64,000 nt of DNA, taken from IMG/VR virus record IMGVR_UViG_3300025121_000035, positions 1 through 64,000 of that record; one strand, 5' to 3'. The DNA is from a virus. The position numbers were made by a program, and so were the translations under genes. The notes under the pieces are model-generated. The model did no database searches and was not told the DNA's origin. It was given only the letters and a program-made list of their open reading frames with translations. This document shows, piece by piece, positions 1 through 64,000 of the stretch. The first letter of the stretch is position 1. Each line of letters opens with the position of its first letter.

Positions 1-102
1 GGACTGATTTCGCAGTATAAACAAAAAGACGGTGAGGCGTTGACAATAGTCAAGTCTATGAAACGTTGAAACACATTAATATTTATTTGATGTGTAGTTC
101 AT
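1..102 (+). mobile_element. Right end and omega-RNA-like 3' portion of an IS200/IS605-family element (truncated by window start)
   Basis: About 89% identical (11 mismatches in 102 nt by my count) to 60523-60624; ends in hairpin + GTAGTTCAT, as does the right end of the tnpB element at 52167. Confidence 0.8.
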
Positions 103-478
103 TAATTTGTTGATAATAACCATTTAAATATTTTATTATTTCTTCGTCTGTACTCCTCATGTAATATCCATATTTATCTGGTTCTCCTCTTGGTAAATGT
201 TCATAAGTTTGCAAATAACCATAAATTCCTACATTTTTACCATCAATCACAATCATTCGTAATATTAAAGTCTCATTATTACAAGAACAAGAAATTACTG
301 TTAAATTTTTAAGATGATTATAAAATTGTTCACTATTTTCTATAAATTCAGTTTGTTCATAATCAAAAGGGTAAATCCAAGATCCTTGTACATTATAATG
401 TCCATTAACTTTAATTGTAGAAGTAGATGGTATAACTGATTTAAAATGTTCATCTAAATATTCTTTAACTTTTATCAT
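83..478 (-). CDS. Hypothetical protein; last codons and stop are supplied by the IS right end
   Basis: ORF track; C-terminal NELHIK* lies inside the 1-102 element. Confidence 0.6.
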   Translation of the reverse strand: MIKVKEYLDEHFKSVIPSTSTIKVNGHYNVQGSWIYPFDYEQTEFIENSEQFYNHLKNLTVISCSCNNETLILRMIVIDGKNVGIYGYLQTYEHLPRGEPDKYGYYMRSTDEEIIKYLNGYYQQINELHIK

Positions 479-695
479 TATTCATTATTTTTTCTATTTT
501 CTTTTTTCTTCTATTTGCTAATGGTTCAAAATATTCAACACGTGATAATGATTTATCTGTAAATGTAACCCACATTATTTCAACTTCCTTAAATATCTTA
601 TCAACAATAAAAATATCATCTTTTATATGAGTAAATTTTTTCATTGTTTCTTCTGTCATAACTACTTTATCACCTATTCCATATTTATTTTTCAT
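465..695 (-). CDS. Small hypothetical protein with C-terminal RxxKI motif
   Basis: ORF coupled to its neighbours; ends RRKKKIEKIMN. Confidence 0.65.
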   Translation of the reverse strand: MKNKYGIGDKVVMTEETMKKFTHIKDDIFIVDKIFKEVEIMWVTFTDKSLSRVEYFEPLANRRKKKIEKIMNNDKS

Positions 696-1479
696 AATTG
701 TACCACAATGTTTCTATTTTTGTTTTTCTTCTATTCATACCATCCCTTGTTTTAATTTCATAGTCATATTTATTCCAACCATTTTCAACTAAAACATTAT
801 ATAAATCATTATCATAACCACTTATTAAAATTTTAGATTTACATTTAATAACAGTATTTAATAATTCTATATGTTGTTCATCTGTCATATCGTGAGGGTA
901 TCTTGCACTTGTCCTTGTACTATGCACATAGGGGGGATCTAAATACATAAATACATCATCATTATCATATTTATTAATAATATGCATAGCGTCTCTATTT
1001 GTTATTACAACATTAGATAATCTAATATGATATTCTTCTAATCCATCAATTATAGATAAATAATCTGAAGTAGCTTTACTTAAATTTCTTCTTACTAATG
1101 TACTAACAGAAAATCCACCTGTTGAATTAACACTTGAACGATTTACATAAAAATAATAATATGCTCTATCTTCCATCGATAATTCTTCTTTCAATTTTGC
1201 TTTATACTCTTTATTTAATTTTTCAATATATGGTGTCATATCTAGTTTAAATTTTAATCTTTTAAACATTTCTTCATCAGATAATACTTTAAATAATGAA
1301 TATACATTATCATAAATATCATTATAAATTTCAATTGGTGCTTGTTGAAGAAATAATACAGTTGCTGAACCACCATAAGGTTCAAGATATACTTTATATC
1401 CTTTTGGTAAAAATGATTTAATTACTGTTGATAATTTACCTCCTTTACCACCAAAGTATCCAACTATTTTTGTCTTCAT
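685..1479 (-). CDS. dam: Dam-like (D12 class) DNA adenine methyltransferase
   Basis: YFGGKG, EPYGGS, YNDI and catalytic LDPPY motifs. Confidence 0.9.
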   Translation of the reverse strand: MKTKIVGYFGGKGGKLSTVIKSFLPKGYKVYLEPYGGSATVLFLQQAPIEIYNDIYDNVYSLFKVLSDEEMFKRLKFKLDMTPYIEKLNKEYKAKLKEELSMEDRAYYYFYVNRSSVNSTGGFSVSTLVRRNLSKATSDYLSIIDGLEEYHIRLSNVVITNRDAMHIINKYDNDDVFMYLDPPYVHSTRTSARYPHDMTDEQHIELLNTVIKCKSKILISGYDNDLYNVLVENGWNKYDYEIKTRDGMNRRKTKIETLWYNYEK

Positions 1480-1533
1480 TTAATCTTCTTTTTTAAACAT
1501 ATATTTATTTTTTTAATATATGTTTTATAAATT

Positions 1534-1803
1534 ATGAAAATAAATAAAGAAAATATAATATTATGGGATATCGAAACAACTAAATTAAACTATATTGCTT
1601 TTCAATTAGCAATTAATAATACAAAAAAAATAAATGAAGAATTCGCCAAATTAAATAGAAATGTAAGATATAGTTATACAACCTTATCGTGTTTTGTTAA
1701 ATCTTTATCAAAAAATAAAGATTATCAAGAATATATTAAAGAAGCTAAAATAATTCTCAGAAGAGATAAAATAAAAAAAATAACAAAATGTATAAAGAAA
1801 TAA
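1534..1803 (+). CDS. Hypothetical protein (C-terminal RRDKIKKI)
   Basis: ORF track. Confidence 0.6.
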   Translation: MKINKENIILWDIETTKLNYIAFQLAINNTKKINEEFAKLNRNVRYSYTTLSCFVKSLSKNKDYQEYIKEAKIILRRDKIKKITKCIKK

Positions 1804-2486
1804 AAGAAATAATTAAAATGGTTAAAATAATAAATGATTTTGAAGAATTAAAAATTATGTATATAGATTATGTCATAGATGCCATAGATGAAAAAAATTA
1901 TTATGATGTAGATGTAACTAATAATAACGATTATTATAAATCAGTTACTCTTAAACCATTTATCCAAAATTTTCAAAAAAATGATATTAAAACTGATAAT
2001 GTTCTTGATTTATATGATATAATTTTAGATAAATATTATTCATTATCTTTAAAAAACGAAACATCAAAAGTAAATTTTGAATATGATTTAAATCAAAATA
2101 TTAATCATTCAGGTAATATGAAACTTAAAAATTTAGCCACAAAACTTTGTAATGAAATTGTACAAAAAAGTAGATACCCTACTAATTTAGTTATTATTCC
2201 TAGTAAAGAATACGAATTTTTATTTCCACAACTAAATATAAAAAAAGTAATAAATAAATCTAATAAATATAAAGATAAAATATTCATAATAGCGATTAAT
2301 CAAGACAATAATAGTCCTGGATTAACATTATTATATGATGATAGTATACAAACAAAAAGATATTATAAAATAAAGCAATTAATGAATAAAGTAAATAATA
2401 AACAAATTGAAGAAATAAAAATAAATTATATTTTAACTGAAATTGGTACTAATAATGAAAAATTCATTAGGTGTATTAATTTTTAA
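1788..2486 (+). CDS. Hypothetical protein
   Basis: ORF track; RYYKIKQL motif near C-terminus. Confidence 0.65.
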   Translation: MYKEIKEIIKMVKIINDFEELKIMYIDYVIDAIDEKNYYDVDVTNNNDYYKSVTLKPFIQNFQKNDIKTDNVLDLYDIILDKYYSLSLKNETSKVNFEYDLNQNINHSGNMKLKNLATKLCNEIVQKSRYPTNLVIIPSKEYEFLFPQLNIKKVINKSNKYKDKIFIIAINQDNNSPGLTLLYDDSIQTKRYYKIKQLMNKVNNKQIEEIKINYILTEIGTNNEKFIRCINF

Positions 2487-2593
2487 TTATTAAATTAAAA
2501 ATTTAACATTTTTTTGATATATTATACAAATATTTTTTGTATATTTAATTATGAATATTTTTATATATGAAATTTAAAATATAATTATAAAAT

Positions 2594-3013
2594 ATGCTTA
2601 TAAAATATGCTTTAAATATTATACATTGTACTGATGATGGATATAATAATTTAATAGATAATTTGAATTATTATATGTTGAAATCTAAAAAACCAAGTCA
2701 AATATTATATTATGTTGTCTTAAAACACAATCTAATAGTTATATATGCATCTAATGATGATTTTTGGAGTAAAGATAAAATACAATCAATTGTTAATTTT
2801 GTTTTTAAAGACAATTCATCTTTTATAATATTTAATTATACTGGACATACTGGTCTTTTTAGTCCTAGAAAAATAAAAGAATTAAATCGGGCTAAATATT
2901 TTTTTAGAGATACCTATAAATATAGAAAAATTGTTCGAAATGAAATGAAATCAGATAACCGTAGAAGAAAATTAGATAAAATAGTATCAAATATTAATAT
3001 TAATGCAAAATAA
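2594..3013 (+). CDS. Hypothetical protein (C-terminal RRRKLDKI)
   Basis: ORF track. Confidence 0.65.
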   Translation: MLIKYALNIIHCTDDGYNNLIDNLNYYMLKSKKPSQILYYVVLKHNLIVIYASNDDFWSKDKIQSIVNFVFKDNSSFIIFNYTGHTGLFSPRKIKELNRAKYFFRDTYKYRKIVRNEMKSDNRRRKLDKIVSNININAK

Positions 3014-3623
3014 AATAGAAGAATTAGACTTAGTAAATGGGATGGAATTATTCATATTACCATTACCAATACAAGATGAAGAAAAGAAAATATATTATTT
3101 ACATGTAGAACAGATGTGGATAAAAAATATAAACAAAATATTAATGAAAGGTTTAACTGAATTTGATCATATATGTCATTCTGGACTTATGAAAAAATAT
3201 TTTGATAATAAAGTAGGTAATGAAAATTTTCAACCTATACGTAGATATTTTAGTTATGTTTTATACAAAAATAAATTACATATAATTACATATGGAAAAA
3301 CAATTCGTGATATAATAGATAATGCAGGTGAATTATTTGATGATTTTTATTATTTTAAAAAATTAATAGTAAATATTAAATATGTATACGGATTTAAAAA
3401 TTATGATGAAACATATATTAGTAATAAATATTATAATATAAGCGATAATATTATTGAATTATTTAATAGAATTAAAAAAGATAAAACAATTCTTAATATT
3501 ATTGATGAAAATTCATTTGGTAAACACCAAGAAGAAGTATTCAAATTATATAATATTTTAGGAATAGATTTAAAATCTTATCTTAGAGGATTTAAAATTA
3601 GAAAATTAATGATTAATATTTAA
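3003..3623 (+). CDS. Hypothetical protein (C-terminal RGFKIRKL)
   Basis: ORF track. Confidence 0.65.
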   Translation: MQNKIEELDLVNGMELFILPLPIQDEEKKIYYLHVEQMWIKNINKILMKGLTEFDHICHSGLMKKYFDNKVGNENFQPIRRYFSYVLYKNKLHIITYGKTIRDIIDNAGELFDDFYYFKKLIVNIKYVYGFKNYDETYISNKYYNISDNIIELFNRIKKDKTILNIIDENSFGKHQEEVFKLYNILGIDLKSYLRGFKIRKLMINI

Positions 3624-3796
3624 AAAATGAAAAAAATAAAAGTGTTTCATTGTTATGAAAAAGATTTACAAAATCAAATTGATGAATGGTATTCAACAGG
3701 TGAAGTTTATAATATTATTGATACTAATTTAAAAATAACACCTAGTTCATATTGTGTAGTATTAATTACATATATATCTAATTTTGATAAATAATA

Positions 3797-3828
3797 TTTG
3801 TTTGTTTCAAAATTTTTATTTAACTTTG
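3797..3828 (+). promoter_or_regulatory. Bacteroidota housekeeping-sigma promoter (-33 TTTG / -7 TAACTTTG)
   Basis: TTTG-N20-TAACTTTG just upstream of ORF 3852; matches the Bacteroides consensus TTTG-N19-21-TAnnTTTG. Confidence 0.6.
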
Positions 3829-3851
3829 TTCATTAAATTAAAACTAAAAAT

Positions 3852-4070
3852 ATGAATAATTGTGATTACATTACAGGTATATGTATAATTATATCAATAT
3901 TTTCAATGTTTATTGCTGGTGCATATTATACTGCATATAGAATGGTTAAAAAAGCTTCACTTTTTTTAATAAAAGAATTAGAAAAAGATTTAGAAGATGG
4001 TGTTATTGATAAAACAGAAATAAGCCGAATTAATATGAAACTGATTAATCTTCTTAAAAAATTAAAATAA
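3852..4070 (+). CDS. Small membrane-anchored hypothetical protein
   Basis: N-terminal hydrophobic helix. Confidence 0.6.
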   Translation: MNNCDYITGICIIISIFSMFIAGAYYTAYRMVKKASLFLIKELEKDLEDGVIDKTEISRINMKLINLLKKLK

Positions 4071-4089
4071 CGAAAAAATTAAAATAGAT

Positions 4090-4491
4090 ATGTTTGAAAA
4101 ACTAGATGAATGGGATAAAATATTTGATGTATCAATAGATGATGGAAAATCTATAAAGAAACAAAATAAAACAAATAAAATGGACGAATTAATTACTGAA
4201 ATTAAAAAAGAAACTGGTTGGAAAAACTTAACATATCTTCCAACCTGTGATTTGATAATAGAAGAATATGCTAATTCTTTTAAAGAATACGTTCAAAATT
4301 TAATCAAAAATGGTGAACCTGATTACCAGAAAGTTATCGTTGATAATATAGCATCATATTATAAATATGGTTGTGAAGATTTTATAATAAAATCTTATAG
4401 TGGTATAGAAAAAGGTTCAAGATTAAACTATATTTGTGAAATTGTTTTATATAAAGATCAACCTATATTAGTATACGGATATGTTGACTAA
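4090..4491 (+). CDS. Hypothetical protein
   Basis: ORF track. Confidence 0.6.
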   Translation: MFEKLDEWDKIFDVSIDDGKSIKKQNKTNKMDELITEIKKETGWKNLTYLPTCDLIIEEYANSFKEYVQNLIKNGEPDYQKVIVDNIASYYKYGCEDFIIKSYSGIEKGSRLNYICEIVLYKDQPILVYGYVD

Positions 4492-4645
4492 AATACATAA
4501 TTGTGATTATTGTAAAAATTCAATACCTGATGATAAATATGGTAGATTATGTCCGTATCTTTGTGATGGATATAGTTCATTTAATCCGAAAAGTAAAGGA
4601 AATGAAAGATTTTTAAAAATAAAACAACTTAATTCGAAACACTAA
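4481..4645 (+). CDS. 54-aa Cys-rich protein (CxxC...CxxxC) ending RFLKIKQL; not in ORF track
   Basis: Translated by hand: MLTKIHNCDYCKNSIPDDKYGRLCPYLCDG...ERFLKIKQLNSKH. Confidence 0.55.
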   Translation: MLTKIHNCDYCKNSIPDDKYGRLCPYLCDGYSSFNPKSKGNERFLKIKQLNSKH

Positions 4646-4717
4646 AATTTAACATAAGCTTTTTGTTTACCACCTGACTTCATGGACAATTTTAAATATC
4701 AAATAATCTAAAAATAA

Positions 4718-5188
4718 TTAAAATTCTAATATATTTTGTAAATATTGTGGACTATCAAATGATGGGTTAAAATCTGGGTTTTCAACTGTTTCTTCAGTAA
4801 TATTATTAAAATAACCTCTTATATAATGATTTGATAATAAATATACTGGATCTCCTTCATTATTGATATAAGATGGAATAATAGATAATATATATTCCGA
4901 ATCAATTTTTAATTTTTTTGATAATTCTGTATATTTTTTATATAGTTTTTTAGATATACATATAACAATTGTAATATCACCATAATAATCTCTATGTTTC
5001 ATCCAATAATTTATATGAACATTATCATTTATCATTTCATCAGTTGTTTTATGTAATGAATTAGTATATTCAAATCCTTCCTTAATAATTTCATTAGCAA
5101 TATCTTCATCAATAGTTCTATGTGTTAATACATGTAAACTATCATCTGCAACTAAAAGAAAATCCATTATTTTTTTACTTACATACAT
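4718..5188 (-). CDS. Hypothetical protein
   Basis: ORF track. Confidence 0.65.
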   Translation of the reverse strand: MYVSKKIMDFLLVADDSLHVLTHRTIDEDIANEIIKEGFEYTNSLHKTTDEMINDNVHINYWMKHRDYYGDITIVICISKKLYKKYTELSKKLKIDSEYILSIIPSYINNEGDPVYLLSNHYIRGYFNNITEETVENPDFNPSFDSPQYLQNILEF

Positions 5189-5303
5189 TTGAATTGTTGT
5201 TTTTTATTAATATATATATCAATATTTAAATATTTTTATTATCTTTGTATACAAATATAATAATAATTTTATTTTTAACAAATTTTTTTATTAAATAAAT
5301 AAA

Positions 5304-6329
5304 ATGGGTGGAAAGGCACTAAATATAGAAACAGAAAGAAAAACGACAGAACAATATAATAAAATTGCATCTATAATTATTCCTATTCTTGAAAAAGAAT
5401 TGAAAACAGATGTAACTATTACTAAATGTCATCGTGCAAAAGAAACTCATGGTGATATGGATATTCTTGTTCGTGTTAATTCTAAAGTAGAATCATTGGA
5501 TATGGTTGAATTTATTACAAAAACATTCAACCCTCGTGATATTTATCATTCAGTCGCAGCAAAAACAACTGATAAATATGATAAAAAAGATTTGGTTACA
5601 TTATCATTTGATTATGATAATTTTCAAATTGATCTTATTTTTATTAAAGAAGAAAATTGGGAATTTGCTTATGAGTGGTTTTCTAATGATCCTTTTTCAA
5701 ATACTACAGGTAAAATTGCGCATTTATTTGGTTTGAAATTTTCCTGGGAAGGTTTGAAACTACCATTTAGAAAATATAGTGGTGAACTATCAAAAAATAT
5801 TATTATCACAAAAAATCATAGAAAAGCTGTTGAATTTCTTGGTTATAATTATGATAAATATGAACAAGGGTTTGATAATGTTCAAGAAATTTATGATTAT
5901 GTAATTAGTTCTAAATATTTTGACAGTGAATGTTTTAAAATGGAAAATTTGAATCATATTGATAGAAAAAGAAATGTTAAAAGAACAACATATCAAGAAT
6001 TCCTTAAATATATTGATGATAATAAAATTTACAGAAAATATATATTTAAAGGGGATAATATCAAATTTATCGATAAATATTTTCCAGAAGCAAATTTAAT
6101 TGAAAAATTAAATAAATACGAAGAAGAATATCTTAATGAAAAACTTATATATGAAAAATTTAATGGTATATTAGTTATGGCAGAATTTCCTGAATTTAAG
6201 AAAGGAAAAGAATTAGGTGATGTAATAAATAAATTTAAAGAATCTTTCGAGGATTTTACAAAATATGCAATTACTAATTCATCTAAACAAATAATGAATG
6301 ATTTTACAAATTTTATAAATGAATTATGA
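5304..6329 (+). CDS. Pol-beta-superfamily nucleotidyltransferase-like phage protein
   Basis: MGGKAL start, HGDMDILV (GDxD) and QIDLI motifs. Confidence 0.6.
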   Translation: MGGKALNIETERKTTEQYNKIASIIIPILEKELKTDVTITKCHRAKETHGDMDILVRVNSKVESLDMVEFITKTFNPRDIYHSVAAKTTDKYDKKDLVTLSFDYDNFQIDLIFIKEENWEFAYEWFSNDPFSNTTGKIAHLFGLKFSWEGLKLPFRKYSGELSKNIIITKNHRKAVEFLGYNYDKYEQGFDNVQEIYDYVISSKYFDSECFKMENLNHIDRKRNVKRTTYQEFLKYIDDNKIYRKYIFKGDNIKFIDKYFPEANLIEKLNKYEEEYLNEKLIYEKFNGILVMAEFPEFKKGKELGDVINKFKESFEDFTKYAITNSSKQIMNDFTNFINEL

Positions 6330-6544
6330 AACAAAAATTTTTAGTAATAACCGGAAATGAATTTGGTCTTGAATCATTAGCATATGCTAAAGTTTATGAT
6401 TATGTAAATGAAGCAATTGCTGAGTTTGATAAATTAAGAAACGAAGAAATTTATGAATATGTTGGTGTATTTTCATTAGATTTAATAGAAAATAATATTA
6501 CAGAAATTAGAACATCATATCTTGATGATGATTATATGAATTAA
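6326..6544 (+). CDS. Hypothetical acidic protein
   Basis: ATGA overlap with the previous gene. Confidence 0.55.
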   Translation: MKQKFLVITGNEFGLESLAYAKVYDYVNEAIAEFDKLRNEEIYEYVGVFSLDLIENNITEIRTSYLDDDYMN

Positions 6545-6555
6545 AAAAAGATGAT

Positions 6556-6804
6556 TTAATCATCTTTTTTTGTTTTATTTAATAATTTATTAATTTTTTT
6601 TCTTCTATTTAAAATATTCCAATCTTTTTCATCAATAATACTACCTTTAATGTAATAAACTTTTTCACCATTATTATAAACAATAGCAGGACCAACTGGA
6701 TTATCTAAAATGCCAGATATTCTATATTCTATTCTATCTTTAAATCTTACTTTTTGTTTTAAGTTGTGAATATTATCACATAACCATTCATGCTCATTTG
6801 ACAT
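6556..6804 (-). CDS. Small phage protein with GPAIxY motif and C-terminal RRKKINKL
   Basis: ORF track. Confidence 0.6.
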   Translation of the reverse strand: MSNEHEWLCDNIHNLKQKVRFKDRIEYRISGILDNPVGPAIVYNNGEKVYYIKGSIIDEKDWNILNRRKKINKLLNKTKKDD

Positions 6805-6964
6805 CTTTTCCCTCTATATATTCCTTCAACAATTTTTCTATTAACTGACTTTTCTTTTCACCTGTTTCTTTTAAAAAATCATCTACACGATTATTTAACA
6901 ATTTATTAATATAGATTGATGTTCGTGATTTCTTATCTGATTCTTCTAATTTTTTTCTTGCCAT
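6794..6964 (-). CDS. Ribbon-helix-helix-like small DNA-binding protein (56 aa); not in ORF track
   Basis: MARKKLEESDKKSRTSIYINKLLNNRVDDFLKETGEKKSQLIEKLLKEY: strand-helix-helix pattern. Confidence 0.6.
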   Translation of the reverse strand: MARKKLEESDKKSRTSIYINKLLNNRVDDFLKETGEKKSQLIEKLLKEYIEGKDVK

Positions 6965-7071
6965 AATTAATTATATCATATAACAATTTAAAAGTTTTAA
7001 ATAAAATTATTCAAAAATGAACATTTTTTGGCTTTTAATATTTTATATATAGTAATAAACAATATATAATT

Positions 7072-7230
7072 ATGGATAATAAAGAAAGAAAAAACATTTC
7101 AATCAGCTTAAATAAAGATGTATTGAAAAAAATTAATGAATTGACTACTCACAAAGCAAGATTGATAGAGTGGTTACTTGTTGAACACTTAAATAAATTC
7201 AATATAAAAACTGATGATATTATATTATGA
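7072..7230 (+). CDS. Ribbon-helix-helix-like small protein (52 aa); not in ORF track
   Basis: MDNKERKNISISLNKDVLKKINELTTHKARLIEWLL; ATGA overlap with 7227. Confidence 0.6.
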   Translation: MDNKERKNISISLNKDVLKKINELTTHKARLIEWLLVEHLNKFNIKTDDIIL

Positions 7231-8087
7231 TTATAACAAAAGAAGTTAGAGTTAGAATATCATATAAATGTCTTGACCATTATATTAACAAAGGATATGA
7301 TGCAAAGACTAATCATTATTTAACAGTAAATGTTAAAGATTTAACTAAAAATAGCCACTCTAAAATTGAAATATTGTGTGATATATGTAAACAACAAATA
7401 ATTAGAACATACCAGTCATATAATAAATATTTATCTGACAATATTTATACGTGTAATAAATGTAATTCAGATAAAAGAAAAAAGACTTGTTTAAAAAAAT
7501 ATGGTGTTGAAATTATTAGCCAATCTGAAGAATCAAAAAATAAAGCAAAAATAACAAACTTGGTTAAATACGGTGTTGATAATCCATCTAAATCAAAAAA
7601 AATCAAAGAAAAAATTAAAGATACGTTTATAGAAAAATATGGTGTTGATAATATATTTCGTTTAAAAGAAATCAAAGATAAAATTAAAGATACATTTATA
7701 GAAAAATATGGTGTTAATAATATTGGTCAATTAGATAGTATAAAGAAAAAAATTAAAAAAACAAAAATAGACAATAAAAACCAAACACCAGATGATAAAT
7801 TAACAGATTTTTTAATTTATAAGAGAAAAATTAAAAATAATTTACGATTAGTAAAATGTGAATTATTTAATAATTGGAATGGATATGATTATTATGATAA
7901 TGAGTATATTAAAGAAAATTTACATTTACCATTTTATGATAAAAATTATCCAACTATAGATCATAAGATTTCTATTTATTATGGATTTAATAATAGGATA
8001 CCATTAAAAATAATATCTAATATAGATAATTTATGTATAACAAAAAGAATAATAAATTCAAGTAAAAATAAATCTAATAATTTATGA
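7227..8087 (+). CDS. Putative free-standing homing endonuclease (Zn finger, KYGVDN repeats, HNH-like C-terminus)
   Basis: CDIC/CNKC, four KYGV repeats, TIDHKIS...NL...N. Confidence 0.65.
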   Translation: MIITKEVRVRISYKCLDHYINKGYDAKTNHYLTVNVKDLTKNSHSKIEILCDICKQQIIRTYQSYNKYLSDNIYTCNKCNSDKRKKTCLKKYGVEIISQSEESKNKAKITNLVKYGVDNPSKSKKIKEKIKDTFIEKYGVDNIFRLKEIKDKIKDTFIEKYGVNNIGQLDSIKKKIKKTKIDNKNQTPDDKLTDFLIYKRKIKNNLRLVKCELFNNWNGYDYYDNEYIKENLHLPFYDKNYPTIDHKISIYYGFNNRIPLKIISNIDNLCITKRIINSSKNKSNNL

Positions 8088-8925
8088 CAATTACTTCTTT
8101 CGTGTTTTTATTTCCTTTTTTAGAAACTTTATTATAATTAGAATCTAATTCTTTATACTTAAATCCTTTTTCTATTAATTTATATGGCAACCAAGCAATA
8201 TTATCATTGTGTTCTAATACACTAGATAACATAAACGATGAACCGTTTTTATCTAATTCTAAACAATATTTATATAATTTAATATCATCATACATATTCC
8301 ATATGTGGGAATATCCTGCTTCAGATATTTTTTTATTACTTATTGATCCATCTTCATTTTTTACAGCAGAATACGGCGGGTCAATATAAACCATAGAAGG
8401 TTTTGATATTTTAACATCATAAAAATTTTTGCTACTAAAAAATATTTTATTTTTATGTGGTATAATATGATTAATAAAATTATTAACTTTTTTTTCAGTT
8501 GATAAATTCCATGATCTTTTCCCCCAAGTTTGATTCATCTCACCCTTTTTATTAAATCTAAGCATATTACTCATACACGATAACATTAATGCATATAATC
8601 TTTCTGGTGTTTTATTTTCATTATATAAACTTCTTAATTCGTTATATTTTGTTTGATCTATTTTACAGGGAATAGATAATTCTTTAACTTCTTCAATAAA
8701 ATCGTTTGGATCATTTATTATACTTTTATGTATATTAATTATATCTTCAACTATATCATTTGCTAATATTTTATTATATAAATGAACTACATTAGAACTT
8801 ACAACAAATGATCCTGTAAATAAATCTATAAAGTACTTTTTAGATGTATCTAATTCTGGTATAATTTGATCTAATAATTTAAATTTTGAACCTGTATAGT
8901 TCATCACGCCATCAATATAATTCAT
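8074..8925 (-). CDS. Second Dam-like DNA adenine methyltransferase
   Basis: NYTGSK, DLFTGS, NDI and IDPPY motifs. Confidence 0.85.
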   Translation of the reverse strand: MNYIDGVMNYTGSKFKLLDQIIPELDTSKKYFIDLFTGSFVVSSNVVHLYNKILANDIVEDIINIHKSIINDPNDFIEEVKELSIPCKIDQTKYNELRSLYNENKTPERLYALMLSCMSNMLRFNKKGEMNQTWGKRSWNLSTEKKVNNFINHIIPHKNKIFFSSKNFYDVKISKPSMVYIDPPYSAVKNEDGSISNKKISEAGYSHIWNMYDDIKLYKYCLELDKNGSSFMLSSVLEHNDNIAWLPYKLIEKGFKYKELDSNYNKVSKKGNKNTKEVIVINY

Positions 8926-8927
8926 AT

Positions 8928-9140
8928 TTAAAATTTCAAATTATTTATAAAAGGTGTTAAAAAATCCTTTATCCATTGGCTTATTAAATTACCAATAAAT
9001 GATGGAAAAAATATAGCAACTGATACTAAACATAGTATTATTAATATTTTCCAATTTCTTTTAAACCAATTTAAAAAACTATAAAGTTTTTCTTTATTAT
9101 GAATTTGACTTTTTTTTTCGGTTAATCTAATATCATCCAT
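8928..9140 (-). CDS. Small membrane protein
   Basis: One hydrophobic segment. Confidence 0.55.
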   Translation of the reverse strand: MDDIRLTEKKSQIHNKEKLYSFLNWFKRNWKILIILCLVSVAIFFPSFIGNLISQWIKDFLTPFINNLKF

Positions 9141-9244
9141 TTAGGTATTATTATTTTTAATTTATATATATGTAAAATGTTTATTTGTTTTTGTGATTTG
9201 TAAAAAATATATATAACTAATAAAGAAATAAACTATTCTATAAT

Positions 9245-12200
9245 ATGAAAATTACACAAACAAGTCGAGGGACTTTTAAGTTATCTTTACAGCCATCAAA
9301 AGCAGTATCACCAAAATCAATATTAACAGAAAATGAAAATATGTATCTATTTGATCAAGGTTATACAGTAGGATTTAGAAAAGATGGTAAATTATTTAAA
9401 TTTGTTGGATTAAGAAATGGTTATGAAAAACAATTAGAATTAACATTAACATCTATTATATTAGATAATAAAGAATATATTTCTCCAAATATTAAATATT
9501 TTGATAATTTATATGAAATTGATAATGTCATTAATCATAAAATAAATAATATTTCTTTACAAAATAAAATATCTAAAGATAATTTTAAAAATATGGTTAT
9601 TATTAATGAACATTTTAATAATTTGGAAATTGTTTACGAAGTACATATTAAAGGAATGAAAGTTAATAATATAACCCAATTATCTAAATACATACAAAAT
9701 AATAATGGTCAATTTATTATAGGTACTACGTATAATAAAAATGAATTTATAATAGAAACACCAATAGCATATGATTCGAATGGAGTAGAATTACAAATAT
9801 TAGAACATACTTTATATTATGATAAAGGTAAATTATATTATAGAAAGAATATTAAAAATAATAAAACAAATTATAATTATCCTATTTATGTCGATATAAA
9901 TATATCGTTTGAACCATATTCATATGGTATGCAAGAAGTAAATAAAAATATAGTGGGTAGTTCTAGTAATACTTGGAATATAATTGTTGGAGAATCATTA
10001 GGAATAGGAACATATGATACTTTAAAAACAGATAGTGATCCTTGGATGCGTATAGTACATAAAGTAGAAATAATTAGTAATTACTTAGGTTGTAGTAGAT
10101 TATATTATACATTTAATACATCATCTATTTTATCTACATTTGATATTGTAAGTGCTAATCTTATTTGTACTTCATCAACTTATTTATCACCAACTTATAG
10201 TTATTTAAGTTCACTTATTTTACATGAATCATTTCATGAAGATACATTAACTACAACAAATTTTGCTAATAATTGGAATAATATGGATATTAGTTCTACA
10301 AAAAGCCAAATTATAAATCTTACATCAGGTGTTAATACAATTTTATTATCAACAGATATAACAAATATTATAAAAACAAAAGATAAATTTAAATTTTGTC
10401 TTAGAGGATATCAATATGATTTTGGAAAATCTCTACCTTCAATTTCTTATTCTAATTTATTATCAAATGTATCATTAGAAATTGAATTTACAATTCCTAC
10501 TACTAATACCATATCATTTACAATTCCTACAAATTATTATAAAAATGGCACAGGATATATAGGTAAATCTGCTTTGCAATGGTCAGATACACGAACACCA
10601 GAACAAGATATTTTTGGTGATGAAGCAGTAGTTTATAGTAATTTAGAAACTAATTATGTTGGAACTATTAATGGAACAACAGATTTTACAGTATATAGAT
10701 TGTTTTTAAGTTTTGATACAAGTATATTAAAATATTTTAATATAATTGAAGCCGAAATAAATTTTAAAACATTAAATAATTTAGGTGATGTTGGATTAGA
10801 TTCAGAAGAATATGTATATTTAGTAGAAGGAACACAATCAGATAATGTAGAATTAGATTATACAGATTATATTAGTACAGGTTCTACATTAATAAGTACA
10901 ATTAATGTTGGATCACCTTATAATTATACTGCTTCTGATAATAACATAACAAATTATATTAATATAGAAGGTAATACTAAATTTGTTATTATGCATCCAC
11001 AAGATTTTTATTTTAATTCTTTAATTGATCCGGTTGATACACAACCATTTAGAATTAAAAATAGTTATGATCCATCTATAACAGCCAATTTAAATGATCG
11101 TATTACATTAAATGTAACAGCAATTCCTATTATAGTGGTTGGAAGTTCTATTTATACAGTTGAAAATGTACCACCTGCCATATTAACAGCAAATACAGTT
11201 CCTGTACATACTATTGCTTGGTATGAAGATATATCACTAACTAATCCACCAGTTTATATTGGTACATCATATGAAATAGATAAAAAATATTATGATGATG
11301 GTGATATTTTATATGCTATTGCGATAGATGCAAATAGTGGACAAACTTCTATAAATGTATTAACTGTTGCATTATCAATGAAAAAAGTATATGGACAAGA
11401 TTCAATAATTATAGACGATAGTCCAGGTTTATTTCAATTATCAGCTACAACAAATTATACAGAATATCAAATAGCATGGTATACAAATTCTGGATTAACA
11501 TTAGCAAGTAGAATAGGAGTAGGTAATACAATATTATTAAAAAACGATGATTATAATAATCTTGATACAATTTATGCAAATGCAATTAATGAATTTGGTG
11601 TACCTGTTGCAATATCATTAGAAATAATAATATATAAAATAAAAGTTTATGGACCATCAATAATTTATTATAATAAATATACCACTTTTGATTTACATTT
11701 ATTTTCTTCATCCGATGATTTATCATATGATTATTTAATTTTTAGAGATATAGAATTAACAGAATTAATCGGTATTTATAATTTATTTCCAGGTGAAACA
11801 GTAATAACTTTAAAATCAACTTTATTTGATGATAGTGATATAATTTATACTAATTTATTTAAAAGATTTACAGGTACTTATAATCCAAATATTAATAAAC
11901 CATTAGCATCAATATCATTAGAAACTATATTATATGAAACAATTAATAATTATTCTGGAATAACTAGTAGAATTGATTATACTGATGCTACTGATATAGA
12001 TTCAATATATTTTAAATATCACAATTGTTTAAATGGAGTATGTTATACATATATTAGAGATTTAAATAATCCATACGAGGAAACATTATCAGTTAATGAT
12101 GTAGCAAATAATGGTGTTTATAATATGTATAGTGAATTTGATATAATACACGAATTTTATTCTAATTCACATAAAGTTGAAATAGCTCATAATACTAATG

Positions 12201-13966
12201 TAGATTTAACTAAAAAATATAAGGAATTAGAAGTAGAAATATTTCCAGGTACTCGTATTATACTTTTTGGACAAACTGACCAAACTGAAAATGGAGTTTA
12301 TATATTACAAAACAATAAATCATTATTAAAAACAACAGAATTAGATGATATTAATATTTATAGATATAAAGCAAATGTTTTAGCAGGTAGTAATACTAAT
12401 CAAGAAATGCATATAATAGGCATACAAGTTAGTGATATATTTTTACCTACTCATACTTTTACTACAACTATAAGGTATATATCATCACCGACAACTGAAG
12501 GAACACCATTTAAAATAGGTGATTGGGTTGGTGGTACTCAGCATGATACTGTTAGATCAACCGCAGTTTTATCATATGATATTACTGATCAAATAACAGT
12601 AACAAATGAAATTACAACATTTACGGTAATCATTTATGATGCAGATAATACAACACAATTAGCTACAAATGTTATTACGTTTAATGGTGATACTTCAGTA
12701 ACTAGTCAATATATTACATTAACAGTATCTAATTGGACAAATATAGCCGAAGGATATTCTTGTGATGTATCAATATCTATTGCCATTGCTAATATTTTAA
12801 CAGAAGGTGGAAGATTTAATGTTTATATGTCTTGGAACGATAATGCATATACTAATTTAGAATATACACATAAAAATATATTTAGAGATGATGAAACATT
12901 AATATCAACTTTAAATGGGACTTTAACAATGACTACTGGAACAACTATTGTATATAAAACAATTAGTGGTATAGATTTTTATACTGATAATACACAATGG
13001 CAAGTACATTTAGATCAAATTGATAATATTAATAGTAGAACATATCCAATTACCAAACAATTAGGCATTACTAATAATTATTTTTTAATTTCTACAAATA
13101 TATCAGCACATGGTGCTGACAATAATTTTGTTAGTGGTACATTTACTTCTTATCACAATATTACAGGTGTAACATATGATAAATTAAATTGGACAACTGA
13201 TGTATTAAATTCACATAATTGGAGTCATATTAGTGGAAATACTGAAAATACATATGTTACAGCAAATGTATATGATTGGGATGCTATAATACCAGATGAT
13301 TCTATAGATTCTATAAATTATCCATATATAATAGACACATTATCAAATACATCAGATAGAAAAACTGAAACATTTACAAGTGAAACAACAACAGATTATC
13401 CCAGATTAACGAGTAACTTATCTATTAATTGGTCTAATAATGATTCATTAGCAGTAACAGATTATGGAACTGGATTACAATTATTAGTAGGTAGATTAGT
13501 ATATCCTCAAATCGATTTTAGTGTATATAATACAGACTTAGGTGTTCAATATGACTATTCATCATTAAGTGGTGATAAATATTATTATAGGCTATTTAAA
13601 CCATTAAATAATCAATATATATCTAATGGTATAATAATATTATCTGATTATAATATAACTGAAATGGATTTATCTGGAAATACTGTTAAATTTGATATAT
13701 CTGTTGATAGTGGTTCAAGCTGGTATAGTTTAAATTCACAATATGTAGGAGGTAGATTAGAAAACGGTGATGGCTGTAGAATTGATAGTGATTATTATAA
13801 TATTAGTGGTGCTACAAGTGGTGGAACATTTAATAATAATGCATTATCATTTACTTTAGGGTATGCAGGATCAAATAATTATATTCATTTAAGAATTATG
13901 ATTAGTGATACTGTTAAAGATAAATATATAGGAGGTATATTATTTTCAGGTGGTCATTGGGATTAA
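9245..13966 (+). CDS. Large virion structural / tail-associated protein (1573 aa)
   Basis: T/S/N/Y-rich beta-type composition; QTDQTENGVY tail-fibre-like motif; structural gene context. Confidence 0.6.
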   Translation: MKITQTSRGTFKLSLQPSKAVSPKSILTENENMYLFDQGYTVGFRKDGKLFKFVGLRNGYEKQLELTLTSIILDNKEYISPNIKYFDNLYEIDNVINHKINNISLQNKISKDNFKNMVIINEHFNNLEIVYEVHIKGMKVNNITQLSKYIQNNNGQFIIGTTYNKNEFIIETPIAYDSNGVELQILEHTLYYDKGKLYYRKNIKNNKTNYNYPIYVDINISFEPYSYGMQEVNKNIVGSSSNTWNIIVGESLGIGTYDTLKTDSDPWMRIVHKVEIISNYLGCSRLYYTFNTSSILSTFDIVSANLICTSSTYLSPTYSYLSSLILHESFHEDTLTTTNFANNWNNMDISSTKSQIINLTSGVNTILLSTDITNIIKTKDKFKFCLRGYQYDFGKSLPSISYSNLLSNVSLEIEFTIPTTNTISFTIPTNYYKNGTGYIGKSALQWSDTRTPEQDIFGDEAVVYSNLETNYVGTINGTTDFTVYRLFLSFDTSILKYFNIIEAEINFKTLNNLGDVGLDSEEYVYLVEGTQSDNVELDYTDYISTGSTLISTINVGSPYNYTASDNNITNYINIEGNTKFVIMHPQDFYFNSLIDPVDTQPFRIKNSYDPSITANLNDRITLNVTAIPIIVVGSSIYTVENVPPAILTANTVPVHTIAWYEDISLTNPPVYIGTSYEIDKKYYDDGDILYAIAIDANSGQTSINVLTVALSMKKVYGQDSIIIDDSPGLFQLSATTNYTEYQIAWYTNSGLTLASRIGVGNTILLKNDDYNNLDTIYANAINEFGVPVAISLEIIIYKIKVYGPSIIYYNKYTTFDLHLFSSSDDLSYDYLIFRDIELTELIGIYNLFPGETVITLKSTLFDDSDIIYTNLFKRFTGTYNPNINKPLASISLETILYETINNYSGITSRIDYTDATDIDSIYFKYHNCLNGVCYTYIRDLNNPYEETLSVNDVANNGVYNMYSEFDIIHEFYSNSHKVEIAHNTNVDLTKKYKELEVEIFPGTRIILFGQTDQTENGVYILQNNKSLLKTTELDDINIYRYKANVLAGSNTNQEMHIIGIQVSDIFLPTHTFTTTIRYISSPTTEGTPFKIGDWVGGTQHDTVRSTAVLSYDITDQITVTNEITTFTVIIYDADNTTQLATNVITFNGDTSVTSQYITLTVSNWTNIAEGYSCDVSISIAIANILTEGGRFNVYMSWNDNAYTNLEYTHKNIFRDDETLISTLNGTLTMTTGTTIVYKTISGIDFYTDNTQWQVHLDQIDNINSRTYPITKQLGITNNYFLISTNISAHGADNNFVSGTFTSYHNITGVTYDKLNWTTDVLNSHNWSHISGNTENTYVTANVYDWDAIIPDDSIDSINYPYIIDTLSNTSDRKTETFTSETTTDYPRLTSNLSINWSNNDSLAVTDYGTGLQLLVGRLVYPQIDFSVYNTDLGVQYDYSSLSGDKYYYRLFKPLNNQYISNGIIILSDYNITEMDLSGNTVKFDISVDSGSSWYSLNSQYVGGRLENGDGCRIDSDYYNISGATSGGTFNNNALSFTLGYAGSNNYIHLRIMISDTVKDKYIGGILFSGGHWD

Positions 13967-13994
13967 ATTATTATTAATTAATAATTTTCGTATC

Positions 13995-14041
13995 GTGAAT
14001 TACTCATCTACACTAAGTTATGGTTTTCTTTGACGAATCAT
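13995..14041 (-). mobile_element. 47-bp fused left-end/right-end IS200/IS605 miniature
   Basis: TTTAT|ATGATTCGTCAAAGAAAACC...GTAATTCAC; same 5' motif and target pentamer as 60260. Confidence 0.6.
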
Positions 14042-14107
14042 ATAAAAAGATGTAAAATAAATTAATATATAGATTTATAAAATATATTATTAAAATAAAT
14101 TATTAAA

Positions 14108-15418
14108 ATGAGTTTATTACCACAATTTGAATTAAAACAATCATATATAGTTAAAAATAAAATTAATTATGATATAAAACGAGATGGTGATTTTATATAT
14201 GAGGAGTATGGTATATTATTTACAGATTATGATTTAGCTAGAAAAACTCAAATATTTAATACTAATCATTTCAGTGGATTTACGTTATCAAATTATCCAT
14301 TTAATTATACACGATTTGATATAACACAATATGATAAATCGTTTTATATAGATGTTACTAATAAATCTTTTGAATTTGAAGAAATTTACAACATAGGTGA
14401 TATAGTTAATACATATGAATATACAGAAATTAAATTTTTAAATACAGCAACTACAGATATATTTGATATAGATGATTATATAGAAATTAGTTTTTATACT
14501 AAACAAACAGTTAATGGAACAGCCACTTGGGAACATGTTGGAGCAATTGGTGAAACTTGGTTTGTGGATGGATACACAAGTAATTATACTTATTGGTCTG
14601 TTACTGGTTTAACTACTGTATATGGGTCATCAAGTGGTATTACTAATTGGAGTGTAAGTGAAAAAAATCCTATTTTTAAATATAAAGCTATTATAAAAAA
14701 TAAAATTGCACCTATTTTATATGTAGAAAGAAAAATAGAAAATTATTTAATAAATAATATTTCTAAAATAAATAATACATTTCAAGTATATTTTACAGTT
14801 AAAAATTTAAATAAATGTGTATCTACTTATGAAAATTTAGCAACAACAATAGGTAATTCTATATTTGGTGATTATTTAGAATTGACATATATTTATAATA
14901 TAGCACCAAATGAAAATCAAGTAATAGGATTAATAATAAATCCTACTAAGAATAATAATCATTTATATTTCAACTTTGACGATATAACATTTAAATCTTA
15001 TATTGGATTAACAACAACAAATTATAAATTTACAACAAATTATTTATATAATAAATACACATTACAAGAAATGTTAGAACAATATGGATATATTGGATCT
15101 GATAATATTTATTTAACATATACATCAAATGTTACTGCAAGTGCTTATACTGGAACAGAAACATATACATTTGACATAAATAATATTAGTGATGCTGATT
15201 TTTTCACACCATATACTTATATTCATGTATATACAAACGGAGGTTTAAATAATTATAAGTGTCTTTTAATTAATATAACAGGTGTAACATTTACAATAAT
15301 TACATCACCAGATATGGTTAGTGATACAACAGCAGCTACACAAATTAGAAATATAACTGATATTGAAACTATATCTACTATGTTAAATGAATGTTATATT
15401 AATATTGAAGGGGGTTGA
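14108..15418 (+). CDS. Putative virion structural protein
   Basis: Composition and context. Confidence 0.55.
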   Translation: MSLLPQFELKQSYIVKNKINYDIKRDGDFIYEEYGILFTDYDLARKTQIFNTNHFSGFTLSNYPFNYTRFDITQYDKSFYIDVTNKSFEFEEIYNIGDIVNTYEYTEIKFLNTATTDIFDIDDYIEISFYTKQTVNGTATWEHVGAIGETWFVDGYTSNYTYWSVTGLTTVYGSSSGITNWSVSEKNPIFKYKAIIKNKIAPILYVERKIENYLINNISKINNTFQVYFTVKNLNKCVSTYENLATTIGNSIFGDYLELTYIYNIAPNENQVIGLIINPTKNNNHLYFNFDDITFKSYIGLTTTNYKFTTNYLYNKYTLQEMLEQYGYIGSDNIYLTYTSNVTASAYTGTETYTFDINNISDADFFTPYTYIHVYTNGGLNNYKCLLINITGVTFTIITSPDMVSDTTAATQIRNITDIETISTMLNECYINIEGG

Positions 15419-15452
15419 AAATTAAATATATAATAAAAAATTAAATACTTAA

Positions 15453-15836
15453 ATGTACGATAGTGATTACAGAAAATTAAATATTAGTGTTCGTAAAAAA
15501 ATTTATAGAGCATATGCTAATATTATAAATAGTTTAAATATGAATTCAGAATTACGTAATAAAATAACTGGAATATTATATGAAAATAATAATAATAAAT
15601 TTGTATTAAATTTATATAGACCTTTTGATGGACAAGATAACAGGCTTACATATCAGCCGTTAGAAATTACACAAATTGGTAAAAATAGTAAAACTACAAT
15701 ACCATTTAAATTATTAGATATCGATACAGTAAAAGCTTCTACTGAATTTGATTTAATAGATTTTAATATGTATGGTATTTATTTAATTGATAGTAATGTA
15801 ATTGGGAATATAGTATTTGATCCAAATGAAGTTTAA
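15453..15836 (+). CDS. Hypothetical protein in structural module
   Basis: ORF track. Confidence 0.55.
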   Translation: MYDSDYRKLNISVRKKIYRAYANIINSLNMNSELRNKITGILYENNNNKFVLNLYRPFDGQDNRLTYQPLEITQIGKNSKTTIPFKLLDIDTVKASTEFDLIDFNMYGIYLIDSNVIGNIVFDPNEV

Positions 15837-15853
15837 AAAAAATTATAATTAAA

Positions 15854-17509
15854 ATGGCTAAAAGTGTACAAGGTGCTAGAATGATGTTGAAAAGAAGCAC
15901 AACAACAGGTGAAATACCAACAATTCCAACTAATGATGATCATACATTTGGGTGGTTATCAACAGATATATATTTAAGTGAATTATATACAAATATAGTT
16001 GATAATAGAGTATTTACACGAACTAATGTAGGAATAACTGAATTTATTTTAACTGATCCAAATACTGGTCAAATTAATCCAGATTATATAAGTGTACCTA
16101 TTATTAATAATACTGCTTTTGCTTTATTAATGTCAACTGGTGGTACAGAATCTATACACGCTATACCAGAATTAACATATGACACAGGAACTACGACTTT
16201 AACATTAGAAGGAACAGCTAATATTACAACTATAAAAGAGGGTGGAACATTATTAACATCAAAATATTTTAGATTAGCTAATACTAATACATTTACAGGT
16301 AGATTAGATTGGAATACAACAGCATCTAGTGTAATATTATCAATGAGTAATAAAAATATATTAAAAAGACATAATACGGCAGGTGGATTATCAATTAGTT
16401 CTGGTAATGGTTCTGGTTCTAATTTATTAATAGGTACAGGTGATTCTATTATAAAAATGGAAGCTAATATTACATTAAGTAGTGGAGAAGATATTCATAT
16501 TGGTTCAGATGGATCAATATATTTTTATACTAATACAAATTCCACCTGGGCTAGTAGAAAAACTGCAAGTTTTAATACAAGTGGAATATTTGAAGCGCCT
16601 TCATTAATGGAAAATGGTGATTTATTAGTTGATAAATATTTAGGAATTAATGCAACCGCTATTGATTCATTATCATTAAGTGGAGAATCAGCATCTAGTT
16701 GGTTAAGGAGTAACACTAATGATGAATATGGTGGTGAAGAATTATCTTGTCCTAATTTTAATACATCTACATCAAATACTACATTTATAACTATAAACGG
16801 TTCTGATGTATTAGAATATCAAACTTTAGTTTTAACACCCGGAGATAATAGAATATTAACATCTAATTCTACTGGTAGTCAATTAAATGCTGAAGATTCA
16901 TTAACTTATAATGGAACTACATTATCAATGACAAGTGGCGGAGCTACGTGGTCAACAATTATAAAAGGTGCATTTAAAGCACATAGTAATACAAATGGTG
17001 GAAATTTATATTTATCTTCTAATACAATTAGTTCTAAAATACGTTTAAATCCAGGTGGTGATGGATATGATCCTGGAATATCTTATTATATCGGAGCAGA
17101 TCCTGATGTTTTAGGGACAGAAGGATTTAGAATGGCATCTGATGGTACATTTTATACAAGTGGTGGAGTAATACCAGGTGCTGTTCCTTTACCATCAGAT
17201 ATAAGATTAAAAAATATAGAATTTAATTTAACATCTACATTAAATGACTTATTAAAATTAGAAACTATAAAATTTAATTGGAAAGTTAAACAAGATGGAT
17301 CTCATTATGGATTAATAGCACAGGATGTAGAACAATATTTTCCTGATATAGTAATTAAAAAACAATTACCGTTTCATAGTAATGATAATAAAGAATATAA
17401 ATTGATAAATTATACAGAATTTATACCTATTATAGTAAATGCAATGAAAGAACAACAAGTAATGATAAAAGAATTAAAATCTGAAATAGAAATACTAAAA
17501 AATAAATAA
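15854..17509 (+). CDS. Tail fibre/spike with C-terminal intramolecular chaperone (peptidase S74-like)
   Basis: SDIRLKNIE...GLIAQDVEQYFPDIV...INY...IVNAMKE followed by a coiled coil. Confidence 0.85.
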   Translation: MAKSVQGARMMLKRSTTTGEIPTIPTNDDHTFGWLSTDIYLSELYTNIVDNRVFTRTNVGITEFILTDPNTGQINPDYISVPIINNTAFALLMSTGGTESIHAIPELTYDTGTTTLTLEGTANITTIKEGGTLLTSKYFRLANTNTFTGRLDWNTTASSVILSMSNKNILKRHNTAGGLSISSGNGSGSNLLIGTGDSIIKMEANITLSSGEDIHIGSDGSIYFYTNTNSTWASRKTASFNTSGIFEAPSLMENGDLLVDKYLGINATAIDSLSLSGESASSWLRSNTNDEYGGEELSCPNFNTSTSNTTFITINGSDVLEYQTLVLTPGDNRILTSNSTGSQLNAEDSLTYNGTTLSMTSGGATWSTIIKGAFKAHSNTNGGNLYLSSNTISSKIRLNPGGDGYDPGISYYIGADPDVLGTEGFRMASDGTFYTSGGVIPGAVPLPSDIRLKNIEFNLTSTLNDLLKLETIKFNWKVKQDGSHYGLIAQDVEQYFPDIVIKKQLPFHSNDNKEYKLINYTEFIPIIVNAMKEQQVMIKELKSEIEILKNK

Positions 17510-17514
17510 AATTA

Positions 17515-18630
17515 ATGGCTCAATTTCTTAATACTGATTTATATTATGATTTTAATACTACTACATTTATAATGGTAGGTGGTATGAGTATAGATGATGT
17601 AAGAATAAAATATAATTGGTTTCTAAATGCAGAAGTTGTTGATGCTGTTATTGGTGAAGACAAAAATGGATTAGTTTGGTATCAAGGTACTTGGACTTGT
17701 GGTACATGGGAAAATGGAACTTGGTACTCTGGTACTTGGTTAAATGGTAGATGGAAAGCAGGAACATGGTATAGTTGTAATATAGATACTAAAGGTATGT
17801 TAGAAGGAAAATTGCATATTTTAGAAACTAATATTTCTAGTTCAAAATTTTTAGGTGGTACATGGGAAAGTGGAATATTTAATTATGGAATATTTGGAAA
17901 TACTCAACCAACTACAACAATACCATCACAAGTTGATTTAAATTTCATAGTAAATAATAATACTGATTATTATTTGAGTGGAGAATCATATTATTATATA
18001 GAACAATATACAGGAGAAACAGATTATAATGTTTATATTACTACTCCTATATTTAAAAGTGGAACATTTGTTAATGGTTGGATAAATGCTTCTATATTTG
18101 AAAATGGTACATTTCAATCAGGTTTTATAAATAATTCTATTTGGAAAAATGGTACGTTTAATAGTGGTATATTTTTAGGGGATTATTGGTATAATGGTAG
18201 TTTTTATGGTGGTGATTTTTCTAATGGTATATGGCAAACCGGAACATTCACTATTAGTAATAGTAATGTATCTAGATTTGGAACAAATTATAAAAATAAT
18301 GGTGCTACTTGGTTAAATGGTACATTTAATAGTGGAGAATTTTATTCAGGATTAAATACAGGTGGTACATCATTGACATCATTAGATCATAGTTTAGTTA
18401 ATTGGGAAAATGGAACTTTTATTAATGGTAAATGGTATGGTGGTACTTTTAAAAGTGGTACTTGGGAGACAGGTATATTCTATGAAGGTATAATTTTTGA
18501 TATTATATGGAAAAGAGGTAATATTTATAACTGCTTATGGAAAGGAGGCACTTTCTATGATGGAACAATTAAAGGTGGAATTTATGATAATATTAATATC
18601 ATTAATGCCGATTTAGGATATAATAATTAA
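17515..18630 (+). CDS. Pentapeptide (GxW/GxF) repeat beta-helix protein
   Basis: Many GTWxx/GTFxx 5-aa repeats. Confidence 0.75.
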   Translation: MAQFLNTDLYYDFNTTTFIMVGGMSIDDVRIKYNWFLNAEVVDAVIGEDKNGLVWYQGTWTCGTWENGTWYSGTWLNGRWKAGTWYSCNIDTKGMLEGKLHILETNISSSKFLGGTWESGIFNYGIFGNTQPTTTIPSQVDLNFIVNNNTDYYLSGESYYYIEQYTGETDYNVYITTPIFKSGTFVNGWINASIFENGTFQSGFINNSIWKNGTFNSGIFLGDYWYNGSFYGGDFSNGIWQTGTFTISNSNVSRFGTNYKNNGATWLNGTFNSGEFYSGLNTGGTSLTSLDHSLVNWENGTFINGKWYGGTFKSGTWETGIFYEGIIFDIIWKRGNIYNCLWKGGTFYDGTIKGGIYDNINIINADLGYNN

Positions 18631-18632
18631 TT

Positions 18633-19166
18633 ATGAAAAATTTTAAACAATATAACGAAAGTATTAGAGATTTACTTAAAAGTAAATCAGATGAAGAAAT
18701 ATTAAAATCGTTAAAAGGATTATCTGATAATGAAAAAATTTATAATATTATATTGTATCAATTAGATTTTAATTTATTACCAAGAGATAGTGAAGGATAT
18801 TGTATATATTATGGAACATTAGGATCTAAAGATATTCATCATTATTGGGATTTTGATTGGGATAATGCAAAAATATATGAATTACCAGAAAAATTTATAG
18901 TTAAAGGTGGATTAGATTGTGATAATAAAAATTTAACAATTCTTCCAAAATATTTAAGAGTTGAAGGTAATTTAAGTTTATTAAATAATAATATTTATGA
19001 ATTACCTGATAATTTATATGTTGGTGGTCATCTTTTAGTTAGTGAAAATAATTTAACAAAATTACCAAAAGGTTTAATAGTAAAAGGAAATTTAATTGCA
19101 TTCCATAATAAAGTTGAATTAAAATTACCGGATGATGCTATAATAGGTGGTTATGTTAGTTTATGA
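18633..19166 (+). CDS. CTS-motif LRR-like repeat protein
   Basis: MKNFKQYNESIRDLLKSKSDEEI followed by LPxxLxVxGxLxxxxN repeats. Confidence 0.75.
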   Translation: MKNFKQYNESIRDLLKSKSDEEILKSLKGLSDNEKIYNIILYQLDFNLLPRDSEGYCIYYGTLGSKDIHHYWDFDWDNAKIYELPEKFIVKGGLDCDNKNLTILPKYLRVEGNLSLLNNNIYELPDNLYVGGHLLVSENNLTKLPKGLIVKGNLIAFHNKVELKLPDDAIIGGYVSL

Positions 19167-19252
19167 AAAATTTTAAACAATATAACGAAAGTGTTAGAGA
19201 TTTACTTAAAGGTAAAGAAGATGCAGAAATAGGAGGAGTTTTTTATCAATAA
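19163..19252 (+). pseudogene. 29-aa internally deleted CTS-LRR paralog
   Basis: MKNFKQYNESVRDLLKGKEDAEIGGVFYQ: family N-terminus joined to a C-terminus like DAIIGGY of the upstream gene. Confidence 0.65.
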
Positions 19253-19292
19253 AAAATTTTAATATATAGTAAAAAAAACAAATGAACATAAG

Positions 19293-19712
19293 ATGAAACT
19301 TAAAAAATATACAGATTTCCTTGTAACAGAAGCATTAGATATCGAAGAATTAAAATCAAGTCTTAAAGATGATTATATAGAAATTAAAAAAGATTTAATT
19401 GACTTAATAGATGCATCATTAAAAGAAAGTAAAAATGATACTTATAATATGATAGATGTTAATAATTTTATTAATGATTATATTTCAGGTGGAAAAGAAT
19501 CTAAAATGATTGATGATCTTGTTGAAGATAATTCTATATTTAATTTTTATCTTAAAAATCAATCCGATATTGATTATTTATTAAATCAAAGTTTATATAT
19601 GCAAAAACCACCAATAGAAAATGATGTTTATAGTTTATATGATTTTGTGATTGATGGAACTAAACAAGCTATATTAACAATTCTTAAATATATTAAAAAA
19701 GATTTAAAATAA
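19293..19712 (+). CDS. Hypothetical protein with CTS-like N-terminus (MKLKKYTDFLVTE)
   Basis: ORF track; preceded by TTTTAATATATAG. Confidence 0.65.
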   Translation: MKLKKYTDFLVTEALDIEELKSSLKDDYIEIKKDLIDLIDASLKESKNDTYNMIDVNNFINDYISGGKESKMIDDLVEDNSIFNFYLKNQSDIDYLLNQSLYMQKPPIENDVYSLYDFVIDGTKQAILTILKYIKKDLK

Positions 19713-19713
19713 T

Positions 19714-19965
19714 TTAAATTTTGTAAGTACCATAATTTTCATTATTTTTTTCATCACTAATATTAGATATTCTTTCTTTTACGATAGAAGATTCTAATAT
19801 ATCTTCTCTATTTCTTTTTTGTGCAGTATATTCTTTTTTACTAGATAAAATTTTTCTTTTTCTATTAGGTTTAATATATTCTTCGATAACTTTTTCAGTT
19901 TTATCTTTAATCATTTTAGACTCATTTATATCTTGACTATTTTGTGTTTTATTTAGGTTTGGCAT
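19714..19965 (-). CDS. Hypothetical basic/charged protein
   Basis: ORF track; overlaps the end of the gp5-like gene. Confidence 0.45.
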   Translation of the reverse strand: MPNLNKTQNSQDINESKMIKDKTEKVIEEYIKPNRKRKILSSKKEYTAQKRNREDILESSIVKERISNISDEKNNENYGTYKI

Positions 19966-20803
19966 TTTGAATTATTTCTTTTTCGTTTTGTTGTTTATCT
20001 ATAATATTTTGTTTTGTTTCTTTACTTATAACATTAGAATCTTCAATATTAACACTTTCTCCTGTATTATCAACAGTACTTAATATATTAGTATCATCAT
20101 GTTCGACTTCTGTTGTAATAGAATCTCGTTCTAATTTAGTTACACTATCATTATCAACTATATTAACATGTTTAGATTTAAATGTACTAGATATAGATTT
20201 ATATTCAGTTATAAGAGCATCTATTTCTGGTTTTAAAATAGGTGCAGCCATATTACCAACTAACGAAGTTGGAATTAATAATTTATCCATAAATTTATCA
20301 AACCATTTAAAAAAAGAAGTTCCTAATACTGCTTCTTGTGTTGCACCATCAGTTCCTAAATTAAGAACTTGATTATTATCTTTTAATTCTAAATTAATAC
20401 CTTCACTTTTAACCATTATTTTATTAAGTAAAAAATCTAATGTAATTCCTTTATGTGCATCTGCATACATTCTTGTTCTATGATCAAATGTTAATGCTAT
20501 GAAATCAGAATAATCTTCATCTGATAAACTTTCTAACATATCTTGTAAATTTAAATTATATTTATCACTATATACATAACAAGGATGATATATATTTCCA
20601 TCAAAAAATACATTAACCATTTTTCCAGGATTAGGTATACTAAAAGATTTACCGTCTGGTGTTAAATATGGTGTTGCCCAAGGTATATGTTCTGTTGGAA
20701 TATCTTGAAATACATTTTGTACTCTAACTTTAATTCTACCTAATCTTCTAGGATCATTTATATTCTCTACAAATCCCACATATGTTTTACTTATATCAAT
20801 CAT
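19949..20803 (-). CDS. Baseplate spike/hub protein, T4 gp5-like N-terminal OB fold
   Basis: GFVENINDPRRLGRIKVRV...IPWA...PGKMVNVFF. Confidence 0.8.
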   Translation of the reverse strand: MIDISKTYVGFVENINDPRRLGRIKVRVQNVFQDIPTEHIPWATPYLTPDGKSFSIPNPGKMVNVFFDGNIYHPCYVYSDKYNLNLQDMLESLSDEDYSDFIALTFDHRTRMYADAHKGITLDFLLNKIMVKSEGINLELKDNNQVLNLGTDGATQEAVLGTSFFKWFDKFMDKLLIPTSLVGNMAAPILKPEIDALITEYKSISSTFKSKHVNIVDNDSVTKLERDSITTEVEHDDTNILSTVDNTGESVNIEDSNVISKETKQNIIDKQQNEKEIIQNAKPK

Positions 20804-20812
20804 TTAATAGTT

Positions 20813-23083
20813 TTATTTCTTCTTATAGATATTTCCAGTAGGTTGTTTATCATTATCGTTTTTATTTCCATATAAACTACCTGTTGGTTTTTTATCTGTT
20901 GCTTTTTCTGTATCTTCTTCTTTTACTTTATAAACATCACCATTTGGTATTTTTTCATTATAATTACCTGGTTCTTGTAAATCACCATTCGGATATTTTT
21001 TATTATATTGACCGTCAGTTTGAACATCTCCCTTTGGTTGTTTTTCAATATCTATACCTTTTGTATATAATTTTCCCTTTGGGTATTTTTTATTATATTG
21101 ACCGTCAGATTGAACATCACCGTTTGGAAATTTAGTATTATATTGTCCATCAGCTTGTAAATCACCTATTGGGTATTTTAAATTATATTGACCGTCAGAT
21201 TGAACATCACCATCTGGTAATTTTAAATTATACGTACCATCAGCTTGTAAATCTCCATCCGGAAATTTTAAATTATATTGACCATCATCTTGTAGATCAC
21301 CATCTGGTAATTTAATATTGTATGTTCCATCGTCCTGTAAATCTCCATCAGGTTTTTTATAATGATATGTTCCATCGTCTTGTAAATCTCCATCCGGAAA
21401 TTTTAAATTATATTGACCATCATCTTGTAGATCACCGTCAGGAAACTTTTGATTATATTGACCATCAGCGTGTAAATCAGTTGGGTATTCACTAACATAT
21501 GGTGGTCCACCACCTATTCCATCACTTGTTAAATCTTGTTGGAAACTACCATCAGCATTTAAAACAGAACTTAAATATCTATTTCTATCTGTTGGGTATT
21601 TTTCGTTATAAGTTCCATCAGTTTGTAAATCTCCATCAGGGTATTTTTTGTTATAAGTTACATTATCACTGCCACTATTTATATCACTACCTAATCCATG
21701 AGATGCATTAATTTCGGGTGTTCTATTTCTATCAAATATCTTATCATCTAAAAAATCATTAATAAAACCGCTAGCGTTATCTATTTTATCAGCAATGGTA
21801 TCATAATATACATTTATCTTAGTAAGAGTTATACCAAATCTTTCACCTGATGTATTCTGAATATCCCCTATAAATTGACCTACTTCGTTAGATAATTTAT
21901 TAATAAGTACCGCCCTAATTTCAGATGTTTCATTTTGTAATAATTTTTTAGTATTACTAATTTTATTACTAACAAATTTTTGAAATCTACTATTTCTACT
22001 AGTTCTTTCTCTTGTGTTATTTATTGGTGGTTCTGTAATTGTAAAATCGTTTGTAGCTAAATCATTTCTTTCTCTAAAATCAATTATTTTACCATTTTTA
22101 ATAAGATAAGGTGCAATTGCTTTACTAATTGATTTAAAATTAATAGTAAAAGTATTTTTAGCGGGTGTAGAAACAATAGGTGTACCCCAACCATTTACAG
22201 TCATATTATCAGTTATAGACTTTGTTTCAAAAAAATTAAATTGACAATCATGAAAAGTATAAATTATTTTAGAACTAGTATCAATTTCGTTATTACCAGT
22301 AGTTGTATTTATTTCACTTTCAAATTGTAATCTTGGAGTTTTAAAATTTCTTATATCTTTAATTGTTATTTGGAAATTAAATCTTAATAAGTTTTCAGGA
22401 ATAAGACATCTTTGAGTATCATAAGAAAATATTAAATTATTATATAATTCAGCTAAATAATGTGATATTAAAGTAATATCCTCTGATAATATAAATGTTA
22501 TTTTATCTTCTGGATAATTTATAATTTTTTTATTTACTATATCTAATCCTGAAATAGATTCTATATAATGTCTTTTTAATCCACTACTATCAGAATGGGA
22601 TTCACTTGGAAATATTTTAAATAATATATTTAAAAATTCTTCATATATATTTTGTTGGAATCTTTCATTTAATTCTGGAATATAACTATAATAATTTGTT
22701 ATGAAATTTCGTAAACCATAATCATTAGATGTAAATAAAGGGCTTTCGTTTTTTATTAATTTAATATCAAATATTAAAAATGTAGGATCTTCATAATCAT
22801 CAGTATTATTACTATTATAACCATATAGTGCTTTTTTAAATTGATTTGATGGATTATCAAACATACCACCTTCTAAATTTGGTACAGCACCACTAGTTTC
22901 ACTAAATCCGGTTTCGTGTTTTTTAACTCTATTTAAAAATTCATCAGGTCCACCATGTTTTTCTAAATAACTAGAATAACCTTTAATATAGGTAGGTACT
23001 GTTATAGAATTATCTCTATCTGATCCTACTAAATTATTAGGATCAAACGATGCTACATTTTTTTTAAATAAATCTAATGCCAT
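20813..23083 (-). CDS. Baseplate/tail-module protein with C-terminal 15-aa tandem repeats
   Basis: Context; (PDGDLQxDGxYNxKx)n. Confidence 0.7.
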   Translation of the reverse strand: MALDLFKKNVASFDPNNLVGSDRDNSITVPTYIKGYSSYLEKHGGPDEFLNRVKKHETGFSETSGAVPNLEGGMFDNPSNQFKKALYGYNSNNTDDYEDPTFLIFDIKLIKNESPLFTSNDYGLRNFITNYYSYIPELNERFQQNIYEEFLNILFKIFPSESHSDSSGLKRHYIESISGLDIVNKKIINYPEDKITFILSEDITLISHYLAELYNNLIFSYDTQRCLIPENLLRFNFQITIKDIRNFKTPRLQFESEINTTTGNNEIDTSSKIIYTFHDCQFNFFETKSITDNMTVNGWGTPIVSTPAKNTFTINFKSISKAIAPYLIKNGKIIDFRERNDLATNDFTITEPPINNTRERTSRNSRFQKFVSNKISNTKKLLQNETSEIRAVLINKLSNEVGQFIGDIQNTSGERFGITLTKINVYYDTIADKIDNASGFINDFLDDKIFDRNRTPEINASHGLGSDINSGSDNVTYNKKYPDGDLQTDGTYNEKYPTDRNRYLSSVLNADGSFQQDLTSDGIGGGPPYVSEYPTDLHADGQYNQKFPDGDLQDDGQYNLKFPDGDLQDDGTYHYKKPDGDLQDDGTYNIKLPDGDLQDDGQYNLKFPDGDLQADGTYNLKLPDGDVQSDGQYNLKYPIGDLQADGQYNTKFPNGDVQSDGQYNKKYPKGKLYTKGIDIEKQPKGDVQTDGQYNKKYPNGDLQEPGNYNEKIPNGDVYKVKEEDTEKATDKKPTGSLYGNKNDNDKQPTGNIYKKK
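20870..21655 (-). repeat. 45-bp coding tandem repeat, roughly 14 copies with degenerate ends
   Basis: PDGDLQDDGQYNLKF units visible in DNA and protein. Confidence 0.85.
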
Positions 23084-23147
23084 TTTTATTTGTATATTTT
23101 ATTTGTATATTTTATTTGTATATTTTATTTATATATTTATATATTTA

Positions 23148-24548
23148 TTATATCTTATTGAAATCTTCATCATTAAAACCTAATTCTCTTTTTACTAATG
23201 TTATATCTTGTGAAAATCCTCCTATTCTATTAAAATTATAATTAATAGCTGTTATTAACCATTCACCAGTTAATCTTTGATTTAATCTTTTTTCATCATA
23301 ATCAATATTTTGAGGATTTTTAATAGTATCTTCATTTACTACAACTGGTTTATCATCATCATGTAATTCACTTAATTTATAAAATTTTATCATAATTTTT
23401 TGAAAACGATATAAATTAAAATTCATTAATTTTAATGATATTTTAATTTTTACTTTTTGTAAAAAATTAAGATTTTTAGAATTTTGTTGTTCAGCATATA
23501 AGAAATTAGGATGTACATTATCTGTATCTAATCTACCCATAATACCTCGAGTAGTTATATTATTTAAATCAACTAATTCATTTATATTACCTTTTAATAT
23601 TATTTGATTACCATTAGAACTAGTAGTTGATATTGTTTCTAATTTAAATTTATAAAATGTATTATTATTCATATCATAATATGATATAAACGTAGCATAT
23701 CCAATTTGTAAATTAACTTTTGTAGAACTATTAATCAAATTATATTTATTTATATACAAATTACTATTTGATTTATCTGGATGATCAGTTAATATTAAAT
23801 TAGATAATGGTTCATTATCACCTTTAATTATATTTGATGACGCCATAACACCTGTTTGTTCTGATATATCTTCATTTAATGCTGTTTCTATATCTACATA
23901 ATTTAAGTTATAATAAAAATCAACATAAGCATACATAAAACTTTCATCACTTTTGTAAGAATATTGAACTATTTCTTGCACAAATTCTAATGTTGGTGAA
24001 GAACCATTTATCCATACCATTTCATCATTTGTATCATTAATATTACTAGCAAACCCTAATTCACAATCAATTGATATTTTTTTTAAAACAGTATAACTTG
24101 TTCCTTTATAACTAATAAATGGTGTAAAATATAATGGATTAACATTTAATATACCTATTAATACATAAGTTAATTCTTGATTATCATCGCTTTTATTTTT
24201 ATTAACATTAAATTCAATTATTTTAAAGTCCATTCTAACAGGCATTAATATTTCACTATTTGATTGAATAAATATACTTAATATCTCATTATCTGTTGGA
24301 AATAAAGGATCTATTAATCTAAAAGTTGGATCTTTAAAATGTACTTCTACTTTAGGTAAAAAATGATTATTATATAATATTATTTTTATTGTATCATTTG
24401 TTTGTATAACTATATTTCCTATTTGTAAATAAGGGTATAATCCTAATGTTTCAGCATACTCATCAGCACCTGAATCTTGTAAAGTTTCATCATAATCAAT
24501 AGATAATTCTTTTAATACTATTGTTGGTCTTGTTATAACTTCAATCAT
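23148..24548 (-). CDS. Putative baseplate hub protein (gp27/gpD-like)
   Basis: C-terminal LTGEWLITAINY...QDITLVKRE; sits between gp53-like and gp5-like genes. Confidence 0.55.
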   Translation of the reverse strand: MIEVITRPTIVLKELSIDYDETLQDSGADEYAETLGLYPYLQIGNIVIQTNDTIKIILYNNHFLPKVEVHFKDPTFRLIDPLFPTDNEILSIFIQSNSEILMPVRMDFKIIEFNVNKNKSDDNQELTYVLIGILNVNPLYFTPFISYKGTSYTVLKKISIDCELGFASNINDTNDEMVWINGSSPTLEFVQEIVQYSYKSDESFMYAYVDFYYNLNYVDIETALNEDISEQTGVMASSNIIKGDNEPLSNLILTDHPDKSNSNLYINKYNLINSSTKVNLQIGYATFISYYDMNNNTFYKFKLETISTTSSNGNQIILKGNINELVDLNNITTRGIMGRLDTDNVHPNFLYAEQQNSKNLNFLQKVKIKISLKLMNFNLYRFQKIMIKFYKLSELHDDDKPVVVNEDTIKNPQNIDYDEKRLNQRLTGEWLITAINYNFNRIGGFSQDITLVKRELGFNDEDFNKI

Positions 24549-25010
24549 TTATCTAAATTTATTTATAATAGTTATTTTCTTTTTATCATAATTGATATCT
24601 ATTTGCTTTAAATTATCTGGCTTAATAGTTGGGGGAGAACCTATTCTATTAACATCTTTTTTAGTGTTTTTCTTTTTATTCATATTTAATATTTGATCTT
24701 TATTAGAAAAATCTTCTGGATCAGATTGATATAATAAACCATAATTATCTAAATTCTTATAATAATATATTATATTACCTATTTTTATTGAAAATGGATT
24801 AATAATACCATTTAATGTCATTAATTCTTCAACTAAATCTGAATTACCATGTAAATATCTACAAACTAAATCTATACGACCTTCGTATTCATCTGTAACA
24901 ACAAAAATACCTATATCAGTTGTTATAAATCTATTTACTAATGTTCTTTTAAATAAATCATAAAACCCATTTTTTTCTATGTTTAATTTAATAAAGGAAT
25001 ATATATTCAT
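24549..25010 (-). CDS. Baseplate wedge protein, gp53/LysM-like
   Basis: EGRIDLVCRYLHG...LMTLNGIINPFSIKIG. Confidence 0.65.
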   Translation of the reverse strand: MNIYSFIKLNIEKNGFYDLFKRTLVNRFITTDIGIFVVTDEYEGRIDLVCRYLHGNSDLVEELMTLNGIINPFSIKIGNIIYYYKNLDNYGLLYQSDPEDFSNKDQILNMNKKKNTKKDVNRIGSPPTIKPDNLKQIDINYDKKKITIINKFR

Positions 25011-26479
25011 TATGAATTTTCTAATTTTTTATATACTCGTTTGTAATTTACTCCAAACATATCATATATTTCATTCTTACCCATACTTCTACCTTGTCTC
25101 ATTTCTACTGTAACATCAATAAACTTAGGTATATCATTATACTGCATTTCACCATGATATTTAACAGATACATCACTAACATGAACATTATTCATTGAAA
25201 ATAATGGAGCATATGGATTACCAATAGTTAAATGCCAAGGTGTAGATGCTTCTCCAGTTAACATTGCAATAGAACCTCTTAATGGCCAAACCCATCTTGC
25301 AACAGTAGATGCTAATATTGATTTTAAAATAGTATTATTAACTAAACTATTTAATATTGTACCTTGATCTGGTGGTGAAGGTTTTTTTGTTTCATTTGCT
25401 GCATCTCCTTCTTCAGTTGAAACATCTACTGAATCTTCATCTGAATCTGATATTAATTCTTTTATTTCACCTGCAATAGCACTTATAAATCCTTTAACTA
25501 CATTTCTAATTAAATATACCCAAGCACTTATATTTGTAGGATCATTATTAGCAGTTCTTAATTTTGCAATAAGATCAGAATCTGATTTTCCTATAAAATT
25601 AGTATCCGATGTACCCATTGTTAATAAATTATTTAAAATATCCATAGTAGATACTGTCATATCAATATCACCAATATATTTTTGTTCATATACTGTTTCT
25701 AATTTAAATGTAAAATTTGAACTTAATCCAAAATCTTCAACTTCTCTAGTTATTGATTGTTTTAATACATTAGGATCACCAATAGGTATATTAGTTTTAT
25801 TATAATCTGTTATACCTAATCTATTTAATACACCAAATACAAAACCAATACCCCAACCAGGAATAGGTACTATTTGATCCATATGAATTCCAAAACTTTT
25901 AGAAATCATATCATTTAACATTAAATGTAACATTTTATCTGAACCTTGATTAACCCATACTTCATTAAAATTAAAACTAAGAAAATCATTTTCGTCTTTA
26001 ACCCAACCTATTACTGTTGATATTGGTTCAGCATTTAACAATTGTAAATCTTTAGGTACAACTACACCTTCTGCAAATCTTCTTAATATCATTAAACGAT
26101 TAATAGGATATACACCAATATCTCTTAAATATGAAAAATCTGTACTTTTTAATCTTAATGCAGGTGAATCATTATATATTTTATCTTTACCTGGATTACT
26201 ATTACTTCCACTAAAATCATCTAATAATTGTAAATATGGATTTTTTTTAGTTGCTTTATATGCTTTATTTACATCAGATTGAATATAATTATCTTTAATA
26301 CCACTTGAAGTTACTACATATTCGTTTAATTCAAACTCCTTTGTTTTTTTATTATATTCTCTTCGTTGTTCAACTATTTGGGCTCGATTAGAGTTAGAAC
26401 TAGCTGTTTTAGTAGTTGTATTAACATTATTTTTAATTTTTAAATTAGCTTTAAATAAAAAGCTCATTTCATCAAACAT
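25010..26479 (-). CDS. Putative tail-tube/baseplate-junction protein
   Basis: Context; C-terminal PWHLTIGNP...VSVKY...IPKFIDVTV. Confidence 0.5.
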   Translation of the reverse strand: MFDEMSFLFKANLKIKNNVNTTTKTASSNSNRAQIVEQRREYNKKTKEFELNEYVVTSSGIKDNYIQSDVNKAYKATKKNPYLQLLDDFSGSNSNPGKDKIYNDSPALRLKSTDFSYLRDIGVYPINRLMILRRFAEGVVVPKDLQLLNAEPISTVIGWVKDENDFLSFNFNEVWVNQGSDKMLHLMLNDMISKSFGIHMDQIVPIPGWGIGFVFGVLNRLGITDYNKTNIPIGDPNVLKQSITREVEDFGLSSNFTFKLETVYEQKYIGDIDMTVSTMDILNNLLTMGTSDTNFIGKSDSDLIAKLRTANNDPTNISAWVYLIRNVVKGFISAIAGEIKELISDSDEDSVDVSTEEGDAANETKKPSPPDQGTILNSLVNNTILKSILASTVARWVWPLRGSIAMLTGEASTPWHLTIGNPYAPLFSMNNVHVSDVSVKYHGEMQYNDIPKFIDVTVEMRQGRSMGKNEIYDMFGVNYKRVYKKLENS

Positions 26480-26544
26480 ATTGATAGTTATTAGATTTTG
26501 ATTTATATATAAAAAAGATATTTATAATATATATTAAAATATAA

Positions 26545-26946
26545 TTAATAACTTTTTAATATTTGTGATGCATCAAATATATTCATATTAGATAATATTG
26601 ATTGATTAATATTATCATCATCTTTAAATTCATCATAAAATAATAATATATTAAATTTAGTATTAGATGTAAGTATTTTTTTTATTTTAAATACGTCTTC
26701 TATATTAAGAACTTTACTATAAAAATTAGGAATATAATATATATCCTTTCCTTTATCTAAGGATTGAGTTATTTTAGTATAAATTAATAAATTAAAATAT
26801 TCTTTATATTCTAAATAACTTTTAGAAATTTCATATTCATCTAATTGTTGATTTATATCTATAATAATTTTATTTTTTATCCTATTAACTTTTACATATT
26901 TGTCAAAACGTTTTCTATTTTTAGTAAAAACTAAATAAAAGTTCAT
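26545..26946 (-). CDS. Hypothetical protein
   Basis: ORF track. Confidence 0.6.
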   Translation of the reverse strand: MNFYLVFTKNRKRFDKYVKVNRIKNKIIIDINQQLDEYEISKSYLEYKEYFNLLIYTKITQSLDKGKDIYYIPNFYSKVLNIEDVFKIKKILTSNTKFNILLFYDEFKDDDNINQSILSNMNIFDASQILKSY

Positions 26947-27179
26947 GCATTTATATTTTTTTTATTTATTACATTTTTAATATATATTGAATTATTTGAG
27001 TCGTATTGTAAAAAAAATATAAATCTTTGATTTTTAATATTTCATTCCATATAATAGTAGATTATTATTTAGTTTGATGATGATTAATTTTTTATAATTT
27101 TTAAACTTATTTAAAAATTTAGCATAAAATTAATAATTGAAAAATTTAATTATTTTTTATAAAAACAAATTAAATATGA

Positions 27180-28388
27180 ATGGCAAAAAAGAAATCAACA
27201 TCATCATATTCAATATCTCAACTATCAAGCCTTATTGATAACTTAGGAGAAGAATCTAAAATCATGATTGAAAATGAAGAACATAATGGGACTATTGATA
27301 CTAGTGTTTATATACTTAATGCATTACTTTCTAAAAGTATTTTTGGTGGAGTAGCAGATGATAGAATTACTATTTTCGCAGGTGATCCAAATACTGGTAA
27401 ATCTTATATTATGTATAATATTGCCAGAAATGCACAAAAATCTGGATATTATATTATATTTATTGATACAGAACATTCAATAAATAAAAATACATTATCT
27501 GATTTTGGAATTAAAACTGATAAAGAAAGTCTTAAATTAATAACATCTAACAAAGTAGAAGATTTAAAAATCTTTTTAACTAAATTTTTAGATGAATTAA
27601 AAACTCAAAAAGTTAATGGTATTGAAGTACCTAAAATTATGATACTATTAGATAGTATTGGTCAATTAGCATCTGAAAAAGAAAAACAAGATGCACTAGA
27701 AGGTAAAAATAAAGTTGATATGACTAGAGCTAAATCCATTAAACAATTTTTTAGAATTATTAATTCTGATATGGGATATTTAGGAATTCCTTTGATTGCT
27801 TCTAATCACGTATATGAAGATACTAATTCTTTTTTCCCTACTAAAATTATGAGTGGTGGTAAAGGTGTTGAATATTCAGCATCAACTATTATATTTTTAA
27901 GTACCGCTAAATTAAAAACAGGTCGTGAAGATGATATGGATTTAAATTCAACTGGTTCAATAATTACAGCTCAAGCTAAGAAAAATAGAATGGCAAAACC
28001 TAAAAAAATTAAATTTGAAATTGATCATACTTATGGCACTAATAGATATAAAGGATTAGAATATTTCTGTACTATCGAAAATTTTGATAAAGTTGGTATA
28101 GCAATTGGTAAAAAAGTTATAAAGGAAAACGGTGAAATTGGAATTGAATCAAGTGGAAAAAAATGGTACGTTAAGCATCTTGATAAAACACTTTTTGAAA
28201 AACAATTATATAATAATAAAGTTTTTACACAAGAAGTACTAGAAGCATTAGATCCAATTATCTATAAATATTTTGATTATTCTTCATTCGAAGAAGAACA
28301 AAGTTATATAAATGATATAGATAATGTTGATGATAATATTAATATTGATCCTGATTTCGATGATATTGATAATGATGATTTGTTTTAA
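27180..28388 (+). CDS. uvsX: UvsX/RecA-like recombinase
   Basis: Walker A GDPNTGKS, FIDTE, LLDSIG, DMTRAK, MSGGKG; acidic tail. Confidence 0.9.
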   Translation: MAKKKSTSSYSISQLSSLIDNLGEESKIMIENEEHNGTIDTSVYILNALLSKSIFGGVADDRITIFAGDPNTGKSYIMYNIARNAQKSGYYIIFIDTEHSINKNTLSDFGIKTDKESLKLITSNKVEDLKIFLTKFLDELKTQKVNGIEVPKIMILLDSIGQLASEKEKQDALEGKNKVDMTRAKSIKQFFRIINSDMGYLGIPLIASNHVYEDTNSFFPTKIMSGGKGVEYSASTIIFLSTAKLKTGREDDMDLNSTGSIITAQAKKNRMAKPKKIKFEIDHTYGTNRYKGLEYFCTIENFDKVGIAIGKKVIKENGEIGIESSGKKWYVKHLDKTLFEKQLYNNKVFTQEVLEALDPIIYKYFDYSSFEEEQSYINDIDNVDDNINIDPDFDDIDNDDLF

Positions 28389-28407
28389 AAAATTATAAAA
28401 GTAAAAT

Positions 28408-29130
28408 ATGAGTGAAATTGTAAATACAAACTTAGAAAAATTATTTTTTGCTAAAATTTTAGAAGAACCTAGTCAATTTTATAAAGTAGATTCTAACTTT
28501 TTTGAAAATGATCAAATACGATTTATATATGATATTATTAGAAATACTTATATTGAATCTATAGAAAAAATAGTACCTAGTCCAAAACAAATTTGGGCTA
28601 TGATACAATTAAATGATACTAAAAAAATAATAACAAAAGAATCATTTAAAATTCTTTTTAAAGAATCAACACAAGATATATCTGATGAATGGCTAACTAA
28701 AAAATTTAAAGCTTGGAAATCTTCTAAATATACTCGTCAAAAAATTTATGAATCCATTGATATTATAAAAGGAATGGAAGAAATAGATTATGATAATGTA
28801 ATGGATATAGTAAGTAGATTAAAAAATACATTTTCTGAAATTGATTCTATATCTAATGACGATGAAGATTTAGGCGATGATTTTGATAATCCTGAAAGTC
28901 ATAAACAATCTATATCATTAAGAAAAATGTCATCTGGATGGTCTAATATTGATAAAATATTAAATGGTGGTTGGGATAGAGCTACATTTAATGTTATTAT
29001 GGGAGAAACTAATGTCGGAAAATGCCAATCCTTTGATACACAGATAGTTATAAAAAATAAGATATCCAACAAAACACAAAAAATTAAAATAGGTGATTTG
29101 TTTCATTTAATAAAACATAGTAAATCCTAA
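28408..29130 (+). CDS. dnaB: gp41/DnaB replicative helicase N-part + 35-aa split-intein N-fragment
   Basis: Walker A GETNVGK is interrupted by CQSFDTQI... (intein Cys1 at 29023). Confidence 0.9.
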   Translation: MSEIVNTNLEKLFFAKILEEPSQFYKVDSNFFENDQIRFIYDIIRNTYIESIEKIVPSPKQIWAMIQLNDTKKIITKESFKILFKESTQDISDEWLTKKFKAWKSSKYTRQKIYESIDIIKGMEEIDYDNVMDIVSRLKNTFSEIDSISNDDEDLGDDFDNPESHKQSISLRKMSSGWSNIDKILNGGWDRATFNVIMGETNVGKCQSFDTQIVIKNKISNKTQKIKIGDLFHLIKHSKS

Positions 29131-29170
29131 ATTGGTTTCGCCTGTTTTTATATATAAAAATAAAAAGATT

Positions 29171-30298
29171 ATGAACTGTAAAATATGTAATAAAAATTGT
29201 AATGGTTTAAAAGGGTTATCTATTCATTTAAAAAAGAAACATAATTATGATGATATTCACCTTAAAGAATATTATGATAAATATATTAAAAAAGAAAATG
29301 AAGGTGAATGTTATTTTTGTAATGATAATGCTATATTTTTTGGATTTAGTAAAGGTTATCATAGAATATGTAAATCTGAAAAATGTTTAGGCAAAACAAG
29401 AGCAACAGGAACATATGAATTTTTAATGTATAAATATAATTTATCAAAAGATGATGCTGTAAAATTGATGAATAAAAGATCAAAAAATAGAGGAATTAAA
29501 ATAAAAGAATCTTTGAATAAGGAATTAGAAAAAAATTCAAATTTTTATAAAGAAAAATCACACCAAACAAAAGAATACTGGATTAAAAGAGGATTTAACG
29601 AAAAAGATGCCATAAATAAATCAAAAGATATTATGGATATGATTCATGAAAAAACTTGGGAAAAAAGAAAAAAACATCCTGAATTATACGACAATGTAAA
29701 CACCACTCAATTGAAATACTGGATCGATAAAGGGTATAATGAAAATGAATCTATAGAAAAAAGAAAAGAAAGACAAAGTACATTTACATTAGAAAAATGT
29801 ATTGAAAAATATGGAGAAATAAATGGACTGAAAAAATGGAACAACAGACAAATAAATTGGAAAAAATCTATGAAAAAAAGTCTTATAGAAAACGGAAATT
29901 ATAAAAAAGATTTTTCAAATGTAGAAAAGGATTTAATTAATAATTTATTATTATCATTACCATATATAAATGAAAACAATCATTATTCATATATGAATAA
30001 ACAATTTTTTATTTATGATAAAAAAGAAAAAAGTTTTAATAGTTATGATTTTGTTTATAAAAATAAAATCATAGAATTTAATGGTGATTACTGGCATTGT
30101 AATCCAAAAATATATAAATCCGATTTTTTAAACTTAAGAAAACAAATGTATGCATATGAAATTTGGAATTATGATAAAATTAAAATATATAAAGCAAAAA
30201 ACGAAGGTTATGAAGTTTTGATAATTTGGGAAAATGAATATAAACAAAATAAAGAAAAAGTAATACAACAATGTATAAATTTCTTAAAAAATGATTAA
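29171..30298 (+). CDS. Free-standing endonuclease (Zn fingers, repeats, C-terminal Vsr/DUF559-like domain) between the helicase halves
   Basis: CKIC..H, YDF..IIEFNGDYWH..IIWE; ATG at 29171 preferred to the TTG start. Confidence 0.75.
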   Translation: MNCKICNKNCNGLKGLSIHLKKKHNYDDIHLKEYYDKYIKKENEGECYFCNDNAIFFGFSKGYHRICKSEKCLGKTRATGTYEFLMYKYNLSKDDAVKLMNKRSKNRGIKIKESLNKELEKNSNFYKEKSHQTKEYWIKRGFNEKDAINKSKDIMDMIHEKTWEKRKKHPELYDNVNTTQLKYWIDKGYNENESIEKRKERQSTFTLEKCIEKYGEINGLKKWNNRQINWKKSMKKSLIENGNYKKDFSNVEKDLINNLLLSLPYINENNHYSYMNKQFFIYDKKEKSFNSYDFVYKNKIIEFNGDYWHCNPKIYKSDFLNLRKQMYAYEIWNYDKIKIYKAKNEGYEVLIIWENEYKQNKEKVIQQCINFLKND

Positions 30299-30305
30299 AA
30301 AATAA

Positions 30306-31394
30306 ATGATAAATGAAGATACATATAAAAAATTTATAGAAACATTTAAAGTTGATGATTGGGAAGTAGAAACAGATAATGGATGGTCAGATATAAATGA
30401 AATAGGTATGACTATAGAATATGATGAATGGATATTAAAAACAAAAAATACTGAATTAATAAGCGCAGATAAACATATAGTATTTAAATTTGATTATAGT
30501 GAGGTATATGTTAAAGATTTAAAAATTGGTGATGAAATTATTACCAAATTTGGTACAGAAGAAGTAATATCTGTTTATAAATCAGATAAAAAATCTAATA
30601 TGTATGATTTATCATTAAATGATAAAAATCATAGATATTATACTAATGATATATTATCACATAATTCAATGTGGTTACAAAATATAGCTCACCATATTGC
30701 AGATGAAGGTTATAATGTTGTATTCGTAACATTAGAAATGGCTTCTTATAAAGTAATGAAAAGAATGGGATCAATGAGATTAAAAATTGATTCTACACAA
30801 TATGATGATTTAAGCAAAGATTCTACATTTATTAAAAATAAAATTAATGAATTAAAATCTATGTCAACTGGTAATAAATTATTTGATACTGGAAAAACAG
30901 GTAAAATATTTGTTAAAAAATATCCTACTAGTGATTGTTCAGTTACTGATTTAGAAAATTATATTAAAAAGTTCGAGCAAAGTAAAAAACTTAAAATAGA
31001 TGTTATGATTATAGATTATATAAATATTATGTCTATTGAAAAGGGATTTAATCTAGATACGATGTTATATCTTAAAGGAAAACATTTAGCAGAAGGTATA
31101 AGAAGATTAGGTGATAAATATGATATTTGTATGATTACAGCAACACAAACAGATAAATCCGTATGGGGAGCAAATGATATAAATCTTGATGATATACCAG
31201 AAAGTAAAGCAATCGCGGAAGCTGCTGATAGTGTGTGGGCTATTATTAGAAATCCACAAATGAAAAAAGAAAATATTTATAGATTAAAAATTTTAAAACT
31301 AAGAGATGGTGAACATCATGAAGAACAAATAAAATTTGATTTTAATACTAAATATTTAACTATGGAAAACGATATTTTAGTCGGTACAAAATAA
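30306..31394 (+). CDS. dnaB: 120-aa split-intein C-fragment + helicase C-part
   Basis: ADKH block B and MYDL..YYTNDILSHN|S, then TLEMA, IIDYINIM, ATQT, ESKAI helicase motifs. Confidence 0.9.
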   Translation: MINEDTYKKFIETFKVDDWEVETDNGWSDINEIGMTIEYDEWILKTKNTELISADKHIVFKFDYSEVYVKDLKIGDEIITKFGTEEVISVYKSDKKSNMYDLSLNDKNHRYYTNDILSHNSMWLQNIAHHIADEGYNVVFVTLEMASYKVMKRMGSMRLKIDSTQYDDLSKDSTFIKNKINELKSMSTGNKLFDTGKTGKIFVKKYPTSDCSVTDLENYIKKFEQSKKLKIDVMIIDYINIMSIEKGFNLDTMLYLKGKHLAEGIRRLGDKYDICMITATQTDKSVWGANDINLDDIPESKAIAEAADSVWAIIRNPQMKKENIYRLKILKLRDGEHHEEQIKFDFNTKYLTMENDILVGTK

Positions 31395-31405
31395 TAATTA
31401 TAAAT

Positions 31406-32122
31406 ATGTCAAAACCAAAAGATGATAATTACATAAATTTTGATGATGAAGAAGATGAAAAAGATTTAATAAAAAATATTATTAATGATAATGATGATAT
31501 TGAAGATGATGATGATAATATTGATATTATTATAGATTTAGATGATGATATTATAGAATTAGAAGAAGATTTTATAAATTCAGATGATGTTGAAGATATA
31601 GGTGATGGTGATAGTGATAAATTTGACTTAATGTACAGATTTAATACTAATAAACATAAACAAGAAGGTAAACATCGATTACAAAGAGATACTATATTTA
31701 AAGGAAAATTAGATAAAAAAGATGAAAATTCAGATATTAATAATACATATCAAGATACTTCCAATGAATATGGAGATATAGTTAATTTTCTTAATGATTA
31801 TGATGATGCTGATGATCATTTAAATCAAAATAATTTAACTAAAGATGTTTATGATATATTAAAAACAAAAACAGATTTAGATTTCAAACAAAATAGAAGA
31901 AAACCTAATAAAGAAACTTTTAATGAATATTATAGTTTATTATTAAAAGAATTAGGTTTCAGATATACAAGATCTGAAATATTTGTAGAATTATCCTATT
32001 ATTTTACAGATAACATTTTTAATATGTTTAAATTATTAGATAAAAAACCAGCTACAATAATAATTAAAGAATTATTACAAAAAGGATACTTAAAAAATTT
32101 AGATGGAATAAATTTTTTATAA
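31406..32122 (+). CDS. Hypothetical protein with highly acidic N-terminus
   Basis: D/E-rich first ~70 aa. Confidence 0.7.
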   Translation: MSKPKDDNYINFDDEEDEKDLIKNIINDNDDIEDDDDNIDIIIDLDDDIIELEEDFINSDDVEDIGDGDSDKFDLMYRFNTNKHKQEGKHRLQRDTIFKGKLDKKDENSDINNTYQDTSNEYGDIVNFLNDYDDADDHLNQNNLTKDVYDILKTKTDLDFKQNRRKPNKETFNEYYSLLLKELGFRYTRSEIFVELSYYFTDNIFNMFKLLDKKPATIIIKELLQKGYLKNLDGINFL

Positions 32123-32140
32123 AAAAATTAAAATTATAAC

Positions 32141-32998
32141 ATGAATAAATACAATAGAAAAGAGGTAGAAATAGAAGCTCTTAAATATTTTAATGATGAT
32201 TCATTAGCAAAAGATGTATGGATTAATAAATATGCATTAAAAGATTCAATTGGTAATATATATGAATTAACACCAATTGATATGCATAAAAGATTAGCTA
32301 AAGAACTTAATAGAATAGAAGAAAAATATCCTAATCCTTTATCAGAAGAAAAAATCTTTAATCTTATTAAAGATTTTAAATATATTGTACCACAAGGTGG
32401 ACCAATGTCAGGCATTGGTAATAATTTACAAACTGTATCTTTATCTAATTGTTTTGTGATTGGTAATACATCTGATAGTTATGGAGGTATTACTATGACA
32501 GATCAACAACAAGTTCAATTAATGAAACGTAGAGGTGGTGTAGGTCATGATTTATCACATATAAGACCAAAAGGAAGTCCTGTTAAAAACAGTGCTTTAA
32601 CATCTACTGGTGTAGTTCCATTTATGGAAAGATTTTCTAATTCTACTAAAGAAGTAGCACAAGATGGAAGAAGAGGTGCCTTAATGTTAAGTTGTTTTGC
32701 GCCAGATACTTATGTATTGGTAGATTATGGTTGGGATCAAATTATCAATGTTATCCAAAAAATTAAAAATGGTGAAACAATTAAAGCTTGGACACACAAT
32801 GGATTTGAAAACATCACAGATATACAAGAATTTAAAAATAGAGATATTTATGAAATTGAAACAGAAAATGGTAAAAAAATTAAAGTTACACCAGATCATA
32901 AATTTATGGTAAGAAATATAATTACAGGTGAAGAATATTTAAAAGCCATAATTGATGTAGATGTAATAAATGAAGAATTGATTTTTTATTTAGATTAA
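32141..32998 (+). CDS. nrdJ: Class II (B12) ribonucleotide reductase N-part + 101-aa split-intein N-fragment
   Basis: SLSNCFV, RRGGVG, RRGALMLS|CFAPDT...VTPDHKF. Confidence 0.9.
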   Translation: MNKYNRKEVEIEALKYFNDDSLAKDVWINKYALKDSIGNIYELTPIDMHKRLAKELNRIEEKYPNPLSEEKIFNLIKDFKYIVPQGGPMSGIGNNLQTVSLSNCFVIGNTSDSYGGITMTDQQQVQLMKRRGGVGHDLSHIRPKGSPVKNSALTSTGVVPFMERFSNSTKEVAQDGRRGALMLSCFAPDTYVLVDYGWDQIINVIQKIKNGETIKAWTHNGFENITDIQEFKNRDIYEIETENGKKIKVTPDHKFMVRNIITGEEYLKAIIDVDVINEELIFYLD

Positions 32999-33006
32999 GA
33001 AAAAAC

Positions 33007-33043
33007 AGAGTGTTTTATATTTATATATAACAATAAAACACTC
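33007..33043 (+). promoter_or_regulatory. 12-bp stem-loop with a late-type promoter motif in the loop, just upstream of the endonuclease start
   Basis: AGAGTGTTTTAT-atttatatataaca-ATAAAACACTCT, ATG a few nt downstream. Confidence 0.6.
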
Positions 33044-33048
33044 TAAAA

Positions 33049-34032
33049 ATGAAAATTAAATTATTGAAAATTAAAGAAAATGAAAAAATAGTTTTATATA
33101 AAATAAATCAAGATACTTTTACAATAAATGAAAAAACGTTTAAATGTAAAAAAAATACGTCAAATTTAAGTTGTTATTTAAATTCTATAAATTATAGTTT
33201 AATTGATTTATTAAATGTTTCAATAGAAAATAATAAATGTTTAAATTGTAATAATATAATTGACAATAATAGATTTGAAAGAAATACTTTTTTTACTTAT
33301 AAATTTTGTTCAAAATGTAATAACCATAACATTTTGAAAAAATATAAAAAAACTAAATGTATTATATGTGATAAAATAATTTTTTATAAAGATATTATAT
33401 ATTCAACTTGTGGTAATGACAATTGTTTACAAACTCATAGAAATAATATAAATAATAACATTAAAAAAACACATTGGACTAAAAAGGAAAATGTACAAGA
33501 TATTTATTTTAAAAGAAGTAATAAAAGATTAGATAATGATAAAAAATTAAATAGAAAATATACAGCTTGGAATAAGGGAAAAATTGGAATATATTCTAAA
33601 GAAACAATAGAAAAAATCAGAAATGCTACTATAAAACAAATGAAAGAAGGAAGAATTAAAAAAACTAAACAAGAAAAAGTATTTGAACAATTTTTAATTC
33701 ATAATAATATAAAATATATTTATTCATTCATCTATAAAAAAAGACAATTTGATTTCTTTTTAAAAGATTATAATTTAATAATAGAATTACAAGGAGATTA
33801 TTGGCACGCAAATCCTAATTTTTGGGATGTTAATGATGATGATGATACAAAGAAAAAATTATACGAAACACAAAAAATGAAAATAAAAGATGATATTATT
33901 AAAAAAGAATTAATAAACAAATCTAAATATAGTTTTATTGAATTTTGGGAGTATGATATTTATAATAATTTTATAAGTGTTATACAAACTTTAACTAATA
34001 ATTTTAATATAAAATTAAAAAATAATAATTAA
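33049..34032 (+). CDS. Free-standing endonuclease (Zn fingers, NUMOD3-like, Vsr/DUF559-like) between the nrdJ halves
   Basis: AWNKGK..YSKETIEKI; FDF..IIELQGDYWH..FWE. Confidence 0.75.
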   Translation: MKIKLLKIKENEKIVLYKINQDTFTINEKTFKCKKNTSNLSCYLNSINYSLIDLLNVSIENNKCLNCNNIIDNNRFERNTFFTYKFCSKCNNHNILKKYKKTKCIICDKIIFYKDIIYSTCGNDNCLQTHRNNINNNIKKTHWTKKENVQDIYFKRSNKRLDNDKKLNRKYTAWNKGKIGIYSKETIEKIRNATIKQMKEGRIKKTKQEKVFEQFLIHNNIKYIYSFIYKKRQFDFFLKDYNLIIELQGDYWHANPNFWDVNDDDDTKKKLYETQKMKIKDDIIKKELINKSKYSFIEFWEYDIYNNFISVIQTLTNNFNIKLKNNN

Positions 34033-34040
34033 AAAATAAT

Positions 34041-37000
34041 ATGAAAAAAACATATAGTAAAATACTAAAAATTAATAAAAAAGGTAAGGGTAATGTATAT
34101 GATTTTACAGTTCAAAATACACATAGAATTCTAGCTAATAATTTTTATACATCTAATTGTAGTATTAATCATCCTGATGCAGAAGATTTTATAGATGCTA
34201 AATTAGTAGCTGGTAAAGTAACAGGTGCTAATGTATCTGTTAAATTAACTGATGAATTTATGAAAGCTGTAAAATCAGATTCAGATTATTATCAAACTTT
34301 TCCTATTAATTATGACATATCATCTTATACTGATAGATCTAATCTTAAATATGGAGTTATAGAGGAACATAGTTTTCATAATATTGTAAATGATACTTTT
34401 GAAAAAGTTCAAGTTAAAAAAATCAAAGCTAAAGATTTATGGGAAAAAATTATTCATAATGCTTGGAAATCTGCTGAACCTGGTTTAATGTTTTGGGACA
34501 CTATTGAAAGAGAAGCAATACCAGATTGTTATAAAGAGTTTGGTTTTAAGACAGTTAGCACAAATCCGTGCATTGTAGGAGATACATTAATTGCAGTTGC
34601 TGATGGTCGAAATTATGTATCAATAAAACAATTAGCAGAAGAAAATAAAGATATTCCAGTATATTCATCAGATGATAATGGCAATCTTGTTATTAAAACT
34701 ATGAGAAATCCACGAATAACTGGATATAATAAACAAATTTATAAAATTACAATAGAAGGTGGTCATACAATAAGAGTAACAGATAATCATAAATTTATAC
34801 TTAAAAGTGGTATTGATAAAGAAGCAAAAGATTTAAAATATGGTGATAGTTTACAAATATTAAATAAAGTTAATTATTTTGCTAAAAATAATTCAAATTC
34901 TTATTATTCACTATCATCTAATGGTAAAGGCTATAAGGAACATCATCATATAGCTGAATATAATATTGGTCGTAAATTATTTGAAAATGAAGTTGTTCAT
35001 CATATAGATTATATTGGTAAAAATAATAACCCAAATAATTTAGAAGTGATGACTAAAAAAGAACATGATACGTTACATATTAAAGATATGTTAAGTGATA
35101 AAAACCCATATCATAAAATGACTGATGATTGGAAATTTAATTTTGCATCACATCCTGGCGAAACAAATCCTAATTTCAGTGGATTATCAAATAATGATAT
35201 TAAAAACCATGCAATTTTACTAACAAAAAAATTAAATAGAAGATTTAGTAAAAAAGATTGGATTGATTATGCAAAAGAAAATAATTTACCACAATATTTT
35301 AGTTCATTTAGGTTATTTGATACAATTATATCATTATCTAAATTAGTTGCTAGTGAACTTGATATTAAATTTATACATGATGATCCTAGATTAGTTAAAT
35401 CTTATAATAATGCTTTAGATAATGGTTATAATGCTGAAATCAAAGATAATATGGTTATTGTTGAAAAAATATGTGAAAATTGTGAAGAATCATTTTGGGT
35501 AGATTACCAAAAAAGAGAAATATCATTTTGTTCACATAAATGTGCATTAAAATATATTAATAACAATAAAGAAATAGATATTAAAAGATCAAATTCATTA
35601 AATAATACTTATAATAAAAAAGGAGAAATAACTAAAGAAACACAATTAAAAATTTATTCTGATTTAAAATTCGAATTAGGTAGAACACCTTTATTAAAAG
35701 AATGGGAAAATGAATGTAAAAATAATAATGTTCCTTTTAGACTAAAAACAAAATATGGGTTTAATTCATTTAAAAAAATAAAAGAATCTTCTGATTTTTA
35801 TAACCATAAAGTAATATCTATTGAATTAGATGGTTTTGAAGATGTTTATAACGGGACTGTTGATGATACACATAAATTTTATGCTGGTGGATTTGAAGAA
35901 AAAACAAAATCAGGTAAGTCGAAGACAATCAGTGTGTTACAAGAAAATTGCGGAGAGATTCCGTTAAATCCATATGATTCTTGCCGACTATTAGCTATAA
36001 ATTTATATTCATATGTTGATAATCCTTTTACAAAAGATGCTAAATTTAATTTTAAATTATTTAAAGAACATACTCAATATGCACAAAGATTTATGGATGA
36101 TATTGTTGATTTAGAAATTGAAAAAATTGATGAAATTTTGAAAAAAATTGATGCAGATCCTGAACCTGAAGAAATGAAAATTGTTGAAAGAAATCTATGG
36201 ATAAAAATTAAAGAAAAAGCTATTCAAGGTAGACGAACTGGATTAGGTATTACTTCTGAGGGCGATATGTTAGCTGCACTTGGTATTATTTATGGAACAC
36301 CTGAAGCAACTGAATTTGCAGAAAAAATTCATAAAACATTAACAATAGAGGCCTATAAATCTACTATTATTATGGCAGAAGAAAGAGGTGCTTTTTTAGT
36401 ATGGGATTTTGAAAAAGAATATAATAATCCATTTATTCAAAGAATTATGGGTGAATTAGATGAAGATTTTTTACATCGTTATAAAATAAAAGGTAGAAGA
36501 AATATAGCATTATTAACTATTGCTCCTACAGGTTCTGTATCCATAATGACACAAACTACTTCTGGTATTGAACCAGTATATTTAGTTTCTTATAAAAGAA
36601 AAAGAAAAATTAATCCTAATGATAAAAATGCAAGTATTGATTATACTGATAGTGAAGGAATAGCTTGGGAAAGATATAATGTATTTCATCCTAAATTTAA
36701 AATTTGGGCTGATATTAATGGTTATGATTCAACTAAATTAGAAAAATTAACATCTGAAGAATTAGATGTAATAATTAAAAAATCACCTTACTATAAAGCT
36801 ACATCTAATGACGTTGATTGGGTCGAAAAAGTTAAAATGCAAGGTGCTATTCAAAAATGGGTTGATCATTCAATATCTGTAACAGTTAATTTACCAAATG
36901 ATGTTACTGAAGATATAGTATCAAAAGTATATCAAACTGGTTGGGAATATGGATGTAAAGGTATTACAGTATATCGTGATGGTTCTAGAGATGGTGTTTT

Positions 37001-37595
37001 AGAAACTAATAAACCTGAACAAAAAGTTAATATTTTTAGAGAAATTAATGCACCACGTAGACCTAAAAATCTTAAATGTGAAGTTATAAGATTTAATAAT
37101 AAAGGTGAAAAATGGATTGGTTTTTTAGGTCTTTTAGAAAATAAACCTTATGAAGTTTTCAGTGGATTATTAGAAGCTGTTAATATACCTAATTATGTAG
37201 ATTATGGTGAAATAGTTAAAATAAAAAAAGAAGAAGGTGAAATAAATTCTAGATATGATTTTAAATATATTGATAAAGATGGTTATACTCAAACATTTAA
37301 TGGATTATCTAGAGCATTTAATCGTGAATATTGGAATGTTGGTCGTATGATAAGTGGAATTTTAAGACACGGTATGCCTTTACCTAATGTTATGAGAATT
37401 ATTGACAAATTAGATTTTGGAGAAAATTCAAATGATATAACTTCATGGAAAGCTGGTATTAAGAGAATGTTAAAAAAATACATTAAAGATGGAACTTCTG
37501 TTCATGGTTCTAAATGTCCTCAATGTGGAAATACAGAATTGATGTTTAAGGAAGGGTGTGTTAGCTGCGAATGTGGTTGGAGTAAATGTGATTAA
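34041..37595 (+). CDS. nrdJ: 39-aa split-intein C-fragment + NrdJ C-part, containing a second contiguous intein
   Basis: VYDFTV..NFYTSN|CSINHPD; STNP|C...EN|CGE; TIAPTG; C-terminal Zn ribbon. Confidence 0.9.
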   Translation: MKKTYSKILKINKKGKGNVYDFTVQNTHRILANNFYTSNCSINHPDAEDFIDAKLVAGKVTGANVSVKLTDEFMKAVKSDSDYYQTFPINYDISSYTDRSNLKYGVIEEHSFHNIVNDTFEKVQVKKIKAKDLWEKIIHNAWKSAEPGLMFWDTIEREAIPDCYKEFGFKTVSTNPCIVGDTLIAVADGRNYVSIKQLAEENKDIPVYSSDDNGNLVIKTMRNPRITGYNKQIYKITIEGGHTIRVTDNHKFILKSGIDKEAKDLKYGDSLQILNKVNYFAKNNSNSYYSLSSNGKGYKEHHHIAEYNIGRKLFENEVVHHIDYIGKNNNPNNLEVMTKKEHDTLHIKDMLSDKNPYHKMTDDWKFNFASHPGETNPNFSGLSNNDIKNHAILLTKKLNRRFSKKDWIDYAKENNLPQYFSSFRLFDTIISLSKLVASELDIKFIHDDPRLVKSYNNALDNGYNAEIKDNMVIVEKICENCEESFWVDYQKREISFCSHKCALKYINNNKEIDIKRSNSLNNTYNKKGEITKETQLKIYSDLKFELGRTPLLKEWENECKNNNVPFRLKTKYGFNSFKKIKESSDFYNHKVISIELDGFEDVYNGTVDDTHKFYAGGFEEKTKSGKSKTISVLQENCGEIPLNPYDSCRLLAINLYSYVDNPFTKDAKFNFKLFKEHTQYAQRFMDDIVDLEIEKIDEILKKIDADPEPEEMKIVERNLWIKIKEKAIQGRRTGLGITSEGDMLAALGIIYGTPEATEFAEKIHKTLTIEAYKSTIIMAEERGAFLVWDFEKEYNNPFIQRIMGELDEDFLHRYKIKGRRNIALLTIAPTGSVSIMTQTTSGIEPVYLVSYKRKRKINPNDKNASIDYTDSEGIAWERYNVFHPKFKIWADINGYDSTKLEKLTSEELDVIIKKSPYYKATSNDVDWVEKVKMQGAIQKWVDHSISVTVNLPNDVTEDIVSKVYQTGWEYGCKGITVYRDGSRDGVLETNKPEQKVNIFREINAPRRPKNLKCEVIRFNNKGEKWIGFLGLLENKPYEVFSGLLEAVNIPNYVDYGEIVKIKKEEGEINSRYDFKYIDKDGYTQTFNGLSRAFNREYWNVGRMISGILRHGMPLPNVMRIIDKLDFGENSNDITSWKAGIKRMLKKYIKDGTSVHGSKCPQCGNTELMFKEGCVSCECGWSKCD
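34569..35948 (+). mobile_element. Contiguous 460-aa intein with HNH endonuclease at the RNR catalytic NPCGE Cys
   Basis: CIVGDTLI...VTDNHKF...VVHHID..NN..NL...VYNGTV...QEN|C. Confidence 0.9.
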
Positions 37596-37619
37596 TTTGA
37601 TTTTAATAATTATTTTTAA

Positions 37620-37652
37620 GGTCTATTGAATAATTTTCAATAGACTTTTTTA
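37620..37652 (+). terminator. Rho-independent terminator after nrdJ
   Basis: GTCTATTGAA-loop-TTCAATAGAC followed by a T run. Confidence 0.7.
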
Positions 37653-37664
37653 TATATATGTAAT

Positions 37665-38153
37665 ATGAAAACATTTAAACAATATAACGAGTCAATAAAA
37701 GATTTACTTCAACCGAAATCTAATGATGAAATAATTAAAGCATTAGAAGGTTTATCTGATTCAGATAAGATAAAACAAATAATTATAAATCAATTAGATT
37801 ATGATTTATTACCAGAAAATTTAGTTGTTGATGGTGATTTATTTTGTAATAATAAAAGATTAACTAGTTTACCTGATAATTTAGTTGTTAATGGTTATTT
37901 AAATTGTAGTTTTAATGAATTAACTATTTTACCAAAAAATTTAACTGTTAATGGTGATTTAGATTGTAGATATAATAAGTTAACTAGTTTGCCTGAAAAT
38001 TTAGTTGTTGATGGTTATTTAAATTGTAGAAATAATCAATTAACTAGTTTGCCTGAAAATTTAGTTGTTGATGGTTATTTAGATTGTAGAAATAATCCTT
38101 TACTAGAAGATATTAAAAAACCAAAAGGTGTAACAGGATACTTTTATAATTAA
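37665..38153 (+). CDS. CTS-motif LRR-like repeat protein (five 21-aa units)
   Basis: MKTFKQYNESIKDLL; LTSLPENLVVDGYLxCxxN repeats. Confidence 0.8.
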   Translation: MKTFKQYNESIKDLLQPKSNDEIIKALEGLSDSDKIKQIIINQLDYDLLPENLVVDGDLFCNNKRLTSLPDNLVVNGYLNCSFNELTILPKNLTVNGDLDCRYNKLTSLPENLVVDGYLNCRNNQLTSLPENLVVDGYLDCRNNPLLEDIKKPKGVTGYFYN

Positions 38154-38196
38154 TTTTTGAATTTAATATATACATATGTTAAAACAAGAACTAAAT

Positions 38197-38643
38197 ATGA
38201 TAAAAACTTTTAAACAATATAATGAAAGTGTAAAAGATTTACTGATTGGTAAATCTGATGAAGATGTAAAAAAAGGATTAGATAATTTACCTAATAATAA
38301 AAAAATAGAAACAATTATTAAGTATCAATTAGATTATTCTTTATTACCTAGAAATAGCGAAGGTATTTGTACTTATTATGGTCATTTAGATTGTAGTTTT
38401 AATAAATTAACTAGTTTGCCTGACAATTTAACTGTTAATGGTCATTTATATTGTTATGATAATCTATTAACTAGTTTGCCTGATAATTTAATTGTTAATG
38501 GTTTTTTAAATTGTAGACATAATCAATTAAAAAAATTACCAGATAATTTAATTGTTAAAGGTGATTTATATTGTGGTTATAATAATCAATTACCAGAAGG
38601 TATTAAAAAACCAAAAGGTGTAAAAGGGAATCTTTATAAATAG
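38197..38643 (+). CDS. CTS-motif LRR-like repeat protein
   Basis: Start at MIKTFKQYNE preferred, by analogy with the duplicated upstream region of 38687. Confidence 0.8.
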   Translation: MIKTFKQYNESVKDLLIGKSDEDVKKGLDNLPNNKKIETIIKYQLDYSLLPRNSEGICTYYGHLDCSFNKLTSLPDNLTVNGHLYCYDNLLTSLPDNLIVNGFLNCRHNQLKKLPDNLIVKGDLYCGYNNQLPEGIKKPKGVKGNLYK

Positions 38644-38686
38644 TTTCTAAATTTAATATATACATATGTTAAAACAATAATTAAAT

Positions 38687-40741
38687 ATGATAAAAACTTT
38701 TAAACAATATAATGAAAATATTATAGATTATCTTAAGCCTAAATCTAAAGATGAAATTATTAAAAATATTAAAATTTATATAAAAAAATATTATTTAGAA
38801 AAAGGTTATATTGTTTTACCACACTCAGAATATATTTGGATCGGTAAAGATGAAAATAATAATACAAAACTTATTACTTCTTTACATATAGAAGGTGTTC
38901 GTGTTTTACTATATAATAAAAATATGATTAAAAAAGATTCTTATATAATACCATATGAAGTATTAAGTACTGATATAATAGATAATATAACATCAGCTTT
39001 ACGATATATAAAAAAACCTATAAATGAGGGAATTACTAATATACTAAAAGGAAAATCAAAAGATGATATATTAAAAACTATTAGCAAAATTGATATTAGT
39101 AATGATATATTTTATGTTATAAAAAAATATACTGAAGTATATCCACAAGAAGTAGAATTTTTTGTAGAATTTATTAATAATTATCCGATAAAATCATATT
39201 TATATGATGATATATATAATTATTTTTATAATGGATATAATGTTTTTTCAAGCATTAAACAATATAAAAATATTTTAGATGATAAAGATAAAGTAGAAGA
39301 TTTAATTAGTGTTTTAGATGCTAGATTAAATAGTTTAGATGATGATAATGATTTATTACCAAATTTTGATATAATTATATCATTTATAAAAGATTTACTT
39401 AAAACAAGTTGGGCTACAAAAATTATATATGAATCTGTAAAAGATTTACTGAAGGGTAAATCAGATGAAGAAATAGAAAAAACATTAAAAGAATTAAATA
39501 TATTAGAAAAAGTTAAAAAAGTTAAATCATATAATTTAAATGATAAATATATGCCATCAGATAAAGAAATTCAAAAAGCATTAGAAGATAATTGGAGAAA
39601 TGTTAATTTGAAAAATGTTATTTATATTGATGATAAAATTTTATTAGATGTATCATTAAAAACTTTAAAATTAGCACATCTTGTAATAAAATATAAATTA
39701 CCCGAAAATTTTTTTCCACAAGAATATATTGATGTAAAAAACAAAACAATTTTAAATATTAAAAAATATTATGATAAATTACGTAAATTATTAATAAATA
39801 AGAATATAAATAATGAAAATAAATTTTATTTACATTCTGATTTAAAACAAGATGAATTATTTTTAAGGAATAATGAAGAAGGTGATGAAGAAGGAATAAC
39901 TGAACATATTATTTATGTATTATATCCTGAACAAGTAGGTGTTGATTTAATTTTATATGATATTGATGAATCTAAATCATATAAGTTATATTATGAAGAT
40001 TTGAATCTTTTTATTTTAAAAAAAATTGATGACATATTAACTAATGTATTTTATAATTTTAATCAACAAGGACAAACAAAAGAAGATCAAAAAGAAATAA
40101 ACGAAAATGTTAAAAATTTGTTGAAGGGTAAATCAGATGAAGAAATAGAAAAAGCATTAAAAGAATTAGATATATTAGAAAAAGTTGAAAAAGTTAAATC
40201 ATATAATTTGGATGATAAATATATGCCATCAGATGAAGAAGTTAAAAACTATTTGGATAATTTAGATAAAACAGATATTGAAAAAGTACAATTAATATTT
40301 AAATATGAATTATCTGAAAAATTCTTACCTAAAAATTATGAATTATATAAAAAAAGGTATATTAAAAATATTAAAAAATTTTTTAAAAAACTATATGATA
40401 ATCAAATAAAATATAATATTGGACAATCTGAAGATTATTATAAACCACCAAATATTGATAATTTTTATTTTAATATTGATGATTTAAATATTAAAAATAT
40501 TTATTCTTATCGTTTATCGTATAAATATGATATGCATTATATTAATCGTATATGTTATAATAATATATCTACATCAGTTATAGATGAAGAAGATATGGAT
40601 GATGATAATATAGATGATAATATAGATAGTTATGAAACTATACCTTATGAAAATTTAAATATATTTGATTTAAAAGAAATATATTTACTATTAAAAACAT
40701 TTATAAATAAAAATATTGTAAAGCAATTCATATATTTTTAA
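38687..40741 (+). CDS. CTS-motif multi-module protein (four xxE-SVKDLLKGKS modules)
   Basis: Module headers at the N-terminus and near 39020, 39425 and 40097. Confidence 0.75.
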   Translation: MIKTFKQYNENIIDYLKPKSKDEIIKNIKIYIKKYYLEKGYIVLPHSEYIWIGKDENNNTKLITSLHIEGVRVLLYNKNMIKKDSYIIPYEVLSTDIIDNITSALRYIKKPINEGITNILKGKSKDDILKTISKIDISNDIFYVIKKYTEVYPQEVEFFVEFINNYPIKSYLYDDIYNYFYNGYNVFSSIKQYKNILDDKDKVEDLISVLDARLNSLDDDNDLLPNFDIIISFIKDLLKTSWATKIIYESVKDLLKGKSDEEIEKTLKELNILEKVKKVKSYNLNDKYMPSDKEIQKALEDNWRNVNLKNVIYIDDKILLDVSLKTLKLAHLVIKYKLPENFFPQEYIDVKNKTILNIKKYYDKLRKLLINKNINNENKFYLHSDLKQDELFLRNNEEGDEEGITEHIIYVLYPEQVGVDLILYDIDESKSYKLYYEDLNLFILKKIDDILTNVFYNFNQQGQTKEDQKEINENVKNLLKGKSDEEIEKALKELDILEKVEKVKSYNLDDKYMPSDEEVKNYLDNLDKTDIEKVQLIFKYELSEKFLPKNYELYKKRYIKNIKKFFKKLYDNQIKYNIGQSEDYYKPPNIDNFYFNIDDLNIKNIYSYRLSYKYDMHYINRICYNNISTSVIDEEDMDDDNIDDNIDSYETIPYENLNIFDLKEIYLLLKTFINKNIVKQFIYF

Positions 40742-40859
40742 GATAATCAATAGTTAAAGAAAACCATTAAATATTTAATTTAATGGACGATTTTTATCAA
40801 AACAGGCTTCAATTATTTAATATATAAAATAAAACAAAAAAAATAATAAATTAGAAATT

Positions 40860-41045
40860 ATGGAAGAACGTATAACATTAGATCAACTTATTGAATTAGT
40901 CGAAGAAGTTAGAAAAGATTATGATAAGTTTTATGATAAAGGAGTTAAAGCTGCCGCTACTCGTCTTAGAAAAGGATTACAAGATATAATCAAAATATCG
41001 AAAGATATGAGAGTTCAAGCAATCGAACACAAAAAATCATTATAA
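40860..41045 (+). CDS. Histone H1-like Hc1-family nucleoid protein
   Basis: KGVKAAATRLRKGLQ..K..KDMR motif typical of Bacteroidota Hc1-like proteins. Confidence 0.75.
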   Translation: MEERITLDQLIELVEEVRKDYDKFYDKGVKAAATRLRKGLQDIIKISKDMRVQAIEHKKSL

Positions 41046-41049
41046 AAGA

Positions 41050-41083
41050 AAAAAAGGGATATATAATTTATATCCCTTTTTTT
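41050..41083. terminator. Bidirectional terminator
   Basis: AAAAAAGGGATATA-loop-TATATCCCTTTTTTT. Confidence 0.75.
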
Positions 41084-41084
41084 G

Positions 41085-41100
41085 TGTTCCACGTGGAACA
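41085..41100. promoter_or_regulatory. parS centromere-like site
   Basis: Perfect 16-bp palindrome TGTTCCACGTGGAACA matching the chromosomal parS consensus; GC-rich island in AT-rich intergenic DNA. Confidence 0.85.
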
Positions 41101-41132
41101 ATTATTTAATTTTTATCTTTTTTATATAAATC

Positions 41133-41184
41133 GTCAAATTCATCTATTAAACTAAAGATTTATCGATTTTCTTTGACGTATAAT
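41133..41184 (-). mobile_element. Orphan IS200/IS605 left end
   Basis: TTTAT|ATTATACGTCAAAGAAAATC-hairpin-GATGAATTTGAC. Confidence 0.7.
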
Positions 41185-41209
41185 ATAAATTATACTCTTT
41201 GATAAGTAA

Positions 41210-41563
41210 TTATTCTACTTTTAAAATATCTTTAAACGCTTTTTTAAAACTTTCTTTTGGCATACCACCATGTGACATTTGAGGTTGTTCGTTCATAGGT
41301 ATAAATAACAGTGATGGAATACTTTGAATACCAAATGCTGATGCTAATTCGTGTTCTTCTTCAGTATTAATTTTGTATATATCTATTTTTCCATCATATT
41401 CTTTACTTAATTCATCAAGAATAGGCGCAATAGATTTACAGGGCATACACCAGTCTGCATACCAGTCAATTAAAGTAGGTTTATCACCTTCAAATTTCCA
41501 ATCTTTATTTTTTTCATAATCGAATACTTTTGTTTTAAATGTTTCTGTTGTTAAATTTTCCAT
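41210..41563 (-). CDS. trxA: Thioredoxin
   Basis: DWYADWCMPCK, GIQSIPSLLF; Bacteroidota-type N-terminus. Confidence 0.9.
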   Translation of the reverse strand: MENLTTETFKTKVFDYEKNKDWKFEGDKPTLIDWYADWCMPCKSIAPILDELSKEYDGKIDIYKINTEEEHELASAFGIQSIPSLLFIPMNEQPQMSHGGMPKESFKKAFKDILKVE

Positions 41564-41604
41564 AATTTTATAATTATTTTTTTAGTTATATGTTTCCTTA
41601 ACAT

Positions 41605-41645
41605 ATCAATTATAATGCCTAATAATTAAATCGGCAACATTGTCA
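41605..41645 (-). promoter_or_regulatory. Sigma54-like promoter with upstream TGACA box (trxA)
   Basis: TGACAATGTTGCCG-N11-AGGCATTATAATTGAT; same architecture at dnaK and Hsp20. Confidence 0.5.
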
Positions 41646-41694
41646 TATTTATATAGTTTTAAATTTGTAAAGTTTAATTTAATATATAATAGAT

Positions 41695-42456
41695 ATGAAA
41701 ACATTTAAACAATTTAATGAAAGTGTAAAAGATTTACTGATTGGTAAATCTGATGAAGAAATTATTAGATTATTAAATAGATTATCACCAAATGAAATGT
41801 TGATTACTTCTATTCAAAATAATTATATTTATGGTGTAAAAAAATCTATAGAATTAGGTGCTTCCATTGACACCGAAGAATCTAAACCAATTAAGATAGC
41901 GAGTGAAAAGGGATATGTAGATATAGTTAAAATATTACTAAATAATAATGCTAATCCATTTAAAGTACATATTATAAATAGTGAAAAATATGATGAAATA
42001 TATAATTTAATTTCTAAATATAGAAATAAGTCAGTTAATGAATCAGTAAGAGATCTACTTCAACCAAAATCTGATGATGAAATGATTAAAGCATTAGAAG
42101 GTTTATCTGATTCAGATAAGATTATACAAATAATTAAATATCAATTAGATTATGATTTACTACCTAGAAATAGTGAAGGTATTTGTACTTTTTATGGTCA
42201 TTTAGATTGTGAACAGAACCAATTAACTAGTTTACCTGATAATTTAGTTGTAAATGGTGATTTATATTGTTATCATAATCAATTAACTAGTTTACCAGAA
42301 AACTTAGTTGTTAAAGGTAATTTAGATTGTAGTTATAATGAATTAAAAAGTTTACCCGAAAATTTAGTTGTTAAAGGTGATTTATATTGTAGAGATAATC
42401 CGTTACCAAAAAATATTAAAAAACCAAAAGGTGTAAAAGGAGAACTTATATTATGA
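41695..42456 (+). CDS. Two-module CTS protein: ankyrin-like repeat module + LRR-like module
   Basis: PIKIASEKGYVDIVKILLNNNANP, then internal VNE-SVRDLLQPKS and 21-aa repeats. Confidence 0.75.
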   Translation: MKTFKQFNESVKDLLIGKSDEEIIRLLNRLSPNEMLITSIQNNYIYGVKKSIELGASIDTEESKPIKIASEKGYVDIVKILLNNNANPFKVHIINSEKYDEIYNLISKYRNKSVNESVRDLLQPKSDDEMIKALEGLSDSDKIIQIIKYQLDYDLLPRNSEGICTFYGHLDCEQNQLTSLPDNLVVNGDLYCYHNQLTSLPENLVVKGNLDCSYNELKSLPENLVVKGDLYCRDNPLPKNIKKPKGVKGELIL

Positions 42457-43091
42457 TAAAAACATATAAACAATATAATGAGTCAGTAAAAGATTTACTT
42501 AAAGGCAAGTCCGATGAAGATGTAAAAAAAGGGTTAGAAGGATTATCTGATTTAGATAAAATATCTACTATCAGTAGATATAATATAAATCAAAAATTTT
42601 TACCTTCAGATGAAAATATTAAAAAAATTTTAAGCAAATTTAAATTATTTGATATATTATTTTTTGTAAAAGGAAACAATCTACCTATTAGATTTATGCC
42701 ATCAGATGAAGAAATAGAAAAAGAATTAGATAAATTAACATATAAAAAAAGAATAGATACAATAGAAAGATTTAAATTATCAGATAAATTTTTACCAAAA
42801 AGAGCAAAAACTCAAAGATTACAAACTATACAAAAAATTCGTGAAATAATAAAACAACGCGGATCATTTAATAACTTTAAAAGTACATATATTTTAGATA
42901 GATTCATTTGGTGGGATAATAATTATGATGCACTTTTATTAGCAGAAATAGGATATAATGGAATAGTATGTTATGGTTATATTAATCAAATAGATAATAA
43001 AATTAAATATAAATATGATGATTTGGATTATTTTACAGTTAATTTTATTATGAAAGTATTAAAAAATCAAATTAAAGAAGGTAGATTTTAA
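42453..43091 (+). CDS. CTS-motif protein with PSDEEI helical repeats
   Basis: MIKTYKQYNESVKDLLKGKSDED. Confidence 0.75.
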   Translation: MIKTYKQYNESVKDLLKGKSDEDVKKGLEGLSDLDKISTISRYNINQKFLPSDENIKKILSKFKLFDILFFVKGNNLPIRFMPSDEEIEKELDKLTYKKRIDTIERFKLSDKFLPKRAKTQRLQTIQKIREIIKQRGSFNNFKSTYILDRFIWWDNNYDALLLAEIGYNGIVCYGYINQIDNKIKYKYDDLDYFTVNFIMKVLKNQIKEGRF

Positions 43092-43166
43092 CCTAAATCA
43101 TGAACTATCAACTACACTAAATATGCTTTGTTAGTCAAAAAATTTTAAACAGATTTATAAAAATAT

Positions 43167-43826
43167 TTAATAACTTAATATAAAATTTACATATACAACA
43201 TAAGATACTTTAACACACTTTCCTCTTTGTTTTCCTGGAATATAGTCTGGTAAATTATTGATAACTCTTAATGCTTCTTTATCTAAATTTGGATCTACAC
43301 CTTTTAATATTTTAACATTAGATACTTTACCTTTTTCATTTACAACAAATTGAACATATACTTTACCTTGTATATTATTTTCTTTACATATTTCCGGATA
43401 TTTAATATTTTTTGTTATATATGTATGAACATTACCTTGTGTAAATATTGGCATTTCTTCCACAATAATAAACGGAACATCTGATATTTCTTCTTCATCA
43501 TCTAATTCAGGTATATTAATTTCTATATCTTCATTTGATTCTGTATTTTCTATTTCCAATTCTTCTTTTATTTCTATATTATCTGCAACTATATTTATAA
43601 CTTCTATAACTTTTGGTATAGGGGGTTTTATCTTTTCAGTTCTTGTAATAGGAATTATTTCTTCGTCAATTATAGTTATAGGTAATTCACCTAAATCATG
43701 TATAGTTTTAGTACTATTCCATTCAAAAGCAATTAACATTAATACTAATGCAATTACAAAACCTATTTGTAAAAAAATACTTCTTTGGTTTTCTAAATTT
43801 ACTTTATCTGATTTTTTCTGTTCCAT
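43167..43826 (-). CDS. tonB: Energy transducer TonB (Bacteroidota type)
   Basis: N-terminal TM helix, acidic/Pro linker, VEEMP, YP..IQGKVYVQFVV..G, PGKQRG. Confidence 0.85.
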   Translation of the reverse strand: MEQKKSDKVNLENQRSIFLQIGFVIALVLMLIAFEWNSTKTIHDLGELPITIIDEEIIPITRTEKIKPPIPKVIEVINIVADNIEIKEELEIENTESNEDIEINIPELDDEEEISDVPFIIVEEMPIFTQGNVHTYITKNIKYPEICKENNIQGKVYVQFVVNEKGKVSNVKILKGVDPNLDKEALRVINNLPDYIPGKQRGKCVKVSYVVYVNFILSY

Positions 43827-43867
43827 AATTTTTAATTTTTATTATAATAAAACAAAAACCATACCAA

Positions 43868-44707
43868 TTATAGACTATCAAAATATGTCATATCACTGAT
43901 ACTTGAATCATCTGACCAGTGAGCTGATGTAAATTTACCTTTCGGAGATACAGTAACACCAATTAAATGTCTTTTATCAGATATAGATTTTGTAAAATCA
44001 TATATAAAATACTGATTAGTAAATGGATTAACATAACTATTCCACATACTTTCAGATGTACTAATACACCAATGTTTTGATCCAATTGCACAAGATGCTT
44101 TATAATTATTTACTTGTAATACTAATAATTCTGGTGTAGATATTTTAATTTCTATATCACCGTTTTCTACAAAACTATCTATTTTTTTTAACATTGTTTC
44201 TAAATTATAATTACCAGATAAATTAGTGATTAGTGATTTAGTATCATTAATTAAGTCATGTACATTTTTATATTTACCACCTTTTTTAGAATAGAAATCT
44301 ATAATATTTTTAGACCATTGGCTATTTAATTTAATTAATGATTTTAATTCATCATTAGCTAATTCTCTTGTTCTTGATGGTAATGCTTTTAATACTTGAT
44401 TAATCTTTGTATTAATTTCAAAATCTTGTATATAATCAAATAAATCTTCAAACTTTTTAAAAGTATCTACTGGTTTATCTATTTTAATTTCATCTAATAA
44501 TTTTAATAATTCTTCTAAACGACTAATATCAATTCTTTCTTCAAAATACCATTCGGTAAATTTTCCTAAATATCCGGGATTATTTTTAAATAATTCCTTT
44601 AATTTTAAGAATCTTTCATCATTTTCTTTAATATGATGTTTTCTTAATACTGTTAAAGCTTTCTGCTTATTTTCGAATATTTTATATGTTGCTAAATTTT
44701 TAAACAT
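43868..44707 (-). CDS. Hypothetical protein with CTS-like N-terminus (TYKIFE) and ASC..GS.HWCIS motif
   Basis: ORF track; duplicated AATATATA motif upstream. Confidence 0.7.
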   Translation of the reverse strand: MFKNLATYKIFENKQKALTVLRKHHIKENDERFLKLKELFKNNPGYLGKFTEWYFEERIDISRLEELLKLLDEIKIDKPVDTFKKFEDLFDYIQDFEINTKINQVLKALPSRTRELANDELKSLIKLNSQWSKNIIDFYSKKGGKYKNVHDLINDTKSLITNLSGNYNLETMLKKIDSFVENGDIEIKISTPELLVLQVNNYKASCAIGSKHWCISTSESMWNSYVNPFTNQYFIYDFTKSISDKRHLIGVTVSPKGKFTSAHWSDDSSISDMTYFDSL

Positions 44708-44781
44708 TTTGAATATATTTATTTTTATTATTATATATTAATTTTTATTTTTATATATTAATTTTTATTTTTAAAAAATTG

Positions 44782-45393
44782 TTAAAGTTTACCGTTTATA
44801 TCATCTTTATAAAATTCATTACTATCTTGATATATCTTTTTTAATATAATGACACTTTCTGGTATTTTTACAAATTCTTCGTATTGTTGATTAAAACAAG
44901 CAAACCAACCATGTACAATCAAATCGTCAGGTACTTCTTTGATATAATTTTCTGAAACATCTAAATTACCATAAACTGTAAATTGTTTAGGCAATTCTGT
45001 TAATAAATTTTCTGATAAAAAAATATCATTACCTACTTTAAGAGATTTTGGTATGTTTCTAATATTATTTCGGCAACAATAGAAATTTTTATCAACTGTT
45101 ATATTTTTACCTATTTTTTTCATTCCTGTAAAATTAACTTTTACTGAACCATGAACGTGTAAATTATTAGGTAGTTCTTCTACTATTTGTTCTTCTATAT
45201 TTAAATCTTCATGAATATGACAAATGCCATTTTCGTCTCTTGGTAATAATTCAAATGGTAAATTATATTTAATAATTTCTATTTTCTTCTCTTCATCATT
45301 TAAATGTTTTAATTTATCTAATATATATTCATATGATTTACCTTGAAGTGAATCATATATATTCTCATTTATAAATTCTTTAAAATTTTTCAT
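44782..45393 (-). CDS. Divergent CTS-motif LRR-like protein
   Basis: MKNFKEFINENIYDSLQGKS, LLPRDENGIC, 21-aa repeats. Confidence 0.75.
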   Translation of the reverse strand: MKNFKEFINENIYDSLQGKSYEYILDKLKHLNDEEKKIEIIKYNLPFELLPRDENGICHIHEDLNIEEQIVEELPNNLHVHGSVKVNFTGMKKIGKNITVDKNFYCCRNNIRNIPKSLKVGNDIFLSENLLTELPKQFTVYGNLDVSENYIKEVPDDLIVHGWFACFNQQYEEFVKIPESVIILKKIYQDSNEFYKDDINGKL

Positions 45394-45423
45394 AAAACTA
45401 TATATAAATAATTGAAAATTATA

Positions 45424-45771
45424 TTATTCATTTAGTTCTATACGTTGATTTTCATTGTTTAATAATTCTTCTGTTTGTTTAGGTGTAGTTATATATCCAA
45501 ACCCTATAGTTGGAATAGTACTTGCTATAGTTCCTTCTAATTTTCCATAATCAATATCTTCATATTTAATCAAAATATATCCATCACCATATTTTTTTAT
45601 TACTTTAAATCGCCTTGGATTACAAATACAACTATGAGTAAGTGAATATGTTTTTGATTCCCAACAATCATACGATAAACCTTCTATAATTAAAGGTCTT
45701 AGATATTTACCATCATTTAATGACCATAACCCATCTGTTCTAACACCGTATTTTTTTTGTTCCATTTTCAT
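45424..45771 (-). CDS. Hypothetical protein
   Basis: ORF track. Confidence 0.6.
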   Translation of the reverse strand: MKMEQKKYGVRTDGLWSLNDGKYLRPLIIEGLSYDCWESKTYSLTHSCICNPRRFKVIKKYGDGYILIKYEDIDYGKLEGTIASTIPTIGFGYITTPKQTEELLNNENQRIELNE

Positions 45772-46394
45772 AATATTCTTTTATTTAATGGATAGTCCAC
45801 TTGAATTCCAATAATATCACCTTTTTTACAAATAGTTTTATGAAAACTTTCTACATTTTTAACATCATAGATTTCTCCATCAATTTCTACTTTCGGGTAA
45901 AGATCATCAAATTGTCCAGGCTTTCTTATCATATCATTTTTAACACTAAATACAGTATGATTATTAGCAGTATATTTATTTATTGATTTAAATTTCTTAA
46001 TATTTTTAGTTTCACCGTAATATAAATTCATACATATTATTTTAAATAATTCCCGGTCTCCGTTTTCTGGTGATCTTATTTTAAAACCAAACCCATAATC
46101 ATTTTCATCACCTCCCATTTGGTCAATATATCTATCACTTGGTTCTATACTACATAACCAATTATATACAAAATCAAAACAAATATTTTCATTTATAGGA
46201 TTTTGAAAATATTCTGCATTTTCTTTTTTACCCCAATATAATATTAATTCGTTTTTATATTTAATAAAACAAGTTGCTTTATTATGTGTAGAAAATGCAA
46301 TTTTAATAGCATTATTTAATACTTCAATAGAGTCAGATTTTATATCGAATGAATTTATAATTGCATTCTTATATAATTTATTTTCGTTTATCAT
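45768..46394 (-). CDS. Hypothetical protein
   Basis: ORF track. Confidence 0.6.
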   Translation of the reverse strand: MINENKLYKNAIINSFDIKSDSIEVLNNAIKIAFSTHNKATCFIKYKNELILYWGKKENAEYFQNPINENICFDFVYNWLCSIEPSDRYIDQMGGDENDYGFGFKIRSPENGDRELFKIICMNLYYGETKNIKKFKSINKYTANNHTVFSVKNDMIRKPGQFDDLYPKVEIDGEIYDVKNVESFHKTICKKGDIIGIQVDYPLNKRIL

Positions 46395-46452
46395 GATATT
46401 AATTATATAATCAAAAACAAAGAAAGTTATATTCCTAAAAAAATATTTATCT

Positions 46453-46572
46453 AATGAAAAAAACGGGTTTTATGGTAAAAAACATAGTGAAGAAACTAAA
46501 TTAAAAATGACAGAAACTCGAAAAAGAAAAAAAGAATTATTAAAAAATAAAAGGAATTTAAAAAACGTGTAG
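46453..46572 (+). pseudogene. NUMOD3 homing-endonuclease remnant
   Basis: Start-less frame NEKNGFYGKKHSEETKLKM. Confidence 0.55.
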
Positions 46573-46581
46573 GATGATATA

Positions 46582-46612
46582 AAAAAAAGGGGATTTAAAA
46601 TCCCCTTTTTTG
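46582..46612. terminator. Terminator downstream of dnaK
   Basis: AAAAAAAGGGGATTT-AAATCCCCTTTTT. Confidence 0.75.
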
Positions 46613-46614
46613 TT

Positions 46615-48748
46615 TTACTTTATTTCCTCGAAATCTACATCTTCTGCACTATTATCTGGTTTTGGTTCAGATGTCTGTTCAGTTTGAGTTTGTTGATACA
46701 TTTTAGTTGAAACTTCATTCCACAAAGCAGTTAAACTTTCCATATCGGTTTTGATTTTATCTAAATCTTTTGCTTTATGAGATTCTTTTAAGATATCTAC
46801 TTTTTCTTGTAATTTTGTTTTTTCATTATCAGATATTTTATCACCAAACTCTTTAATTTGTTTTTCAGTTTGGAAAATCATAGAATCTGCATTATTTAAT
46901 AATTCAACTTCTTCTTTAGCTTTTTTATCAGCTTCGGCATTATTTTCAGCATCTTTCTTCATTGTTTCTATTTCTGTATCAGATAAATTAGAAGATCCTT
47001 CAATTCTAATAGATTGTTTTTTATTAGTTCCTTTATCTTCCGCTGTTACGTTCAATATACCGTTTACATCCAAATCAAATGATACTTCTATTTGCGGAGT
47101 TCCTCGAAATGCTGGTGGGATACCGTCTAAATGAAATCTTCCTAAACTTTTATTATCTCTTGCCATTGGTCGTTCTCCTACCAAAATATTAATTTCTACA
47201 GATGGCTGATTATCAGATGCTGTAGAAAAAATTTGAGATTTAGTTGTTGGAATAGTTGTATTAGCTTCTATTATTTTAGTGGAAACACCGCCCATAGTTT
47301 CAATAGATAGTGATAATGGTGTAACATCTAAAAGTAATACATCATTAACATCACCACTTAAAATTCCTCCCATTATTGCTGCCCCAATAGCAACTGATTC
47401 ATCAGGATTAATTGCCTTAGATGGATCTTTACCAAATACTTCTTTAACAATTGCTTGAACTGCTGGAATTCTTGAAGAACCACCAACTAATAAAATTTCA
47501 TCAATATCAGATGCTTTAAAACCAGAATCTTTTAATGCTTTAATACAAGGTTGTTTTAAACGTTGTAACAAAGAATCTGATATTTTTTCAAAATCTGATC
47601 GACTTATTGTTCTTACTAAATGTTTAGGCATTCCATCAACTGGAATAATATATGGTAAATTTACTTCTGTTGAAGATGAAGATGATAATTCAACTTTAGC
47701 TTTTTCGGCTGCTTCTTTTAATCTTTGATAAGCCATTTTATCTTTTCTTAAATCAACACCATATTCTTTTTGAAAATCATCTGCTAAAAAATCGATAAGT
47801 AAATCATCGAAATTATCACCACCTAAATTAACATCACCATTAGTTGATTTTACTTCGAATACACCATCACCTAATTCCAATATAGAAACATCATATGTAC
47901 CACCACCAAGATCGAACACAACGATTTTTTTATCTGATTTATCTTTATCTACTCCATAAGCTAAAGATGCGGCAGTTGGTTCATTAATAATTCTTAATAC
48001 ATTAAGTCCTGCTATTTTTCCAGCTTCTTTAGTAGCTGTTCTTTCAGCATCATTAAAATATGCCGGAACAGTAATAACGGCATCTGTTACATCTACACCT
48101 AGATATTCTTCCGCAGTTTTCTTCATTTTTTGAAGAACCATTGCAGATATTTCTTGAGGTGTATATTTATTATCGCCTATTTGAACAACAGCTAATCCAT
48201 TATTTCCTTCGACTATTTTAAATGGTAATTTAATATTTTTAACATCTTTATATTTTTTACCAATTATTCTTTTTATACTGTAAATAGTATCTGGATTTGT
48301 AATCATTTGTCTTTTAGCTGGTTCTCCAACTTTTCTTTCACCATCTTTTAAAAAAGATATAATTGAAGGTGTCGTTCTTTTACCTTCACTATTAGCTATT
48401 ACTATTGGTTGTCCTGCTTCAATTACTGATACACAAGAATTTGTTGTTCCTAAATCACTTTACCACGCTTAATTTCTTAAGCCAATTTTACTTGTTGTAG
48501 TCTGGACTATACCATCATCCTATAAGGATGGAGTTATTATAGTCTCTGAACCTTCACCATATTTTAACAACTTAGGTGCTTGGATGCTGATTGCCCAATA
48601 TTATATTTTTTCAAACTTTCACAACTATCGTTTCCAATTTTGTTGTAGTAATATAATCTTAAGGGGTTTCCAGCAGTTTAAACTCTTTAACCATTATATG
48701 TTACCATATAAAGGGGACTGGTATGTTAATCCCGATTGTTTTTCTCAT
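46615..48748 (-). CDS. dnaK: Chaperone DnaK, 620 aa, two exons (48729-48748 and 46615-48457)
   Basis: Splicing gives [15 protein letters not shown]; [27 protein letters not shown]. Confidence 0.95.
48458..48728 (-). ncRNA. ORF-less group I self-splicing intron (271 nt) in dnaK
   Basis: P1 GGGAU/GUCCC with U.G at the 5' splice site; CUGCUGGAAA, AAUCAGCA, UUCAGAGACUA and GUAUAGUCC core elements; terminal G; removal restores the frame. Confidence 0.92.
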
Positions 48749-48803
48749 AATTTTTAATTTTTAATTTTTTTAATTTTTTATTTATTTTAATTGTTTTTAT
48801 ATT

Positions 48804-48843
48804 ATCAAAACGTATGCCATTCAAAATATGTGTCATACTGTCA
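48804..48843 (-). promoter_or_regulatory. Sigma54-like promoter with TGACA box (dnaK)
   Basis: TGACAGTATGACA-N11-TGGCATACGTTTTGAT. Confidence 0.55.
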
Positions 48844-49564
48844 TATTTTTTATTTTATTATTTAACATTAATTCCCAATCTTGTCTATTGTAATTAGTTA
48901 TACTATGACAATTATAACATAAGGATATTAAATTTGTTTCTAATATATTTGTCTTATTATAATCTATATGATGTATTGCTAATTTTTGAGTTTGTTTATT
49001 ACATATACAACATTTATAATTATCTCTTTTTTTAATTTTTTCTTTTAAATTTTTATTAAATTCAAAAGGATATGGTTCATTAGAAATACCACCTTTCCAA
49101 TTAGGATGATTTTCACCTTTTGGTGTATTTTCTAACAATTTATTATATCCATCTATATCATAAGACCATTTACTTTCTCTTGATTTTCTTGCCCATTGCT
49201 TATATTCTTCTGTATGTTCTTTTCCATAAAAAGGATTTTTTTCACCACATCTAGGATTATCTATTAAATATTTTTTTAAACTATTTGATACTTTTTTGGC
49301 AACATTTTCATTTTTTGTTGGGTTTTTATCTCCTTTTACTCTAACACTTGTTTCTTCTCTTATTCTATCTGCTACTTCTTTACCTACTCTATCTTCCCAT
49401 TTAATTTGGCGTTGCCATTTATTTTGACATTTCAAAGAACAAAATCTTCTATTTTCTTGTGATTTAACTATTTTACCATAATTTTTTCTATATTTATTAG
49501 TTACTAAGGTAAGTTCTATCATATTATCACATAATTCACATTTTCTATATCTATATTTTTCCAT
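48833..49564 (-). CDS. Free-standing HNH homing endonuclease with NUMOD3 motifs
   Basis: GEKNPFYGKEH, GENHPNWKGG, RDNYKCCIC..IHHIDY..NLISLCYNCH. Confidence 0.85.
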   Translation of the reverse strand: MEKYRYRKCELCDNMIELTLVTNKYRKNYGKIVKSQENRRFCSLKCQNKWQRQIKWEDRVGKEVADRIREETSVRVKGDKNPTKNENVAKKVSNSLKKYLIDNPRCGEKNPFYGKEHTEEYKQWARKSRESKWSYDIDGYNKLLENTPKGENHPNWKGGISNEPYPFEFNKNLKEKIKKRDNYKCCICNKQTQKLAIHHIDYNKTNILETNLISLCYNCHSITNYNRQDWELMLNNKIKNMTV

Positions 49565-49755
49565 ATTTAATATTTTTATATTTATATATTAAATATCAAA
49601 ACCCCAAAAATATACATTATTTTTGGGGTTGTCTTGTTTTAATTTTTATGTCATTATGACAGTTTAATATGTTATATATGATGCTAAAAGAATAACTATA
49701 AAAAAAGCGGACTAAATATTTTTTTATATATAAATAAAAAAAATAAAAGTCTATT

Positions 49756-51543
49756 ATGAATAAAAAATCGATATTAAATTTATTTAATGAGAAGCAACGA
49801 AGAAAATTTTATATAGAAAAACATCAACCTGATTTATATTCTGAATTATTATTTTATAATTTAAAGTTGGGTATAAATAATTTTACTCAATTATGTTATC
49901 ATTTTGATAATAATATTAGTAATATTCCTTTATGTAAAATATGTCAAAAAAAAGAATTAAAATTTAAAGGATTTAATCAAGGATATACTAAATATTGTTC
50001 TACTAAATGTGCTATGAATGATGAAGAATTAATTAATAATAGAAATAAAATAACAATAAAAACTAATTTAGAAAAATATGGTGTAGATAATCCTATGAAA
50101 TTAAATGAAATTAAAGATAAAGTTAAAAAAACTAATTTAGAAAAATATGGTGTAGATAATCCTATGAAGTTAAATGAAATTAAAAATAAAGTTAAAAAAA
50201 CTAATTTAGAAAAATACGATACTGAATATTATTTTCAAACCGATGAATTTAAAACTAAAGTTAAATTGTATAGTATTAACAAATATGGTATTAATCATTA
50301 TAATCAACATAATGATATAATAAACAAAAAAAATAAAACTAATTTAGAAAAATATGGTGTAGATAATCCTATGAAATTAGATAAAATTAAAGATAAAATT
50401 AAAAAAACTAATTTACAAAAATATGGTTATGATCATCATATGAAATATAAAAAATCATTAGGCTTATTAGAATATTTTTTTGACAAACAAACATATAATT
50501 ATTATAATAAACATATCAATAAACAAAAATATCATTTATTATCAATTAAAAATAAAAAATTAAAAATTAAACATAATAGTTGTAATAAAGTATTTTTTAT
50601 AGATAAACAATTATTTTATTTAAGAGATAAGATAAAATGTGAAATATGTACAGAATGTAATCCAACTATTGGAAAAAATATTTCGTATATGGAAAAAGAT
50701 TTATTAAAATTTATAGAAGAAAATTATAACAGTAATATTTTAAAAAATATTAAAAAAATTATAAAACCATACGAATTAGATATTTATTTACCTGATTTAA
50801 AATTAGCATTCGAATTTAATGGATTATATTGGCATAATGAAATTAATAAATCAAACGATTACCATATAAATAAAACTAATTTATGTGAAGAAAATGGAAT
50901 TCAACTTATACATATTTATGAAGATGATTGGATTTATAAACAAGATATAGTTAAATCAATGATATTAAATAAATTAAATATTACATTAAATAAAATTTAT
51001 GCAAGAAAAACTGAAGTAAAAGAAATAACAGATAATAAATTAGTTAGAAAATTTCTGAATGAAAATCATATTCAAGGTTTTGTTGGTTCAAAAGTTAAAA
51101 TAGGTTTATTTTATAAAAATGAATTAATTAGTTTAATGACTTTTGGTAAAATAAGAAAACCACTAGGTCAAACATCAAATGAAAATGATTGGGAAATGTT
51201 AAGGTTTTGTAATAAGCTAAATACAAATGTTATAGGCGGTGCAAGTAAACTGTTTAAATATTTTATTAAAAATTATAAATATAATAGTATAATAACATAT
51301 GCAGATAGGAGTTATTCAACTGGTAAATTATATGAAATATTAGGATTTATATATTCACATACATCTAAACCAAATTATAATTATATTATAGATAAAGTTA
51401 AATATCATAGATTTGGATTTAGAAAAGATATTTTAGTTAAAGAAGGATACGATGCTAATAAAACAGAACATGAAATTATGTTAGAAAGAGGAATTTATAG
51501 AATTTATAATTCTGGTAATTTAAAATATACATATGAAAATTAA
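49756..51543 (+). CDS. Putative homing endonuclease (KTNLEKYGVDNPMK repeats, Vsr/Hef-like nuclease, extra C-terminal domain)
   Basis: ELDIYLP..AFEFNGLYWH..IHIYEDDW; repeats shared with 7227. Confidence 0.7.
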   Translation: MNKKSILNLFNEKQRRKFYIEKHQPDLYSELLFYNLKLGINNFTQLCYHFDNNISNIPLCKICQKKELKFKGFNQGYTKYCSTKCAMNDEELINNRNKITIKTNLEKYGVDNPMKLNEIKDKVKKTNLEKYGVDNPMKLNEIKNKVKKTNLEKYDTEYYFQTDEFKTKVKLYSINKYGINHYNQHNDIINKKNKTNLEKYGVDNPMKLDKIKDKIKKTNLQKYGYDHHMKYKKSLGLLEYFFDKQTYNYYNKHINKQKYHLLSIKNKKLKIKHNSCNKVFFIDKQLFYLRDKIKCEICTECNPTIGKNISYMEKDLLKFIEENYNSNILKNIKKIIKPYELDIYLPDLKLAFEFNGLYWHNEINKSNDYHINKTNLCEENGIQLIHIYEDDWIYKQDIVKSMILNKLNITLNKIYARKTEVKEITDNKLVRKFLNENHIQGFVGSKVKIGLFYKNELISLMTFGKIRKPLGQTSNENDWEMLRFCNKLNTNVIGGASKLFKYFIKNYKYNSIITYADRSYSTGKLYEILGFIYSHTSKPNYNYIIDKVKYHRFGFRKDILVKEGYDANKTEHEIMLERGIYRIYNSGNLKYTYEN

Positions 51544-51572
51544 AGGTGATAACTTCAAGTTATCACCTTTAA
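51541..51572. terminator. Hairpin terminator between convergent genes
   Basis: TAAAGGTGATAACTT-AAGTTATCACCTTTA. Confidence 0.7.
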
Positions 51573-51574
51573 TT

Positions 51575-52012
51575 TTATTTTATATCAATTTTTTTAATTG
51601 GTTTATTTTCTTCCATTTTTTCATACTTATTTAAAGTAAGTATTAATATACCATTTTTCATTTCGGCATCAATCTTATCTTTATCTACATTTTCTGGAAT
51701 ATAAAAACTCTTTTCAAATGATGATTTATAAAATTCTTTTCTGATATAATTTTCATCATTTTGTTCATTTGTTTTTTCAACATCACTTTTAATTGTGATT
51801 CGGTCATCGTTAATTTCAATATCAATATCTTTTTTATCAAAACCTGGTAAAGATAATGATATTTCATAGTTTTTTTCATTTTCTTTAGTATTAGATAATA
51901 CTGAACCAAAGAAATTGTTTTCAAACAACTTAAATGGATTTCCACCAAAAAATTCATTTGCGAAGCTATCCATAGTTGGTAATACTGAATTTTTTAATCT
52001 TAATAGTGTCAT
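51575..52012 (-). CDS. Hsp20/alpha-crystallin small heat-shock protein
   Basis: LPGFDKKDIDI, RKEFYKSSFEKSF.IPENV, AEMKNGILILTL. Confidence 0.9.
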   Translation of the reverse strand: MTLLRLKNSVLPTMDSFANEFFGGNPFKLFENNFFGSVLSNTKENEKNYEISLSLPGFDKKDIDIEINDDRITIKSDVEKTNEQNDENYIRKEFYKSSFEKSFYIPENVDKDKIDAEMKNGILILTLNKYEKMEENKPIKKIDIK

Positions 52013-52056
52013 AATTATAAAATTTATTTTTTAATTGTTAATTTATTAATACATTT

Positions 52057-52097
52057 ATCAATTTGTATGCCACTACATATTTTATGACAAAATGACA
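52057..52097 (-). promoter_or_regulatory. Sigma54-like promoter with TGTCA box (Hsp20)
   Basis: TGTCATTTTGTCA-N12-TGGCATACAAATTGAT. Confidence 0.55.
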
Positions 52098-52166
52098 CAA
52101 AAATCTGTTTCATTTGACAATTTATGTAAAAATTTCATTTAGTATATTATGAAATATTATTAGATA

Positions 52167-53511
52167 ATGAACTACAACTAAACTAAAGATTTAGTTGTTT
52201 CTTGGGCTGAACCTGTAACCAGTTTCATATCTCCACAAGCGTATATTTCTGCTGTTCCAGCAGTATTATTTTTTACAAAACTAAACTTTTTAATATTTGT
52301 TGCTGCATTTTGATCCCTATTGTGTTTTGTATTACAATTAGGACAAATCCATTCCCTATCAGATAATTTCAAATTTGATTTAATATACCCACAACAAGAA
52401 CACATTTTAGAAGAAGGTTCAAATTGACCAATTCTAATGATATTACAACCATACCATTCACTTTTGTAATCCAAATACAAATTGAAATTACTAATTGATA
52501 TATCAGATAATGATTGTGATAATTTATGGTTTTTAATCATATTAGATGGTTTTAATGTTTCTAAACATATTGTATCATATGTGGTTACTAATTCTTTTGA
52601 TACTTTATGTAAAAAATCATTCCTTTTATTTGAAACTTTTTCATGAATAATAGATAATTTTTTTACATATTTTTTTCTATTATTTGATCCTTTTACTTTT
52701 TTTGAAACTTTCCTTTGAATCCTTTTTAATTTTTTTAATGACTTTTTAAGATTCTTTGGATTTTCAATTTCAGTTCCATTTGATAATACAGCAAATGTTT
52801 TAATTCCCAAATCAATTCCAACTGCTTTATCTTCACTAATTGGTTTCTTTTTTGGTAATTCACTTGGTATTTCTACTAAAATAGAAATGAAATACTTACC
52901 TGTTGATGTTCTTGTTATTGTTGATTTTTTAGTTATTCCTTCAAATATTCTATCAATTTTAATTTTAATTGATGATTTGAACTTCGGTATATCTAATTTT
53001 TCATTTTCAAAATCCACATAAGTATTTTGTGGTATTCCAAATGATTGTTTATTATCTTTTTTTGATTTGAACTTTGGAAATCCACCTTGCTTTTTGAAAA
53101 ACTTTGTATATGCGTTATCAAGATTTTCTAAACTATATTGTAAAGATTGGCTATTTACTTCTTTTAACCAAGATGTTTCTTCTTGTTTTTTAAGAATTGG
53201 TAAATCTTTTTGTATATCAAATCTTGATAATCCTACACCAGTTTCTTGATATGTTTTGTTTTTTTTGTTCAACGCATAATTGTATATCCATCTTGCACAA
53301 CCAAAATGTTGATGTATCAATTCTTTTTGAATTGAATTAGGATATATCCTATATTTGTAAGTTTTCAAAATCATATCTATTATACTATATATTTTAGAAT
53401 TAGTTTCATTTTTTTCTAAAATTATTTTCAACTTTAGAATAATTATATATAATTATTATTACAATTCATCTACCTAAACTGAAGATTTAGGGGATTTCTT
53501 GTAAAAGAATA
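52167..53511 (-). mobile_element. IS200/IS605-family (IS1341-like) tnpB-only element
   Basis: Left-end hairpin AAGAAATCCCCTAAATCTTCAGTTTAGG..GATGAATTG; right-end hairpin ending GTAGTTCAT; no tnpA. Confidence 0.85.
52178..53374 (-). CDS. tnpB: TnpB RNA-guided nuclease
   Basis: YKYRIYP HTH, GIDLGIK (RuvC I), ICLE, CSCCG..CPNC Zn finger, HNRDQNAA; start MILKTYKY preferred. Confidence 0.95.
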   Translation of the reverse strand: MILKTYKYRIYPNSIQKELIHQHFGCARWIYNYALNKKNKTYQETGVGLSRFDIQKDLPILKKQEETSWLKEVNSQSLQYSLENLDNAYTKFFKKQGGFPKFKSKKDNKQSFGIPQNTYVDFENEKLDIPKFKSSIKIKIDRIFEGITKKSTITRTSTGKYFISILVEIPSELPKKKPISEDKAVGIDLGIKTFAVLSNGTEIENPKNLKKSLKKLKRIQRKVSKKVKGSNNRKKYVKKLSIIHEKVSNKRNDFLHKVSKELVTTYDTICLETLKPSNMIKNHKLSQSLSDISISNFNLYLDYKSEWYGCNIIRIGQFEPSSKMCSCCGYIKSNLKLSDREWICPNCNTKHNRDQNAATNIKKFSFVKNNTAGTAEIYACGDMKLVTGSAQETTKSLV

Positions 53512-53551
53512 ATTAAATTTTAATATATAGAAAAAAATATATATATTATAT

Positions 53552-54433
53552 ATGATTTCTAAATATAATGATTTTCAATTATTGAATGAAGCAATACTAA
53601 ATGAAGAATTTGATTTTAATCAAATTAAAAATTCTATAAAAAATGTTGCCGATAAAAATAAAGTATTAAACTATTTAATCAATAAATTTAACAAAGCCAA
53701 AAATCAACCTTTTAAAAAACATATAGCTACATTATTAATTGCGGTTTTCTTAATAAATTTCGGATTAAAATCAAATAAGTGGGCAAATAGATTATCTGAT
53801 GAAAAAATTCAAGAATTAACTACTAAAATAGCTGCACAAGAAATTTTATCACAAGAAAATATGGTTCAATTTTTTAATACTAATCTATATACAAATGAAA
53901 TAGATAATGTAGATGAATCAGAACCTCGTAAATCTATATTTGATAATCAGGTATTTGTAGATGCGACAAATTTACATACATCAGAAAAAGCAATAAAACT
54001 TATTAAAAAACACGAAAAGTTAAGATTAAAAGCTTATAATATAGGGGATAACAGAATTACAATTGGATATGGTCATGCTGAACCAATTCAAACATCAAGA
54101 TATAAAATAGGTGATAGAATAACTAGGGAACAAGCAGAAAAATTATTTAAAAAGGATTTAGAAATTGCAGAAAAAGGAATTAAAAGAATGTTTGTTCGTT
54201 GGAAAAGTGCCGGAATTAAGATAGAATTAACACAAAGTATGTTTGATGCTATGGTATCTATGACATTTAATATGGGAGTTTATGGAATGGCTACAACTAA
54301 TTTTATTCAATACATTAAACAAGGTGATTTTGAAGCAGCAGCCGATTCCATAAAAACAACAAAAATAAACGATAAGTTTCCTGGTTTAGAAAATAGACGA
54401 GAAGATGAATATGAATTGTTTATAGGTACTTAA
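53552..54433 (+). CDS. GH24 lysozyme-like protein with CTS-like N-terminus
   Basis: IKKHEKLRLKAY..ITIGYGH..FDAMVSMTFNMG..GLENRREDE; N-terminus MISKYNDFQLLNE. Confidence 0.85.
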   Translation: MISKYNDFQLLNEAILNEEFDFNQIKNSIKNVADKNKVLNYLINKFNKAKNQPFKKHIATLLIAVFLINFGLKSNKWANRLSDEKIQELTTKIAAQEILSQENMVQFFNTNLYTNEIDNVDESEPRKSIFDNQVFVDATNLHTSEKAIKLIKKHEKLRLKAYNIGDNRITIGYGHAEPIQTSRYKIGDRITREQAEKLFKKDLEIAEKGIKRMFVRWKSAGIKIELTQSMFDAMVSMTFNMGVYGMATTNFIQYIKQGDFEAAADSIKTTKINDKFPGLENRREDEYELFIGT

Positions 54434-54443
54434 ACTAATAACT

Positions 54444-54653
54444 TTAATAATCCGTTCCACTATTTGCGGTAACAGTCATTTTCTTTTTACAGTAGGGGCA
54501 TTTAGGCACTTTTGCTTTTGGATTTAATTCTTTTGAAAGCATTATATCACTTACTACTGTCCATTGTCTTTTACCTGTTCTACCTTGCTTTTCCCATTCT
54601 TTTTGGTTACATTCATCATTATAACAATAACAATTCCATCCTAATTCTTTCAT
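54444..54653 (-). CDS. Small Zn-ribbon protein
   Basis: CYNDEC...CPYC. Confidence 0.6.
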   Translation of the reverse strand: MKELGWNCYCYNDECNQKEWEKQGRTGKRQWTVVSDIMLSKELNPKAKVPKCPYCKKKMTVTANSGTDY

Positions 54654-54687
54654 TTTTCAATAAATTTTAATACGTTAGTAATAATAA

Positions 54688-54921
54688 TTAATCTTCTTCG
54701 AAAGATAGTGGTGAATCATATTTTGCTTTTATATAAAATGTTTTACCACTTTGAGTCTTTACTACTAATCTATAATCAGTATAATCATCCATATCAAAAT
54801 CTGATATATACATATCAACAACTTTATCTTTTGTAGAATTACTCTCATTAATATCAGATATATTCAAGTTTTCGTGATGTTCATTGAACTTTTGTATGTG
54901 TTTATTATCTATCATCTTCAT
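54688..54921 (-). CDS. Small protein with KHIQKFNEH header
   Basis: N-terminus paralogous to 54956. Confidence 0.6.
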   Translation of the reverse strand: MKMIDNKHIQKFNEHHENLNISDINESNSTKDKVVDMYISDFDMDDYTDYRLVVKTQSGKTFYIKAKYDSPLSFEED

Positions 54922-54955
54922 ATTTTATTTTTAGTGTATATTTAAAATAAAAAAA

Positions 54956-55354
54956 TTATCTTATTCTATTATGTAAATTTTCTACCCCATCTAATGATGT
55001 TAAATTTGGCAAATCTTCTGACGAACCTTTTATATTAGATGGCAAACCTTTCAATGATGTCAGTTTTACATCTTCTAACGAACCTTTTATATTAGATGGT
55101 ACACCTTTCAATGATGTCAGTTTTACATCTTCTAACGAACCTTTTATATTAGATGGTACACCTTTCAATGATGTCAATTTTACATTTTTCAACTCACTAT
55201 CATCTAACATTAGAAAATTTACCAAATCGTATATTTCCTTATTAGACCATCCTAAATCTTTTAATGTATTAATTTTTTCACTACTTATGACATCAGATAT
55301 ATATATATTTTCTTGATGCTCGTTGAACTTTTGTATATGTATTTTATCTTTCAT
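54956..55354 (-). CDS. HIQKFNEH-header protein with 19-aa LTSLKG repeats
   Basis: Three near-identical 57-bp repeats (KLTSLKGVPSNIKGSLEDV). Confidence 0.7.
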   Translation of the reverse strand: MKDKIHIQKFNEHQENIYISDVISSEKINTLKDLGWSNKEIYDLVNFLMLDDSELKNVKLTSLKGVPSNIKGSLEDVKLTSLKGVPSNIKGSLEDVKLTSLKGLPSNIKGSSEDLPNLTSLDGVENLHNRIR

Positions 55355-55415
55355 TATATTAAATTGTTTTTTAGTATATATTAAAAATAAAACCTAAATA
55401 TATTTAATTAAAAAA

Positions 55416-55721
55416 TTATTTTGATATTTCTAATTTAAAATCATTAGGAAACTCAAGTTTATTTAATTTATTTTTTGACACAGGAAATGACACATTTCTT
55501 GATACACCAAACTTATTTCTTGTCTGATATATTTTACCATTTAATAAATATTCATTATCTATTCTTGTGTGATGTTGAAAACCTAAATCATAGTTTTCTT
55601 CAAATGGAAGTTTTTGTTTAAGAATCTCAATATCGTTTAAAAAATAAATTAAATAAGACCTACTCTTATTATCTTTACCTCTTTTATTTAACTGATATTT
55701 ATATGTTAATTTATATTCCAT
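55416..55721 (-). CDS. Hypothetical protein
   Basis: ORF track. Confidence 0.55.
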   Translation of the reverse strand: MEYKLTYKYQLNKRGKDNKSRSYLIYFLNDIEILKQKLPFEENYDLGFQHHTRIDNEYLLNGKIYQTRNKFGVSRNVSFPVSKNKLNKLEFPNDFKLEISK

Positions 55722-55823
55722 GATTTTATTTTTAATTGATTTATCTAATTTTTATTATCATATTTTCAACCGTTATACACTATCACTATATTATAGTTAC
55801 AATTTAGCATTTGTGTTTAAAAA

Positions 55824-56429
55824 TTAAAATTTAATCAACCCACTTAAAAAAGAAATAGGTAGTTCTGTATAATTAATTATTCCACTATCAGAATGTTCTT
55901 CAACTATTTTGTTTTGTTTTTTTAATCTACAATCATCTAACCAATTAATAACAGATTGAATTACTTCTTCTTTTGTATCTATTGTTTCGAATTTACCAAT
56001 TGAACAATCAGAACAATCCATATCAAACCAAAAGAACATATATTTTCCAATTTCGTCATTTTCAGTTTCTATTTCAGAAAGAATAACTATATCATCACCA
56101 AAACAATCTAAACTAGTATGATACATTTTAATTTCACCAGATATTATTTTATCTTTTAATTCTTTCTTTGTACCGTCAAATTTTAACCATTCTCTTTCAT
56201 CTTTGTTTTGGTAACTGATATTTCTATCACCAATATTTTTATTATCTGGTGTATATCTATCAAGTAAAAAACAACAGATAGGTTTCACATAATTAATGAA
56301 TCCATTTAAAAATGTTGATGATACGTAAGTCCAAACAGTTCCATAAGGTATTGGATTGCGTGCTATTTCTTTCGGATATTCCGAATAATCTTCAAAATAG
56401 TCCCAAATTTTTTTCTTTTCTTCTATCAT
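55824..56429 (-). CDS. Hypothetical protein
   Basis: ORF track. Confidence 0.65.
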   Translation of the reverse strand: MIEEKKKIWDYFEDYSEYPKEIARNPIPYGTVWTYVSSTFLNGFINYVKPICCFLLDRYTPDNKNIGDRNISYQNKDEREWLKFDGTKKELKDKIISGEIKMYHTSLDCFGDDIVILSEIETENDEIGKYMFFWFDMDCSDCSIGKFETIDTKEEVIQSVINWLDDCRLKKQNKIVEEHSDSGIINYTELPISFLSGLIKF

Positions 56430-56689
56430 TTTAATTTTTTATTTGTGTTTCAATTTAAGTTTCATAGTAATATCAAAATTTTTAGTTAGCAAACATAAAA
56501 CTACCGTAACCATAAAATGTTGTAGTAACATATTTGATTATCTGTCAAATTGCTTACCCATTCTTCAAAATATTTTTGATATTTAGGTAAATTGTTATTC
56601 TTCCATTCGTCTTGTAAATATTCATATAATTTATCATTCATGAAATTACGTTTATTAATTTTAATTTCTGTATGTTATTTTACAACATA

Positions 56690-57463
56690 TTAAAAAACCA
56701 ATAGATTATTTTTAATAACTTCTTTTGCCAAGTTTAAATAACTTACAGCACCTTTTGATGCTGCATCAGAAACAATTACTGGTTTTCCAAGACTAGGTGC
56801 TTCACAAATTTTATTATTACGCTGTATAACACTTTTGAAAACCATATCATGAAAGTGTTTACGAACATCATTAGCAACTTGGTTAGATAAATCTAATCGT
56901 GGTTCATACATTGTAAGTAAAAATCCCTCAATATCAAGTTCTGGATTTAAACGATTTTGTACAAGTTTTATGGTATTTAATAATTTACCTAAACTTTCTA
57001 ATGCAAAAAATTCACATTGTACAGGAATAATAACTGAATCTGCGGCAGTGAGTGCATTTATTGTAAGCAAATCTAAATTTGGAGAACAATCAATAAAGAT
57101 AAAATCATAATTATCTTTAACTTTATTAATTAATATTTTTAATATTTCTTCCCGATTTGGCTTATCAAGAAATTCTATATTAGCAGTAGATAAACTTATA
57201 TTTGAAGGTATGATATCCATTCCATCAATTTCAGTTTTTAAAATAATTTCTTTTGGATTAATATCTTCAATAATACTATCATAAATACTTATTTTGATTT
57301 CTTTAACATCAAATCCTATACCTGATGTAGAATTTGCTTGTGGATCAGCGTCTATTAATAATACTTTTTTATCTAAAACAGCTAAACTAGCTGCTAAATT
57401 TATTGCGGTTGTAGTTTTTCCTACACCTCCTTTTTGGCTTGATATTGCTATAACTTTTCCCAT
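56690..57463 (-). CDS. parA: ParA/Soj partition ATPase (chromosomal type)
   Basis: QKGGVGKTTTAINLAA, IDADPQAN, IDCSP, PVQCEFFALE, EAPSLGKP. Confidence 0.92.
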   Translation of the reverse strand: MGKVIAISSQKGGVGKTTTAINLAASLAVLDKKVLLIDADPQANSTSGIGFDVKEIKISIYDSIIEDINPKEIILKTEIDGMDIIPSNISLSTANIEFLDKPNREEILKILINKVKDNYDFIFIDCSPNLDLLTINALTAADSVIIPVQCEFFALESLGKLLNTIKLVQNRLNPELDIEGFLLTMYEPRLDLSNQVANDVRKHFHDMVFKSVIQRNNKICEAPSLGKPVIVSDAASKGAVSYLNLAKEVIKNNLLVF

Positions 57464-57830
57464 TTTAATCTAATACTTTTACTTGTGAATTAAAAACTGT
57501 CATACATTGATAATCATTAATATATAAATCTGTCATTGTCGGTGGATTATCCAACGCTTTTCCTTTATAAATATAACCACATTTAGGGTGATTTTTGTCA
57601 ATTATAATATATTCTTTCATAAATTATTTTCGTTTAAAATGTTCAGTATCTTCTATATTAATTATTCCATTATTGTTATATTCTGTATAATATCCATATC
57701 CATAATAAAAAGATATAACTGGATTACCGTTACTATCACAATGAACTCTAATTTTTTTACCTACATATTGATAATACCAACTACTTGATATCTCACAACC
57801 AGATATTTTTACAACTGCGTACATAATATG

Positions 57831-58037
57831 TTATATCCAATATATTAATTGTATTAATAATAAAAAAAATATATGTTCTACCAATCCCCATTTATATAAC
57901 GACATCGTTTTAATAGATTTTATTTCTTCTTGCACATCTTCTAATTTATATTTTATTAATACAATTATAGTAGCTATTAACTTATAAATAAAGTACAAAG
58001 ATAATAAAATAAATGCAATTAATTGTATAATTTTCAT
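57831..58037 (-). CDS. Small membrane protein
   Basis: Two hydrophobic segments. Confidence 0.5.
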   Translation of the reverse strand: MKIIQLIAFILLSLYFIYKLIATIIVLIKYKLEDVQEEIKSIKTMSLYKWGLVEHIFFLLLIQLIYWI

Positions 58038-58492
58038 ATTTTTATTTTTTTAACTATTTCTATTAATTTTTTTAAACACATTAAATTTGCTTTTTCTTCA
58101 GTATCATAATCACCCACATATTCATATTCTATGATAGAATCTAAAATATATACAGTATTCCATTTATTCCATATATCAGGTCTGATATAAAATTTCATGT
58201 TATATTTATCTTTAAACCATTGTAATGCCTGTTGGTATGTAGGAGCAGAAGTTGCCCATTGTGGAAGATTCGAATTTCTATTATCTATTTTATATAATTT
58301 TGGTCGTTTTTGTTGTTCGGATGTTAATGTAGTATTATTATAATTAATTACCAAAATTTCTTTTTCGTGAAAAGAATTAGGATTTTCAAAATATCCAAAG
58401 CATTGTTCATTAAACCCTAATTTTTTTAAATCTAATGCTTGTTCGTATGGTATAAATTGATTTTCCATTATTTTATTACTTCGTCTGCCCAT
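58034..58492 (-). CDS. Hypothetical phage protein
   Basis: FIPYEQALDLKKLGFNEQC..APTYQQALQWF motif. Confidence 0.65.
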   Translation of the reverse strand: MGRRSNKIMENQFIPYEQALDLKKLGFNEQCFGYFENPNSFHEKEILVINYNNTTLTSEQQKRPKLYKIDNRNSNLPQWATSAPTYQQALQWFKDKYNMKFYIRPDIWNKWNTVYILDSIIEYEYVGDYDTEEKANLMCLKKLIEIVKKIKI

Positions 58493-58700
58493 AATATTTC
58501 TGTATAATAACTAACACAATAATCACTATCCTTTTGTTTATAATGGTTTTTTATTTTTTCTTTTACTTCATCTTTATCTATAGCTTCAACAATATGCATT
58601 TTTTCATATGATTTTTTACCATCTGGATAATATGATTTTTATATTAAAACATTTACTAAATATAACATAATTACCTATAATTTATATAAAATTTCAACTA

Positions 58701-58732
58701 CAAAGGTAAGCAACATTTTTGTAATATACAAA
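58701..58732 (-). promoter_or_regulatory. Bacteroidota housekeeping-sigma promoter
   Basis: TTTG-N20-TACCTTTG on the minus strand. Confidence 0.6.
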
Positions 58733-58774
58733 TATTTAAATTTTTTTTTAATATGTCATCAAATTCTATTTCAT

Positions 58775-60870
58775 TCATAATTCTATTTGGCTTAAAACTT
58801 CTAAACATAATTCGTTAGGTACAATGGATCTTTGTTCAGCTCCTTTTAGTCCTTGTGTTCCTGTTTTACTTCCTCTTGGTGCAGCAATGTGACAAGTCAT
58901 ACCATTTTTACACATTGGTCTAGGTGTCCATAATTCATTATTAGTCCAGATATCTGTCGGTTTCATGCGATCATCCCCATACTGACAATATGTAACTGTA
59001 TTTCTAATTGGTAAATCTATCATAATAGGGAATTTTCTTAACATACCTCTAGGGTTTTCGATGTACCAATATTTAGGTTTAAAATAATTAATTAATTCTA
59101 TTGTTTTTTCAACTAATTTATAACCAATTAAAGCTGTTTCAGATTTAGGTTCTCTTTCTTTTGTCCAATGATGTGATACAGAAGCAATTGAGAAGGACGT
59201 ACAGTTATGTACTATTAAATTTTTAACAGTATATGTATTGTCTTCTTCTACTTCTAAATTATATGTTTTTAATGATACATTTAATTTTTCTTTTTTATCA
59301 AATTGTAACCATATGTAATTATTATCAATATCATATTTTATATTTTTACAATTTATACTAAATTTAATATTATAAAGTTTATTTGTTCTATCATCTATAA
59401 TCAAAGTTGTTGGTATTTTATATACTTTATTTATACAATATTGAATACCGTATGCTAATTTTTCACTAGTTGTTGATAAATTATATTTTCCTTTTTTTAT
59501 AGTATGACCATCAGAATCTATATAACCGTTTATAAATGAAATTAAATATTCATTTGGTAAATTGAATATATCAGATGTTAATTCTTTATTTGGTGATCCT
59601 ATTCCAAATCGTTTAAAATAATGATATAATTCTTTATTATAAAAAATAAATTGGTTTACCGTTTTTTTAGTTTTAGATAAATTATATTTATTAAAAACTA
59701 ATTTTATTTTATTTTCTAAATAATCTGTTTTTTTTTTATTACAACATATATTAACTTCTTCACACCCATTATCTTTATGTATACTTATCCACCCATCACC
59801 AATAAATCTTCCTACAATATACCAAAAATTAATATCATTAATAGGTAGGGTATTAATTAATTTTTTAATATTATTTTGTTTTTGGTATTGGTTACTTATA
59901 CCTTGTTCATAATAACAACCTTTGTATATTGGTAGTGATTGTTCTTTATTTAAAGGAATAGCAACGTATGGTGATTCTATAATTGCTTTACTTTTATTTT
60001 TACTTATATTTACTTCTATATCACCTACATTAACCCAATCTGGTTCTGTAAAATAATATTCATATTTTCTTAATTTATTATTCCATTTACGTTTTTTGTA
60101 TTTAATATAATACGGGTGATTTCCAGTTACTATTGTGTTTTTAGTTTGTCTTGTATTAAAATTATAACAATCATTAGAATGATTTTCATATATTTTTGTT
60201 ACTTTTCTAAATCTATTTTTATGTGTTAATACTTGATCACCAACTACAATATTTTTTATATGTTCCGTCAAAGAAAACCATTAAATCTTCAGTTTAATGG
60301 ATGAATTTGACTAAAATGGACTTTAAATATTTAATATATATATATAATAATTAAATAAAAGTTCTTTGAAATGATTTAATGGTTTTGATCTACAAACCTA
60401 GATCAAGTAAAATCATTGAGGTTCAAGTATGTAAATACTTGATAGTTAAGTATCTATACGAAAACCAAGGTAGATGCAAAATATAAAAAATGTTTAAAAA
60501 TATTTTTTAACTGTGGAGCGAGTGACCGAATTCGCAGTCTAAACAAAAAAACGGTGAGGCGTCAACATTAGTTGAGTCTATGAAACGTTGAAACACATTA
60601 ATATTTATTTAATGTGTAGTTCATTTCTTTATAACCATTATTTGTTAATACTAATTCATCTTCTCCAAAACAAGGCGGAGATGCCCATATAATATCTGGT
60701 TGCCAGGGAACTTTATTAACATCAAATTCTAATAAATCAACTGTATAATCAGTTTTAAATTTTTCTAAATAGTCTGATGAAAATACTTCATAACCAAGTT
60801 CTTTTGCAGCTTTCCCTATTGATTTAGTACCAGCAAATAATTCTAGTACTTTTATTTTATGAATTTCCAT
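58775..60870 (-). CDS. C5-cytosine DNA methyltransferase with LAGLIDADG intein (59204-60672), interrupted by a 365-bp element into two ORFs
   Basis: ELFAG, WASPP|C...IVHN|CTSFS, IENP; LAGLIDADG-like IVGRFIGDG and FINGYIDSDG. Confidence 0.88.
60260..60624 (+). mobile_element. Non-autonomous, ORF-less IS200/IS605 element: left end + promoter motif + structured RNA + right end
   Basis: TTTAT|ATGTTCCGTCAAAGAAAACC-hairpin...GTAGTTCAT; exact removal restores intein ..GYKEIKNIVVGD.. Confidence 0.85.
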
Positions 60871-61094
60871 TTATTAATATCCTTCTTATTTTTGCATAAA
60901 CTTCTAAGTCTCCTGGCTTTTCAGTATCTATAACTACTTTGTCTACTAGAATGGATATTATTAATTTTAAATCTTCGACTGTATTAACTAAATCCCAATT
61001 AATATCATACGTTTTAATCACTATGAAAAATTATTTTTTATAATATAAATAGTTTCTTATTTATAATATAGACAATAAATTATAATTTGTTTAT

Positions 61095-61144
61095 ATTGTC
61101 CCTTAAAAGAAAACCGTTAAATTGTTAGTTTGTGTGTAGTTCAT
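61095..61144 (+). mobile_element. 50-bp fused left-end/right-end miniature
   Basis: TTTAT|ATTGTCCCTTAAAAGAAAACC...GTGTAGTTCAT. Confidence 0.65.
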
Positions 61145-61161
61145 AAAATTACAAAATAAAT

Positions 61162-61599
61162 TTAAAGATTTTTTATAATAATTTTAATTTTTTTGTTTCT
61201 TTCTATCATTTGTCTATCATTTAATATAGATTCTATTACATTTATATATAAATTGATTTTATCTGTTTTTAATCTACTTTTTTGAACTGTTAAAATATTT
61301 TCTAAATGATTAGTTGTACAATTAATTAATTTAACCCATTTTAAAGAATTATGTTCTAAATTATTCGATATACCATATGTACCCCAAACTAATTTTTCTT
61401 TAAGTTCTGATAAAGAAGAATCATCATATAAATCTAATAATTTTATTTTATCTTCACAATTCACAGGGCAACCATATCTTATATAATCATTACCACCATC
61501 AACATAATATCAATCTTTTTCTATATAATCATGTACAGATCTTGAAATTAAAATTGTACCGTCTGGTAATTCTATTGCATTTTGTATAATTTGTTCCAT
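61162..61599 (-). pseudogene. Phage protein with in-frame TGA at 61510-61512
   Basis: MEQIIQNAIELPDGTILISRSVHDYIEKD*YYVDGGNDYIR continues in frame into ORF 61162-61464. Confidence 0.65.
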
Positions 61600-61616
61600 T
61601 ATATTAAAAATAAAAA

Positions 61617-61639
61617 TGGTAAGACTAAATTATCTTACC
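61617..61639 (-). terminator. Hairpin downstream of tmRNA
   Basis: GGTAAGA-loop-TCTTACC followed by a T run on the minus strand. Confidence 0.55.
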
Positions 61640-61644
61640 GTTTG

Positions 61645-62020
61645 TGGAAAAGCAGGGAATCGAACCCTGGTGTTTACTAAATTAAAATTAATATTCTACA
61701 TGCTTATAATATTTTTTAATAATTCGATACTTTACAAAATATTCAAACATACAAGTATAAAATAATTGTTACACTATAAAATATCGATTTCACAATCATT
61801 ATCAATAAGTTTTTGGTTAATTTCTATTACACTGCTACAAGTTCACCTTCTTGTAAAACAGATTCGTTTCCAAATCCGACAGTCAATGCGTCACTAATCT
61901 TATTAGCCGCATTAAATAAATTCGCGTTTGCGTTTATTGTTTTGCCTTTTTTAAAGTGTTCTGACAAACACTACATGCTAATTAACCCCGTTTTAATAAG
62001 TCGATGCCATTTTCTTTCCC
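61645..62020 (-). ncRNA. ssrA: tmRNA
   Basis: 5' GGGAAAG pairs with 3' CTTTTCC-A (G3.U alanine determinant); CAGGG-TTCGATT-CCCTG T-arm; GGCATCGAC 5' motif; ATAAAC-GCA resume codon at 61931. Confidence 0.92.
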
Positions 62021-62101
62021 ATAAAATTAAAGAACTTTTCACTATATATTATATATAGTAAATTAAAAAAGTTTATTTTTTCTAAATACAAATATAATAA
62101 A

Positions 62102-62518
62102 TTATTGATCTAAATCAAAATTTTCTAATGTTTTTTTCTTTAATTTTTTAAATTTTTCATCAATGTCAATAATACTAGCTATTAATTCTTTTTGCATTTC
62201 TTCATCAGTAATACCTATATGTTTTTCTTTAATATTAGTATATAACGTTCTTTGATCTTTATCTAATTTTTTAATATTATTATCATATTCAATAATATAT
62301 TTTTTTAATTGTTCTATATTTTTACTAAGTTTAAAAGTTTTTTCTTTATATGCTTTATCATTTTTAATAATATCTTCATCATTTAGTTCATCTTTAATGG
62401 TTTCTATTATCGTTAAATATTCTTTCATTTCTCCTTCTTTTTCAACAATATAAAATAAGTTAGTTAAATATTCTTTTCTTATTCGTCTTGCTTCATTAAT
62501 ATATAATTGATCTATCAT
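62102..62518 (-). CDS. Coiled-coil hypothetical protein
   Basis: Start MIDQLYINE preferred; the longer start overlaps a 12-bp repeat of the upstream gene. Confidence 0.6.
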   Translation of the reverse strand: MIDQLYINEARRIRKEYLTNLFYIVEKEGEMKEYLTIIETIKDELNDEDIIKNDKAYKEKTFKLSKNIEQLKKYIIEYDNNIKKLDKDQRTLYTNIKEKHIGITDEEMQKELIASIIDIDEKFKKLKKKTLENFDLDQ

Positions 62519-62522
62519 AATT

Positions 62523-63641
62523 CTATTTATCTTCGTTTTTATCTTCGTTTTTATCTTCGTTTTTATCAACAGATGCTTTCTTAGTATATTTTCTTTTTGA
62601 TTTTTTTTCTTGTTCGTTTTTCATATCATCATCAGTTTCTTCTTTAAGATATTCATCTGGAATATCATCTCCAAAAATTTCTTTAATTATTTGTTTTTCA
62701 ACTTGTTCTTCAATAATTTTAATATTTGTATATATATTATTAATAATTATTTTTTTATAATATTGTACAATATCACCCTCCATATTTTCAACCATCATTT
62801 TAACAAATTCTGGTTTACCTATTTTATCTTTAAATTCTATATTTACAGAAATATCGTGTTTTCTTTTAAATGTACTGAAAACCATTTCATTAGGATCCAA
62901 TTGTGATTGTTGTACTTGTGGTTGATTAAGATTATTTGTTTGTTGTGATTGAGAAACACTTGTAGGTTGTCTTTGTAATCTTTTCAACCTTCTTTTATTT
63001 GCTTCTTCTTCTCCATATGCCAATTTTTCATTTTCATATAATTCATCTATATTTACTATTGGTTTAATAATTGGTTGTGGTTTAGGTTGTGTTTTATTTT
63101 GTTGATTTAAAAAATCTTGGTAGGCATCATCATCATTATCATATACCTTATATTGTGATACATTTGTATTAGTATTATTTGGTATTTGTTGAGGACTATT
63201 ATCTTGTCTTATTATAGCTGATTCATTCATATTAGGTATAAATTGGTTTTGTATAGGTTGATTTTGCACTATATTGGATTGTGCTACCTTAGTTTTATTT
63301 GTAGTATTTTTAAGTATTTCTGAACCAATATTTTCATTTTTAACTTTACTTATATCAACAGATTTAATTTTATTTAAAATATCCGTATTTACTGCACTTG
63401 TTCTTAAAAATGCTTCTGGATCAATTTCATTTGATTGAACATTTGATTGAACATTTGATTGAACATTTGATTGAACATTTGTTGATTCACTAACTACATT
63501 ATCAAGTATACCATAATATTTTGAAAAAATATTTTTTTTAATCATTTGACCGTCTGATAGTTGATAAAATGCTTCTTCAATATTATCTTTAGCTATTGTA
63601 ACTGCTTTATGAGTAGGATCATCTTTTCTATAATAATGCAT
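62523..63641 (-). CDS. Q/N-rich low-complexity protein
   Basis: NVQS x4 and DKNE x3 12-bp repeats. Confidence 0.7.
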   Translation of the reverse strand: MHYYRKDDPTHKAVTIAKDNIEEAFYQLSDGQMIKKNIFSKYYGILDNVVSESTNVQSNVQSNVQSNVQSNEIDPEAFLRTSAVNTDILNKIKSVDISKVKNENIGSEILKNTTNKTKVAQSNIVQNQPIQNQFIPNMNESAIIRQDNSPQQIPNNTNTNVSQYKVYDNDDDAYQDFLNQQNKTQPKPQPIIKPIVNIDELYENEKLAYGEEEANKRRLKRLQRQPTSVSQSQQTNNLNQPQVQQSQLDPNEMVFSTFKRKHDISVNIEFKDKIGKPEFVKMMVENMEGDIVQYYKKIIINNIYTNIKIIEEQVEKQIIKEIFGDDIPDEYLKEETDDDMKNEQEKKSKRKYTKKASVDKNEDKNEDKNEDK

Positions 63642-63740
63642 AATTAATTTGTTTATTATTTTTTTTTTACTTATCTTGTGATATATTTTAATATATAGTT
63701 AAAAATGTAATTAAAGTTCAAAAAATAATCGTTTTTAATT

Positions 63741-64000
63741 ATGATTAAAAGATTTAACGAGTTTAATAAAAATCAAAGTATAGAAAGTGAAAGACTAGCA
63801 ATGGAAAGAGAATTGATAGCACGTAAAATTGCTAGAAATTTTGATGAAGGAAATTTAGAAAATGATATATCAGTTGCAGATATAGTTGAACTAATTACAT
63901 TTGAAATAACTCATAACGGAAATTTTCATATATCAGTTAGTAATGAAGATTCACTCTATATGCAATATGAAAGTGAAAATATAGGAAGATTAAAAGTATT
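63741..64000 (+). CDS. Partial ORF with CTS-like N-terminus (MIKRFNEFNK)
   Basis: Runs off the window; preceded by TTTTAATATATAG. Confidence 0.55.
   Translation, partial: MIKRFNEFNKNQSIESERLAMERELIARKIARNFDEGNLENDISVADIVELITFEITHNGNFHISVSNEDSLYMQYESENIGRLKV

Follow-up and report, generated by a model that had tools for sequence, protein, structure and literature searches.

The window analysed here comprises 64,000 nt and forms part of an 84,043-bp record of viral DNA (IMGVR_UViG_3300025121_000035), which accounts for approximately 12% of one genome. It harbours a family of related genes, labelled A to G below, together with arrays of tandem repeats, promoter-like motifs and two sites at which related assemblies diverge:

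18633–19166, plus strand: gene D, 177 aa, a diverged member sharing leader, N-module and N-cap with the family but bearing an alternative C-cap.
19163–19252, plus strand: a 29-codon remnant containing the leader, the beginning of the N-module and the end of a C-cap.
37665–38153, plus strand: gene A, 162 aa, with the leader MKTFKQYNE/S, a helical N-module, five 20-aa LRR units (37809–38108) and the C-cap IKKPKGV.
37809–38096: tandem array in gene A, 4.8 copies, 83% matches.
38027–38028, unstranded: recombination breakpoint in unit 4 of gene A, where assembly L005 switches.
38162–38172, plus strand: promoter-like motif TTTAATATATA upstream of gene B.
38176–38643, plus strand: gene B, 155 aa, with N-module, the N-cap unit LLPRNSEGIC, three LRR units and a C-cap.
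38378–38583: tandem array in gene B, 3.4 copies, 79% matches.
38515–38516, unstranded: recombination breakpoint in unit 2 of gene B, where assembly L004 switches.
38652–38662: the same promoter-like motif upstream of gene F.
38687–40741, plus strand: gene F, 684 aa, a non-LRR paralogue with an N-terminal leader.
41678–41688: the same promoter-like motif upstream of gene C.
41695–42456, plus strand: gene C, 253 aa, with leader, N-module, a weak ankyrin segment, a second leader junction and N-module, and then the LRR part.
42196–42391: tandem array in gene C, 3.3 copies, 83% matches.
42453–43091, plus strand: gene G, 212 aa, a non-LRR paralogue with leader and repeated helical modules.
44782–45393, minus strand: gene E, 203 aa, the most diverged member, with the leader MKNFKEFINE/N and degenerate LRR units.

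With regard to individual members, the leader of gene B starts at an internal Met at position 38197. In gene C the second leader junction and N-module occupy 42010–42165 and are followed by an N-cap unit, three LRR units and a C-cap, the preceding ankyrin segment scoring below the cut-off (Ank_2, 21 bits). Gene F likewise contains two internal copies of the leader junction and module (39410–39559 and 40082–40231), whilst gene G finds no match among 50,697 phage records and gene E matches phrog_21719 with an E-value of 0.0072. Gene D lies directly downstream of tail-fibre-like genes; an S74 chaperone domain is located at 15854–17509. The 29-codon remnant that follows gene D appears to be what a deletion has left of a further family member, with a 71-bp repeat (18631–18701 and 19161–19231) displaying 93% identity. 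The promoter-like motif occurs at 12 sites compared to 3.11 expected, a number reached in none of 100 shuffles.

The source record is part of the genome of a huge tailed phage that is uncultured, and not of a giant virus. Phage_base_V is matched at 28.4 bits (cut-off 23.8), and Phage_lysozyme is matched too; the record also encodes the S74 chaperone domain, a RecA-like protein and a DnaB-like protein matching phrog_19, and its Atlas neighbours are all Uroviricota. The GC content is very low, at about 22%. The main LRR array is set among nucleotide-metabolism and chaperone genes.

The initial annotation put the repeat unit of genes A, B and C at 63 bp. Tandem arrays are indeed present in all three, with an actual period of 60 bp (20 aa); the unit follows the motif LPxNLxVxGxLxCxxNxLTS and exists in five, three and three canonical copies, respectively. 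Diverged copies had likewise been proposed for genes D and E, and both contain them: a profile of the 60-nt unit detects gene D at 18882–18939 (E-value 1.6e-5) and 19002–19055 (E-value 2.9e-4), but reaches E-values of only 0.3–0.7 for gene E. Comparison to solved LRR proteins returns the flagellar protein FlrP of Vibrio (8z5u chain 0, E-value 2.3e-20), SlrP (4puf, 1.8e-12), IpaH (3cvr, 1.5e-8), SspH1 (1e-6) and YopM. According to bioRxiv 10.64898/2025.12.04.692373, the LRR of FlrP forms a beta-solenoid. All Pfam LRR models score below their gathering thresholds (LRR_1 15.4 against 20.6 bits, LRR_4 17.2 against 27, LRRNT 14 against 25.8). Short repeat models frequently overlook divergent units.

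By their sequence, the genes encode small (~150 aa) short-LRR proteins of the bacterial LTSLP type. Like FlrP, SlrP, IpaH, SspH and YopM, they possess 20-residue units, an LTSLP-like connector and a strand of the LxxLxLxxN type. Unlike these bacterial proteins they are encoded by a phage, carry their own leader and helical head, and have neither an E3-ligase or other catalytic domain nor a Sec signal. Furthermore, the second 'L' of the strand is a Cys in 94 of 95 units, and the turn reads V-x-G.

The distribution of variation along the unit was evaluated using 106 units, 95 of them unique, from 44 proteins. Among the unique units, entropy is 2.3–3.25 bits at positions 8, 10, 12, 14, 15 and 17, compared to 0.08–0.9 bits at scaffold positions, with L11, C13, N16 and L18 being near-invariant. 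The constant residues L1, P2, L5, V7, G9, L11, C13, N16 and L18 would thus form a scaffold, from which the x positions of the LxxLxLxxN strand (10, 12, 14 and 15, flanked by 8 and 17) would present a distinct surface in each copy. By LRR convention these residues are predicted to lie on the concave, binding face, judging from the register of the motif and from the way HMMER aligns the units to SlrP and FlrP. The residues that vary are mainly Asn, Asp, Tyr, His, Phe, Ser and Arg. As initially annotated, NNT codons predominate after G, L and C (39 of 44 in the 11 canonical units of genes A, B and C), the other five being AGA; the exceptional GAA and CAG codons belong to gene C, where they are located in its N-cap unit.

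Few residues are used at these positions: of the 129 codons at 10, 12 and 15, 113 specify N, D, Y, H or F (88%, against 29% genome-wide and an expected 5/16 of NNT codons), and Lys and Ile are nearly absent there, despite each making up about 10% of genome codons. The suggestion that AT codon bias alone explains the NNT pattern holds for the third base, as codons for N, D, Y, H and F end in T in 90–95% of cases genome-wide, but does not account for the narrow set of residues. The same set appears at equivalent positions of a Bacteroidetes LRR protein with 45% GC, and so looks like a property of the LRR subtype. Similarly, what was described as a near-constant DNA scaffold is mostly conserved protein combined with an extreme bias in codon choice. 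Conserved residues share their codon at a rate of 0.44–1.0, compared to 0.45–0.90 expected from genome codon usage, and V7, G9 and a number of Leu codons are the only ones clearly above expectation.

The initial annotation also raised DGR-like adenine mutagenesis, in which a retroelement (DGR) or similar adenine-specific mutator would rewrite AAT codons from a template repeat. Resemblance to the DGR of the Bordetella phage Mtd type extends to the phage context, a hypervariable binding surface and the many variable codons of NNT form, and Ser at position 14 is encoded by AGT in 13 of 13 cases against 30% genome-wide; a record covering so little of the genome leaves room for a reverse transcriptase elsewhere. 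The window had been noted to contain none, and this is confirmed for the whole 84,043-bp record: PF00078 has no matches in any of the three records searched (this record, G000, 84 kb, and two related ones, G001, 112.6 kb, and G002, 29.5 kb), all of them fragments of 5–23% completeness. All 15 profile matches to the unit (E-value < 1e-3) fall inside genes A to D, hence there is no non-coding template among them. [quoted passage not shown] Nor is variation confined to adenines. The majority base is not A in 21 of 38 variable columns, six adenine columns are at least 93% invariant, and in the supposed AAT the second adenine shows half the variation of the first. Variable positions include AGA, TGG, GAA and NAA codons, the restriction to N, D, Y, H and F departs from that expected of NNT, and T-ending codons are the genome norm. 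Differences between strains form clustered tracts, with 7 of 26 changes involving no A at all. Finally, a C-type-lectin or Ig fold is not found here, and instead of a single C-terminal VR, all repeats in several genes are variable. Adenine mutagenesis is thus already largely refuted, and retains only a marginal probability.

Alternatively, the x positions could simply be drifting neutrally at an unconstrained surface of redundant paralogues, with no binder repertoire involved, as surface x positions tolerate change in any LRR. Such drift is, however, difficult to reconcile with the narrow residue set and the near absence of Lys and Ile, or with the same positions varying across 44 proteins from many samples. 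Moreover, heterozygosity at codons 10, 12 and 15 is 0.66–0.71 for the first base (0.28–0.33 for the second), which exceeds the value of at most 0.56 at synonymous third bases of scaffold codons. We consider this explanation very improbable. Between 60 pairs of units differing by no more than 8 nt there are 142 non-synonymous changes in the four hypervariable codons, 4 in the scaffold and 68 synonymous ones, in a comparison that mixes repeat units with paralogues and in which codon bias constrains synonymous sites. Substitutions, mostly at the first codon base, have probably been kept by selection.

The repeat shuffling proposed by the initial annotation is borne out by related assemblies, in which breakpoints fall inside units and alleles share units in differing order and number. 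Assembly L005 matches 36770–38027 with 1 mismatch in 1258 positions, and then continues into a different last unit and C-cap. Assembly L004 has no differences over 37207–38515 (1309 bp), followed by 26 differing columns over 38516–38633 (118 bp). Numbering of the units gives 1-2-3-4-5 for gene A, 1-2-3-6 for P0002 and 7-8-9-10-3-6 for P0001, whilst gene B reads 18-19-20-21 and P0016 reads 18-19-22-23. The mosaic nature claimed for N-caps and C-caps is also evident, as gene C joins an A-like N-module (DNA identity of 90% to A and 70% to B) to an N-cap unit with 85% identity to that of gene B, a cap that gene A does not possess. The collapsed remnant at 19163–19252 is a further sign of recombination within the family.

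The LRR paralogues, with their variable contact positions, have very probably been diversified by substitution and ordinary recombination. Single-base substitutions, mostly at the first codon base, would supply new variants, and homologous recombination between near-identical 60-bp units and between paralogues would add, remove and swap units and caps. These data support the view that shuffling of repeats has produced a diversified set of binders, in which variation is focused on the x positions of the LRR. Lamprey variable lymphocyte receptors and plant R-gene clusters are recombining LRR repertoires, and they share with the phage genes a constant LRR scaffold, hypervariable x positions on the concave face (as predicted for the phage proteins), the swapping of cassettes and changes in unit number. 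The difference is that the phage genes form germline mosaics between strains and paralogues, with no sign of programmed somatic assembly.

All members begin with a common leader, MKTFKQYNE/S or MKNFKEFINE/N, whilst relatives start MKTFKEFINE. It comprises 9–10 residues, with aromatics at positions 4 and 7 followed by hydrophobic-x-Glu, and E9 is conserved in at least 90% of 18 modules. Internal proteins IPII and IPIII of phage T4 start MKTYQEFIAE and IPI starts MKTFKEF (NC_000866), a resemblance only, spanning 7–10 residues and recognised post hoc. In the T4 capsid-targeting sequence (CTS), residues 4 and 7 are reported to direct targeting, and residues 8 and 10 processing after L/I-x-E (PMC9026906). 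The internal proteins of T-even phages are described as highly diverse defence proteins with the CTS as their sole common part (PMC3012670). Directly after the leader comes the 38-aa helical module. A profile of leader plus module retrieves 674 representative proteins from database clusters (E-value ≤ 1e-3) with up to 12 copies per protein, and leader and module also head ankyrin repeats and a lysozyme. No match to the module exists among 50,697 GenBank phage records, so it is present in no cultured phage.

The leader may act in the manner of the T4 sequence, loading the proteins into the prohead, where a head protease would clip them after the leader Glu; following injection with the DNA they would then bind host proteins, for example components of defence systems. 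As an extrapolation from T4, this sequence of loading, clipping, injection and binding is given somewhat less than an even chance. The role is perhaps anti-defence, as the initial annotation had also suggested, and becomes more plausible because the leader is T4-CTS-like. Likeness to IPI, IPII, IPIII and Alt lies in the conserved leader of about 10 residues on otherwise diverse proteins, with aromatics at 4 and 7 and a closing hydrophobic-x-Glu. In contrast to the T4 proteins, those described here have a conserved 38-aa helical module, carry a predicted repeat-protein binder as putative cargo and repeat the leader junction within long ORFs (C and F). Whilst T4 internal proteins are cut by gp21, the T4-type prohead protease (PF03420, gp21 family) is found in none of the three fragment records. 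The sole match to PF07068 (Gp23) is sub-threshold, at 12.9 bits in G002.

Two other roles merit consideration. The proteins might be eukaryote-like effectors, directed at eukaryotic targets, if the host bacterium is one associated with protists or animals, either inside them or on their surface; LRR and ankyrin repeats do occur together on one leader and module family, one weak relative lies on a contig (L003) binned as a giant-virus MAG, and the low GC content would fit. Precedents are the eukaryotic association module of phage WO and ankyrins by which phages act on eukaryotic cells. Nonetheless, inspection of the sequences by eye reveals neither a signal peptide nor a domain for secretion, the metagenomes sampled come from groundwater and soil, ordinary surface proteins of Bacteroidota are the nearest LRR relatives of cellular origin, and the T4-like leader suggests capsid loading, all of which renders this role unlikely. 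A position on the outside of the virion, as tail or fibre adaptors that recognise the host surface and vary with its receptors, is suggested by gene D, which sits beside the baseplate block as well as the tail-fibre-like genes. LRR domains have been proposed in host recognition for phage Goslar and a Vibrio phage. Against this, proteins of only about 150 aa have no fibre, collar or baseplate-attachment domain, the main array is surrounded by nucleotide-metabolism and chaperone genes, and a leader and module that also precede ankyrin repeats and lysozyme better fit internal cargo. We therefore regard an external location as improbable.

LRR paralogues diversified at their contact positions by substitution and recombination, with the packaging proposal included, are overall the best explanation, with a probability of roughly 0.7. 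More tentatively, it is possible that huge tailed phages possess a large, modular set of repeat-protein binders that are loaded into the capsid and released by a protease, and the binding faces of which are diversified by cassette shuffling between paralogues and strains. In such an arsenal each LRR or ankyrin domain would follow a shared T4-CTS-like leader and a helical docking module, and several of these could be strung into one polyprotein. If true, this would amount to a germline 'binder library', injected with the DNA and neutralising variable host defence proteins.

The repeats of this phage region are real, although their unit had initially been put at 63 bp: each of three arrays has a period of 60 bp in Tandem Repeats Finder, so the unit is taken as 60 bp (20 aa).

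Genes of the family, with period-60 arrays from Tandem Repeats Finder
37665-38153, gene A: array-bearing ORF; array 37809-38096 (4.8 copies, 83 % matches)
38176-38643, gene B: array-bearing ORF, family leader from the Met at 38197; array 38378-38583 (3.4 copies, 79 % matches)
41695-42456, gene C: array-bearing ORF; array 42196-42391 (3.3 copies, 83 % matches)
18633-19166, gene D: leader, N-module and N-cap in common with gene E at the protein level
44782-45393, minus strand, gene E: the counterpart of gene D in these three elements
38687-40741, gene F: non-LRR, with the family leader
42453-43091, gene G: non-LRR, with the family leader

In register, the unit reads LPxNLxVxGxLxCxxNxLTS, with five canonical examples in gene A and three each in B and C. 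The N-cap unit LLPRNSEGIC... is found in B and C, and the C-cap IKKPKGV in A, B and C. A 60-nt unit profile has 15 matches of E<1e-3 in the 84 kb record, every one within genes A, B, C and D, and the next-best match is at E 0.18. The diverged copy proposed at 18633 is thus matched directly; that at 44782 is a relative of gene D by its leader, N-module and N-cap, whilst the unit profile is weak there (E 0.3-0.7). A 29-codon ORF (19163-19252, plus strand) retains nothing but the leader, the beginning of the N-module and a C-cap tail. Over its first 71 bp it shares 93 % identity with the start of gene D, and it has the appearance of a family member that deletion has collapsed. On a related phage contig (Ga0208375_1000751, 3033-5618), four consecutive family genes lie in tandem, three carrying the leader variant MKKYNEFINEN; arrays of the family therefore recur in relatives.

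All Pfam LRR models score below their gathering thresholds (LRR_1, 15.4 versus 20.6; LRR_4, 17.2 versus 27). A phmmer search of PDB sequences returns Vibrio FlrP (8z5u chain 0, E 2.3e-20) and SlrP (1.8e-12), with IpaH, SspH1, YopM and designed LRRs ranking next; published work describes FlrP as a beta-solenoid LRR (bioRxiv 10.64898/2025.12.04.692373). The HMMER alignment to SlrP sets L11-x12-C13-x14-x15-N16-x17-L18 of the unit opposite an L-x-V-x-x-N-x-L strand. In 44 family proteins, which supply 106 units (95 unique), entropy peaks at positions 14 (3.25 bits), 12 (2.94), 8 (2.80), 15 (2.60), 17 (2.56) and 10 (2.34), and falls to 0.08-0.32 bits at scaffold residues L1, P2, L5, L11, C13 and N16. 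These variable positions coincide with the x residues of LxxLxLxxN; by standard LRR convention such residues line the concave face, where the variable residues are accordingly predicted to lie. The ESM Atlas returns no model for the protein. An F-box-like identity for the N-module was considered and rejected (no Pfam match).

The initial annotation had noted that the variable codons are mostly reachable from AAT by changing adenines, and had entertained mutagenesis of the kind performed by a diversity-generating retroelement (DGR). The codon observation holds: positions 10, 12, 14 and 15 of the 11 canonical units comprise NNT in 39/44 cases and AGA in 5/44, with the GAA and CAG exceptions present in the N-cap unit of gene C. 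The caveat that codon bias might produce the NNT pattern is also borne out, as genome codon usage accounts for the third base: amongst 21,399 codons of long ORFs, those for N, D, Y, H and F end in T in 90-95 % of cases, and R is AGA in 78 %. At variable position 17, NNT makes up just 7 % of codons, most being NAA (CAA, AAA, GAA). The reverse transcriptase reported missing from the window is missing from the whole 84,043-bp record (no PF00078 match), and PF00078 is likewise without a match in related IMG/VR records of 112,560 and 29,514 bp, all three being fragments. No unit copy that might serve as a template lies outside the genes in the 84 kb by the 60-nt profile. [quoted passage not shown]

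The pattern of change points the same way. Of 51 DNA units taken from the window and five related loci, 43 are unique; amongst these, 38 of 60 columns vary, and the majority base is A in 17 of the variable columns, T in 14, G in 5 and C in 2. Invariance reaches ≥93 % in six adenine columns, which a DGR would mutate. Heterozygosity at codons 10, 12 and 15 is 0.66-0.71 for the first base and 0.28-0.33 for the second, which counts against a DGR because both adenines of AAT would be hit. The residue set is narrow: N, D, Y, H and F fill 113/129 codons at these three positions, as compared with 5/16 of NNT codons and 29 % of the genome, and Trp (TGG) occupies position 12 in 7 of 95 units. Since the same preference recurs at equivalent positions of an LRR protein from a 45 %-GC Bacteroidetes MAG (21/36, using both NNT and NNC codons), it seems to belong to this LRR subtype, on a small sample of one protein. 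With regard to the supposedly near-constant DNA scaffold, codon identity at conserved residues does exceed the prediction from genome codon usage at V7 (0.74 versus 0.46), G9 (0.85 versus 0.46) and three Leu positions, but otherwise lies near it (P2, 0.44 observed and 0.45 predicted; L1, 0.55 and 0.67; C13, 0.91 and 0.90), with no special mechanism needed. The share of differences that include an A (76-80 % observed, 70 % expected from composition) was discarded as uninformative because two mutated variable repeats need not retain A, and the column-based and repeat-pair tests were used for that reason. DGR-like adenine mutagenesis thus fails on codon bias, the missing reverse transcriptase and template, the pattern of change, the narrow residue set and the ordinary scaffold, and is refuted as far as the fragments allow. 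It would have represented the first case of a DGR that acts on an LRR scaffold, and its exclusion removes a false lead.

Repeat shuffling, the other mechanism proposed, is supported by strains that switch inside units and by units shared in differing orders and numbers. Two contigs from other metagenome assemblies permit direct strain comparison. The first (L005) has 1 mismatch in 1258 positions against window 36770-38027; the match breaks off within unit 4 of gene A, beyond which L005 carries another last unit and cap. The second (L004) shows 0 differences over 1309 bp (37207-38515), followed by 26 differing columns against gene B (38516-38633), 7 of them without A on either side.

Order of numbered units in family proteins and related proteins (P)
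Protein A: 1-2-3-4-5
P0002: 1-2-3-6
P0001: 7-8-9-10-3-6
Protein B: 18-19-20-21
P0016: 18-19-22-23
P0018: 11-16-17

The proposed mosaicism of N-caps amongst paralogues is equally evident, as the second N-module of gene C has 90 % DNA identity to that of A and 70 % to that of B, and its N-cap unit is 85 % identical to that of gene B. Within 60 unit pairs differing by ≤8 nt, the four hypervariable codons hold 142 non-synonymous codon differences, six semi-variable codons 130 and the scaffold codons 4, next to 68 synonymous differences. The pattern is compatible with point substitution and probable selection on top of shuffling. In nature, the family clearly exemplifies a phage that diversifies a binder scaffold by cassette recombination, a principle that other LRR repertoires share.

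The record itself (84,043 bp, linear, GC 18-28 %), of which the window forms the first 64 kb, is rated 12 % complete by CheckV, and relatives sit on contigs of 616,614 and 669,408 bp, which together point to a genome size of several hundred kb.

Features bearing on the identity of the virus
15854-17509: S74 chaperone domain
19949-20803: Phage_base_V (28.4 bits, cut-off 23.8)
27180-28388: RecA-like
30306-31394: DnaB-like (phrog_19)
53552-54433: Phage_lysozyme

Two Dam-type methylases, one ParA and a TonB_C protein are also encoded, and the nearest Atlas clusters are viral throughout, with Uroviricota commonest. Given the baseplate, lysozyme, S74, RecA-like and DnaB-like genes together with these clusters, the virus is read as a huge tailed phage. 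A giant-virus origin, which low GC, Hsp70, ribonucleotide reductase and a GVMAG relative might favour, is ruled out by Phage_base_V, lysozyme and S74, and further by the phrog_19 DnaB-like protein, Dam methylases, ParA and Uroviricota neighbours. The TonB protein (43167-43826, minus strand), unusual for a phage, combines a hydrophobic segment at its N-terminus with a C-terminal TonB domain (67 bits); its presence is a hint of a Gram-negative host. A scan of genome contigs finds LRR similarity at three Bacteroidota MAG loci; the one examined encodes a generic 858-aa LRR surface protein without leader or module, rejected as a counterpart and used solely as a composition control. The TonB domain and these closest cellular LRR relatives make a Bacteroidota host possible. 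Six studies of groundwater and soil metagenomes contribute 13 sequencing-run rows in which part of the window occurs.

Amongst other features, the motif TTTAATATATA has 12 window sites (3.1 expected; 0/100 shuffles reach 12), including 19258, 38162, 38652, 40816, 41678, 53519 and 63687. Many genes have it 10-45 bp upstream, amongst them B, F, C, the lysozyme gene and that at 19293, and it probably represents a class of phage promoter. In the ribonucleotide reductase ORF (34041-37595, plus strand; 1184 aa), an apparent insert with Hint-like and HNH-like motifs, recognised by eye in the translation, is a possible intein. Tandem repeats of 69 bp (23 aa) occur at 7495-7771 and 50058-50451, inside DUF7487 proteins (7227-8087 and 49756-51543).

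All seven family genes, including non-LRR F and G, start M(I)K(T/N)(F/Y)K(Q/E)(Y/F)(I)NE, followed by S/N-(V/I)-K-D-L-L-x-G-K-S-D-E-E, and the leader junction is repeated within ORFs C and F. This leader resembles the starts of T4 internal proteins IPII and IPIII (MKTYQEFIAE) and IPI (MKTFKEF; NC_000866), and related proteins P0004, P0028 and P0029 begin MKTFKEFINE. For T4, the first 10 residues of IPIII are reported to be enough for packaging, residues 4 and 7 to serve targeting and 8 and 10 processing, with gp21 cleaving after Glu in L/I-x-E (PMC9026906). The family leader is T4-like in having aromatics at 4 and 7 and in ending hydrophobic-x-Glu (YNE, FNE, INE, VNE, IYE). Searched against 1.84 billion representatives, a leader and module profile (18 sequences, 50 positions) matches 674 proteins at E≤1e-3, 187 at ≤1e-10 and 14 at ≤1e-30, with up to 12 copies per protein; nine top matches scanned carry ankyrin repeats in 6/9 and no Pfam match in 3/9. 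Beyond the window, in the rest of the record, four tandem ankyrin genes (64124-68563; 124-4563 of locus L024) have no visible leader, and a fifth (74400-75107; L024 10400-11107) starts directly with the KDFLIGKSEEDI module. The lysozyme domain of 53552-54433 (plus strand; residues 152-286) follows a 150-aa N-terminal extension starting with leader-like MISKYNDFQLLNE, and is possibly another leader-tagged cargo. The product of ORF 54956-55354 starts with leader-like MKDKIHIQKFNEH, and a 57-bp tandem repeat lies inside (55013-55185, 3.0 copies, 96 % matches).

Several results count against packaging. PF03420 protease is found in 0/3 fragments, and the sole Gp23 match, in one of the related records (G002), reaches 12.9 bits. 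Nor does gene G have a match amongst 50,697 GenBank phage records, and gene A matches LRR segments alone in four, which are two phages each filed twice; the LRR gene of Edwardsiella phage Edno5 lies in the early region, between repressor and exo/recT. A viral-contig scan with the family alignment gives no match. Searches of an open-access library yielded no description of the family, which does not prove absence; a 2021 work by Matsushima et al. is said to concern LRRs of dsDNA viruses.

Because the leader resembles that of T4 and is joined to a binder scaffold, the family most likely represents putative virion-delivered binders of host proteins. As a natural binder scaffold, the short and regular Cys-ladder LRR of 20 aa is compact, each unit offering four variable positions. 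If the leader does load these proteins into the capsid, the anti-defence strategy of T4 internal proteins would extend, in huge phages, to LRR and ankyrin binders of designed appearance, and the family would provide a defined candidate set for finding their bacterial targets.

Follow-up and report, generated by a model that had tools for sequence, protein, structure and literature searches.

Insertion sequences of the IS200/IS605 family excise without a scar and insert after a transposon-adjacent motif, and the derivatives known as PATEs carry omega RNAs that are acted on in trans, as described in a preprint by Meers et al. (2023, 10.1101/2023.03.14.532601). IStrons are composites of a group I intron and an IS605-type element (PMC10690162, PMC13521648). 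The idea that a split intein can arise when a mobile element invades an intein is not new: for free-standing homing endonucleases it forms the gene-breaking model (Dassa et al., 2009, PMC2677866). An earlier note on this DNA had put the N-fragments of natural atypical split inteins at about 15–35 aa, and such short pieces do exist, that of PolB16 OarG being 15 aa long according to PMC10189870. Among the papers listed in our search of the literature, none describes a transposon inside an intein; in PMC4853749 the two words occur, each in a different section.

Here we describe a locus within a 64,000-nt window (positions 1 to 64,000 of IMG/VR record IMGVR_UViG_3300025121_000035) of a large AT-rich groundwater phage. 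A gene on the minus strand is interrupted by a 365-nt insert. When rejoined, it encodes a short C5 DNA methyltransferase with 66 + 142 extein residues (208 aa) and a 368-aa LAGLIDADG intein, which lies directly N-terminal of the catalytic Cys in the PPC motif. ORF translation places the 66-residue N-extein at 60673..60870(-), with motif I LELFAGTKS and the C-terminal sequence ...WASPP. The segment 60625..60672(-) encodes the first 16 intein residues (CFGEDELVLTNNGYKE), with the Cys1 nucleophile (CFGED...) among them, as placed by gap-free alignment to P0002-P0004. Residues 17-368 follow at 59204..60259(-), where Pfam and NCBIfam give matches, and contain block B (TGNH), two LAGLIDADG-type motifs (IVGRFIGDG and INGYIDSDG) and blocks F/G (...NLIVHN). 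The C-extein (58775..59203(-), 142 aa and stop) opens with Cys +1, the residue that serves as catalytic Cys in the PPC motif; the splice junction reads ...NLIVHN/C. It also contains ENPRG.

The match to Pfam LAGLIDADG_3 (PF14528) has an E value of 4.4e-8, and the match to NCBIfam intein_Cterm (TIGR01443) is above the cut-off. The match to Pfam Intein_splicing in the C-half is weak, the PF14890 score falling under its cut-off because the N-terminal part is absent from that half. Three homologues without an intein (L014, L015 and L017) read ...WASPPC(T/Q)xxS... at the intein site, and all three exceed the PF00145 cut-off (27.8–34.6 bits against 22), while a Pfam search found no PF00145 match to the two halves in the window. 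By these features, including the occurrence of intein-less alleles of the host gene, the intein is assigned to class 1 with a LAGLIDADG endonuclease. The motifs LELFAGTKS, ASPP/C and ENPRG identify the host gene as a C5 cytosine DNA methyltransferase (PF00145) of predicted activity.

The insert (60260-60624) is not a multiple of three in length, and its removal leaves one 576-aa frame. The junction can be slid by up to 2 nt (AT/AT) with no change in the outcome. The rejoined protein aligns without a gap at the junction to the uninterrupted homologues P0002, P0003 and P0004 (585, 582 and 585 aa, with 75, 72 and 68% identity in the C-half), and the restoration of the frame is therefore not due to chance. 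With the insert in place, the N-terminal ORF (60598..60870(-), 90 aa) ends in ...CFGEDELVLTNNGYKE-MNYTLNKY, the last eight codons and the stop being derived from the element (60598..60624(-)). The C-terminal ORF (58775..60271(-)) can start at an element-derived TTG (60269-60271), which with three further codons (MTEH, 60260..60271(-)) is in frame with the remaining intein (MTEH-IKNIVVGDQV...). The earlier note had reported the exact restoration, the stop eight codons into the element, the in-frame TTG and two open halves with intact Cys, LAGLIDADG and HN/C, and we reproduced all of these.

That note had also proposed to compare alleles with and without the insert. A syntenic relative (L025) provides an empty site: its DNA is continuous from the equivalent of 60620 to that of 60259, with approximately 78% identity on both sides and TTTAT at the same position. 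Among 502 matches, no uninterrupted allele exceeds 75% identity, and G001 and G002 contain none that is near-identical. The left junction with the insert is crossed by error-free Logan contigs in two of four independent runs (X1 and X3), reaching 37 nt into the element, and pieces of the right-end junction extend only 28 nt into it (X1, X3 and X5), under the 31-letter rule. The insert allele is found in several groundwater and soil runs. The empty-site joint (60259 to 60625) was not found in the contigs of four runs, but Logan contigs drop rare variants and its absence is not implied. Neither half of the gene shows visible decay. We note that undamaged halves, and an insert allele present in several samples, would equally be expected of an arrangement that still functions.

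The earlier note's description of the insert as an IS-derived, RNA-bearing element placed after intein residue 16 is supported. It has seven copies, all in contigs of one metagenome and in different flanks, which share the end ...GTAGTTCAT and diverge beyond it. In the gene studied here the element directly follows TTTAT (60255-60259) and ends in TTCAT. TTTAT precedes all three full copies, and also a 50-bp mini copy at 61095-61144. There is no clear target duplication at the full copies, although the 2-nt AT ambiguity leaves a 2-bp duplication formally possible. Contig ends hold three copies, as expected of a repeat. The second copy in the window (1..102(+)) comprises only the right-end part, cut by the contig start, and truncates the tail of a 131-aa ORF (83..478(-)) whose homologues run about 4–35 aa further. 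One full copy (L008/L020) is intergenic, and in each of the seven the gene on the right-end side runs antisense to the element.

Folding gives imperfect subterminal palindromes at both ends, at 60267-60311 and 60593-60617. The predicted left-end hairpin (GTCAAA..CCATTAAA-loop-TTTAATGG..TTTGAC, 60267..60311(+)) has a stem that covaries between copies and with the left end of a TnpB-encoding IS resident in the window. The termini (ATGTTC.../...GTTCAT) form no convincing inverted repeat. No ORF wholly within the insert exceeds 35 aa, the next longest being 30 aa. A tblastn search with the resident TnpB revealed no tnpB remnant in any copy (best E 2.3), and among 50,697 phage records none matched the insert by blastn. 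Hairpins resembling the left end also occur on their own in intergenic DNA (40753, 41133-41189 and 14020-14048), and the left-end part could therefore be a general phage motif.

The resident IS lies at 52167..53510(-), its left boundary being approximate, and contains tnpB at 52178..53374 (PF12323, PF01385 and PF07282). Its hairpins at the left and right ends are homologous to those of the insert, their stems covary, and both elements have the AGTTCAT tail. A covariance model of the insert's right end (R1) matches the 3' end of the resident tnpB and the right end of its IS (52167-52311) with 33.1 bits (E 2.4e-5 per genome). The central parts of the two right-end RNAs differ in the R1 alignment (38 nt in the insert, 62 nt in the resident IS), and the resident TnpB is therefore at most a candidate cognate. 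A TnpB IS of G001 was also considered as a relative of the insert, and was found on comparison to be unrelated. A Y1 TnpA (PF01797) was matched in none of three records, which are only 3–23% complete according to CheckV. The palindromes, the TTTAT motif, the shared ends and the lack of a protein gene characterise the insert as a probable non-autonomous, PATE-like element of the IS200/IS605 type.

The right end contains a structured module (60487..60624(+)), which in the consensus fold consists of a small hairpin, nested central stems, the terminal hairpin 60593-60617 and the AGTTCAT tail. Of its 26 consensus pairs, two show compensatory changes, and several are G-U pairs, possible on the plus strand only. 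The element as a whole also folds better on the plus strand (-94 kcal/mol, z -6.29) than on the gene strand (-74.9 kcal/mol, z -3.35). In Rfam, the gathering scan of the window identified only the tmRNA, and a permissive scan of 60150-60750 gave five chance-level matches and no intron or IS RNA; neither scan assigned the right-end RNA to a family. In strand, position and homology to the 3' end of the resident tnpB, this RNA appears to resemble the omega RNA of TnpB. Because its RNA-sense strand is the plus strand, antisense to the methylase gene, the element is not an intron.

We consider it quite likely that a PATE-like IS200/IS605 derivative inserted into the intein-methylase gene of this phage and produced a recent knockout, which precise excision could reverse. 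The simple recent knockout, which the earlier note had kept as a fallback, is thus the account that fits best. The protein-less derivative would have retained its left end, an internal promoter-like stretch, and a right end with an omega-RNA-like RNA, and would have inserted as a single strand by ‘peel and paste’, directly 3' of TTTAT on the plus strand and without a scar, between intein codons 16 and 17. The precursor would be cut short after 82 native residues, because the element adds eight codons, a stop and a frame shift, and in all likelihood no methyltransferase is produced. A recent event, or a dispensable gene, would explain why both halves look intact. The element should not be spliceable from the mRNA, because it is antisense to the gene. 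A Y1 TnpA acting in trans could excise it precisely, restoring the gene, and a compatible TnpB, carrying the element's RNA and guided by the 3' flank (60625 onward), might cut empty TTTAT-flanked alleles, which would keep or spread the insert.

The same reversibility permits a second reading, in which the insert serves as an on/off switch for the methyltransferase and excision by TnpA gives part of the population an intact gene again. The scarless excision reported in the preprint of Meers et al. (10.1101/2023.03.14.532601), the exact restoration of the frame and the undamaged halves all suit such a switch. Set against them are the three records, 3–23% complete, that yielded no TnpA, and the absence of any sign of selection as opposed to an incidental arrangement, and we regard a switch as rather improbable.

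The earlier note had raised the possibility that the methylase is rescued by trans-splicing. In this proposal the locus is a nascent atypical split intein, in which a 66-aa extein followed by 16 + 8 residues and a TTG-started C-fragment splice in trans to give an active methyltransferase. The two open ORFs, with every catalytic motif intact, are consistent with it, as is the recurrence of the insert allele in several groundwater and soil runs. The break is placed as in PolB16 OarG, with its 15-aa N-fragment (PMC10189870), and the stop and in-frame start contributed by the invader match the gene-breaking model (Dassa et al., 2009, PMC2677866). The start is a difficulty. The TTG sits in the outer stem of the element's left-end hairpin on the gene strand. 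The predicted local minimum free energy there is -12.2 kcal/mol; 70 gene starts have a median of -2.95 kcal/mol, and none of them is as stable. The local structure thus appears unfavourable for initiation, and there is no ATG alternative nearby. A Shine-Dalgarno test of the TTG was uninformative, since the genes of this contig rarely have such a sequence (median duplex +1.4 kcal/mol, with only 7% matching or bettering the TTG site), and for the same reason a missing Shine-Dalgarno is no argument against a split intein.

That note had also likened a GAACTTT..TATATA motif on the gene strand to other promoters in the window. The motif is indeed on that strand, at 60364-60341, and occurs only five times in the 84-kb contig. 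Of the other four sites, one alone is followed by an ORF start within 100 nt. Read in the opposite direction, the same DNA (60330..60369, its plus orientation being suggested by likeness to the region upstream of the tmRNA) forms a TATA-rich promoter-like stretch followed by AAAAGTTCTTTGA. It is 82% identical over 39 nt to 62029-62067(-) (E 3.2e-4), which has the same layout 5' of the tmRNA. The motif seems to suit the strand opposite to the gene at least as well, and antisense transcription from the element is plausible, which counts against trans-splicing. A sigma-70 scan gave 29 promoter-like sites where 25 were expected, and a terminator scan found no terminator on the gene strand within the insert.

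The relatives also speak against a split intein. All 119 other homologues listed are single proteins, mostly full length, and none has such a split; the syntenic relative L025 is uninterrupted. Typical split inteins have no whole homing-endonuclease domain, and the C-fragment here keeps one. Neither working start signals nor an arrangement conserved among relatives was found, and the case for a split intein comes down to the open frames of both halves and the plausible place of the break. The hairpin at the TTG, the orientation of the motif, the antisense RNA and the lack of split relatives among those listed make rescue by trans-splicing very unlikely.

Removal at the RNA level, by an intron or IStron-like element spliced from the mRNA so that the gene is not really broken, would account for the exact in-frame restoration. 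It is, however, the strand antisense to the gene that is structured and homologous, no group I or group II family matches even at E <= 10, and one full copy (L008/L020) is intergenic. A 3'-terminal G is the hallmark of the group I 3' splice site, and none of the three equivalent boundary placements, inspected by eye, provides one. A 5' splice-site U with a 3' G was sought by eye in all frame-preserving placements, and none was sensible. The element is thus not identified as a group I intron or IStron, and we consider splicing from the mRNA highly improbable. The idea that an assembler misplaced the element into the gene, which its multi-copy nature and the three copies at contig ends might suggest, has a negligible chance of being correct, given the error-free Logan contigs of independent runs that span the left junction (37 nt inside) and the others that reach 28 nt into the right end.

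As read here, the locus is a clean natural case of selfish elements nested three deep in a large groundwater phage: a mini-IS within an intein within a methylase gene. On this reading, such phages harbour active protein-less elements of the IS605 type that bear omega-RNA-like modules. The two ORFs also constitute a defined pair for a direct test of the gene-breaking model of split-intein origin. If the halves do not splice, the insertion has knocked out an accessory gene in the ordinary way. If they form a one-step split intein, IS605-type elements would be a route to split inteins, and inteins would be tolerated landing sites for transposons in phage genes.

With IStrons, as described in the sources cited above, the insert shares the placement of an IS605-type element within a gene, whose removal restores the frame; it differs in having no group I core and in being antisense to the host gene, and because of that orientation it would not be spliced from the mRNA as IStrons are. 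The resemblance to atypical split inteins such as PolB16 OarG (15 + 168 aa, PMC10189870) lies in the break after about 15–16 intein residues. The two expressed genes of PolB16 OarG have been shown to trans-splice, whereas the pair described here consists of two ORFs known from sequence, with an N-piece bearing eight extra residues and a doubtful TTG start.

The fractured genes of Dassa et al. (2009, PMC2677866) likewise have a mobile element within the intein-coding region of a phage gene, and there too the ends of the invader give the upstream piece its stop and the downstream piece a possible start. Their invader, as the paper presents it, is the gene of an endonuclease, transcribed together with the downstream piece, and their split lies at the usual endonuclease site, whereas here the invader is an antisense non-coding IS derivative and the split comes after residue 16. 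Moreover, the intein here retains its own LAGLIDADG domain, and neither conservation nor start signals indicate a function.

The insert also resembles PATEs (Dyall-Smith et al., 2011, as cited in PMC4853749; Meers et al., 2023). It differs from those described there in its location in a large phage, in having its own promoter-like stretch, common to the phage tmRNA leader, and in that no TnpA was seen in three records (3–23% complete), its transposition being deduced from sequence. In common with them, it has no protein gene and has subterminal hairpins at both ends; it is inserted with a strand bias after a short motif (here TTTAT) without duplication, its removal restores the site exactly, and its structured right-end RNA has a relative in a TnpB IS of the genome that carries it.

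Judged by its sequence, the insert at 60260-60624 is a derivative of the IS200/IS605 type, like a palindrome-associated transposable element (PATE), which carries an omega-RNA-like module and lies scarlessly and antisense within the intein of a phage C5 methylase gene. On the minus strand, the upstream ORF (N-half, 60598..60870, 90 aa) ends in ...ASPPCFGEDELVLTNNGYKE-MNYTLNKY*, with MNYTLNKY* coded by the element, and the downstream ORF (C-half, 58775..60271) opens at an in-frame TTG provided by the element and reads MTEH-IKNIVVGDQV..., just as an earlier note had described. The insert is 365 nt long and therefore shifts the frame, and its deletion in silico restores a single frame of 576 aa, again as claimed. 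A database search with the C-half as query gave 502 relatives, of which the nearest, P0002, P0003 and P0004 (585, 582 and 585 aa; 75, 72 and 68% identity), are uninterrupted; in the alignment the two pieces meet without a gap (...NNGYKK-IKDI... in relatives, ...NNGYKE|IKNI... here). The locus encoding P0003 (L025) is syntenic with the window, a tmRNA-homologous region adjoining its methylase gene, and its DNA runs uninterrupted through the insertion site, with approximately 78% identity on either side and TTTAT on the opposite strand exactly at the insertion point. Frame restoration, alignment and empty site therefore indicate that the interruption is real and not due to chance. The insertion is most likely a simple recent knockout, the fallback reading of the earlier note, and precise excision could undo it.

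The plus strand of the insert is equivalent to the tnpB sense strand, and its RNA fold is at -94 kcal/mol (z -6.29), compared with -74.9 kcal/mol (z -3.35) for the strand of the gene. Of the 26 pairs in the right-end consensus, two have compensatory changes and several are G-U, a pairing that the opposite strand would turn into C-A. At 60330-60369, a TATA-rich stretch followed by AAAAGTTCTTT resembles, in plus orientation, the DNA immediately before the phage tmRNA (82% identity over 39 nt). These four features together place the element antisense to the methylase gene, and all seven copies found by BLAST and pattern scans are antisense to the gene that flanks their right end.

The seven copies are all in contigs from one metagenome: the intein copy, a right-end fragment at the contig start (window 1-102), full copies at L020 (= L008) and L024 (= L007), fragments at the contig starts of L023 and L022 (= L009), and a right end only at L021. 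The position of three of them at contig ends fits a repeat that breaks assemblies. Every copy terminates in ...GTGTAGTTCAT, after which the flanks are unrelated and diverge, and TTTAT directly precedes all three full copies (chance at a given place about 0.0085, given frequencies near 0.385 for both A and T). No clear target duplication was found in the copies, the ambiguity being an AT of 2 nt only. The copy at the window start removes approximately 4-35 C-terminal residues of a conserved 131-aa protein, the L024 copy lies 17 codons upstream of the end of a 158-aa frame, and one full copy is intergenic; the intein copy is the sole mid-gene insertion among those seen. A 50-bp mini copy (61090-61144, plus strand), intergenic and 220 bp from the methylase start, has TTTAT followed by the start of a left end, which is joined directly to the final part of a right end and ends ...GTGTAGTTCAT; it looks like an internally deleted element. 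At L021:1-287, a right-end module alone, comprising the element's last 140 nt, stands directly 3' of an ORF of 61 aa whose frame continues into it; left end and promoter-like part are missing.

The window has a complete TnpB gene (52178..53374, minus strand; HTH_OrfB_IS605, OrfB_IS605 and TNB domains) in a complete TnpB-only IS lacking TnpA (52167-~53510, minus strand), flanked by ORF 51575..52012 and by a gene at 53552. The left-end hairpin of this IS has the same loop as the insert (TCTTCAG) on a covarying stem, and its right-end hairpin covaries with that of the insert and leads into an identical AGTTCAT tail. The covariance model R1, built from the last 137 nt of the insert, matches 52167-52311 (minus strand), from the tnpB 3' end through the IS boundary, the expected place of an omega RNA, with 33.1 bits (E 2.4e-5 per genome, 7.2e-7 in a 2.5-kb search), mostly from the flanking parts because the central domain differs in length. 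The right end of this IS is 11 nt past the tnpB stop, so that any omega RNA of the IS has to overlap the tnpB reading frame. We infer mobility and RNA-guided retention of the insert from family knowledge (preprint by Meers et al., 2023), because TnpA is found in none of the three records, all incomplete, and no TnpB emerged as cognate. Elsewhere, two mutually inverted left-end-like hairpins (40753-40826, plus; 41133-41189, minus) enclose a gene for a histone-like protein of the Hc1 type (40860-41042; PF07432, E 1.2e-17), with a TATA-rich stretch after the first hairpin and upstream of the gene. The whole may be an element that carries the gene as cargo; alternatively, the hairpin may be a regulatory motif of more general use.

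The methylase exteins total 208 aa (66 + 142). Relatives at six viral loci, all matched via the C-extein part of the query, are without intein; four of their ORFs are 208-221 aa, reading ...WASPPC(T/Q)xxS..., and three of three intein-less relatives tested exceed the PF00145 (C-5 cytosine DNA methylase) cut-off. The 368-aa intein follows ASPP and immediately precedes the catalytic Cys, which doubles as its +1 nucleophile. Cys1, TGNH, two LAGLIDADG-type motifs (PF14528, E 4.4e-8) and ...VHN|C are present and both halves are open, in agreement with what had been claimed. After ...IIDDRT, past the second LAGLIDADG motif (~59320-59330, minus strand), the intein is 12 residues short; these are present in P0002-P0004, P0008 and P0013, and their absence may mean that the homing endonuclease is decaying.

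The window covers the first 64 kb of an IMG/VR viral contig of 84,043 bp; GC is 22.9%, and a CheckV completeness of 12% hints at a very large phage. Loss of the C5 enzyme would leave it another methylase, a D12-class N6-adenine enzyme (688-1479, minus strand; PF02086, E 1.5e-18). It also encodes a ParA/Soj-type ATPase (56693-57463, minus strand; PF13614, E 2.6e-67) and a tmRNA (61642-62020, minus strand; Rfam RF00023, 60.4 bits, gathering score 47), which ARAGORN did not call. Nearly identical DNA is found in metagenome runs from groundwater and soil, part of the stretch being in 13 of the 14 rows listed (six studies), with pieces of at least 99% identity in all four runs compared.

The alternative is that the two halves act as a nascent split intein, rescued by trans-splicing. 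The open frames and intact motifs are consistent with this, but the left-end hairpin holds the TTG in its outer stem, and the 65 nt around this TTG fold at -12.2 kcal/mol, against a median of -2.95 for 70 ATG-started contig ORFs of at least 100 aa, none of which is as stable. A Shine-Dalgarno comparison is uninformative, as genes of this phage rarely have one (median duplex with a generic anti-SD +1.4 kcal/mol, 70 ORFs). The motif GAACTTT...TATATA, earlier likened to other promoters, is indeed present, but only one other of its five occurrences in 84 kb precedes an ORF start by 100 nt or less. Comparison of alleles, which the note proposed, gave the uninterrupted site of L025, but the split in no relative. 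Presence of the insert in several samples is compatible both with a gene that the phage can spare and with one that is rescued. An assembly artefact is ruled out by error-free Logan contigs of public runs that span the left junction, 37 nt inside the element (X1, X3), and by pieces from 60597 onward that span the right junction, 28 nt inside (X1, X3, X5), so that the insert allele is real; an intron or IStron is excluded by the antisense orientation, the intergenic full copy and the absence of any intron-family match in Rfam scans of the window and insert region.

The nested arrangement is no evidence, by itself, that split inteins arise by a new route. The gene-breaking model of Dassa et al. 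(2009, PMC2677866) already proposes that a split intein results when a mobile element enters the gene of an intein; the stop and in-frame start provided here are in keeping with it, and the arrangement, a curiosity, offers a ready system for testing that model. Short N-fragments do occur naturally, as had been noted: according to PMC10189870, the split intein PolB16 OarG is likewise broken after about 15 residues.
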